A stretch of DNA of 53,520 bases, the filler included, from Streblomastix strix (lineage: Eukaryota): NCBI GenBank assembly GCA_008636045.1. It is 3 parts of 3 records of this genome, joined end to end, with 100 filler letters (N's around TTAATTAATTAA, not from the genome) between each part and the next. Parts side by side here need not be neighbours in the genome. Positions count along the whole stretch, not along the records: positions 35,751 to 53,520 come from SNRW01000678.1; 2 more parts are not named here. One strand, written 5' to 3'. Of this stretch, positions 1 to 53,520 are shown one piece after another. The notes beneath the pieces are model-generated. The model was not told the origin of the DNA. It did not search any database and was given only the letters and a program-made list of their open reading frames with translations. A program made the translations under genes and the position numbers. How positions within the stretch are numbered: position 1 is the first letter of the stretch; each line of letters starts with the position of its first letter.

Positions 1-136
<136 letters not shown>

Positions 137-442
137 ATATAATCAAATCAAGATGAACAATATATCATTAAATCAAACAATAAATATAAATTCAAGATAA
201 TCAAATTAAAAATCAATAAGAGGTAAAAAAAATAATTTCATATAAATCCACCAAGTTTATCCATATTTAAATAATAAATGAGGTTTTATGAGTATAAATT
301 TAACTATGAAGTCAAAATAATTAAAAGAAGAATTTCCCAATGTCAATAAATTTATTCTTATACTCACTCATGTTTCACCTCATTTCGATTATGAATCAGT
401 ATTTGTGAATCTTAATGGAGAAATAATGAAGTCTAATTATTA

Positions 443-4401
<3,959 letters not shown>

Positions 4402-5159
4402 TGCTAGTCAAAAAATTGATTTCTGCGTCTTTCCAATCACTTATAGCCATTCTAATAATTATTAACTGTTCTTTATATGAAGAATATGTAGAATTAGTAA
4501 AATTCTTAAAAGAATTTTCTAATTTCTAATGAATTTCTTATTTTTAAGTGGAAAATGAAAGATCATTATAAATCGTTTTATTCATTGTGTTAATTTATTA
4601 ATTTTATTGCATTAAACCAGCGTTATAGTAAAATTAATAAATGATTAATATTTAGTAATCAAATAAAATAAACCAAATAAGAATAGTGAATATAAACATC
4701 AATTTGAAACAAGAATTGATATTTTGTTTCAAATTGAAAAAGAGTAAGTAAAACAAAGATAAGAAAATATCAATTCAATAACAAAATGATAATAGTGAAT
4801 AAGTATGTAATGAAGATCAATATATATAAAAAAATAATAAAAACATAAAATCACAAAATAATTAAATTGAATAAAAAATGAAATGAGAAATAAAATAATA
4901 AAACAAATATTTAAAAAAGTGAGAAAAGTAACAAATTTAACAAATAAAATTAAAGCCATTGTTTATAAATTAAAATTATTATTTGTTTAATTAGTAAAGT
5001 AATCATTGTTTCAGTAATTAAAGTAAATAAAAAATATGAAAATTTGTTTTCAGTAAGTCAGAAATGAAGAATATTAAAATAATTGATATAAACTATCAAT
5101 TAAGACGTAATTATTTAAATTAAAACACATTTTTCACTTCTCCAAACAGAAGCGAAAAA

Positions 5160-5560
5160 TCAAAATTCAACCCACAACTGATGATCGATCAAACGCAAGT
5201 ATCCACATTCAGATATGTTCAAATCTATGATGGATATATTAAATAGGTTTGCGAAGTAGCTATTCTTATGCACAATATCACGACTTATCTTCATTGCGAG
5301 TATGAACGAGACAATCAACAACATTCCTATGTTTCTTGCACTAAGTATGTGTACACCCTTCTAATCCTGTTTTAAAATAAGTCTTTATAATAACACCGAT
5401 GCTACAATTCCTTCTTCAATCAATAAGTTCACTTTCCGACGAAGAATATCGAGGACCAGTGCAATGCGTTGAAATGATGCAATATCGCTCGCTCCTGTAT
5501 AATCTATAGCAAATACATGCCCAAATATAAAAAATTAGATGATGGATGAAAATAATAATT
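5160..5560 (-). pseudogene. PHO80/cyclin-U-like cyclin-box fragment; start not found, possibly truncated
   Basis: Translation IVASVLLQRLILKQ..ILSARNIGMLLIVSFILAMKISRDIVHKNSYFANLFNISIIDLNISECGYLRLIDHQLWVEF* matches the PHO80-like pattern (N.hRLL.....lA.K...D....N...A...g.s..elN.lE..fL..ldf.L.V). TGA at 5162-5160; no in-frame ATG seen up to ~5640. Confidence 0.7.
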
Positions 5561-6102
5561 AAAGTTTTAATTTTTAGTTACTCTAACAATTGATCTGATT
5601 ATATTTTTGAATTACTAATAAGATTGAACAAAATAATATTTTAGAAAATAAGAATTTTTACCAAATCTATTAATAAATAAGTACTTGGATTAAGAATACA
5701 CAATATTTATATTTATAAAAAGCTCTTGTTGAGAAAACTTCCAAATGATTTATCTTTAGAATATCTTTAATTTTTTACTAACATATTTAGAATTTTATAA
5801 TAAAGCCCATTTTATGTACTATTTATTTAGATTGTTACAACAATAAATTTATCAAAATATTATAAATTTTTCAATTGAATTTTTTTTATAGAATTGCTAC
5901 TATATTTCTATATGCACTATATATTAATTTATATTATTTTATATTTATATTTATAAAGAGTTATTTATAATCGAATTTTATGATAACACTAATAATTTAT
6001 TTATTAGATATTTAAATATTTTATAAAATTTTTTTTTATATTTTTCTTCTCAATTATTTTTTTCAAAAGCAGTATCATTTCAATAATTTGGAAAAATGCA
6101 AC

Positions 6103-9100
6103 TAGGCATGTCAAAATTGACACAAAAAAGTTGCTCGTGTCTGTCCCTAATATAACATATAAACAAATTATGTCTCTATTAAAAAGATATGTTTCATACT
6201 ATATCAATCTGCAATAATAGATTCACAATTATTAAATTAATGATTATTTATTTCATTTTATTGAAATATATTGTATGATGCAATTCTGTCATAAATGATC
6301 AAATATAGACAAGATAAAAAAATATCAAAATAAAATAATGTAACTTCAAACCTTAAAAACTGGACAAATTTATTAATTTCTTTGAAATATTCCAACAGAG
6401 TAATTAATTATCTTCAATTTAATAATATTTCTAAAGCATTTGAAGTATTAATGATCTAATTCCTGTTTTTTACATGATTTTATCTATAAATAATTATAAA
6501 GAATTAATATTTCGTATTTTATTCACATTAAACAATGTCTATTATTAATTTTAAAATTTTAAAATAAATATAAAAGAAGTTATAAAAAAAATTATAATAA
6601 ATTCATGAAATTCAGTTAATTATCAGAGTATTTTGGTTAAATTAACAAATTTGCAGTAATTTTTCATTTAAATGTAAATATCAAAAGAATAAATATTTAG
6701 AAATTCATTAAAATAAAAATTATTGTTATAAAAATTGATTAATTTTGAAATAGTAATAGGTTTGGATTGAGAAAAAAAGATTTTACAATGAATTTTATTT
6801 TCCTTGGTAAATTATCATCTAATGACATTAATTCAAATGATAATTAAACAACAAATTATTACTGAACTCATTTCTATTTATATAATACCAATATTATATT
6901 TTAATAACTCTGAAATTTTTATAACTCGGATTTTATTGAAATGCCTGTTTAATTTCAATTTGATTTAATAATAATTTTCATTTACAAACATTTTACATTT
7001 AAACAAAATTAAAGAAACTAGATTTTTATAACAGTCCGCTAAATTCGATTTTTCAATAAAAATTTCACTTATTTCACTTTTTTCAAACATTTCTGATATA
7101 TTCATTTAATTTTATTCGTTTTTAAAGTTATAAATATCATTTTACAAAATTTTTATTTTACTCATCAATAAAATTATAGTCACATTTTAGTTTTTTTTCA
7201 TTGATTTTAATTTTAAAATGGATTTTATTCAAAGCTAGCTTAATACTAAAAATTATGTTTATAATTAGATCAAATTATTAATATTCTACCATCATTAGTT
7301 ACAAAATTTAATTTTTGAAATAATTTTCTTTAAAATACGTTGTGAAATATTGTCTTCTATCAATTTTTATTATTTTACTAATTATTCTTAAACTATACTT
7401 TTATTGGGTTGACTTAAATGTGGTATTAAGTAATAATCAGATATTACAATAGATGCATACATTATATATTCATAAATATTTTAAGAAATTAAAGGAAATA
7501 TTATAAAATATTATAAATTTCAATATAAAATTTTTTTTATACAATTTTTTTTGGATTTTTTATTTATTATTTCATATTCTAACTTATTATGTATTTTTTA
7601 TAACATATATAGTTCAAATAAGCCAACGAAGATTACAACTTAGCCTGGAAATCCTAAACCTTCAAGTAGTACTTTTCTTTTATTTTAATTGAATATTACT
7701 AAAATTGCATTTTTTGTTTATTCAATTTTATTTAGAATCAAAAGTAGTTAGACCAATTTATAGACAACAAACTCTTCCATTACCTAAGGCATAATAGCTA
7801 AAGTCAAACACATCAAATGACAATCGTCAAATTACAAGTCTTAGAAACAATACTATAAACGAGCGTAACATAAAGTAAACAAAACCAAAACCAATTCTAG
7901 GCTAGAATATAAATAAAATTACTTGTTCTTAACAAAGTGTTGCTTTCAGTGAATTTTTTACAAATGAACAAATTTAACACATGATAGCTCCTACAAACTC
8001 ATTGCCTCTGAACTTACCAAATCCATTATTTGTAATGTCGCTACCCAATCATTTACGACCAATTTCATCTATACAAGTTTTATAACCTGTTAAATCCAAT
8101 CCAATATCTGAAAACCTTGTAAAGGCATCTTCCAATGAATAATAACCAATTTCTTCCTTAAAATCGTTATTAACAATTACATCATTTCCCAAATCCAATT
8201 TTCCAATAAGTGCAACACCTATTCAATTATAACCATCTTCATCTACAAAATCGTTGTAAACAAGTACGTCCCTTCCAGTATCCAACATACAAACAATGAT
8301 TTCATCTAATCAATTATAACTAATTTCTTCTCCAAAATCATTATAAACAATTGTTTCTCCTCCAGTAGAAGAAATATCGTCAATTAAATAATCTAATACT
8401 TAGAATCTCTCCATCATAAATGACGATCTTACTTCAAATGTTCAGTAAATAAATGAAACCGCAAAACAAATTGCTTCATAAGATTAAATTTAATAATTAA
8501 ATACTAAAGTTGAACCAACAAATTAAGCACCTGGAGCGGAATTAGAAATTTCAGCCCATCCATATAAACCTGATAAAAAGATAATCGTCAAATAATGTAA
8601 GTTTTGTGGTTAGTTCAATTGTTTAATATTTTAATACTTTGATGAAAAGACTAAATAAATATTATATTATAATCACAAACATGTTTTATGTATGGAACAA
8701 GAAGGTACATTATGCTGTAAAAAGGAAAGGAGATATAAACAAAATGAGCTTTTTGTCCACACATGTCCTGTTATGAATTTTAGAGAGATGCAAGGAATGT
8801 TTGTCCGGGAATCTAAAAATTATGATCTATAAATAAATCAGACTTTATTGAAAGCTATTTGCTTAGTCATCGCTGAAACAAGAATCTCATTCCTATCTGC
8901 ATAATCAAAATCAATTCAAGATTTATTAATCGAGGCGATGCTTCTTGCAAGGGCAAAGGAATTTTAGACATGTCAGTCGAAGATCTTCTTCGATGGTTCG
9001 ATCGTAGAAAGTTATCTAAAGAGATAAAGGAAGAGATGCATAAATTATTAGCTGAATGAATAGATTCAATTAAATAATAATATATTTCAATTTGTATTGA

Positions 9101-10901
9101 TGGTGGAAAAATTGCTGGAGAATCACAGTTATTTATCATTATCTGCTAACCTCACATACATGAAAAACCAATCTTGTATCTGATTAAGTCAATCAAAGGA
9201 AATATATAAAGCTTTTAAGAATTAGCTCGCGAGCTTCAAATTCAATTTTGCAAAGATGGTGTCCATCTATCATCATATGTAACAGATGGTTGTTTGGCAT
9301 AAGTTACAGGATTTAGTCTAAAGTCAGACCAGAATTATAGTGTAAATTTTGATGCAACTTCCATTCTTCCATTCCACTCACCTTGCGCTTGTCATCTTAT
9401 CAATTTGGTTGTCAAGCATCTTTCTCGAGATTGTATATTCTTCAGACAAAAAATTGAGTGAGTGAAAGAATTAGTAAATCAATTGAGGAAAAATGAAACA
9501 AAAAGACTGTTAAGCGCTAGATGTCCTGCAGTGATTGAAACACGTTGGTTAATATATGCTGTTGTAATAGACTGGATAATATAATGAGGAGATAAAATAT
9601 TATCAATATTAACGGATGAATATAAATAAATACTATCTGAGCTACATTTTCTATCAGTTATATTAGAGTCACTTAAAGGATTAATCTTGTTCTTTGAGAG
9701 TGACAACGCTTTGGCATCAGATGTATTCATTACAGCATATAAAGTTCTACCGTACAATAACAATTTGTTCAGAAACTTTCTAGAATTTAAAGATGACGAG
9801 TGGACAGAATTGGTCTAGAGACTAGCTTTAGAACTTACTAAACTGCTTTGTTTGAATCAGAACGGAGCATATTTCGCATTAGCATATAGTATCACTCCAT
9901 GTGGCGCATTGAACTTAACAATGTGAGATCTTCTTCTAGGACCTGATTTGCCCGATTGCCCAGAAAAGAAGTAAATGCCATAACTTTATTACTATATCAA
10001 ACCAGCTGAAGATAACATTCTAAGAAAAATTGATGTTAATGATAGAATTTTTGAGTTTAGAAATAACGATGAAACTGATGAAAGCAATGATGATGATGAA
10101 GAAGAAGAAGAAGAGGAGGAGGAGGAGGAGCAAAGGCAGAAATAGGATTAATCTGGAGAGTTCTAACTTTATAAGGATATTGACTTTGATGTTCAGATAG
10201 ATGAAAGTGCAATTAGAATGAAAACAAGAAGTGTTGCTAGTGACTTAATTAATAATTAAATAAATAATTAGTCAAATGAAATGTTAACAATAGATGATGA
10301 AAATTAATTACTATTTCCATTAAATGCATTAAGATAGATTAATGAAGTCGACAAATATGAAACTTGTTTGAATGAGGTATTATAACAAATAAAAATTAAA
10401 AATATTTTAGGTAAATTATAAAAATTTACAGAATTTTCTTATTTTCAAAATTTGTTTAATGGTTATAACTTTTTAAATTAAAATCGAATTATACTCATTT
10501 TAATTTTATATCATCTACGTGATCATACATATATATTCATATAATAAATAACATTTGATTCATTTCGTACCTTTCCCCAGAGACCTCGGATGGTATTAAT
10601 AGACACCATGTATATTTAATTATAATATATTTTTAATATATATGACAACTAAAAATAAACTGTTTTCAAAAAGATAAAAAATATTTACCTTTATAATCAA
10701 ATTCGAAAATAATTTATATTTATCATATCAACTAACTGTAATTAATCACAATTAATATTTATTTAATTAAAATTTTTCTTAAATTAATAGTTTTTAATTA
10801 AATACAATAATGTAAAATTTTAAATAGAGACATGGTGTTTGTCTCTCGATAAGTCCTTTGTCTGTCTCGACACAAGGTTTTTGTCTCCTTTGACATACCT
10901 A
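6103..10901 (+). mobile_element. hAT-superfamily DNA transposon, ~4.8 kb, decayed
   Basis: Left end TAGGCATGTCAAA; reverse complement of right end TAGGTATGTCAAA. TGTCT/AGACA subterminal motifs at both ends and an internal hAT transposase. The 8-bp flanks AATGCAAC and AAAGTAGT match only 4/8. Confidence 0.85.
7613..10410 (+). pseudogene. hAT transposase pseudogene
   Basis: Ser/Pro/Gln-rich N-part, Cys/His cluster (CKFCG..HKHVLC..HTCP), SICIDGGK (first catalytic D), SYVTDG (second D), HSPCACHLINLVV (CxxH) and IETRW (RW motif). Frameshift near 8965-8970; in-frame TGA at 9057, 9459, 9585 and 9924; no C-terminal ERxFS region before the TIR. The 5' exon boundary is approximate. Confidence 0.85.
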
Positions 10902-11574
10902 AAAGTAGTAAATAAAACAAATATAAAATATAATAATTCATTAACAAAGTGATAATTACGAACATTCAATAAATATTTTATATAACTTCTTCATTATCAT
11001 ACTGAAGAAGTTAAATGGTAATACATTTCACAAGATTGGTGAAGATGACTTTGAAACTGGATTGTACAAAAAAATTTACAAAATTTTTGTTAACAGTATA
11101 AGAAGGGGAATATGGATCTGATTTTCATCACGCGTTATGCTACATATTCAGAAAAAGGTTATTTTTTAACAAACAAATTTAATTATTTTTAATATATTTA
11201 TAAATTAAAATTATAGTAATAATTAATAAATAAAATTGACATAAGAATGTTTCAGTTTTTAATGTGAATTAAAACCAGTGAAAAAATTATTATTAGAAAA
11301 CATCGAAATTAAATTTGAAACTTAATAAATTATTTATTTAAAAAAAAAATTATTAATTTTATATTATTTATCAGAAGATTGTAAATTTATTAAAGATATT
11401 TAAATTTTAAATTAATAAAAATTTAAAATTTATACTTAAATTTAATTTATAATTTTATATGTTACTTGAAATTCTGAAATTCGGCTCTCAAATATTCTTT
11501 TCCAATTCTTATATCTCCAATGAGCGACGATAATGATGAACTTTAATAGATTTAAAGTCCTTTGACATGCAGTT

Positions 11575-11880
11575 CAAACTTATTCGGTGGAATAAATACT
11601 CAACAAAACACCAAATTCAAAACAGTACCTAGAAATAATTAAATCATTCAGTGGAGACCAGAAGTTATTTATTCTGATCAAGAAGACTAAAGAAAAACAA
11701 ACAAAAGATACAGTGTCAATCTACATTGGCAGAATGTTTAAGTAGCATCCGATACCTGAAGAAATTAGAGCTGAAATAATTAATCATCTGAAAAGGCTTG
11801 TTGGAAATGATGATAGGAAGGAAAAAGAAGAAGTAATTAAATTACAAAATTTGTAATGTGTTTAGAAATATGAACTAAAT
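11575..11880 (+). pseudogene. fragment of an ARM-like helical-repeat family of the kind expanded in oxymonads
   Basis: KQYLEIIKSFSGDQKLFILIKKTKEKQTKDTVSIYIGRMFKQHPIPEEIRAEIINHLKRLV resembles a recalled family pattern (G..K.F.LF.....KD.AAICIG.LF....I....R.EII.HLK.L). In-frame TGAs lie upstream. Confidence 0.5.
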
Positions 11881-12220
11881 GTTTAAAAATGTGCATATAT
11901 TTAATGTTAAACATTGTTAGTATTTAAGATTTTAGAACTATTTTACAATATTAATTGTTTCATAAAATCTTAAAAATTGTAAAACTATGATGAATTCCGT
12001 ATAATATGTACTGCAAATTAAAAATGAAATAAAAGATTAGAATTATGATATAAACTATGATACGAAAAGTTAGCAAAAAAGTTTAAAGAATCAGGATATT
12101 AAAGAATCAAACAGATATTGTTCAAGGAAACACGTTTTTTTTATTCGGGCAAAATTGGAAATTTTATATATTTGAAAATTACTAATAAAAATAATTTATA
12201 TATTTTTTTGAAATAAAATT

Positions 12221-12700
12221 ATGGATGTTGGTTCTGGACGCAACGATCCATTTAAATTGCCTGAGCTTAGCTTTGAACAATCAGTAGCATAATCTTCTGA
12301 AGCATCTTTCTCTTATAGAAGCCAAACATCGCTGTTCTCAAAATCTACTTCTCCGAATTTATCAAAATCAAACTTATAAATTTTTCAACATGACACACAC
12401 AAAGGAGATGTCGATGCTGCAATCATAGTATAGGACGTCCTTGAAGGATCTATAAATCGCATAGTTGCCAAGAATGAGCTATTAGACATAATTTCCAAAT
12501 ACGACTTAGTTGGATACACCACGAACTCAGAGATCGATTCCATAAGTCCCTTCACAACGCCCTATTGCCCTTCCAAAATAAGGAACTCTTCCAGATTTCA
12601 TGAACCATACACGTGCTATAACACCGTTCCATCCTGTGGAAGACTCCTTAACTATCTAGCTAGTTAGCGACCCTATACAGCAACAGAAATGGAGAGATGA
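12221..12700 (+). CDS. hypothetical protein, 159 aa; possibly the 5' part of a decayed gene
   Basis: ATG 12221 (MDVGSGRNDPFKLPELSFEQ...) to TGA 12698-12700. GC-richer, coding-like sequence continues to ~12990 past further TGAs. Confidence 0.45.
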
Positions 12701-15700
12701 GGCCCATTTAAGGGTCGAATTAATTTCAAAAATACCACATTCTTCAGTATCAAGAGATAAGCACACAGTCGAGAACGAAATATATTTGCATGTAAGTTGA
12801 TCGAGAACAATAGAAGTGCAACAAAATTTGATTTGTCCTGTTGCTCTATATGAGCACGGAGATCCGAAAACTTGAGACTTTCGTATTATTCTTAATTCTA
12901 CTATATTTCGAAAGTCCTCGATCAATTCGTTCAATTAAGAACGTCTTTCTATCGTATTAAACATTCAATGCTGATGTTATAGAATTTCTTCAAGATTAAT
13001 TGAATGAGATTGAATAAATTTTTACTTTATAAAATTATTTTAAAAATTTTATCTAAATTATCAGATAATTATAATATTATTTAAGATATTAAAATTCTAA
13101 ATTAATTATAATTTAATTTTAAAAATACTAAATTATTTAACAAAATATTCTATTAATTGAAGAAATTAGTGCATATCCAAAGGAAATTTACCTTAATATT
13201 TAAATTCATAAATCTTCATAAGAAATTTCAGAAGTTTAATTTAAAAAATTTAAAATAAACTTTTATTATTGATAAGCGATCGATAAATATTATTTGAAAT
13301 AATAAATTTTTAAAGTATTAATTTGAATAGAATTACAATTTTTCTTTATTTTAAATAATTAAATTATGATTTTTAAAAAATTATCTAATTATAAAGGTAA
13401 AATTTGTAACTTGTCAATATGTTAATTGTAGTTTTTATTGAATAAAAATTTTTATTTTAATAATTTAAAAAGCTAAATTAGTGATCTAAAATGGTAATGT
13501 TGACTATATATTCATATAATTACAAAATCACTATTATGTTCCGAATTATTTATTTCAAATTTAAGAAATTTGAACTAAGACTGCAAGTTTCCGATGATTG
13601 ATTTTTGCGGATTCTATGCATACTGTAGCATACTAATTATTGCACGCTACAAACTGTTTGTAACTTTATAATCTTCGGCATTTCAATTTTAAAATCTTAA
13701 TAATTTTATTTAATATTTTTTTTTACTTTATATTTAATTTGACTATAATTTCAAAATATATTTTATTTACTTAGTACCATTTTTATGTTTATAAAAGGTT
13801 TAAAAAATTAATGTTTTAATCTATTACTTTATTTTTCATGGGTTAGGTTTACTTCACGGTTTGACAACAGACTGTACGATTTCTATTCACAAAATTTTTA
13901 TAAATAGTAACAGGCATTATCATTTCTTTTGAATTTTTTACAGTAGTTGTATATAATAAATTGTATGTTTGAATGGTTTATCAACATACTTCCTTAAAAA
14001 TAAATTACTAAATTCTACTTCAAAAACTTGTCTATTTTCCATATATTAATTAATATTTTGAATATTTTTTAAATCCAAATATATAAGTATTTTTATTATT
14101 CTATTGGTTTATAAAATTTTTAACTGATCTTAAAGATGATGCTATTATTTTAAATGCCCTGACTCATCAATTGATTCAATGAATTCTAACTGGTTGAACA
14201 AGATATTCCGTTTATTTTGGAAGATATTAAAGATGAGAATCTTTATATGATTAATTATTAGTATTATACGATAATAATTCATTATCTTTTCTCATTATTG
14301 CTTAATATTTCATCATGTTCTTATACTTTAACTATATTTGATTAATATTTTGAGAATTTAAATTATTTTATTATACTTAGAATTATTTTTGAATTTTTTT
14401 TGTGATTAGAACTGTTCATTGCGTTATTGCGAATATTGTAATTATCTTTTATTATAATATAAATATATGAATTTCAGTTATATTTTGAAGGGTTTTTAAG
14501 TAAATATTGATTTAAATAAACAAATTTGTAAGAAATATTTATTAAAAATTGATGATTTTTTAAATTTTAAATTGAATTAATTTAAAAATTATAATAATTT
14601 AAAAATTATAATAATTTTAAAAGTTTATTTAAATTACTAGGAGATTATAATTTATTTTAGATATTAAAATTCTGAATTAATAAAAATTTAATTAAATTAA
14701 TAAAAAATTATTTAATAAATTTGATTTAAAAAGAAGAAAATAACGCACATTCAAGTATCATTTCATTTTCATATTACATATGCTTTATTTTTTTTTCAAA
14801 CTGGAAGGTTTTAAGATCATTAACTTACCCTAAGCACAACTGCATTTCTATGACACATGAGATGACGCAGATGATCCAGATGTTGACTTGACTGACATAT
14901 TATTCTTAATTATACCTTTAATGCTCTCATATAAATTATGAGATTATTAAAATATGAATTTTAAATAAAGCGTCTATTTCACTTTTCTCAAGGAACACCG
15001 TACTTTTTGCACACTTTTTAAAAATAGATATTTCTCAACTGCCCTACAACCATTTATATTTGTATTGCAAATTTAAATTAATTAGATTTTTACTATTTAA
15101 AATTAATTATAAAAAAATATTAATTTAAGATAATTGCTTATTTTCATTTTTATATAAAAACTAATTATATTCATCAAGCTTATATTAAAATTCATATTTT
15201 ATTTAATTTAATAATTTTTAATGTTTTATTTACATTTTTTTATTTAAAATTTTAAATCATTTTGTCAATATTCTATCGAAGTACGAGACATTTCGTATTT
15301 TTTTTTAAATTTTCGTGTTTCTTATCACTTATCAACCGATTTTTCTCTTTTTGTGAATTTTATTATTTATTTAATTTAAATCCAGTCAACTGGATCTTAA
15401 TTTTCATTATATTTAATTTAAATTCAAATGACCTTTATTTAATTTTAGTTCAAATAAAGTTCAGATGATATTATTTTTTATTCCATTTCCAATCCATTGG
15501 ATCTTGAGTTTCAATTTATTAGTATTCATTTCTTTTCAATATTTGTTTTATTTAAATTTAACGTTCATATATTGGAATTTAAATAAAATTTTATATGAGA
15601 TAAGTTTTAAATTATTTATTAATTAAATTTTTTTCAAAAGTCTATTTAATTATTTCAAATCTTAATTATAATAAAATACTATGAAATAAATGAACAATAA

Positions 15701-16721
15701 TGAAGATTTTTTCTTAAATAAAAAGTAATGAAATAGCGAAAAAATAAAATTATTTGAATTAGAAAAAAAATATAAAATAATTAAAAAGTGCTGTTTATAA
15801 TAATTTATAATAATAATCTTTACTTGAATAAAATATTTTAAAATAATGTGAATTGCATAATGATTTAAATTTAAAATTGCATTATTCTTTTTAATTATTT
15901 TGGAGATTAACTACAATAATTGTGAACTCACTACAGCTCAGTGAATCAGAATTATGGTAAAAATTTAAGTAAAACTTATTATTTGATTAATTTGTCAAAA
16001 TATTGAAAAATAGAGCTAATTGTAATAATACGGCAATTGATAACTTTATAATTGGCAACTTAATATCGGACTATTAATCATTTTCGAATATAAATGAAAA
16101 ATTTAATTCTTTCTCTGAATCGTGTTCAGATCGTTAATTGATAGAATTTGAAAAAAATCTTTTTCATATTCATTTTTAAATTATTCTATTCCATTTTTAC
16201 ATCACTATAAATATTAATTGTGATGATAAATTTTTGAATGAAAATTAAATTTATATTAACAAATTTGAAACAATTAAAATGTTAAATGAAATTGGTATAG
16301 ATTAAATAGATTTTATTTATTGCCAATCATTGTTTAATATATATTCTATGATATTCTTTTCTTTATTCCCAATAGAATCAAATATTCAATAGAATTATGA
16401 TAAAAGTCCTGATTATTATCTTTAAATTATAAGTATAAATTTCATAGAATAATAAACATATCAAAATATTTGACAGAATACAAAATGTAAGATTTTTTTA
16501 AATGTTTGTTTTAAAACTGAGTAATGGAATTAATTTCATTTATCATTTTTCTCACTAAATGAATAGAATAATGTCAAAATTTTACAATAATCATAATATT
16601 TTTAATTTTATGTACAAAATAAAATAATTATTTCAATATTTAATTCCTATACTTTATGAAAAGGATTTCAATTTTGAAAAAATAAAACTTTTTCAACAGC
16701 AGCGTAAATTTCGTTTTGCTA

Positions 16722-17670
16722 TCAACGTTCATCCATTCCCGACGTGTAGTCATATAAATCATTATTTGCCCGGAATTCCACATCACCTTCACGTAGAATT
16801 CCTATTGGTTTGTTCAGTTTGCAGAGCTATTACACACAGAACGAATCATATTCCATAACCAATGTAGCCTTTAATTAAAAATACAATATAAATAGTAAAT
16901 CTTTTAAAATAAATTCTTAAATGAAGCATACAAATAAGCGAATGCGCGCTGGAATGTTAGTAACATATCGGACAATCTAACGACCTTCAACAAAGAATCT
17001 AAGAGTGCGAGGAACTTAAATCATATTAACTTCCATTGCAATATGAGAACCTCTTTCAAATTTATCCTTGTTATCAAAAAGCATCTATCCAATGACCGTT
17101 GATCCAGAGTGTTCCACTGAATTAAGAATACGTTAAATAATCTAATAGATATGAATTAATAGTTAATATATATATACTTTGATTCATATGAAATTCCTCC
17201 TTTGTTTTTTCCTGCTAAAAAACGATGTTGATTCGGTCATTGGTAAATCTGCATCTAAAATTCCAACTCCTGAAATACGGAAGCAAATAATGTATTATTG
17301 ATATTAATAATAATGTAATGTTGTTATTAATATAATAATAATAATTTAAACATACGAAAACTCAGAAAATTTGGTTCAGGCAGCTTAGCATTACTGAAGA
17401 TCATCTCACAGTAAACAATCCCAGCTTCATCAGTGAATTATGGAACTAATCTGTCTTTCTTAACAACTTATTCGTTTATTTTTTCGAGCGCCATTGGTCT
17501 AATTGGTGCGCCAGGAACTGTTATCACTGGATCGAATGGACATCCTGCTGTTTCTGCAACGCACTTTCACAATGTTGCTGTTTCCTAACCGTTATAGTCT
17601 TTCATCTTTCAGGAAAATGGGTCTTAAATGATCAATGAGTGATATTGCATCAGGTGGAATTGGTAATTAA
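16722..17670 (-). pseudogene. SPRY/B30.2-like domain gene, multi-exon, 5' part disrupted and cut by the gap
   Basis: Spliced peptide ...CPFDPVIT...GIVYCEMIF...RVGILDADLP...GISYESK..KFERGSHIAMEVNMIQVPRTLRFFVEGRQIVRYVTNIPARIRLF/ATLVMEYDSFCVQQL...DER*, with GT-AG introns. In-frame TGAs or a frame break lie near 17565-17615. Confidence 0.7.
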
Positions 17671-17779
17671 TCTTGTTGTAAAATAATAATTATCAAGAGA
17701 TGTATAATATTTAATATATAGATATGCATAAAAAATATAATAAATAATACGTTTATTCAGGAGTTATAACGATCTATCT

Positions 17780-17879
17780 NNNNNNNNNNNNNNNNNNNNN
17801 NNNNNNNNNNNNNNNNNNNNNNNTTAATTAATTAANNNNNNNNNNNNNNNNNNNNNNNNNNNNNNNNNNNNNNNNNNNN
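17780..17879. other. assembly gap with artificial TTAATTAATTAA spacer (contig junction)
   Basis: N-run, TTAATTAATTAA at 17824-17835, N-run; 100 nt in total and identical in form to 35651-35750. Confidence 0.95.
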
Positions 17880-17880
17880 T

Positions 17881-20800
17881 GAATAAAAAGAGAAATTATT
17901 AGAAAAATAGAAAGAAATTGAGAAAGAAAAATAGAAAATGATTGAAAAAGAAAACGAATAAGAAAAAGAGTAATTAAAATAAATAGAAAAATAGAAGAAA
18001 AAGAAAAAATTATGGAATTAATATAATGATTAATATAAACTATTAAATATATTACTTTATCGACAATAATATGAAAATAATAATAAGAATTTGTAATTAT
18101 TATAAGTTGAAGATTAATTGTCAGATAGATTATCAGAAGTTGTTTTATATCCACAATAAGAAGACATTATATTTGATTTGGTTAAGAGAGAATCAGCAAT
18201 AAAATAAGTTAAAGCATTATTTGAACTGAGTGATGATATTATAAATGAAGGAAAGAATTGGTTATCAAACTTTGCTTTTAATATGTATAAATTTAGAAGT
18301 AAGAAAGAATTGGGAACTGATATTGATTAGACAGTTTAATAATCATCTTCATCTTCATCGTCTTCTGCTTAAACTTCTTCACCTCCTCAAGAATTTGCAG
18401 TAACACTTGAATCATTATTCTAAACACCATAATTAATAACTACTTAACCAACTCAACCAATTCCTTAACCTCCAATTTAGATTCAACTTCCAATTTGGAT
18501 AACACCTGCAGTAGATTAATAATTTAAACCTCCAATTGAAGGTCCATTTGGTTTAGTTCGTCCTTAAATATAACCAAGTATTTAAGTAGTTCCTTAATCT
18601 CCATTTGATTAATAACCAATCATATTAAATTAGTCAAAACCAACATAAGAATAATAATCATCTTCTTCTTCTTCTTCTTTATCTTCAATTCCAATTCCTC
18701 CTCCTTTATAACCAACATAATAAATTCAATCAGATTCAAATCTCAAATATAAACATCATCTTTCTCTTCTTTCCAGATATCCAATTCCTTAATCTCCAAG
18801 TTCTAAATTAAAAACAGATGAAGCGAGTGTAAAGAAATATAAAACATTCTCAAAAGCATTCTTCAGATGGTTATCAATGCCACTTAGATTAGATGACATT
18901 GAATCTTCTGAAGAAATTGAGAAATGTGCAAGAGATGCAATTAGACATATTGCTACTCTATTTGAAGATACTGAATAATTGAAAGATGAAGAAAAACAAA
19001 TTATTAAATGGCATGGAAATGAATGGAGTAATTATATCAATAAGTTACTGTATGAAAGATTAATCTAACTTCCATCATTGATTGAACATTCATTCCCATG
19101 GTTATCAAAGAAAGAAAAAGAAAAAGAAAGAATTAATATGAAAGAAATAAAGAAAGGATAAACTTCAACTCTAAAATCAATGAAATGTGAAACATCCACA
19201 TCATAAACATAAACATTAACATTAACATTACATTTGTAATCAACTGATTATAAAGATAAAGAAATTAAAGATCATTTGGATGATCAAATATTCTTCTAAT
19301 TAGTATAATCTGAAGCATCATTAAAGATCTTAGGAATTGAAAGAGGAGAATAATTGAATGTTGGATCCAAAGTTATAAATCTTGCAACTGGATAGAGATG
19401 TATTGTTGTTGAGAATTCTGGTTAATCTCCAATGGTTAGTGTTGTTTATGATGAAGGAATATAAAATGGAATTAATATTAATGAATAAAGTGGAAATATT
19501 AAAGAAACGAATGTTAATTATTTATAAGCATAACTTGTACCAATTGGATGTTTAGCTTTAGATTCAGATATAATTTAGAGTAATGATAATTGGTGGAGTT
19601 AATATTAAGAATGGAAGAAAGGAGATATAATTGGATGGATTTAAGCTATTCATGGAATTATTAGACTTCATAATGATTAATTCTCTTAATTAGGAAATTC
19701 TCAAATTAATTAACCTTCTTCTTCATAATAATAATAATAAACTTCATCATCAACATCTTCAACAACTACAACAAATTTGATATAAACTAATTAATTGAAT
19801 GATAATACTTCACTTGGAGCTTGTTTATTACTTTCAAGAGCGCATATTGATGCACTTGATTTACTTGGTCGTATTGTCTGGGGTAATTCAAGTTCAGAAA
19901 TACCAGATCTTTTCTCAATTGCAAAAGTTCATCATTTTGATAAATTAACATTTGATGATAATGAAGATAAAAGTAAATTAACTGAAAGATCAGAAAGATA
20001 AGATCGAATATTATAGAAGATATTGGGAACTGTAGTTAAAATTGCATCTCAAAACAAAGTTCAAGAGAATGAGAATATCCAAAAAAGAAGAATTGTTGCA
20101 TTAGAAACTGAATTAAGTGAATTGGAAGGAATTGTTGGTGAATCAAATATTTTAATTGAAGAAAGTGGAATTAAAGAGAAATAAGAAGATTTAAATAAGA
20201 AATCAGATGATAAAGAAGATTAATCTAAAAAAGATGCAATTGAAGCAGCAAGAAAATAAGCAGCATTGAGTTCAGGACCAAATGTGATTGATAAATATCT
20301 TATTAATTGGGAAGGAGCATTCTATACTGATGTTACATCACTTTGTTTTATATTATGTAAATAATGCTTAAGTCTATAAGCACTTAGATGTTCATGCGGA
20401 TCACCAGTATAATGGAGAGGTGCATTGCATAAAAGATAATATCATTGTAATATATGCAAATAGAAAGATAAAATTGATGAATTTATTGTCAATTGTAATT
20501 GTTAGAATGAAACTGGAATATCAGGTGGAATGGCATTAGGATTAGATATATAAAGAAAGGTTGTATTCTTTGCACTTGTAAGCAGAGGAGAAATGAAAAG
20601 ATTAAATGAGAAAGTGAATTCAAATAGTAAAGATACACTTGTTGCATTATTGCATTGTCCATAAACATCAGTATTACGTGTAGCAATGCATGATAACAAT
20701 CTTCTTGAATTGAATGTTAAAACTAAGAAATTAAAACATCCATCAGGAGGAGTTGATATTGAAACAGATAAAATCTAGCATCCAAGTCTTCCAATTGATC

Positions 20801-23800
20801 CAAGAGCTATATTTGAAATACCTGATGAAGAGAAAGTTGATAAAAAAGAAGATGAATAAGAATAAGAAAAAGAAATAATTAAAGAAAAAGAAAAAGAACC
20901 AACTAAAGAAATATCATTAAATACAAAACAAACTATTCAACCATCATATAAATTACCAGATGCAAGTAAATTAAGATGGAATATTCTTCCAGTTTATTTT
21001 TCAAAGAATTCTGAAATAATTACTTTATTTGCTGATATTCCATTATTAAAAGCAATGAAAAATATGGGGAAAGATATTCTGTGGAAGAATGTATAATCAA
21101 ATTCATAAGTATGGCTTGATTAAGGTAAGAAATTATAAGAAGAAGAAAATATGAAGTAAATAACTGCAACTTCAAAACCATCTATAATATCATCATCCAG
21201 TAGTAGTTCTGATACAATTGAATCACCACATTAAATATCATCAATTGGAGATGCTATTATATCTTCTTCTTCATCATCATCTTCTTCATCATCATTATCA
21301 TCATCATCTTCATCTTTTCCTATTAGTTCCATTAGAGATGAAATTTAATTAGATTAACGTGTTCTAGACATAATTAAATCCAAAGTATCAAAAGAACATG
21401 AAAAAGCAGTATCAACACAATGGATCTCAAATAGTTCATTTGTTATTGATAATGATAGTAAAGGTAATAAAGGAATTCATATTCATCCATCTATATTATA
21501 TATTGCAATATCAGCTCTTAGATTAAAACCAGGTCATAGAGTTCTTATTGTTGGAAGAGACATATTTCTGGCTTCAGATACAATTGGGGAATTGATTAAA
21601 CCTGGAGGAGTAATTGTGAGTTGTATTCCAAGTGAGATGGAAAAATATTAGTCAAATTTCTCTAGTTTAAGATAAAAGAATAAGAAAATTAAAATTATTT
21701 CCAATGAAGAATGTTGGAAGTTAAATTAACAGAGAAGAATTGGTATTGCATAATCTGAAAATATTGAGAACTTGAAAGAATAAGAATAAATATAAATTAA
21801 AGAGAAAGAATAAGTTAAAGAAAAGGAAAAAGAAAAAGTTAAAGAATCAGGAATAGATAATAAAGTTCCAAGATAAATATCAATTCAACATCTTCCATCA
21901 TATGATTTAATATAAGATTCTCTTGAAACATTATCTAATTTAATTCTTCCTGTATATCCATATGCTTTAAAACGTGATTTATATACATTTGACCATATAT
22001 TAATATTAGATAAAGTTGATACTAAAGTACTCTTACATTTAGCTTCATTATTAGAAGATAAAGATCCAGATTCATCAATTGTATGTCCAAGTATTAAAAA
22101 TGGAGGATAATTAAAACTTCTCAAACTCAAATATGATAAATCATTTGAATCATAATAAGAAGGAGGTTCATTATCAGTAAGAATATCAAAATAATGGAAA
22201 AAGAGATCAATATTTGAATAAACATAAGGAATTGGATTTATGCCACATCGAGGAAAAGGAAGATTATTCCTTTAAAATGAATTATAAGAGAATATTGTTG
22301 ATTAGAAACCAGATGATAATTAAGAATGGTATAAAAGAATATCATTTGATAAAGCAGGTGAAATAATAGATAAATATTTCACATAATAAACTTTTGCTCT
22401 TATTCCAAGATTTGATCAGATAATCATGTATTAAGTACAAAATAGTAATCCAGAGAAAAAAGATTTCCGTTCAGCTTAATCAGTTTGGAGCAACATTCAA
22501 TGTTTATAAAATGGTATTTGCAACAGACATTCACGACCACATGTTGGATAACATCATGAAAGTGAAAACACACTATCCAAATTATAAAGAGAAGGGAAAC
22601 TTAATTGGTCATCAAAACATTCACTTCCTGATTCATATTAACCATCTTCATCCCAAAGATAGAAAGATTTGTCTGATAGAAGAGAAAGTCGTTTAATATT
22701 TTCAAAATGTGTTGCATGCGGACTTTAAAATGGTCTTGGTTGTTGTTTATCATGTTTAGTAAATTGTCATAATCACACAAAGGAATAAAAGAAAGAAATT
22801 GAAAAGAAATGGTAAAAAGCAATAAAATAAGATTCAAGTCTTAAAAAGAAAGAAGAAACTAACGATAATTTGTATCATACAACTGGATATTGTGATTGTG
22901 GAGAAGATATGAAGTAGAATAATATGCCTAAACTATGGGAATGTATTTGTAGTGGATGGGAAGGTTAGGAAAAAGAATAATAAGATTTCATTGATGTAGT
23001 TGAAGGTAAAAGAGTGATTGGTATTGGAAATGGAAGTATTGAATCATAAATAGAAGGAATTGATGAATAAATTAACAATGATTTAATATTTGATGTTGAT
23101 GATTAAGATCATATGAGTTCAAATGATGAATTATTAATTGATGAATAAAAATAATAAGAAAATGAGAAGAAATAATAAGAAATAAAAGAAAGAGATTTAA
23201 GAGATAAAATAGAAGGAGTTGGATAATTCATGTGGAGTTGTCCAGATTAAGAAGTATTTGCTCCTTATTCAATTGTTGGTACAAGAAAAGCTATGTAATG
23301 GTCTCTTGAAGGAAAGAATGTTGTATTTCTTGGAAGAATGACACGTGAATTCTTATACAGTATGAAAGGAGAATGGAATAATGGAATAAAGAAAGAATAA
23401 GAGAAAGAGAAAGAAATAGATAAAGAGATAGATAAAGATTATGAGGAATAAGAATTTAAAAAAATAGTTTAAGATGCTTTAAATTTTTAATAATTGGAAG
23501 ATGAAAAAATAGAAAGAAAGAAAGAATTAGAAAAAGAAAAAGAAAAAGAGAAATAAAAAGAAATCCAGAAATTAATTGAAATAGAAGATGGAAAAGATGA
23601 TAAATAAAAGATGCAAGAAGTTATAGCGAATATTTCAGGTAAGAAATTAGAAGAAATGAACGAAGATGAATAATTGAGACTTGCATTATAACTTTCAATG
23701 GAAGAGTAATTTGAATCTGAAAGAGAATTTGAAAGAGAACAAGAAGAATAAGAAAGAATAAGATTAGAAGAATTAGAAATATAAAGATAAAGAGAATTGG

Positions 23801-24585
23801 AGATTCTTAGAGAGAAAGCAAAGGAAATATAAAAAGTGAAAGAAAAAGAATAAGAAAAAGAAAAAGAAAGTAAACCAGAAGAATCAAATGAATTAACTGG
23901 TCTTTTACTTCTTCTTGCTCTTCATTCTGTAAATAAATAGAAATAGTAAGAGAAATAAGAATAAGATACAATTATAAAAGAGAAAGAATAAAAATAAGAG
24001 AAATAAGAAGAAGAAGAAGAAGAAGAAGCTGATGTAGATAGTAATTTTGATTTTGAATTATAAGAAGGAGAAGAAGAAGATGATGAAGAAGATGATGAAG
24101 AAGATATTGATATTGAGAATGATGATGATTTTGATAATAAATTTGGATTTGATGATGAAGATGATGAAAAAGAAGATAAACATCGTGAGAATGAAGATGA
24201 AGATGAAGAAGATGATGATGATTCATCCAAATTAAAAGAAAAAGGAGAGAAATATTTAATAACTGAAGAAAAGAAAGAAGAAGAAGAATAAGAATAAAAG
24301 AGTGAAGAAATAAAATAAGAATAATCTGGAGATATTCATACTGGAGTTTCTTCATTACTTAAATCTGTTATTGGTTGGCCAAGTTAATAAGAAAAGAAAG
24401 ATAAATAAATTGGAAAGAAGAAGAAAAAGAAGAAGAAAGTTTAATCAAAGAAAAAAGGAAAGAAAAGTTAAATTGAATCAATTGAATAAGAAGATGAAGA
24501 TGAATAAGAAGAAGATAATGATGATGTTGATGATGATTTACTTGCAATGTTAGATAGAGCTTTAGAAGCAGATGGGAATGATGAA

Positions 24586-24627
<42 letters not shown>

Positions 24628-27600
24628 GATGAAGATGATGAAGAAGAAGTACCAAAGAAAGCAAAAAGTAGTAAAGTTTAATCAAATTCAGTTGGTAAGA
24701 AGAAAAAGAAGAAAGGAAATAAAAAGAAAAAGAAACCATTTGGTGTTTCATTTGATAGAAGAACTGGTCTAAAAGGAGGAATGGATTCAGATGATGATGA
24801 AGAAGAAGATGATGATGAAGAAGAAGAAGATGATGATGATGAAGATGAAGATGAAGAAGATATTAGTAGTAATGAAAATGATGATGATGAAGATGATGAT
24901 TAAAAGAAAAAGAAGAAGGATAAAAAGAAAAAAGATAAAAAGAAGAAAAAGAAAAAAGATAAGAAGAAAAAAGATAAGAAAAAGAAAGAAAAGAAGAAAT
25001 AATAAATAATTGAGAAATCATCCTACAAAGTTGACTTATAGAAAGATTTATTCCTTCTTGGATCAAATCTTCCTTATTTTGGAAGTGAATCTATTGCTGA
25101 AATTAAGATTGATGAAAATGACGAATAATAAATTGCACTTTAAATTCTGAGTCATGGAAAATTAAATGATGAAATAAAAGAGAAAGAAAAAGAAAAAGGA
25201 AAAGAAGTTTTAATTGATAAATAGAAAGATTCAGATAAAGATAAAAGTAAGAAAGAAAAAGAAACATCCAAATCAGCAGAATAAATTGCAATATCTAAAT
25301 TAGTGAAGTAGATTAAATAAATGAATAAAGATAAATGGATCACAGATTAAGAGAAAGATCGAATAAAGAAAGAAAAGAAAGAATAAAAACTTGCAAAGAA
25401 GAAAGCAAAGAAAGAAAAGAAGAAGAAAGAAAAAGAAAAAGAAGCAGAAACAGAAGAAGATAAAAAGAAAAAAGAAATAAAAGAATAAAAATAATTAAAA
25501 AAACAAATCAAATTAGAAAAAGCAAAAGAAGCTTGGCGTACATAATAAGACATAGAAGAAGAAATGACTCAATTAGATAAAACTGGATTATTATTGTTTA
25601 TTGGGAAAAAAGATGAAAAAGAAGATAATGAAGAAGATGATGAAGAAGAAGATGATGAAGAAGAAGAAGAAGAAGATGATGATGAAGAAGAAGATGATTA
25701 AACAAAAATAAAAGAAAAACTTGAGAAAGAAAAACACAAAATGGAATTAGCTATGTTCAAAATGAAAGTTGAATAACGTAAGAAACGTGAATAGAGAATT
25801 AGACGTCGAGCAGAACATGTTCATTCAGTTGCACTTGATGATGATGGAGTTCATCCTGTTTAATCTTCAGATTCTGATTAATCAACAACTCATGAAACAA
25901 TGGGATCTAGAATTGATGAAATGCATCAAAGATTACGTGAGATGATTGAAAGGATTAGTTAAAGTCCAAGTCATGATTCAGATGATCATGATCCTGATGT
26001 ATCACCTTAAACGCATTCTTCACATAATTCTTCTCATAATTCTTCAGATGATGAAGATGATTCAATTGGAGGAAGTGAGCATCATTCATCACATCCTGAT
26101 AGAGATAGTATTCATTCATTTCATTCACATCCTGATTCAGATGCAGAAACAGAACATCATCCTGATGATAGTGATAATTATGATTCATTATTGGATAGTT
26201 TAGATGGAAGTGATATTGATGATAGTGATATAAGTGAAGAAGAAGAATAATAAAATGTTGGATTAGTTACAGTTAATTAAGATTCTTAAAATGGAGCAAA
26301 TATTTGGTAATTACTAACAAATGCATTATAAGGAGGATAACAGAATAGAGGAAATAGAGATAATTAAGCTGAATAAATTGCAAATAGATTAGAAAGATTA
26401 ATATAAGGATTCTCTGATGGAATTGATTGGACTTCTTCAAAATAAGTAGAAATCCATCCAAAAGATATTTGTGTATTGAGAGGATATGCAAAATATGGAG
26501 GAGAAGATAGTGCTGCATAAATTGCAGGTATTACAGCAAAGATTTGGAAAACTACTCAAGGATATAGAGACCGAATATGTTAAGTGATTCGTATTGAAGA
26601 TGAAAGTGCATTTGTTAGAATAATAAACAAAGAAAGAAATTAATAAGAAACATTTTGGGTTGATAAGAAAGATCTGAAGAAATGGATTATTCCAAATAAT
26701 GTAGTTAATATCCTCAATATAATTGATAAAGAAAAGAAAGGAGATTATTTATAATATTCTGGAACATTGAAAGGTATAAAAGCATTGTAGCGAATTAGAA
26801 CTGCATTACTATTAGCTGAATTCTCACTTAATTAACATTCAGCACAAAATGTAATGATTGGTTTATTAGCTAATTAACCCAGAGAAAGACTGTTTCATGC
26901 AAAATAGATTTGTGAAGAAGGATTATTACTCAAATTCCTGATCTCTATTCTATAAGGAACAGTATTCATAGATATCAGACATCCAATTGAGATAATTGAT
27001 GGGAAATAATATAAGAGAGTAAGTCAATTATAGAATTGGAAATCAATTGATGATGAAGATTTGTTAATAACAGATCGATCAAATACAAATTAATAATAAA
27101 GTAATATAATTACTCCATCTCCAATTTAATTATTAAATACTCAATAATCATTTACATAATCATATTCATAATTCAAACCTAAATTCATAATTGAGAAACC
27201 AAATAATGATTTGGAATCAATTGCAATACTTACAAGAAGAATTGGATGGTGGATTGCAGATGAATTGATTAATGGGAACATAAGTGAAAGAAGTCTTGAA
27301 ATTCTTTCTTCTGATTATTTGGAGAAGAAAGAATAACAGAAGAAGCAGATTAATGTAACAATTAAAGGAACAATTGAGAAAGAGAAAGAGAAAGAAAATA
27401 ATACAAATACAATTGGAGATAAATAAGAAAGAGAAAAGATTGATCCTATCAAATAAGATCATGAAATTGAAGGATGGGGAGATGGATGTATAAGTTTCTT
27501 ACTCAGATCTCTTTTGAGTATTATTACTTATCCATAATCAGTTGCATTATCAATATTAGCAAGTGAATCAGTTGGTCTTCATGCAATTATTCCAAGAAAT

Positions 27601-30600
27601 GGATTCTTCTCTGAATCTGAAATATATCAGACTATTAATTAAAATGAATAAATAAGTTCATAAGGTTCAAAATTGAAATTATAGACATTGAAGAAACCAA
27701 CATTATAATCATCAAAAACAAATTTGCAATAATTTAATTCAAACAAACAACTTCCTGCAGCTTCAACATAAACTTCATAATTATCTTAACTCCATTTGCA
27801 AACATCAACATTGCATTCATCAAATAGATCAATATCTCCAAGCCCTCTTTTACAATCTCAAATATAATCAACATCAATTCTTAGAATTCCTCCATTTGGA
27901 ACATGCTAATTAAATATTGGAAAATAGAATAGATTTGGTCAAATTAATTTCTTATCTTCTACTTCATCATCAGGAACAGCAGTTGGAGGATCAAATTCAA
28001 CAGGAACTGGAATATAATTAAATGAAGTAATTGTAGTTGAGAGTCCTCATAATTATTTAGACAGCACTGATTTCTCTTAAGAATTGATTATTCCTGGAGC
28101 TAATGGACTTTCTATTGCATTTGATAGAAGATGTAGAACTGAATCAGGATCAGATGTATTAAAATTCATTAATCTCAACAACAATTCATTAATAAAAGAA
28201 TTCTCAGGTACAAGAGGATTCAGTAATTTTATCATTCCAGGAACAGATCGATGTAAATTTACTTTCCGTTCAGATGGATCAGTTAATGATTGGGGTTATA
28301 AATTCTTTGTTAAAGATGCAAAAGGAAGTGGAGGAACTTCAGGAACTGGTGGATCAACAACTGGAACTGGATAATCACTTCCATTTGTTTCTGGTGCTGG
28401 TATTGAATAATAATAATAAGGACTTCCATGGAATTAATATATTAATACTTTAGCTGAAGAATCATCAATAAATTAGAATAATTAGAATAATGAAAGAAAT
28501 GAAATATAAAAGTTGAATAGTAGCAAAGGGAAATTAGAGATTGTAACTTGGATATTACAATTACTTCTTGCTTTACCAAAGAGAGGAATTCATAAGAATA
28601 AGAAATTATTCAGATAGAAATCATTCACATCAAAAACTTAATCAGATGAATCAATTGGAGAATCATAAACATATTGGATTGATTTAGCACCATTAATTAG
28701 ACCTATTCTGAATATAGTAATGATTATAAATGGATAACATCCTCTATATAGAGTATTAACATTCTAATTAGGATAGATTATATAAAGATGGTCTGAATGC
28801 CATGAAATTGCTGGAATTCAACAACCAAATCAATTTCCTCTAATTTCTCAACCATCTTCTCCTTCTCCAATAATTAAATCATAATCTCCAAATTCTAATA
28901 ATGAATTGAATACAAATATTAATGGGAGTAATTCACCTTCAATTCAATAAGGTATTTATTAATCAAAACTTCCATGTAGATCCCTTCGTGGATTTCCATA
29001 TGGTCAAATAAAGAAGTTTATTTCTCATATTGGAATGGATTCAATATAAGATGATGATGAAGATGATGATGATGAAGATATTGATGATATGAATGAAGAT
29101 GAACCTGATCCAGATGTTGATATGACACTTCCACATGCTATTTAATTATTAGAATTAAAAGCTGAGATGGTTCATGCATGTAAAGTGAGAAAGAATATCA
29201 TTCAACATCGAAGTGGATTAATATAAGATGGATTAGATAAAAGTAAATCTGATATAAAATAACCTTCAACTTCTGATAATGGTGGAATTATTGGAATCAT
29301 AACAAACACATCAAATGTACCTGACTTAGATTTCTAACCAATTGAGATTGAGTAACTTGTTTCTGGTAAAACAAATATCTTCAGATTCCACATCTTGAAT
29401 GAATTAATAGCATTCTTCTTAGGACATAGATAGATATAAGCAGAGTTTATATGGTAAGGTGTAATAGATTCAGCAATGCGTGTTGGTATCGAGACTGAAC
29501 ATCCATATTCAGAAGACTGGGGAATGAATGTTGAATTCACAGGAGCAGATAAATTAAAAGTTAAATTGGATAAAAGAACTAAATTGGACAAAGAAAAGAA
29601 ACATTGTCTTATGATGAGTAAAGAATAATTTGGTGTTGAAGAGAAGAATATTGAAACTGATTCTGCAATCTCAGTTGATGTTGCTGGATCAAAAGTATTC
29701 CTTCATCTTCTGACTAAAAATACTCCTCCTTCAGAATAAAACAGTTTTGGTGTTCATGGTTGGATTATTCCTGAATTCAAAACATAAGAAGCTCAATAAA
29801 TATTTGGGAAGTAATTCTTATCCACAATGCGAAGGATTCATGAAATATTCTCAGATCGAAGTATCTGGAATTTAGAATTGGATTCAGCTATTGTTGATTT
29901 AATTAATCATGCATAAAGAAGATTGAAAATCCCCTGGTCTGAATTAGGAATGCGTGAAGCTATTGAAGAAGCTGTAGAATCATTCTAAGATTCATATACT
30001 AATACATCATCAGTATAATTAGAATAATAAGGAAGTTAATTACCTTCAATAACTATTCCAACTTCTCAATAATAATAATAATAAGATACAAATCTTGTTG
30101 TACCTCCTTCACTACAAATGCGCAATTAATAAATTGGAGGGAAATAAATTGGATCTTCACCTTCTCCTTCTAACCTAAATTCTCCAAATAAGATTCCTGC
30201 TTTAAATATTCCTTTAGGATTTTATTCTCCAATATAAATATTTGATATTAAATCTGAAGCTCTTGATCCAGATAATAAATATTTCTAATCTATATTAATA
30301 TAACCATCAACTAAAACACCACAACCTCCTTCTAATAATAATATTCCAATTACTGATCATCCAATTGATTATATTCCAATAGATTATATTCCTTAATAAA
30401 GATCTCCAACTCCATTCTCATAATAACAGACAATTAAATTTGATCGATTCAAACCTCAGATGAAGAATCCGATCTTAATTATCTTGTAAATGGCTTCTTC
30501 ACTTCCATCATAGAGTCCATTTGCACATATTCCACTTGATGTTTGTATTCAGATTGCAAAACCAATGCCAAAAGGAATTGAAGTGAAATAAACTGAAAAA

Positions 30601-32553
30601 GAAATAACTCCAACTAAAGAAGGAATATAATCAACTTCTTCTTCTTCAATATAAGGAATTGAAACTCCAACAGATTCTGCTTCTAAATAAGAAAAGAAAC
30701 CAGAATAATTTGATATTCTCAAAGATCCACTTAATATTCACCCATTAACTGTGAGATTATCTCTCTTATAGAAATTAAATAAAATAGTTTCATCAATATT
30801 TGATACATTACCTTTGAGTTCATTAACATCTTCACTTTCATTTATGGAGATTCTAAAATCATTCAGATCTTTACTCTTCTTAGAAATTAAATAGAAGATT
30901 TGGGATGATAGAATTAGTGCATCTTCTGGAAGAGTTACTCAACCTGAGATTAAAATCAATCGTACAATCAGATCAGCTGGAAAAGCAATTCGTAATTCAG
31001 TATTTGTATAAGTAATGGAAGCTCTTAAACCATATATTGCAGCTGGAGAATTGAAATCAAGAGAAAGAGCATTTAAAGTCAATTTCATTGGAGAAGGTAT
31101 GAAATATTTATTATTATTATTAATATTTTATTTATTTATTTATTTATATTATCCTTTTTATATTCAAATAGGATCAACTGATTAAGGAGGTCCATATAGA
31201 GATTGTCTCAGTGATATGGCAGATGAATTATAATAAATCCAGGAAGAAGAAGATTCATCTTAATTTGGATCAGGAAGATCAGGAAGCAAAACAATTCATT
31301 AAGGTGTATTCAGTAGAGGAAGTATTGATAGAAGTAATACAAAGATTGGAAAATAATGTCTTCTTCCATTACTTAGACCTTCTCCAAATCATGTTGATAA
31401 TGTTGGATCTGATAGAGAATGTTTCATTCTTAATACAAGTAATGATGAATAAGAATGGAGAAGAGGTACTGAAACAAGTATGAACAGAGGATTAATGAAT
31501 ATTAGTAGTAGTAATGATTCATAAATTATTGGAAGAAGTAATATTCTAAATTAAAGGAAGATTGAGATGCTTAGATTCTTAGGTTCTCTTATGGGAATTC
31601 ACATCTTAACTCACAATCCAATGAATATTATGCTTGCTAAGATTGTATGGAGGCATATAGTTGATGAATAACCAACTCTTGAAGATCTATCTGCAATTGA
31701 TGAAGATTTTGTTAGAAGTATGCGTAGAATCCGAGATTGTAAGAGTAAAGCAGAATTTATGTAATATGGAGTAGAATGGACAGTTGTTGCATCAGATGGT
31801 CATGTTGTAGATCTAATTTCACATCGACCTATTCACATCAAAGACAAATAATCTACTTCATCTACTAAATTAGAAGAAGATATTTTAGATTCATTTGGAG
31901 ATTAAAATGAAATATCAGTTTCATTTGAAGATCGGAATGCTTATTGTTAAGCAGCAGAATAATTCAGATTATAAGAAGGTGCCTCTGAAGCAGCTGAGAT
32001 TCGATCTGGATTACTTCAACTCATTCCAGGTGAAGTTCTGTTATTGGCAACTGGACCTGAATTGGAATTTCTTGTCTGTGGTGAACCAAATCTGACAGTT
32101 GATGATCTGAGAAGAATAATCCAATTGAATGTTGGTGGGCATAAAGAGTTAATTACTATGTTCTGGGAGATGTTAGGAAGAATGACAAGTAAATAAAGAT
32201 CACTGTTCTTACGATTTGCAACTGGTAGGAGTAGGATGCCACACTTACCATAAGGAGCAGATAATATAAGAGCTGTTCCTTCTAGTTTATAACTCAAAGT
32301 TGAATTAATGGGATCTCGTTCAAGGGTTGCATTTGATAAAACATTACCAGCTAGTCACACATGCAATCAATCACTTGAACTACCTCAATACTCTTCAACT
32401 GATATTATGCTTGAGAGATTCTTATATGCCATCACTAACTGTGTATCAATTGATACTGACTTCACAGCTTCTGGTGGTTTCCGTGAAGATGTTATTCAGA
32501 CAAATGATGATTCAGAAAGTGATAATATGAGTTCTGAGGAAATGGATGACTGA
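17881..32553 (+). CDS. Giant HECT-domain E3 ubiquitin ligase (large-HERC-like HECT), 5'-partial, >4,860 aa
   Basis: One reading frame from the gap edge to TGA 32551-32553 with TAA/TAG=Gln; track ORFs 19795, 28084 and 32308 share this frame. One intron at 31097-31171. HECT motifs: RAFKVNFIGEGSTDQGGPYRD, LLPLLRPSPN, FLGSLMGI, RSLFLRFATGRSR and LPASHTCNQSLELPQYSS..ERFLYAITNCVSIDTD, with the catalytic Cys codon at 32362-32364. Upstream are PCMT-like, UBR-box, UIM and CUB-like modules and long acidic or Lys-rich tracts. Confidence 0.93.
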
Positions 32554-32766
32554 ATGAATATTCAAATGAGAAGAGAGTGATATACAAGTGTTGTTACTGG
32601 ATGAATTTATTAGTTTTGGGATTATTGTTTATTTAATCAGTTTCAAATAATGGATAAATGGTGGTTAAAAAATAAATAAAAATCATAAAGAAAATTGAAA
32701 TAATTAAACATTAATTTGTGAAGTGAATACATTAAAAAAAACAACTTGTTAACTTTAACTGTGTAT

Positions 32767-34105
32767 TCAATCTTTGTTTATATTCTTTCCTTCATTATCT
32801 TCTTAAATTACATTTCTATGAATTCCTTTTTCATTTCCATTATCTTACTTATTATTTTCATTCATCATTTCATTTCTTCTTAATGATCCTTTCTTAGATT
32901 ATTTATCTGGTGATGTATATTATAGCATCTCTGAATCAATCTTATCTGGATGTGTTTGTTTGTGGAATCCTAATTTATCAACTCTTTCTTTCCATAAATC
33001 ATATCCTTCTGGATCTGAAAGAGTTCCTAATGGCACTCGTCCTCCTGATGCTGTTCTTATTATTTTATAACTGGAATGTAATTTATAAGGAGTAGTTTAT
33101 TCTTCATTTATATTATTATCTTTTATTTTATTTGATTATGATTTATTTTCAGTTGATGTCTGTTCAAAAGTTGATTTTTTAGTTTCTTTGTTTGTTTCTT
33201 CATTTTTAGTTTTGTTTTATTCAGTATTTGGAGACTTATTTATTTTATTATCTTCTTTCTTAACTTCAATTTCTTTCTTATCAGATGGTTTCTCTCCAAA
33301 AGATACAATCATTATAATGTTTTATTAATGAATTATGCATTAATTCAATTCTTCATATATTTTATTCTTAATTTTGGAATTAGATGGATTTAGTATTGAA
33401 GGAAGAATTGCAGATTTAAATGAAGAAAGTGCAATTGATGGAAGAATTGGAGGTAAAGATGAAGATTAATGTTGTGAGTTTCTATGAATTTCTAAATAAA
33501 CTTAACATGTTTCAACAGATTTAGTCATTTATGAAAGAAGAATTATTCTTTGGAGAATAAGTTATGGAAGATTAGATTTAGATTCAAGAATTGGGATGAT
33601 TTGGCAGAATTGAATTAATGAAGTGTTTAATAGGGTAAGAATATTAAATATTACATTTGGTTGATATGTAAGTGCACTCAATCCATTTATTTATTCAGAA
33701 GATTTAGAATCTTTATTAGAAGAAGAAAATATCTCTCCAAACTTCTTCATAGTTTATATTAATTATTGGATTAATGATTTTAGAGTATCAGTATATCCTA
33801 CAAGTGATGGAAGGATTATATCATTGATTACTGTGGAAGATGGATTGAAATCTGGTTTAAATGCGAGTTCAGCCAATCCTGATAGGGCAGGAATTGCATT
33901 TTGTATTTCACTGAACAAAAAAGAGAATAAAATAAATATTAAGTGGTAAGGATATATGATTGAAATACTCAATGGATTTCTAACTGAGACCAGAAAGAAG
34001 AGTTTAAAAACGTTGAGGTGCTTTCATAGGTGGTGCATTCGGTTTTGTGAAATGCTGAGTGATTGTAATAGCAAGATTCACAAATTCTTTAACAGAAGAA
34101 GCCAT
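32767..34105 (-). CDS. hypothetical protein, 426 aa, 2 exons, convergent with the HECT gene
   Basis: ATG 34105 (MASSVKEFVNLAITITQHF...), intron 33968-33911 (GT..CAG), open to TGA 32769-32767. No family recognised. Confidence 0.8.
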
Positions 34106-35189
34106 AAACTGTTAAATATCTTAAAATAAATCAAAAATATTAAATTTAAGAAGAAAAGTATAATTAAACATCTGAATAATAAATAGAGTTCAAGTTATAA
34201 ACAAATTTTAGAAATTTGAAATAAAATTGAATTATGTGGATTTTTAAAGCTCTAAAATATTATTATTTAGATAAAATCGATTGAATAATATAATTAAATA
34301 TAAATTACAATTAAATTAAAGTATTTAAAAATGTTTATGATTCAGAATTCATAAAGCAAGTTTTAATGTATAATCTCTGGTTAAATAAAGGAATATAAAT
34401 CATAAATTTGTTTCTTAAAATGTCCGAACATCTCTATATTTCAAAAAAATAAACAAAAAATGTTGTACTAACCTTAAAAACAGTAATTAAAATCAATCTA
34501 CCCCCCAAGGTTATTGTGACAATTCTATTAATCTAAAAATGTTGCAAGTTAACAATATTTTTCAGAAATATAATATTCGTATTAAATAAGTCCAAAATAA
34601 CCAAGAATTTGACAAGTATTCGTTTTGAACACTTATCATTGATATAATATTAGCTAAATTTGTGATAAATAAAAGAAAATTTATTATATAAACCGAATCC
34701 TAATATATAATTTCTTTTTTGTCCAATTGTAGGCCCACAAAATAGTCATATTGAATTTCATGCTATTTCTGTTTTAATATTTATTTAATTTGTTCTTCTT
34801 ACATTTTAATATTATATATTAATATTGTTTCAACTATTTAGCTGACATTTATTATCATTCATACAATAGTTTATGCTCATAACAGAATTTTCTAAATTTC
34901 TTGTAAATCTAGATTATTGTGCTTAAAATTACTTAGTACGATTTATATTTTATTAATATAGATTTGTGTTTATATACAATTGCTGAATATATTACTATAT
35001 TCACTAATTTTCAAGCAGAATATTTTATATTTATATTTTAAGACAAAAAGCATCTTTTTTAGCAATTTGCAAATATTATTTTGAGTTAATTATATTAAAT
35101 TATTTATTAATTTATTACTTTTTTCTACTTTTTATTTAGCTTGCATTATTGAACCATTGAATCCTACAGTAATACATACATTCATTGAA

Positions 35190-35650
35190 ATGGGTAACTG
35201 TTTGGGAGGTATTCATATTTTTTATTTTTTTTTAGGTTTTTTATTTTTAGATTAAATTCTCTTATTATCATTATAATAACACCAGTTTTAAATTAACAAT
35301 AAAGTAAAATAGATAAAAATATCTTAAATGCTGCAAAAATCATAATTTCATTTGCTTCATCTTATGAACGCGATAAGAATGTAGAATCAAATCAAAAATA
35401 AATGCAAATAAATAATATTAATTCCAAACCTCCTCCATTCACTCATTATATTTTATAATTATAAACACATCATTCACATTAACAAGGAAGAGGATGAATA
35501 ATTAAATCAAATTAGATCTTGTAGCAGATAATGTATAAATTATTTTCAAAGGTGTGGTGATGAATAAGTACAAACTGAACTAGTAAAAAATGAATATGCA
35601 AGAGCATTTACTATATGTATAAGTGTAGCTGGAGGGAGTGAAGAATAATA
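35190..35650 (+). CDS. 5' fragment of an oxymonad-type expanded-family protein with an N-terminal MGNC acylation motif; cut by the gap and possibly decayed
   Basis: ATG GGT AAC TGT TTG GGA G then a gtattc donor. Downstream GDEQVQTELVKNEYARAFTICISVAGGSEEQ resembles the recalled family motif GDEQ.QSELV..GYGRV......TAGG.GEEQ. Frame continuity is not established. Confidence 0.5.
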
Positions 35651-35750
35651 NNNNNNNNNNNNNNNNNNNNNNNNNNNNNNNNNNNNNNNNNNNNTTAATT
35701 AATTAANNNNNNNNNNNNNNNNNNNNNNNNNNNNNNNNNNNNNNNNNNNN
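35651..35750. other. assembly gap with artificial TTAATTAATTAA spacer (contig junction)
   Basis: N-run, TTAATTAATTAA at 35695-35706, N-run. Confidence 0.95.
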
Positions 35751-38700
35751 TGAATTATCAGCTTGTATGTTGAATATATAATATTAAATTAATAATTTAT
35801 TATTTAATATTAAAAGCTTTATTATTATTTGAATTATTAATTTATATTTTTAATTTTAAATATTTAAAATATTTTTTTTAATTTTTTACTATTATTTAAT
35901 ATTTATTTGATGTTTATTTTGTATGAAATATCAGTTCGTTTGTTCAATATTTAATAATAAATTAACAATTTATTATTTGATTTTAAAATTTTTATTATTA
36001 TTTGAATTATTAATATTTAATTTATTTTTAAATATTTAAATTTTTTTATTTTTCATTTTTACTATTATTAAATATTTATTTTATGTTTATTTTGAATGAA
36101 ATTTCAGCTTGTATGTTAAATTTATAAAAATAAATTATAATTTGATTAAAAATGTTTTTTTATTATTTGAATTATTAATTAATAATTTATTTTTTAAATA
36201 TTTAAATTATTTTTTCATTTTTACTATTATTTAATATTTATTTGATGTTTATTTTGAATTAAATATTAGAATGTTTGTTGATTTTGTAATAATAAATTAA
36301 TAATTTATTATTTTATTTTAAAATTTTTAATAATATTTTATTATTGATAAATAATTTATTTTTTAAATAATTAAATTTAATTTTTATTTATTTTATTATT
36401 TAATATTTATTTGATGTTTATTTTAAAATAAATTTCAGGTTGTATGTTGAATATATAATTTTAAATTAATAATTTATTATTTAATATTTAATATTAATAG
36501 CTTTATTATTATTTGAATTATTAATTTATATTTTTATTTCTAAATATTTAAAATATTTTTTTAATTTTTTACTAATATTTAATATATATTTAATGTTTAT
36601 TTTGAATGAAATATCAGAGAGTATGTTCAATATTTAATAATTAATTAACAATTTTTTATTTAATTGTAAAATTTTAAATATTATTTGAATTATTAATATT
36701 TAATTTATTTTTTAAATATTTAAAATGTTTTTTCATTTTTACTATTATTTAATATTTATTTGATGTTTATTTTGAATGAAACATCAGCTGGTATGTTGAA
36801 TATATAATAATAATTTAATAAATTTTTAAAAAATTATTAAAGTTTTATTATTATTTTAATTATTAATTAATAATTTATTTTTAAATATTTAATTTATTTT
36901 TTCATTTTTTACTATTATTTAATATTTATTTGATGTTTGTTTTGAAATAAATATTAGAATGTATGTTGATTTTGTAATAATAAATTAATAATTTATTATT
37001 TAATTTTAAAAATTTTAATAATATTTTTATTATTAATAAATAATTTATTTTTAAATAATTAAATTTAATTTTTATTTATTTTATTATTTAATATTTGTGT
37101 GATGTTAATTTTGAATTAAATATCAGATGGTATGTTGAATATAATATATTAAATTATTAAATTATTATTTTATTAAAAATGTTTTATAATTATTTAAATT
37201 ATTAATTTATATTTTATTTTAAAATATTTAAATTTTTTTTTTCATTTTTACTATTATTTAATATTTATTTGATATTTATTTTGAAATAAATATCAGATTG
37301 TATATTGATTATTTTATAATAAATTAATAATTTATTATTTAATTTTAAATATTTTTATTATTATATAATTTATTAATTTATAATTTAATTTTTAATATTT
37401 AAATTTTTTTTTCATTTTTTCTATTATTTAATATTTATTTGATGTTTATTTTGAAATAAATATCAGATTGTATGTTGATTATATAATTTTTAATTAATAA
37501 TTTATTATTTAATTTTAAAAGTTTAATTTTTATTTATATTATTAATTAATAATTTATTTCTAAATATTTAATTTATTTTTTCATTTTTACTATAATTTAA
37601 TTTTTATATGATGTTTATTTTGAATGAAATATCAGCTTGTATGTTCAATATTTAATAATAAATTATCAATTTATTGTTTAATTTTAAAATTTTTATTATT
37701 ATTTGAATTATTAATAAATAATTTATTTTTAAATATTTAAATTATTTTTTCATTTTTAATATTATTTAATATTTATTTGATGCTTATTTTGAAATAAATA
37801 TCAGCTCGTATGTTGATTATGTTATAATAAATTAATAATTTATTATTTAATTTAAAAAATTTTAATAATATTTTTATTATTAATAAATAATATTTTTTTT
37901 AAATAGTTAAATTTAATTTTTATTTATATTTTTATTTTATATTTATTTGATGTTAATTTTGAAATAAATTTCAGGTTGTATGTTGTATATGTAATATGAA
38001 ATTAATAATTTATTATTTAATATTTAATATTGAATTCTTTATTATTATTTGAATTATTAACTAATAATTTATTTTTAAATATTTAATTTATTTATTCATT
38101 TTTTTTTATTATTTAATATTTATTTGATGTTTGTTTTGAAATAAATATTAGAATGTATGTTGATTATGTTATAATAAATTAATAATTTATTATTTAATTT
38201 TAAAAATTTTAATAATATTTTTATTATTAATAAATAATTTATTTTTAAATAATTAAATTTAATTTTTATTTATTTTATTATTTAATATTAATGTGATGTT
38301 AATTTTGAATAAAATATCAGATGGTATGTTGAATATAATATATTAAATTATTAAATTATTATTTAAAATTAATAGCTTTATTATTATTTGAATTATTAAT
38401 TAATAAATTATTTTTAAATATTTAAATTATTTTTTTCATTTTTTACTATTATTTAATATTTATTTGATATTTATTTTGAAATAAATATCAGCTCGTATGT
38501 TGATTAAATTATAATAAATTAATAATTTATTATTTAATTTAAAAAATTTTAATAATATTTTTATTATTAATGATTAATTTATTTTTAAATAATTAAATTT
38601 AATTTTTATATATATTATTATTTAATATTTATTTGATGTTAATTTTGAATGAAATATCAGGTTGTATGTTGAATATATAATATGAAATTAATAATTTATT

Positions 38701-40045
38701 ATTTATTATTAAAAGCTTTATTATTATTTGAATTATTGGTTTTATTTTATTTCTAAATTTTTAAATTATTTTTTTTAATTTTTTACTATTATTTAATATT
38801 TATTTGATATTTATTTTTAATCAAAATTTCAGCTCGTATGTTGATTATGTTATAATAAATAAATAATTTATTATTTAATTTTTAATGTTATATTATTATT
38901 TGAATTATTAATATTTAATTTATTTTTAAATATTTAAATTTTTTTATTTTTCATTTTTACTATTATTTAATATTAATGTGATGTTTATTTTGAATGAATT
39001 ATCAGCTGGTATGTTGAATATATAGTATTAAATTATTAAATTATTATTTAATATTAAAAGCTTTATTATTATTTGAATTATTAATTAATAATTTATTTTT
39101 AAATTTTTAAATTATTTTTTTCATTTTTTACTATTATTTAATATTTATTTGATGTTTATTTTGAAATAAATATCAGCTCGTATGTTGATTATGTTATAAT
39201 AAATTAATAATTTATTATTTAATTTTAAAAATTTTAATAAAATTTTTATTATTAATAAATAATTTATTTTTAAATAATTAAATTTAATTTTTATTTATTT
39301 TATTATTTAATATTTAATTGATGTTTATTTTAAATGAAATATCAGTTTGTATGTTAAATATATATTATTAATTTATTATTTAATTTTATAAGTTTTTATT
39401 ATTATTTAAATTTTTAATATATATTTTTATTTTTAAATATTTAAATTATTTTTTTAATATTTACTATATTTTAAAATTTATTTATTGTTTATTTTGAATG
39501 AAATATCAGCTCGTATGTTGGATATATAATTATATATTAATTATTTATTATATTAATTTAAAAATTTTATTATTAATTGAAGAATTAATTTATAAATTAT
39601 TTTTTAATATTTAAATTTATTTTTAATTTTTACTATTATTTAATATTTATTTTATATTTATTTTGAAATAAATATCAGATGGTATATTGATTATATAATA
39701 AAAATTTATTAATTTAATAAATGTTTATAAGAATTTTATTATTAATTGAATTTTTAGTTTATAAATAATTTTAAATATTTAAATTTTTTTTTGTTTATAA
39801 TTTTTATTTATTTGAATTTTTTTTTATTTATAATTTTTATTTATTTGAATTTATTTATTGTTTATTTTGAATGAATTATCAGCTGGTATTTTGAATATAT
39901 AATAATAATTTAATAATTTAATATTTAATTATAAGAATTTTATTATTAATAAAATTTTTATATATTTAAATTTATTTTTTATTTATTATTTTATTTAATA
40001 TTTATTTATTGTTTATTTTGAATTAAATATCAGCGGGTATAATAA
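35751..40045 (+). repeat. tandem array of at least 26 AT-rich units of ~170 bp, each containing YAG-NNN-GT (intron plus 3-nt microexon)
   Basis: Core consensus TTTGATGTTTATTTTGAA(T/A)(G/T)AAATATCAG-NNN-GTATGTTGA with period 151-204 nt, mostly 169-173. The array runs off the contig start. Confidence 0.95.
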
Positions 40046-40705
40046 ATATTTATTAACAAATTTTTTTTATTTATTAAAATATTTTTAATTTTGATTTGTT
40101 TATATTTTTATTTATGATTTTTTTAGTTGGTGAACATTCAATTCGATTTATAAGCAGGTATCGTATATTTATATTTTTATCTTTTTTATACTTATTTAAA
40201 AATTTATTTTCGTTTAATATCTGATTATTTTAATATTCTTTTTAATTCTTTTTAACTTTTAATTAATTATATTTTATTATTATTTTATTATAATTGTCAA
40301 ACAGTGGTGATCTTTAAAACTCGATTAAATTTGAAAAATTTAGTTAAGTTTCATTTCCAGCGAAAGGGAATCAAATCTTCCGTTGTGGGTAGCGTTTGCA
40401 AGTCGAAGTTGACTTTAAATCAGTTCCAAGCAAAGTGGTGTTCTTTATTGATGGGGAATAGCAGAAGAACTACGTAACAGGAGTTCCGGACAAGATTCGC
40501 TTTTTCGTTTGATTAATTAATAATTTATATAAACCAATAATTTTCATATATTTTTTTTTGAATTGTTGTTATAATTCAGGCATTTGTTCAATAAGCAGGA
40601 TCATCCTTTCATATCACAAGATCTGAAAGACTCCGTTAGTCCTCAGCTCGAATTGATGCAGATTCTGTTGAATGGAAATGGGGAGAAAACTGGAAACGAA
40701 ATTGA
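35762..40705 (+). CDS. SPRY/B30.2-like domain gene, 5'-partial: 26 putative 3-nt microexons followed by exons 40127-40157, 40305-40506 and 40580-40705
   Basis: The conventional exons splice in frame to xGEHSIRFISSGDLQNSIKFEKFSQVSFPAKGNQIFRCGQRLQVEVDFKSVPSKVVFFIDGEQQKNYVTGVPDKIRFF/AFVQQAGSSFHITRSERLRQSSARIDADSVEWKWGENWKRN*. This is homologous to the 16722-17670 paralog and shares its intron after IRFF/IRLF. Inclusion of the microexons is inferred from splice signals only. Confidence 0.8.
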
Positions 40706-41399
40706 TATCAAGAAGAAGAAGAAGATGATGAAATGATTGAAATAATAATTAGAATAAAGAATAAGAGTTCAAAAGATTGCGCACTGAAATCATAATAGTT
40801 ATTTGCGATTATTTAATGAGTGTCTAAAATTGTATCAAATAAATGAGTTCTAGCACAATTTTATGTTTTTATAAAAATTTCAAATAAAATTTTTTGTATT
40901 TAGTAAGTAGAAAGTGAGAGTTTTAAAGTGCATTAAAAAACTTTGGGTAAAAAATTATTAAATTTAACAAATAATAAATATATAATCAATAAAAATAAAA
41001 CATAAACGTAAAAGAATAAAGATTAAACCAAAAATACTTAAAGATTTTGTTATTATACCAAATCGTTAATAGATGATCGTGAGAACTGAATAATAAATAA
41101 TTATTTTATTAAGACGAATCAAACCATTGGTTAATAATTCTTTTGTCGGAAAATACTTGGATATGCGGGATGAAATAATTTATTGAACAAATTTCAAGTA
41201 ATTTTTTTAATAATAATTAAAGTAATAATAATAATTATAATAATACTTTTTAATGGATATATCAATTAAATTAATATTGTTTATAAATTTATTTTTTAAA
41301 ACTCTTACCTACAAAAAATTTACTGATCATATATATTTTACTTTATATATTTTTCATAAATAAAACACATTATGGATTTTATTCGTCGTTTCCAGCTCA

Positions 41400-43230
41400 A
41401 ATTTGAGATCCCTTCTTTATGAGAATCTGAAAGGCTAAAGAATTGGTGCAAATAATCCAATATTTATATAAAGTAATTTCTTTTCTAAATTAAAACTATG
41501 AAAAAGTATAGATGAATGTTGATAATAATTAAAATACAAAAATTTGAATATGATCAAAGAAATAATAATTGAAACCATTATAGTAATTATAAAAGCAATC
41601 ATTACAAGTTTTTCAGAAAATTCCCAATATTAATATTTAACTATTTCATTCTTTTTTCTTCTCATATTCTTCCTCCTCATATTTGCATTAATAAACAATA
41701 TGAACTATTCTTTAACTATAAAGAAGATTTAAGCAAATTTCCAATTTTCATAATAAGTAACTTAGATTTGAAGAAAACTTTGAAATAATCTTTTATTATT
41801 AATTTCCCATTTTAGTTATTGTTCTTCACTTATTTCATATTTGTACACTTAGCATACTTGTTCAATTCCTTATGATTAATCATATATTGTTTTTGATGTG
41901 AAACAAATATCAGATGATCCATTTTCAGATTGCGAAGTGTGTGTATTATTTGAGAAAGCATTATTTAGAATATTGATTTCAAATCTTTGATTAGTAATAA
42001 AGATTCCACCTGAGTGCATTCTTGAGCAACTTGAGAATTTGTTATTTATAATAGAAATTTTTTCAAACCAATCATTATTAAATTATTCATTTTTCTTGAA
42101 TAAGTTAATTGGATAGGAGTAAGTATGAATAGAATTGAATTCTTGGTTTAATTTTGATGCATCAACATTTGAATTTAAACAAATAGCTCCAAATGATAAA
42201 GAACGATTAGAATAATTGCTTTTGCAACCTCTAAACATCTCATTGTTGATCTTCAATTCAAACTTTAGGTTCCAAATGGGCACATTTGCATATTCACCAC
42301 AAATTGTATAGATTTTTAAAAGTATATGCTAGATCGCAAATATTTATTGATTTATATTAGAATAAATGCAAAATTAAAAGTTGTTACTTTGCTGCTATTT
42401 ATTGTATAGAATTAGCTATATTCAAAAATATGAATTAAAGAAATATTTTGAAGAGTTTATCCATAACCAATGAAAAGTATATGTAACAATGGCAATTGAT
42501 GCTTAATATTTTATTGAACAACAAAGAATCTAAATTTTACATTCAATTATTAATATTCTTGAATCATTTGCACTATTAAATTTAGTGTAAAAATAATTTT
42601 AGTTTTATTTAATCACATTTCATCATCTCTCCTTATTGCTGTTTTAACTTCTTCATCTACTCTAATTTAAACTTCATTCCATATTACTGATTCATCAATA
42701 AGAATATTTTCATTTTATTCTTCATTTATTTGTATAATTTATATTCTGAAGTAATTGTCTGAGTTTTGTAGAGCTTAATTTATTGCGTTTAATTAATATT
42801 CTTTGTTTCATTTTCCTTCATTTGATGGTTTTTTATTGGCAATATGAGTTATTTTCAGATTTATCAGGATCAAATGATAGTATATTTGAGATGAGTATTT
42901 AGTAATATACATTTTTAGCAACAGTTGAAGTATTTCGAGCAAACATTGAAATTATCTCAGCTTTTATTTTACTAATATCCAAAGATTAAAAAGCAAAAAG
43001 CCAATATAAAATAGCATCTTTTTAAGTTAGGATTTCAATATTAATTGTATTATTTTAAAACTTGCAATCATAGAATTTGCAAATATATGTATTATTATAA
43101 GATTTAAGCCTACCAGTTTTATTCACAATTTTATTCACGAATTTATTTCTGTTGATAAACAATTCATTAAAGATGTAATTTAATTCTGATGAAGTTTCTA
43201 TATAAATTGCTCCAGATCCATCATTCATTG
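41400..43230 (-). pseudogene. decayed parallel beta-helix (Pmp/pectin-lyase-like) surface protein with a C-terminal transmembrane segment
   Basis: Fragments DGSGAIYIE, FYDCKFQNN, FRGCKS..FGAICL, ISIINNKFSSCSRMHSGGIFI..ILNNAFSNN and hydrophobic LVMIAFIITIMVSIIISLIIFKFLYF (~41525-41610). Frames are broken and boundaries approximate. Confidence 0.55.
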
Positions 43231-43714
43231 TACAAATTTTTCAATTTATTTTCAATTAATGCAATTCCTGTTTGTGACTAAAATATTTATCGAAATATTT
43301 CTTATCCTTTTGGATTATTCTATAGAAAATTCAAAAACTTACAATTTTGAAAAATAATTTCTAATTTTTTTTTGATTCAATTCAAAGTTTATAGCAGAAT
43401 AATATGTTGTTTTGCAAGCATGCTGGAATTTGCAAGTCTGAAATTATGATTTAATTTAAATTGTTTCCTTATATGAAACAGATAATACCTTTGAATTAAC
43501 CGAACCCATTTAAAATGCAGTAAATAAATAGTCATTTTATTCTTAAGTGTATTTCCAAAGACTTTTATTAATGCAAAAAATGGAGTTTTTTAATCAATTA
43601 TCTTTAAATAGTTGATTTGGATGCTTTACGAAGTTAAATTTCCAGATTTAATATTAATTATTGTTGATTTGTTCTCTAAACCAACCAAATACAGAGCTTC
43701 CATCTAATTACTGC

Positions 43715-45112
43715 ATGAATATTGATGAAGATATTCAAGAAGCAATGTAAGTCAAAGCGTTTCTTGCTAGATATGAAGCGATGAATGAAGCAGAATACGA
43801 GAAACAGGAAAGAATGAAACGTGATAGAAAAGAAGATGAAATGAAATAAAGAGAAATAAGTCGGGAAAAAGAAGAAATGTTGAATAAGATGAAAGCTTAC
43901 TTGATACTATATTTTGATTATGTTGAGTAAATGAAACTTAGAGGAAAAAGAAGGAAGAGAAAGAATAAGAGAAAGAGAAAGAAAACGAGAAAAATAAAAA
44001 GAAATAAAAAAATAGTGAAAAAGAATAAGAAATTTCGAAAAATAAAGAAAACTAAGATGAATCATAAAAAAAGAAAGAGAGAAAACTATAATAATTAAAC
44101 GACGAAGAAAAGGAACCCAAGCTCCAAAAAATTCGCTCAATAGAACACGAACGCCAACTCAAAGACAAAGAAGAAAAATAAAAACGTTCTTAAAAGCTCA
44201 CAATCGTAAATGAAAAAGTCAATCAACATATTCAATTCCCAAAAGCGCACACTTTGGATGAAGCCATTCAGTAGATCAAGTTGGGCGGTCTGTCTTTGGA
44301 TGACGGTGGGTTAATTGGATCGAATTACATAGATTCTGATCTGCTGGTGTTAGGTCATCTATTGAGGAATGGGTTGTGTGGACAGGATAATGTGTTCATC
44401 GCATCATTGAGGGTGAAGGAGAAGGAAAAGAACCGTGGGTAAGTATAGATAAAGGATTAAGAGATAGAATTGAATAAGGAAGAAGAAACACTTGAGAAGA
44501 AAAAAATAAGAAGAATTGGAAAATTTGAATGAAAACAAAAATTTGAACTAAAATATGAAGAAAAAATAAAATGACATACAGAATACAAAAATAACTCAAG
44601 CATAACCAACCCAACCAACTATTGTTCTCCCCGAATATTAGCCGATAGTAAATGCAACAGGATCGCAATCATTGAAGCCAAAATCATTTGTTGAATTCGT
44701 GGAGTCATTTATTGTTAAAGAATGATGATCCACTAAAACGACGAACGAACTGGAATCGATGATGCGATATAGATTAAGAGATGAAGGAGTTGATTTTGAT
44801 GAGAAATATGATAGAAATAAATAAGCAAATATTACAAAAAATAAAATTAAATAAGTTAATTTAGAAGACCAGTAAAAAGTTAAATAATATGATAAGATAA
44901 ATGAAGTTAAAGTGAAAGATGAAATTTTAACAAATATTGATAATGAAAAAGATGATGACAAAAATTAATCGGAAAATGATATTGATCAATCTTCGGATGA
45001 TTAATCATCATCTTCTTCTTCAACATCTTCATAATCATCTTCATATTTTATATTGTTATACTTGAGATGGTTATTTAAAAGAAATAATAAGCTGAAGGTG
45101 AATAGAACGTGA
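43715..45112 (+). pseudogene. hypothetical Glu/Lys-rich coiled-coil protein with frameshifts and internal TGAs
   Basis: MNIDEDIQEAMQVKAFLARYEAMNEAEYEKQERMK..., then a globular-looking piece HIQFPKAHTLDEAIQQIKLGGLSLDDGGLIGSNYIDSDLLVLGHLLRNGLCG; tandem TGA TGA near 44722. Confidence 0.5.
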
Positions 45113-45396
45113 GAGAATTGGTCATCATTATTAATTAAATAGTTTTTTTTTAATTTATTTGTTGTGTTTTACATGTCATTCAGTGTAATTTATTTTAATG
45201 TTTAATATATATATTTTGAGAAAAATAGTGTTACTTAAATTTTCAAATAGACTTATAAATCAATATATAAATTTATTTAAACTATTTTGATAGGTTCAAA
45301 CTCTTGGAGAATCTGACATGTTAAAAGATAGAAAAGAAGATGATATTAAACTTGGCTGATAACATTTTGGATCAGTTGCCTATTACAAATTACATT

Positions 45397-48300
45397 TCAG
45401 AAGAACACTACTATAAAACCTAAAATAGTAAATGCAATGATCATGCCAAAAGTGACAGTTCGAGTAATTTCATTAGATTTCCAAAATGTATTGGTTTTAT
45501 TATTCAACTTTTAATTTTCCTTTTTTGTATTGTTTTCTTTAATTTTTTTTAATATCTATCTAATATCTTATTTTTATTGCTTTTTATCTTAATATTTAGA
45601 TGGCAAAAATATATCAATTTGCTGTCGAATTTGTTGTTTAATAATTTGTTGAATATTGTTTATATTTAGTAAATTCTCCATTTCATTGTCAAAATTTTCC
45701 TTAATATTTGATGATAATATCTTTTGATCAAAGTTACATAGCAAGTTCGTTACAATTTCATTACGAATATCAAGTAAAAATTCATAAATTATCTTATAAA
45801 TTTTGACATATATTGTATTTCAAATATTATTCATGAATAAATCTAAAACTTCATCTTTCATTAGATTCATTGAAAAATAGCAAATAGATTAATAAATAAC
45901 TTCTAAATTCAAACTTTAAAAGTTGAAAGCATTAATATTATTTAAATTTAATTCAGTAAATTCAAATGGATTATTCTAATTCATTTTAGATGTTGTATTA
46001 TTGCTAACTTAACTTTAGTTAGATTGAATAATGAAAAAATTATTATTCATACCAGATAGAATTTCTTCGGAACTCTTGAATTATTTATGAAATTTTCATT
46101 TAAGTATTTTTGAAGAAACATTCTTAAGAGCTTTACTAACTGTATCTTTTGTTAGTTTCTATATATTATTAACCAAATTGATATACTTTTTAGAATTATT
46201 ATTTTCTATTCTTTAAAACTGTCAAGTGAAGCTTAACATTGAATCATTAATTATACTATATATAATATCAAATAATTCATAATAAATAATATTTTAAATT
46301 GAATTGGGGAAATTATGATCTAATATATTTACTAAGTCTTAGTCTTACAGATCCTTAATTATTTGCAAAGTAAGATTTGTTTACATTCTCATTTATTAAG
46401 AATTATGGAATTTAATATAATTCAATTTAAATAGAATCTTATATAATTTTATGGATATTATTATTTATCAAAATTGGAACATCTTCTTTCAATACTCTAA
46501 TCTCAACTTATTCAACACTATCAAGTAAATATTTATTCAATATACTTTCTAACATATCAGATGATGCACTAAAAACTGGATCCTGGAATTGGCTTAGACT
46601 TGAATTAAGAAATAATTTCAAATCAATTCCTAATTACTTTGAAATTTCTCTATGTAAATCTTACTAAATTATTAAATGAATTTCTTTCAAAACTTTTGAT
46701 ATATTAAGATTACTAATTTAACCAGTTAATAAATTTTGAGCAATATTGCTTAAGGAATTATTCATGTTTTCAAATGTCAGATACTTTGTTTCAAAGTCTA
46801 TCTAATTATTCAACTAGAAATATTGAAGTTATTATATTTAATTTATTATCTATTTTTGAACTTTCTTTCTGAATTCTTCATGATTATGATTATTAAGCAA
46901 CTTCTTAGCAACTGATTCTAATGACTTATTTATTGAATCTTTTGCAAATTTCTAAATATTGTTCTTTATCAGATTATACTTTTCATCAATTGAATAGGAT
47001 TTATTTTAAAGCTCGAGGTATTTTAAAGAATTATTTCTCAAATTTTATAATTATATTCTTGAGTTAATATTAGCAAATATCTTATAATGTAAATTAAATA
47101 TTTATCTAAATTATTGAAGAAATTCTTTTTTTCATTTCAGATAATCTATCATTATATAGAGCACGACTTATTTTTAGTTCTGATATGTTTTTCATACTTT
47201 CATGTATTACATCTTTAATAAAATTTATTTATTCTTAGATTAGATTACTATCTTTCAATAATATGAATTCAGAATTAATATTTATATTAATTGACTATTT
47301 TAACTCTAAATTAAAATTAATTTCTTTAGTAATTTATTATTAATTATTCATTATCTTATGTTCTAGAATTTTTGTATTTTTATTAGCAATAATTTGATTT
47401 ATATATTTTTATTCTTCAAGAATAATTTCTTTGGTTATATTTTTTAAATTATTTGATATTTAGCGTTCAATATATGTTTTTAAATAGAATTCAATAAAAT
47501 TTTTAAAATATGCATAATAACTACTACATGGTATAATTAATAGATTTTCATGAATATGTTGTTTTAGTTTGAGATCGTTCAATTTTTCTGGAATTTTTTT
47601 AATTAAACTACTTAAAATTTAACAAGATATTTATAAGCTGTTATTATGAGAATGTAATTTATCTATCTCAATTATTCTCCCAATTTCTTTGAGAATGTGT
47701 TTAGAGGTTTGAACATCTGATAATTTCTAATTAATACTATTCAATGAATTAATAATAATATCTTGAATAATCTATTGTATTTATTACTTTTCAACAATTT
47801 ATTTGTAATCTTCAACCTTAATAAGAATAATTTCATCTATCAAATTTTATGTTTTTTCTAAGAATTAACTTTAATTGTCATTAAAAAGTATATATTTGGT
47901 ATAATCTTTGATTAATGAATTAATTTGCGGTATAAATTCTAATTAATTATATTCATTATTAATAATTTATTTCATTTTTTTTTAAAAAATCTAATTTTAT
48001 ATATTTATTTCTTTAAATATAAGATTATGAAGTTAATCTTATATATATTTATCTATCATTGAATTTTTAACATTTAATTTAATTTTTGAATTATTCATTT
48101 TCATACTATTTCTTATTTCTTGACTTATATTATTTATGTCTGCTCTATATACATTCTACAAAATAATAGATATTTCTTAATCAATGGTAGATGATATTGA
48201 TTTAAAAATTTTATAACTTAGAAATTCTGAAATACTTAAATGCCCAATTGGATTATTATTAATTAGATTAAAAATTTGTTTTTCTTTTTCTTGTATCAAA

Positions 48301-49076
48301 CCACAGTTGATTATTTTACAGATTGAATTCTCTATTTCTGTTTTAAATGTATTTTATTACAATTTTTCATCAATATTATTTAGTGAGTTATTTAGTATTT
48401 AATTTGGTCTTCTCATTTTCCATTCAGGAAGACGAACCCAAGAAACCCCATAAAAAACGAATGTATTTTCAATAGATTTTATGATATTGTCATGATTTTT
48501 TGTTCCAATTAATTATGATGTTATATTATTTATAAGATTATTAACAGAATCATGAATATATTCTTTAACAACTATTTTTGTATTATTTTGTGAGTTATTG
48601 TAAATTAAATTTTGATCAAATTCTTAAACAATACTTTATATATTTCTTAATTAGGTATTTTAAAACAAATTATTTAATATGTTATGAATTATTTAACTTA
48701 TCATTAGTGGTATGTTATTATTCATCAAAATCTTAGAAAATTAACAAAATTCTTTTTAAATTATATTTTCTACTTAATCTTATATATTTGTATCTAGAAT
48801 ATTCTGCACTGTATTACGCATAGATATAAAAACGTTATTTTAGATTTATTCTTTTATTATTGTTTCAAGAAGATTATGAGCAATTTCGTTCAAAGTTTAT
48901 TATAAATTATCAAAATCTTGATTTTATTCATAATTATTAATTAAATTTTATTCATCAAGTATACTTCTAGTTTATAAATCAAATTTGTTATAAATTTAAA
49001 TCTTGCTTAAATTAAAATCATTATTTTATTAACTTTTGATTTTATCACTGAATAAAGCTTCTAATTCGTATTAAGG
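45397..49076 (-). pseudogene. long Asn/Ile/Gln/Lys-rich helical protein (~1,200 aa) with a C-terminal membrane anchor; at least two frame changes
   Basis: TGA-free frame from ~49076 to ~47000 (includes FVFYGVSWVRLPEWKMRRP). The frame changes near 47040 and at least once more further on. Ends RTVTFGMIIAFTILGFIVVFF-TGA at 45399-45397. Start not resolved. Confidence 0.55.
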
Positions 49077-49414
49077 ACCTGTAATATAAATCGAAAATAA
49101 ATCATCTTCATACTATATAAAAATGAACTCAAATCATACAGTCCATATTGATTTTGCTTTATTGTTCAAGTGGAATAAAAATTAAATAATATATTTTTAA
49201 AATTTTGTTTGTATTGCCACATTTGTGGCAGGTTTATACTAGTTTTCCTAATTTTAAAAATTCAATTCAAAAATCTATTATTAAATAATTAGTTAATAAA
49301 TAGAAAAATAGAATTAAATAAAATAAATTTAACTTTATTTTTATTTTTAAACTCAAAAAATATATTACGTAATCCAGTGTCAGAAGTGAAGCGACATATT
49401 TCCTTGTTTCTTAA

Positions 49415-50399
49415 TAGTGTTGGCTTAAAACTCTGTAAAATAATTTGCTGCGCGCGTCTCAGCGTATTAAAAAATTCTTAAAACGCCTTAAATTCATGAA
49501 ATTAAATTTTTAGTATCATTTTTGTGTTGGTTGGTATTTATTATCATGAATAATAATGTTTATTTAAAGAAATATATTTTTCTGAAGTATTAAATTGAAT
49601 ATTGATTTAAATCAAAGCTTGGTTTATATAGAATTCATTAAAAATTATTTTTTGCAATTTTCATTTGATTTTCAGCGACTATTAATAATTATTATAAATA
49701 ATTTCAGTAATTGAGTTATGAAAGTTACATCTAATTAAACAAAACATAAATTAATATTAGATACATTTTATACAAGTAAATATAGTACAAACACACCTTT
49801 TTAAAAAAATTTAAAATTTGTATCTGTTTTTATTAAATATCCAAAAGATTACCATATATCAAACTCATATATTTTATTTAATTTACACAAAATTTGTAAA
49901 TATTTACATATACGAAAATAAATACTCCCTTTTTTACTGAAAAATCTAAAAAGCGCTTAAAAGTGCTGAAAAAGACGCTTAAAATTGCTGCAAAAAGCGC
50001 TGTAAAGCCCTAGGCATTAAATTCTCGATGAAAATTAAATATTTTTTAAATTTGATATAGATTTATCAATTAATAAGAGAATTTTTATTGTATTTGTTAA
50101 TAACGACACGAAATACAATTGTAGTAGTGGAGTAAATTGAGCGCGAAAAATCAACTTTTTTTAAAATACTAATAATTAGGACTAATAATCAATAATAACG
50201 ACGCTGTTTAAGAATAAAATTTATAATTTGTCTATTTGATAACAATTATTAATTCAAATAATAAAATAAATGTTTTTTGACGGAACAAAATTTCGGATTT
50301 TTTTTTAACTATTTATTGATTGGAAAATTTTAATTAGAGCGCTTTAAATTTTGCGCAGCGCGCGTTCAGCACTCTTAAAAGCGCTTTTGTCCAAAACTA
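49415..50399. mobile_element. non-autonomous hAT-type element (MITE-like), 985 bp
   Basis: Termini TAGTGTTGG and (reverse complement) TAGTTTTGG. Flanks TTTCTTAA (49407-49414) and TTTCTTAT (50400-50407) form a 7/8 target-site duplication. AGCGC/GCGCT motif clusters inside. Confidence 0.75.
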
Positions 50400-50419
50400 T
50401 TTCTTATTAAATATTTTTT

Positions 50420-52493
50420 TCATTTTTTTTGACGGGAATAGTAGGGATTTTATCATGGTAAAACCAGCGATTTTTTTTTAAGGATTTTTGTTCACCGACA
50501 AAATACAACTTTCACCGGCAAGATAAAATTTTCACCGGCAAAAAAATTTTAAATAATTAAATATTTATTAACTACTATAAACCTCTATTTTATGTGAATA
50601 AAATGTATCATTTTTTTTGATTTATTAATTGGTGATTAATTCTCAATAATGTGATGTTTGGTTACATTCTATGTACCAGATTGTTGCAAATTGAGTGATT
50701 TAGAATTATTCATCATTTAATTTAAATGCTGATTATGACTATTTTGATTCAGAACCAAATTCATATTATCTGATTTGATAAATTGTGATTAATCAAAACA
50801 ACTTACTTCTTGTTTATTTGCAGTCTTTGAAAATGTATGCTCTATATATGTTTCCTGAATTAATAATTTATAAATTTTTATTTTTTTTTAATAATATATA
50901 TTTTATTTTTAATTTATTATTAATTAATTTATTAAACATATTATAAATAAATCAACAATAGATTATTGAAACTAATAACCCAAATAAGATATTATCTTTA
51001 AGGAAGATGTATGTTAGGGTAATTTATCTAAAACATGATTATTAATATATAATGAAAAATATTCATTATATATTATTTATTTAAATAATAATTAAATTAA
51101 ATTTTATTTAAATTAATATTTTTCAAAATGAATCAAACAAATATATTCAACCAGTTCATCATTTGATTAGGTTACTGGTTAAAGTCGTAAAAGAAATAAT
51201 TAATTAATTTTAAAATTGATTAATATAAAATAAATAAGTAAAAAATTTTAAAATTTTTAATAATTTAATATTTAATAAATATATTTCAATATATTTTAAT
51301 ATTTATAATATAAACATACAGATCCACTTTGACAATGAAATGAATCTCCTAAAAATGAATTACTGCTCTAATATAAAGTATATCCAAAAATTAATAATTA
51401 ATTTAAAGGGATTAACTTTAATTTATTTTTTGATTTAATATATATTAAATATATTTTAATATATTTTAATATTTATTGTATAGAAACCCACAGATTCAAT
51501 TTGACCATGAAATGAATCTCTTAAAAATGAATTATTGCTCTAATTTAAAGTGTATTTAAAATTAATTAATTAATAAAAAGAGATTAACTATAATTTGTTC
51601 TTTGAATTAATGTTTTTTATATATATTTTTATATATACCAATAAATATAAGAAAAAATCATACCGATTCATTCTAATAGTCATTCATTGAACCAAAAAAT
51701 GAATTGTTATCCTATTTTATAGTTAATATATTAATTAATTATAATTTTATATAATTTATTGATATAAATTTTGTAAATAATATAAAATTAAAAAAAAATT
51801 TTAACAATAAATTAATTGATTGATATATCTATGAATGTTATTAAGAATCTATTCAATATTTATATTCATACAAGGTCCATATTTGAGCTTCTATATCAAT
51901 TAAGTAGGGAGAATTTGCTCTATACTATGAATATATAGAAAAAAAAAGATTTATTTTATAAAATAATTCTTAAAAAAAATATAATAAAAAATAGGCTTAT
52001 TTACAATATTTTATGTAATAATTTATATTACTGGGACTAAAAATTTATATTTATTGATGAAATATATATATTCTAAAATATATGATAGATATTTTGGAAG
52101 AAGAAAATAATAAACTAAAAAAAAGAAATAAATGACTTTATTTTTGAATAAAATAGTATTTTTTCAATTCGTTAATTAATTGAGTAAATATAATAATATA
52201 ATATATATATATTTAAATAACAATATTGATCAAATCTATTAATTTTTTTGGAAAAATGTTAATTGTTCGTGATTTAGTATTAAAAAATAGTTCCAATCTA
52301 AAAATTTGAAAAAATCTTCTTTTTCTCTCTTTTTTGACCTTGAACCACCCCAACAAAGGTCATGCCAAAAATGAAATAAAAATCTCACCAACAAAATAAT
52401 AATTTTTCTCCGGCAAATTTCGGTGAAATTGGTCTTAAAAAAATCGCTGGGTAAAACGCCGTTACATTTTGACAAAAATGTGTCACATGCCTG
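50420..52493. mobile_element. candidate non-autonomous hAT-like element, ~2 kb, with an eroded left end
   Basis: Inverted match between CCAGCGATTTTTTTTTAAG..TTCACCGA (50464-50499) and TCGGTGAA..CTTAAAAAAATCGCTGG (52420-52450). TCACCGGCAA-type repeats at both ends. The right end reads CAGGCATGT in reverse complement. No TSD found. Confidence 0.5.
51290..51630 (+). repeat. two-copy tandem duplication, period ~172 bp
   Basis: CAGATCCACTTTGACAATGAAATGAATCTCCTAAAAATGAATTACTGCTCTAAT (51319) versus CAGATTCAATTTGACCATGAAATGAATCTCTTAAAAATGAATTATTGCTCTAAT (51491). Confidence 0.85.
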
Positions 52494-53007
52494 ATATAAA
52501 AGATAATTCGATGTAAGACACCAAAATATACTATTCTAAACTCCACAATATGCGGGGCATGGCCTCCTCTTTGGAGGCGCGGCTACATTAATGAAAACGC
52601 ATAAAAAATTGATTATCCATTGACGCATTTCTTCTATCTCAATTTTTAGTTATTTTTCAAATATATAAAGTTATTTTCTATCAAATTTAATTGATCATTA
52701 TATTTATTATTATGAACAAGCCTTAAATACATAAAATTCAGCTTATGCACCATTAAATATAAATAAATATTATTTACAATGTTATACTTTATTTAAATTA
52801 ATATACTTATCACAATAACTGATTTTTATAAACAGTTATACCCATGTAACTTCAATAAATCAGTTGAATTCTTTTTGAAAAAAAAGATTCCTTCTAAGTT
52901 CACTTAATACTGAATAAATATGCTCCTTTAATATTTTTCTGTCGAAATTACAATTCATTTATTCTTATAATTACCATATTTTTTTATATAACATGCTGAT
53001 AAATATA

Positions 53008-53180
53008 TAACCATGGCCAATGTCATGAATTTTGTCATGNNNNNNNNNNTTAATGATTATATTTTTTATTTATTAAATTATAATAAAGTAATAAATTTAT
53101 AAGAAGAATCTGTTGAAATTTGGTATTACTTTAGATTTCTTACGAATAACCACGGCTAATGTCATGAATTTTGTCATGAA
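53008..53180 (+). repeat. short direct repeat around a 10-N gap
   Basis: TAACCATGGCCAATGTCATGAATTTTGTCATG at 53008 and TAACCACGGCTAATGTCATGAATTTTGTCATG at 53147; Ns at 53040-53049. Confidence 0.7.
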
Positions 53181-53520
53181 ATTCTAAGACAATTGTAACC
53201 CCTGCTCAATCGATGGTAAAAAATTTGTGGAGTATGAATATATAAAAATTTAACAGTATAATTTCATATTTCTGGTGCTGTACGCTTTTTTCTTTTTGTC
53301 CAATTAATTTTCTATCTAAAATGAAAAATTGTTATTCAAATGTAACCCCCTCTCAATTGACGCTATAAAAATCATAAATCTCAGTAATTTAACAGTTAAT
53401 AGGTTTAGTCTCCTGCTGGTGGAGTTATTTCCATTTTTATTTTACTGATAAAAATATTATAATTCTTACTGTTCGATACTCATTTTATTTATCAACATTT
53501 TAACACATATTTTTGATATA

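Follow-up and report, generated by a model that had tools for sequence, protein, structure and literature searches.

A repeat region of about 4.3 kb, lying inside a SPRY-domain gene of the termite-gut protist Streblomastix strix, an oxymonad, reads as at least 25 well-formed short introns, with a gap of exactly 3 bases between neighbours. On balance, this array probably consists of at least 25 tandem intron-plus-codon modules that would be spliced serially, each intron being removed singly and the triplets being kept as single-codon exons. The triplets likely add length and variation to a single loop of the encoded protein. The window, that is the whole stretch of DNA analysed (53,520 nucleotides), is made of three ~17.77-kb contigs joined via N44-TTAATTAATTAA-N44 linkers. 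S. strix uses genetic code 6, in which Gln is encoded by TAA and TAG.

Organisation of the array and its units

Since its 5′ side coincides with the end of a contig, the array may be longer than the visible part (Table 1). Tandem Repeats Finder reports a period of 169 over 35756-39792 (23.7 copies, 80% matches) and a period of 340 (11.9 copies, 83% matches). Intron identity is highest between units 2 or 4 positions apart, and higher-order repeats are apparent at shifts of 2, 4 and 7 units. All counts and coordinates of the original prediction hold on recounting: 26 junctions, in which the acceptor (23 CAG, 3 TAG) lies exactly 3 nt ahead of the donor (20 GTATGT, 2 GTTTGT, 2 GTATAT, 1 GTATTT and 1 GTATAA), 11 distinct triplets, and 90 nt between the last junction and the exon start at 40127.

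Table 1. Coordinates of the array and of the downstream exons and introns in the window.
Feature	Coordinates	Strand	Description
Tandem array	35751..40036	+	26 YAG-NNN-GT junctions, 25 complete intron-like units (148-201 nt); 5′ side cut by contig start
Layout of each unit	35751..40036	+	GTATGT or close variant first, TTGAT/TTGAA branch-like motifs, YAG last
Three-base spacers (26), predicted single-codon exons	35762..40036	+	First bases: 35762, 35935, 36108, 36270, 36439, 36618, 36788, 36958, 37127, 37297, 37467, 37636, 37805, 37975, 38152, 38321, 38492, 38661, 38833, 39006, 39177, 39346, 39510, 39679, 39883, 40034 (last triplet, CGG)
90-nt intron	40037..40126	+	GT...TAG, between last triplet CGG and exon 1
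Exon 1 of visible part	40127..40157	+	31 nt, phase 1 (one upstream base, then TT GGT GAA); encodes ..GEHSIRFIS
Ordinary intron	40158..40304	+	147 nt, GTATCG...ACAG, 11% GC
Exon 2	40305..40506	+	202 nt, 38% GC, SPRY-like domain core
Ordinary intron	40507..40579	+	73 nt, GTTTGA...TCAG
Exon 3	40580..40705	+	126 nt including TGA stop; last strands and family-conserved W.WG..WK tail

The pattern YAGNNNGTWTDT is matched 28 times in the window versus 6.1 ± 2.4 times in shuffled sequences, none of 100 shuffles reaching 28. Twenty-five of these matches fall within the array on the + strand, and the remaining 3 are found elsewhere in the window on the − strand. No further copy of the unit was detected in the remaining 49 kb of the window; within the window, the unit is confined to the array and to the strand of the gene. 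A metagenome scan for the junction pattern returned 70 loci with a single match apiece; none fits the unit profile and no array was found, so these loci are chance matches. No match to the translation of the array (P0007) was found in the protein collection in the 121-385 aa range.

An independent termite-gut DNA data set (X2) also contains the 3′ end of the unit. The DNA unitig depths of the unit 3′ end and of exon 1 (4069 vs 36.5 in X1, 576 vs 6.2 in X2) are confounded by AT-rich low complexity at 80% likeness and are not usable as copy numbers. A search over 39990-41000 revealed no joint skipping the 90-nt intron among the DNA unitig matches listed. Misassembly of the array was judged unlikely: the units differ by ~16%, and a 218-nt unitig runs with 0 differences from the last junction through the 90-nt intron and exon 1.

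The 21 S. strix introns described in excerpts of a published study (PMC1501061) are 46-229 nt long and T-rich, with A, U and G at positions +3 to +5 and a pyrimidine before the terminal AG. In the array, all 26 junctions read YAG-NNN-GT. The donor GT and the T at +4 are present in 26/26 junctions, the A at +3 in 24/26 and the G at +5 in 22/26, and a pyrimidine precedes AG in every acceptor. All 25 unit lengths fall within the S. strix intron range. The GC content of the units is 7%, compared to 32-40% in exons 1-3, and the AT skew is -0.21 for the array and -0.19 to -0.33 for the four ordinary introns of the window. The donor, the pyrimidine-AG with its T-rich tail, the length and the low GC content are those of an S. 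strix-type spliceosomal intron. As predicted from the DNA, each ~170-bp unit is thus a fit to the typical S. strix intron, and the earlier proposal that the units resemble genuine introns of this organism in splice sites, length and composition was upheld.

On a parsimony tree derived from the intron columns, 0 changes fall on the two splice-site guanines (in GT and in AG), whereas 10 other G/C consensus columns show 2-7 changes (mean 4.1). This bears on an alternative that we regard as unlikely, in which a satellite grew within one intron of the gene and the whole array is removed, in one step or by nested events, leaving few or no triplets in the mature mRNA. Tandem intron expansion does not require a function, in keeping with such a history. 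However, internal GT and AG dinucleotides would then be free to decay like the other G/C columns, and the resulting 4.4-kb intron would be ~20 times longer than the longest of the 21 introns given in the excerpts of PMC1501061.

Most units contain an ATG in frame with the downstream exon, 24 nt ahead of the CAG, and the G of this ATG is kept in 84% of units. The gene finder took it as the start codon in the paralogues P0003, P0004 and P0011. The MFILNEVS N-termini of P0003 and P0004 correspond to what the last 24 nt of a unit encode, with matches to at least 19 units for P0003 and to 18 for P0004. Spliced-leader genes typically occur as tandem arrays with a conserved donor. Each unit could accordingly be seen as a small transcription unit, either an alternative first exon running from the conserved ATG to the donor or a member of a spliced-leader-type RNA gene array whose 5′ part is donated, but this is very improbable. 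The AG before the triplet is invariant, although it is needless for a coding or leader sequence, and the last unit carries TTG instead of ATG. Furthermore, an Rfam search matched no family, folding of one unit gave no stable structure (z = +1.3), and the excerpts of the S. strix EST paper (PMC1501061) make no mention of a common leader.

Composition and variability of the triplets

The sequence between acceptor and donor is exactly 3 nt long, and hence frame-neutral, in 26/26 cases, as expected of microexons. The GC content of the triplets is 30/78 (38%), compared to 5% in intron cores and 32-40% in exons 1-3; by position, it amounts to 58%, 8% and 50%. Exon 1 requires one upstream base, which places the middle base of the triplet at the wobble position. 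The GC content of this middle base (8%) compares with 13% at the third codon positions of a 4,890-codon HECT ORF; with three frames, the low-GC base would fall on the wobble position by chance one time in three. The codon-usage likelihood of the triplets peaks in the frame of exon 1 (-4.14 vs -4.50 and -5.09), and TGA is absent from the triplets in this frame. The triplets therefore display a coding-like composition in the frame of the gene. If the array were removed as a single intron, unexpressed triplets should drift to ~5% GC, in contrast with the observed content and with a codon periodicity that follows the frame of the gene.

An alignment of 25 units made with MAFFT was used to calculate the entropy of each column. 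The three triplet columns reach 1.71, 0.76 and 1.68 bits, whereas the other 166 columns average 0.39 bits and reach at most 1.57. Triplet bases 1 and 3 therefore vary more than any other column of the unit, a check against neighbouring columns that the original prediction had called for. Units at 96% identity can differ in all 3 triplet bases. When a triplet is scored together with the intron before it or the intron after it, respectively, position 1 requires 12 or 10 parsimony steps and position 3 requires 9 or 10, whereas the 166 intron columns require 1.6 on average and 9 at most; the tree was built from intron columns, so that these fit it by construction, and recombination between units would inflate the triplet step counts. 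Compared with the introns, the triplet codons diverge at a much higher rate, which reflects either diversifying selection or the fact that the triplets alone are free to use all four bases. Composition, rate of change and fit to the downstream frame agree with the earlier proposal that the triplets are exonic.

The peptide formed by the triplets was compared to the corresponding loop of the protein family. The profile score is 110.1 bits, versus 108.5 ± 0.96 when the order of the triplets is shuffled; of 1,000 such shuffles, 7.7% score at least as high. The likeness to the family loop is not significant, as would be expected if the triplets were discarded together with one large intron. No likeness was found between the triplet peptide and the N-terminus of P0010 in any frame. 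As a separate observation, the combined share of S, A, R, Y and Q is 0.64 in the triplet peptide and 0.57 in the N-terminal 37 residues of P0010, versus 0.26-0.33 elsewhere, and 122 of 50,135 background windows match it; this statistic was picked after the data were seen and is a lead only.

A SPRY-like gene and its paralogues

The part of the B30.2/SPRY-like domain encoded downstream of the array is limited to its C-terminal ~60%, and the putative exons for the ~65 N-terminal residues of the domain are not present in the contig. The array had been placed on the same strand as a SPRY-like gene devoid of its N-terminal part, and this was borne out: the annotated protein aligns from position 69 of 176 of the family profile. 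The profile was built from 9 sequences cut from S. strix members, 8 of which represent the full-length domain, the P0031 cut being mis-anchored outside the domain.

A phmmer search with P0010 retrieved 181 proteins at E ≤ 1e-3. Among 10 matches looked up, 4 carry the UniRef names 'SPRY domain-containing' (P0022, P0025) or 'B30.2/SPRY domain-containing' (P0024, P0077). Pfam SPRY matches P0009 over profile positions 52-117 of 121 with E = 0.014 and 15.9 bits, under the cut-off of 26.3. Pfam Neuralized gives a best E of 0.037 (P0009) and 0.05-0.1 for other members, all short of the cut-offs. No PDB match was obtained at E ≤ 10 in a sequence search with a 5-paralogue profile. The Atlas model of P0010 shows TM values of 0.61-0.63 to SPRY clusters and of 0.82 to a Preaxostyla kinase cluster. 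AlphaFold models of P0002 and P0010 were too poor for use (pLDDT 41.5 and 37.6). Homology to recognised SPRY proteins (phmmer, UniRef names) and a beta-sandwich fold (Atlas model) are both found, and we describe the protein as B30.2/SPRY-like, an assignment drawn from sub-threshold Pfam scores and UniRef names.

The whole domain is present in other S. strix members of the family, many of which are kinase fusions. In full-length members, an ..IGIAD.S segment is followed by a loop of 15-18 residues and then by ..(T/S)(V/I)R(Y/F). The array is located at the site where these members encode this loop, between two strands. The loop length is steady in the other subfamilies, so that a loop of at least 26 residues would be unusual; this counts against serial splicing with retention of the triplets and in favour of their removal within a single intron.

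Each of the 13 paralogue models is truncated at or past the loop point and lacks the N-terminal part, on contigs of 0.8-17.8 kb. They nevertheless keep open frames at 64-90% identity, together with 12 invariant and 13 near-invariant columns. In P0003, P0004 and P0005, a unit-like intron end directly abuts the counterpart of exon 1, and the exon there is exactly 3 nt longer. The last triplet is therefore exon sequence in those copies. The 90-nt intron is missing from the same three paralogues, as judged from protein length. The N-terminus of P0006 is identical to that of the array locus, which suggests that P0006 carries the 90-nt intron too. In P0011, the unit-like intron end adjoins another point of the coding sequence.

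These paralogues are relevant to another improbable scenario, in which an untranscribed AT-rich satellite adjoins 5′-truncated SPRY copies (dead fragments or silent cassettes propagated as a composite repeat) and the splice-like box is a relic of the source intron. Satellites of the alpha type consist of AT-rich ~170-bp monomers with higher-order repeats. The S. strix array resembles them in monomer length, AT richness and higher-order periodicity (2, 4 and 7 units); its head-to-tail monomers of ~170 bp, 93% AT, equally describe an ordinary satellite, which weighs against serial splicing. The truncation of 13/13 paralogue models on short contigs also fits this scenario, and the position of the unit-like intron end in P0011 is as if derived from rearrangement. 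However, the open frames and family invariant residues kept in the paralogues point to selection acting on a product for which the missing half is required. An untranscribed satellite also leaves unexplained why GT and AG are invariant, why the triplets have an exon-like GC content and why their periodicity matches the exon frame. The absence of the unit from the rest of the window speaks against this scenario as well. Satellites differ in having neither invariant splice dinucleotides around an exon-like hypervariable triplet nor a fixed link to one exon of a gene family.

Proposed serial splicing and comparable systems

Under serial splicing of single-codon exons, one intron and 3 flanking exon bases would have been duplicated in tandem, 3 nt being the smallest non-zero length that preserves the frame. 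Unequal crossing-over may then have enlarged the array, as suggested by the higher-order repeats. A spliceosome accustomed to introns of 46-229 nt would cut out each ~167-nt unit separately. All array introns would be in phase 1, and each unit would add about one residue to the loop that immediately precedes the ..SIRF strand. A donor paired now and then with a later acceptor would drop codons with the frame intact, generating length variants. It is possible, though rather unlikely, that the SPRY loop is written codon by codon in a combinatorial manner: any donor could be joined in frame to any later acceptor, giving many loop lengths and sequences per gene, and unequal crossing-over would add codons and reshuffle them among at least 13 paralogues. 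Constitutive serial splicing would fit the sequence at least as well as such inclusion or skipping of triplets.

Recursive splicing at ratchet points involves zero-length exons, a long stretch being removed piecewise with nothing left in the mRNA. There too an acceptor is immediately followed by a donor, but the S. strix array would keep 3 nt at each step. In schistosome micro-exon genes, the protein is varied through differential splicing of micro-exons. Excerpts of a preprint (bioRxiv 10.1101/2023.06.21.545858) describe these exons as 3-81 bp long and symmetrically placed. Runs of very short frame-neutral exons are common to both systems. In S. strix, however, the exons are all 3 nt long and the introns are ~167-nt tandem copies of each other, whereas the schistosome introns are long and unrelated; the gene encodes an oxymonad B30.2/SPRY domain of intracellular type, whereas the schistosome product is secreted. 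The S. strix gene does not share the homology or lineage of micro-exon genes, and the likeness is architectural only. The link is one of analogy and not of membership, splicing in S. strix being a prediction from DNA.

Tandem duplicated exon arrays, of the Dscam type or as in human tandem exon substitution (excerpts of PMC9741552), likewise multiply exon and intron modules in the variable part of a binding domain. Their exons are full-sized and mutually exclusive, with one per transcript, whereas the S. strix modules would be additive and would contribute one codon each. Single 3-nt microexons are known in animals and plants (Drosophila hth, PMC7392893; cytohesin-1, PMC6314551; MAP4K5, PMC8632122; excerpts of each), and indicate that a spliceosome is capable of including a 3-nt exon. 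They are isolated, conserved and regulated, unlike in S. strix, where 26 of them would form a chain separated by homologous introns. The gain of introns via tandem genomic duplication, as reported in excerpts on potato RdRp (PMC4974935), creates a new donor-acceptor pair by the same proposed birth step. In potato, one intron arose from exon sequence, whereas in S. strix an existing intron and 3 exon bases would have been multiplied ~26 times. A literature search on tandem 3-nt exons, tandem introners and Streblomastix introns, which did not extend to the S. strix genome paper (Treitli et al. 2019), returned no description of such an array.

If confirmed by RNA, no run of minimal exons longer than this array would be known, and a short-intron spliceosome would be able to process dozens of consecutive 3-nt exons. 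Tandem duplication of an intron and 3 bases would then be a simple route to protein growth by single codons. The array would also be an oxymonad counterpart of schistosome micro-exon genes, in the loop of a binding domain that has been multiplied and fused to kinases in S. strix. The combinatorial reading, if true, would make it a splicing-based diversity generator at the finest possible grain. Finally, tandem intron-codon arrays break assemblies and gene models and, since the models of all 13 paralogues are cut at or after the loop point, the annotation of part of the S. strix proteome is probably wrong.

Window make-up and genetic code

The window of 53,520 bases consists of three separate contigs, each piece of ~17.77 kb, joined by linkers, so that adjacency across the linker points is meaningless. 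Since the array begins at a contig end, its full extent may exceed the visible length. The published S. strix assembly is described in PMC10703272 as highly fragmented, with 50,889 contigs and an N50 of 5.18 kb. Long reading frames are absent under the standard code; reading TAA and TAG as Gln yields the giant HECT frame, in which 332 TAA/TAG codons are read in this way. This frame also holds an in-frame intron of ~75 nt (GTATGA...ATAG), which reads through as MKYLLLLLIF.... The exon 2 translation of the SPRY-like gene matches, at 100% identity, a protein of the termite-hindgut oxymonad Streblomastix strix.

Coordinates of the features described, counted along the whole window
Feature	Coordinates	Strand	Remarks
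Linker N44-TTAATTAATTAA-N44	17780-17879		joins first and second pieces
Linker N44-TTAATTAATTAA-N44	35651-35750		joins second and third pieces
Giant HECT E3 ubiquitin-ligase frame	17881-32553	+	4,890 codons, Pfam HECT E = 2.4e-49
In-frame intron of the HECT frame	near 31127-31201
Array	35751-40036	+
Tandem Repeats Finder span	35756-39792		periods 169 and 340
GT..AG piece after the last triplet	40037-40126		90 nt
Exon 1	40127-40157		begins in phase 1
Exon 2	40305-40506
Exon 3	40580-40705
Region of the second acceptor in exon 3	40580-40740	+	exon start 40599

Intron-like units of the array

On recount, all 26 junctions of the original prediction were recovered with their acceptor and donor types, as were its 11 distinct triplet values and its 90-nt gap between the last junction and the next exon. 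The junction pattern occurs 28 times in the window against 6.1 expected, with 25 of the 28 in the array, and a unit-profile search of the window found no further copy outside it. The triplets are co-inherited in part with a higher-order repeat (for example AAT-unit-ATG and CTC-unit-GTT, twice each) and are therefore old repeat components, not assembly noise. At the DNA level, a 218-nt unitig matches the last junction with 0 differences, and the 3′ end of the unit is also present in DNA unitigs of a second, independent termite-gut data set. At a loose end at 40030, the unit 3′ end is followed in three contigs of this independent data set (X2) by exon-like sequence that differs from this locus; unit-like intron ends may thus flank further exons, or be present in a different strain.

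The 25 complete units (148-201 nt, 7% GC) are T-rich on the + strand, as are four ordinary introns of the window. Each starts with GTATGT, or a sequence close to it, and has YAG at its end. The 21 S. strix introns described in PMC1501061 span 46-229 nt, with A, U and G at donor positions +3 to +5 and a pyrimidine always preceding AG. On a tree of the units, neither the G of GT nor the G of AG shows any change, while the ten remaining G/C-consensus columns show 2-7 changes each; the 26 copies share ancestry and so do not count as independent. Because the genome is very AT-rich and these other columns have decayed, conservation of the Gs at the splice sites suggests that selection maintains the splice sites of each individual unit.

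Composition and reading frame of the triplets

The GC content of the triplets is 38% (30/78); the intron cores have 5% and the three visible exons 32-40%. Comparison of the triplet columns with their neighbours, which the original prediction had proposed as a check, came out in its favour: no column of the unit varies more than those of the first and third bases, and the middle base is quiet. The two variable bases required 9-12 parsimony steps; in 166 intron columns the mean was 1.6 and the maximum 9. The tree was derived from the intron columns, and the triplet counts would be inflated by any recombination between units; raw column entropy is independent of the tree. Unit pairs with 96% identity may differ in all three triplet bases. 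By composition and variability, the triplets thus appear to behave like exon.

Both the annotated protein and the profile of the family place the start of exon 1 in phase 1; against this profile, the spliced product reaches 110 bits in the phase-1 frame and stays below 0 in both other frames. In the exon-1 frame, the wobble position is the middle triplet base, which is T in 21 of 26 units and has 8% GC, compared to 13% at third codon positions in the HECT frame. The variable bases (58% and 50% GC) occupy codon positions 2 and 1. The codon-usage likelihood of the triplets peaks in the same frame, in which TGA is absent. This match lends independent support to coding triplets, modest because an accidental match has a one-in-three chance. 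In the predicted triplet peptide, Ser, Ala, Gln, Tyr and Arg are abundant, whereas Lys and Glu are scarce; the peptide has no significant likeness to the family loop or to the N-terminus of P0010, an S. strix family protein. The same odd composition is found in the P0010 N-terminus, a lead only, as the statistic was picked after seeing the data.

The exon-like GC of the triplets, their periodicity in the frame of the gene and the invariant splice dinucleotides would all be left unexplained by an intragenic satellite whose triplets never enter mRNA, and equally by an untranscribed satellite adjoining truncated gene copies; we regard each as unlikely. Transcription of the array unit by unit, as first exons or leader genes, appears very improbable. 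We lean, by a little, towards tandem modules of an intron plus a codon, expanded by unequal crossing-over, with each unit spliced individually. An intron and three exon bases would have been duplicated in tandem to give a frame-neutral module, whose number would then have been raised through unequal crossing-over. The spliceosome would excise each ~167-nt unit individually, so that each unit would add one codon to the loop; joining of a donor to a later acceptor would lose codons in frame.

The nearest analogy to such modules is provided by schistosome micro-exon genes, with exons of 3-81 bp (bioRxiv 10.1101/2023.06.21.545858). Dscam-type tandem exon arrays, isolated 3-nt microexons, recursive splicing and intron gain via tandem duplication offer further analogies. 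Not one of the five has both single-codon exons throughout and mutually tandem-copied introns, which the array is predicted to join, and literature searches on tandem 3-nt exons, tandem introners and Streblomastix introns listed no comparable case. The array is of high interest, on a case built from sequence inference.

The SPRY-like gene and its paralogues

A phmmer search with P0010 returned 181 proteins at E <= 1e-3. All 10 matches looked up were S. strix proteins, four with UniRef names of SPRY or B30.2/SPRY domain-containing and two kinases (a putative aurora kinase and a protein-kinase-domain protein); a protein-kinase domain lies upstream of the SPRY-like domain in 5 of 18 matches scanned with Pfam. 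In S. strix, where it forms a large family, the domain is often C-terminal on Ser/Thr kinases, after a coiled-coil linker (P0018, P0020, P0048, P0085, P0141), and is sometimes present twice per protein. Pfam hits were below threshold (SPRY for P0009, E = 0.014; Neuralized, E = 0.04-0.1) and two AlphaFold models were too poor for use, so the putative B30.2/SPRY-type fold is based on homology and on the database structure model (Atlas) of P0010.

Full-length members run from ..DP.I..G..RFE.. and ..IGIAD.S through a 15-18-residue loop to ..(T/S)(V/I)R(Y/F).. and the remainder. The array-locus protein aligns to the family profile only from position 69 of 176 (..SIRF onward). The N-terminal half is thus missing, as originally claimed, and the position of the array is exactly that of the loop of the domain.

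Recognisable SPRY sequence upstream of the exon-1 point was found in none of the 13 subfamily models of S. strix (71-166 aa). The N-terminus of paralogues P0003 and P0004, MFILNEVS, is the translated last 24 nt of the unit, matching at least 19 array units for P0003 and 18 for P0004. P0011 starts with the variant MFILNEIQ, placed elsewhere in the coding sequence. Evidently, the start chosen by the gene finder lies inside a unit-like intron abutting the exon. By residue counting, P0003, P0004 and P0005 have exactly 3 nt more in the exon following the unit-like intron end than the array locus, where these 3 nt (CGG) are separated from exon 1 by the GT..AG piece. These protein lengths point to the last triplet being plain exon sequence in the three paralogues. 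The N-terminus that P0006 has in common with the array locus suggests that it is arranged in the same way. Finally, 12 columns are invariant and 13 near-invariant across the 13 models. This conservation speaks for selection on a product whose folding requires the missing half, and by extension for transcripts crossing the array.

A second CAG acceptor lies 19 nt inside exon 3 and opens an alternative frame (DHPFISQDLKD...KKKKKMMK), which the P0015 C-terminus uses; the family-conserved tail is encoded in the other frame of exon 3. The second acceptor may represent either an alternative 3′ splice site or an error of annotation. In P0011, the unit-like intron end abuts ..VSFP.KGNQ, a point that lies within exon 2 at the array locus, and here too 3 additional bases precede the conserved sequence. 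This arrangement implies either two or more positions for the intron family or a deletion that brought an array up against the middle of the exon.

Follow-up and report, generated by a model that had tools for sequence, protein, structure and literature searches.

Arrays of codon-sized microexons are already known from the nank (NACHT-ankyrin) genes of the fungus Tuber melanosporum, which form an enlarged family, have tens of 3-nt exons each and encode proteins with a putative role in recognition (Iotti et al. 2012, as described in PMC4986451 and PMC3689799). In the descriptions given by these citing papers, through which the comparison is made here, the microexons are termed a mechanism of diversification by alternative splicing (PMC4986451, PMC3689799). 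The array reported below also consists of consecutive 3-nt pieces with 3′ and 5′ splice sites (26/26), and in this copy the pieces appear to lie inside a coding region. However, the Tuber genes use the standard code and encode a NACHT-ANK protein, whereas the present array, known from DNA alone, belongs to an oxymonad, Streblomastix strix, in which TAA and TAG specify Gln, and its pieces would fall in the loop of an SPRY domain as phase-1 split codons. It therefore appears to be a variant of the Tuber type with split codons.

Long introns of Drosophila undergo recursive splicing at ratchet points and are removed stepwise from 5′ to 3′. There, as in the S. strix array, a 5′ splice site directly follows a 3′ splice site, and the predicted removal has the same direction. 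Ratchet points abut (AG|GT) and leave zero nucleotides, whereas three bases intervene in 26/26 S. strix units, so that 3 nt would be retained per step, and each step would remove another copy of the same intron. The micro-exon genes (MEGs) of Schistosoma contain runs of symmetric exons in multiples of 3, where skipping preserves the frame, and are thought to vary exposed proteins. MEG exons are ∼6-36 nt and their introns form no tandem satellite, in contrast to the 3-nt pieces and one-unit repeat of S. strix. The SNORD115/SNORD116 region of SNHG14, as described in PMC11608373, resembles the array in having dozens of tandem intron-plus-short-exon units, all of which are spliced, but its exons are non-coding and each intron gives rise to a snoRNA (PMC11608373). 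The S. strix exons would be 3 nt long and part of a coding region, and Rfam gave zero matches at E ≤ 1 within 35751-40800; on this result, the idea that the units contain a snoRNA or another RNA was dropped.

Structure of the array locus

The window, which is the whole stretch of DNA analysed (53,520 nt), is composed of contigs joined end to end, and the segment carrying the array covers 35751-53520 (17,770 nt). The features of the locus are as follows.

35651..35750, no strand: artificial contig linker (N44 + TTAATTAATTAA + N44), outside the locus; the 5′ end of the array contig adjoins it
35751..35761, + strand: final 11 bases (tgaattatcag) of an intron unit severed by the contig start
35762..40036, + strand: array of 26 three-base pieces and 25 intron-like units
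Starts of triplets 1-13, + strand: 35762, 35935, 36108, 36270, 36439, 36618, 36788, 36958, 37127, 37297, 37467, 37636, 37805
Starts of triplets 14-26, + strand: 37975, 38152, 38321, 38492, 38661, 38833, 39006, 39177, 39346, 39510, 39679, 39883, 40034
40037..40126, + strand: last intron-like unit, short and diverged, 90 nt, GTATAA...TTTTAG
40127..40157, + strand: 31-nt exon entered in phase 1, (x)TT GGT GAA CAT TCA ATT CGA TTT ATA AGC AG
40158..40304, + strand: intron, 147 nt, GTATCG...ACAG, junction consistent with the deposited protein P0002
40305..40506, + strand: exon, product GDLQNS...KIRFF
40507..40579, + strand: intron, 73 nt, GTTTGA...TCAG
40580..40705, + strand: last coding exon, product AFVQQ...WKRN, with a TGA stop at 40703-40705

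A second linker, identical to the copy at 35651-35750, is present at 17780-17879. As the linker ends at 35750 and the contig begins inside a unit at 35751, the array is truncated on its 5′ side, and the count of 26 is a minimum. DNA to the left of the linker comes from another contig and is unrelated, which places the upstream exon of the array outside the window. A 19-nt first exon at 35190 ('MGNCLG'), although of matching phase, was rejected because it lies on that other contig, left of the linker. The contig derives from a short-read assembly and begins inside the repeat, and the order and number of units are given as assembled.

The array, a succession of near-identical intron-like units, is ∼4.4 kb long and precedes the second half of an S. 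strix SPRY-domain gene. Between 35760 and 40039 there are 26 YAG|NNN|GT sites, with exactly three bases in 26/26, which confirms the count of 26 pieces in the first-pass annotation. Of the 25 occurrences of the motif AGNNNGTATRTT in the window, 22 are in the array, the number expected for the window in its entirety being 1.2. The 3′ splice site is CAG at 23/26 triplets and TAG at 3/26, and the 5′ splice site that follows begins with GT in 26/26 and reads GTATGT in 20/26. The 25 intron-like units are 148-201 nt, mostly 166-170 nt. For the S. strix introns described in PMC1501061, conservation extends to A, U and G at positions +3 to +5 and to a pyrimidine before AG. The units share the GT-AG boundaries, the GUAUG 5′ end, the pyrimidine before AG and the T-rich 3′ end of spliceosomal introns of this species, and the three confirmed introns in the window are of the forms GTATGA..TAG, GTATCG..CAG and GTTTGA..CAG (73-147 nt).

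The locus probably consists of at least 26 tandem copies of a ∼166-nt spliceosomal intron with three exonic bases each, inside an SPRY gene, with unit-by-unit removal predicted and the triplets kept. On the evidence of the DNA sequence, the triplets would likely enter the message as split codons, each codon being formed by the last base of one piece and the first two bases of the next. The arrangement may have originated by tandem duplication of a cassette comprising the intron plus the first three exon bases, followed by growth through unequal crossing-over; as each copy contributes 3 nt, the reading frame would never be disturbed. Splicing would proceed from 5′ to 3′, one intron after another, since a 5′ splice site located 3 nt past a 3′ splice site could be engaged only once the upstream intron had been removed. 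Such close spacing of a 3′ and a 5′ splice site is also sterically awkward, and 26 such pairs in succession would be extreme; both points count against this reading.

If the triplets are spliced in, the array would be among the longest known runs of three-base exons, and every codon of a protein segment would be built across exon junctions in a genetic code with one stop. A tandem repeat could then expand harmlessly in a gene when every copy comprises an entire intron and 3 nt, and a route to varying an SPRY-domain surface loop is suggested.

A tandem period of ∼169 bp was detected by TRF across 35756-39792, plus a higher-order period of 340 bp, and the units also form a higher-order repeat pattern of 2, 4 and 7 units. 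Such a period with dimers is typical for satellites, and the contig break falls in the repeat, as might be expected if a non-coding AT-rich satellite lay 5′ of a gene copy that is truncated or has its own start. In that case the ribosome would initiate at ATG 40114, where the deposited annotation begins, and CAG-NNN-GTATGT would be a conserved satellite motif. This is considered improbable, as the box exactly matches the 3′ and 5′ splice signals of the species and does so in the orientation of the gene; further evidence against it comes from the protein family described below.

As an alternative to tandem duplication, the units could stem from repeated insertion of a mobile intron (introner-like element). 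In favour of this, exons of at least 3 paralogues are preceded by the same intron 3′ end, in one case (P0009) elsewhere in the protein. However, no dispersed copy was found elsewhere in the 53.5-kb window, where an 18-nt core has 25 matches in the array and 2 outside it with 3 mismatches each (2.2 expected by chance). The exact 3-nt spacing, repeated 26 times, and the pattern of 2, 4 and 7 units point to unequal crossing-over, and triplets are inherited together with their flanks, as a TAG 3′ end is paired with the triplet AAT in 3/3 cases. Repeated insertion is accordingly regarded as very improbable.

Four sequencing runs match 31000-40800, each recorded as 'DNA?' or of unknown kind. Over 40100-40800 the matches are contigs only, from runs of these kinds, and include no joint informative on splicing; the unknown-kind run X2 contributes one 35-base piece, located in an intron, with <90% likeness.

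The SPRY-domain gene and its paralogues

The annotated product, P0002, has 123 aa and represents only the C-terminal half of a domain. A family profile search gave 225 relatives, and all of the 8 checked are S. strix proteins. P0002 matches residues 105-208 only of P0017, a full-length paralogue, and has no internal Met. The structure model of P0017 (pLDDT 92.8) has 14 strands, and its top Foldseek matches in the PDB are SPRY/B30.2 domains, namely the SPRY/PRYSPRY domains of TRIM9 and TRIM67, Ash2L and the HERC1 SPRY domain, with probability 1.00 and target-normalised TM-scores of 0.59-0.70. SPRY clusters ranked first (0.94) in a language-model feature search, and SPRY appears in the source names of two family members. 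The Pfam SPRY model gave zero matches at E ≤ 0.01 among 7 family members, Pfam searches with P0002 and P0004 returned just weak Neuralized matches (E 0.05-0.1), and those with single exons and neighbouring ORFs returned nothing significant. A structure prediction for P0002 itself with 10 sequences was unusable (pLDDT 40.8). On the fold modelled for P0017, the gene is a member of an S. strix SPRY-fold family.

Full-length members contain the N-terminal half, then a loop of ∼18-22 aa, and then a strand that aligns to GEHSIRF. The product of the 40127..40157 exon, (V)GEHSIRFIS-S, aligns with the KTVRY/SIRY strand of these proteins. As P0002 is the second half of the SPRY domain only, the array would fall within coding sequence, at the site of a surface loop. 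We infer that it is intragenic in this copy and that the N-terminal half of the domain is encoded upstream, beyond the contig end. This position inside the SPRY coding region is the strongest argument that the array must be spliced. The triplets would extend the surface loop by 26 or more residues, and selection on the loop would keep them different from one another.

The start codon of the deposited model, ATG at 40114-40116, sits within the last intron-like unit (40037..40126), and its product would supply merely 8 of the 14 strands of the SPRY sandwich. Predicted start codons of the paralogues are conserved in neither position nor context and are likewise within intron-like sequence, which is difficult to reconcile with a satellite ahead of an independently started copy. 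Two deposited proteins begin with MFILNEVSD and one with MFILNEIQD, and both sequences are the translated 3′ end of the unit, atgtttattttgaatgaa.ta(t)cag. The same intron is thus found ahead of exons in other gene copies. Deposited models of this family begin at spurious ATGs inside introns and represent half-domains, and re-annotation is called for.

Searches for related arrays

A metagenome scan with two adjacent units returned 99 stretches, and the 98 loci examined were unrelated satellites, none like the S. strix array. These had periods of 18, 23, 83 bp and others and GC contents of 0.32-0.57, and the window's own locus was absent from the matches. Three single matches and zero arrays were obtained from a scan of viral contigs. 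A protein search with P0012, a reading frame of the array, covered 793 candidates and gave no match, and a literature search found no such arrays in oxymonads or with split codons.

Divergence of triplets and intron bodies

Triplets were compared with introns in 35 close unit pairs, for which the mean difference between intron bodies is 7.0%. In these pairs the 5′ triplets differ at 58/105 positions (0.55) and the 3′ triplets at 49/105 (0.47), against 0.057 at +1 to +9 of the 5′ splice site, 0.038 in YAG and 0.070 in the intron body; triplets are thus 7-8 times more divergent than intron bodies, in per-unit statistics that overstate independence, the units being related by descent. Units 15 and 21, for example, have introns that differ at 7/166 positions, yet their triplets are AAT/CTC and ATG/TTT. 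The GC content of the triplets is 38% (30/78), versus 6.9% in the array introns. Two columns in which the unit has a G/C majority are invariant (25/25), namely the Gs of the GT and AG dinucleotides, and the remaining G/C-majority columns are retained in just 10 to 22 of 25.

These data bear on whether the array is instead excised whole, either as a single long intron or through nested introns whose 78-nt remnant is skipped. The mature message would then contain no triplet, and the splice-site pairs inside the array would be leftovers of duplication. At 3 nt apiece, the frame is intact with either 0 or 26 triplets, three-base exons are difficult to define, and the full-length family members require just the ∼18-22 aa loop at this point. 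Excision in one piece nevertheless leaves unexplained the divergence of the triplets in close units, the high GC (38%) and phase-1 codon pattern of triplets embedded in a repeat of 7% GC, and the retention of G in each GT and AG despite the decay of other G/C columns. With a length of 4.4 kb or more, such an intron would also be exceptional beside the 73-147 nt of those in the window and the short introns known for S. strix, for which PMC1501061 gives a mean of 85 nt. Loss of all triplets is therefore thought doubtful, and removal unit by unit remains the preferred reading.

One feature of the triplets counts against that reading. The middle base is the slowest in the 35 pairs (0.23-0.31 versus 0.54-0.69 for the outer bases), and in phase 1 it is the wobble position, so that the pattern ordinarily produced by purifying selection is reversed. 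A slow middle base is compatible only with favoured amino-acid change or simply with an ancestral T.

Phase and genetic code

The first-pass annotation placed the upstream introns in phase 1, and this is supported by the frame of the downstream exon and by codon usage. The 40127 exon shares its frame with P0002 and nine paralogues. Among paralogous DNA contigs, 15/25 differing exon sites are at third codon positions of this frame (p = 0.0056), a bias that indicates constraint on the copies at the protein level and argues further against a non-coding satellite with a truncated gene.

The HECT coding sequence, which includes 332 TAA/TAG in 4865 codons and terminates with TGA, provided a codon model for the triplets. 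Phase 1 scored best (-155.4 bits), with -169.4 for phase 0 and -193.3 for phase 2, and the phase 2 reading includes TGA. In phase 1 the GC of the triplets at codon positions 1/2/3 is 0.50/0.58/0.08, which has the same shape as the 0.40/0.31/0.13 of the HECT gene.

The earlier arithmetic on split codons was reproduced. The peptide predicted when all pieces are included in phase 1, FPQCQTEYDYSSRQYARSPALSHAAVGEHSIRF, was recovered as written, and ordered pairs of pieces specify 18 amino acids, with Met and Trp absent. The first dinucleotides of the pieces are CT (11), AT (5), AA (3), GT (3), TT (2), AG (1) and CG (1), with no GA, and zero ordered pairs yield TGA. The junction codons formed when all pieces are included (n=26) hold TAA twice and TAG once, which are harmless, both being sense codons here. 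The missing GA starts are no more than chance would give: base frequencies at the first two positions predict 0.35, with P(0) of 0.71, and 68% of shuffled triplet sets likewise have no GA start, which puts the probability of none at 0.68-0.71. Stop avoidance through GA depletion is true yet statistically empty.

It is conceivable, but unlikely, that the array encodes a hypervariable loop through splicing, the phase-1 three-base exons being included or skipped to give many loop versions from one SPRY gene. Neighbouring pieces would then set the codons, with TGA impossible, and the large SPRY family would be a variable recognition repertoire of a cell covered with ectosymbiotic bacteria.

A hydrophobic segment read in phase 0 (LFLNVRLNMIILLVNMLVLLLFLMLR) was considered and rejected, as it clashes with the downstream frame and needs the rare Leu codons CTC and CTG, which account for 15 and 14, respectively, of the 404 Leu codons of the HECT gene.

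Layout of the triplet array

On the plus strand, positions 35751 to 40126 hold a tandem repeat whose period is ~169 bp (TRF, 23.7 copies, 80% matches), with a higher-order period of 340 bp and a GC content of only 7%. A pattern scan of this region finds 26 sites at which exactly three bases separate a YAG from a GT. The YAG is CAG at 23 sites and TAG at 3, and GT is present at all 26, extending to the full GTATGT at 20. The units are 151-204 nt long in 25 cases and the last is 93 nt. The window contains 25 copies of the sequence AGNNNGTATRTT (1.2 expected), 22 of them inside the array. The triplet array is real, and the 26 triplets listed in the first-pass annotation were reproduced. The pattern used to search for two adjacent units is also matched by an abundant 23-bp minisatellite with CAGAGAGTATGT in many WLWD01 and WLWI01 contigs (L003-L098, loci in unrelated metagenome assemblies of ~39% GC), a warning that CAG-NNN-GTATGT by itself is unspecific.

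The window consists of three concatenated contigs of nearly equal size (the last two are 17,771 and 17,770 nt), and the array stands at the start of the last of them. The joins are as follows.

17780-17879, linker: N44, TTAATTAATTAA, N44
35651-35750, linker: identical to the first
35751-53520, last contig segment, equal in length to the contig recorded for P0002, the deposited protein of the array gene

As the linker separates contigs, all DNA to the left of 35651 has no relation to the array, and features crossing a linker, such as a 4973-aa 'ORF' from 17632, are artefacts. The first base of the last contig falls within a repeat unit, so that the array is truncated and 26 is a minimum count, with the order of units as assembled. 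A short ORF on the plus strand of the neighbouring contig (35190-35208; ATG GGT AAC TGT TTG GGA G, then GTATTC) would encode MGNCLG, which we take to resemble an N-myristoylation/palmitoylation start. This 19-nt candidate for exon 1 of the array gene was ruled out, as it belongs to another contig, beyond the linker.

Genetic code

The middle contig carries a large gene that provides a codon table for this genome.

17880-32553, plus strand: giant HECT-type ubiquitin ligase gene of ~4865 codons, with one 75-nt intron at 31097-31171 and a TGA stop

Streblomastix strix is known to read TAA and TAG as Gln (Keeling and Leander 2003, as cited in PMC13002328). The first-pass annotation had assumed this code, and it holds in the HECT gene, where 332 of the 4865 codons are in-frame TAA or TAG and the gene ends with TGA. 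The middle of the gene is filled by long acidic and Lys-rich low-complexity tracts.

Array units as probable introns

In the S. strix introns described by Slamovits and Keeling (PMC1501061), A, U and G are kept at +3 to +5, a pyrimidine always precedes AG and the 3' end is T-rich. The predicted splice signals of the array units are those of S. strix. The window also holds three confirmed introns.

GTATGA..TAG, 75 nt
GTATCG..CAG, 147 nt
GTTTGA..CAG, 73 nt

The repeat is under strong AT pressure, and the only invariant columns with a G/C majority are the Gs of GT and AG (25/25). In other such columns the majority base is found in 10-22 units out of 25. TTGATG is conserved ~25 nt ahead of AG and is a plausible branch site. 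The triplets have a GC content of 38% (30/78) versus 6.9% in the array introns.

Divergence was compared in 35 pairs of units with intron bodies less than 10% different (mean 7.0%), counts that are non-independent as the units are related by descent. In these pairs the 5' triplets differ at 58/105 positions (0.55) and the 3' triplets at 49/105 (0.47). The corresponding values are 0.057 for +1 to +9 of the 5' splice site, 0.038 for YAG, 0.066 for the putative branch-site region and 0.19 for the -15 to -4 tract. Units 15 and 21, for example, differ at 7 of 166 intron sites, but their flanking triplets are AAT versus CTC and ATG versus TTT. Unequal crossing-over copies the triplets along with the introns, and hence a three-base peak of difference between two splice-site troughs is not expected of a neutral satellite. 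The pattern is a sign of selection that holds the triplets apart or preserves each of them, and such selection requires their expression.

Probable position of the array within a SPRY-domain coding region

The exons downstream of the array belong to the gene of P0002, a deposited protein of 123 aa.

40127-40157, plus strand: first exon
40305-40506, plus strand: second exon
40580-40705, plus strand: third exon

Apart from the first four residues, MIFL, their translation equals the deposited protein. These four are read from an ATG at 40114, within the intron-like tract tttatgatttttttag. With a profile built from five paralogues, 225 relatives were recovered at E ≤ 0.001. All eight relatives looked up are S. 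strix proteins, and two are named SPRY or B30.2/SPRY by a source. A language-model feature search ranked SPRY first (0.94), and the Pfam SPRY model gave no significant match in the family members searched. The predicted structure of P0017, a full-length member, has 14 beta strands (pLDDT 92.8, 42-sequence alignment), and its best PDB matches are the SPRY/B30.2 domains of TRIM9, TRIM67, Ash2L, SPSB3 and HERC1 (probability 1.00).

In full-length members (P0017, P0163, P0023, P0036 and others) the N-terminal half ends with a ...GIAD.S strand, and is followed by a loop of ~18-22 residues and then a strand, K(K/T)(T/S)VRY..G.LSH, that aligns with GEHSIRFISSGDLQ of P0002. In the P0017 model, the long loop that connects strands 71-77 and 97-101 ends where the 3' splice site at 40126 falls. 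P0002 covers only residues 105-208 of P0017, the second half of the sandwich, and has no internal Met; a functional copy thus has to begin ahead of the array, and its transcript must cross it.

Nine paralogues of P0002 on record share 72-94% identity, and their predicted N-termini are mutually non-homologous. Two begin with MFILNEVSD and one with MFILNEIQD, and all three of these N-termini are plain translations of the repeat-unit 3' end, atgtttattttgaatgaa.ta(t)cag. The same intron end thus lies ahead of exons elsewhere in the family, and the starts as annotated appear to be gene-prediction artefacts. In P0004 and P0005 the residues after the intron end, when back-translated, fit by homology one extra triplet (ATT, TTG) joined directly to the TTGGT... 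exon, the look that an 'intron plus first three exon bases' cassette would have before duplication. The N-terminus of P0013, 37 residues long and not AT-rich (MSSYVAMKSNPF...CTYQSIY), runs straight into VGRRSIRF, at the point where other paralogues show intron read-through; this paralogue may encode the loop without an array, or its model may be built from small exons.

Of the 25 listed exon sites that vary among paralogous DNA contigs, 15 are at third codon positions (p = 0.0056), with another 14 sites unlisted. This bias argues that the copies are under protein-level constraint and that the annotated frame is real. A reading frame offset by one base likewise stays open across all three exons (40127-40737, plus strand, TGA at 40735-40737), and is unsupported as a coding frame by the paralogue variation. 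P0019 enters it after ...IRFF, apparently through a wrongly chosen acceptor in the P0019 model.

Reading phase and stop codons

Phase 1, in which each codon is split between successive triplets, had been proposed from the frame of the 40127 exon. The downstream frame does demand it, and the HECT codon table also favours it, scoring the 26 codons at -155.4 bits versus -169.4 for phase 0 and -193.3 for phase 2, in which TGA is present. Since NTN codons encode hydrophobic residues, phase 0 would yield a neat hydrophobic segment. This reading would need CTC five times and CTG three times, two Leu codons seldom used here, and is out of register with the SPRY frame. In the favoured phase 1 the wobble base is the middle base of the triplet (T 21, A 3, G 2, C 0), and GC at codon positions 1/2/3 is 0.50/0.58/0.08, like in shape to the HECT gene (0.40/0.31/0.13). 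The wobble base is also the slowest of the triplet in the 35 close pairs (0.23-0.31 versus 0.54-0.69 for the other two), a pattern consistent with favoured amino-acid change or with a recent common T, but not with ordinary purifying selection.

The all-included phase-1 string, FPQCQTEYDYSSRQYARSPALSHAAVGEHSIRF, was recovered as first given, with TAA read twice and TAG once. The same is true of the first-dinucleotide table (CT 11, AT 5, AA 3, GT 3, TT 2, AG 1, CG 1, GA none), of the 18 amino acids reached by ordered triplet pairs (Met and Trp absent) and of the absence of TGA from any such pair. The further suggestion that GA starts are avoided, and stops with them, has no force: given the bases used at the first two triplet positions, only 0.35 GA starts are expected among the 26 units (P(0) = 0.71), and GA starts are likewise missing from 68% of shuffles. 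The argument is empty.

Proposed origin and splicing

Codon-sized microexons have a precedent from 2012 (Iotti et al., via the citing papers PMC3689799 and PMC4986451). A literature search found nothing on such arrays in oxymonads, nor on split-codon arrays, and the array is a variant of a kind already known though obscure. Tandem duplication over an intron and the three bases that open the next exon would produce a 3-nt exon between two intron copies. The array could then have grown by unequal crossing-over, with the reading frame preserved at any copy number; periodicities of 2, 4 and 7 units are present. We consider it somewhat probable that the triplets are three-base exons included in mRNA, which would then carry at least 26 split codons lengthening a surface loop of the SPRY domain. 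Regulated or combinatorial skipping appears unlikely. Junction codons would change with skipping, as had been pointed out. The short introns would be recognised singly, each GTATGT pairing with the next YAG, and since the next 5' site sits 3 nt behind the acceptor, removal would run 5' to 3'. Such stepwise removal resembles recursive splicing, but the array would differ in leaving three bases at each step.
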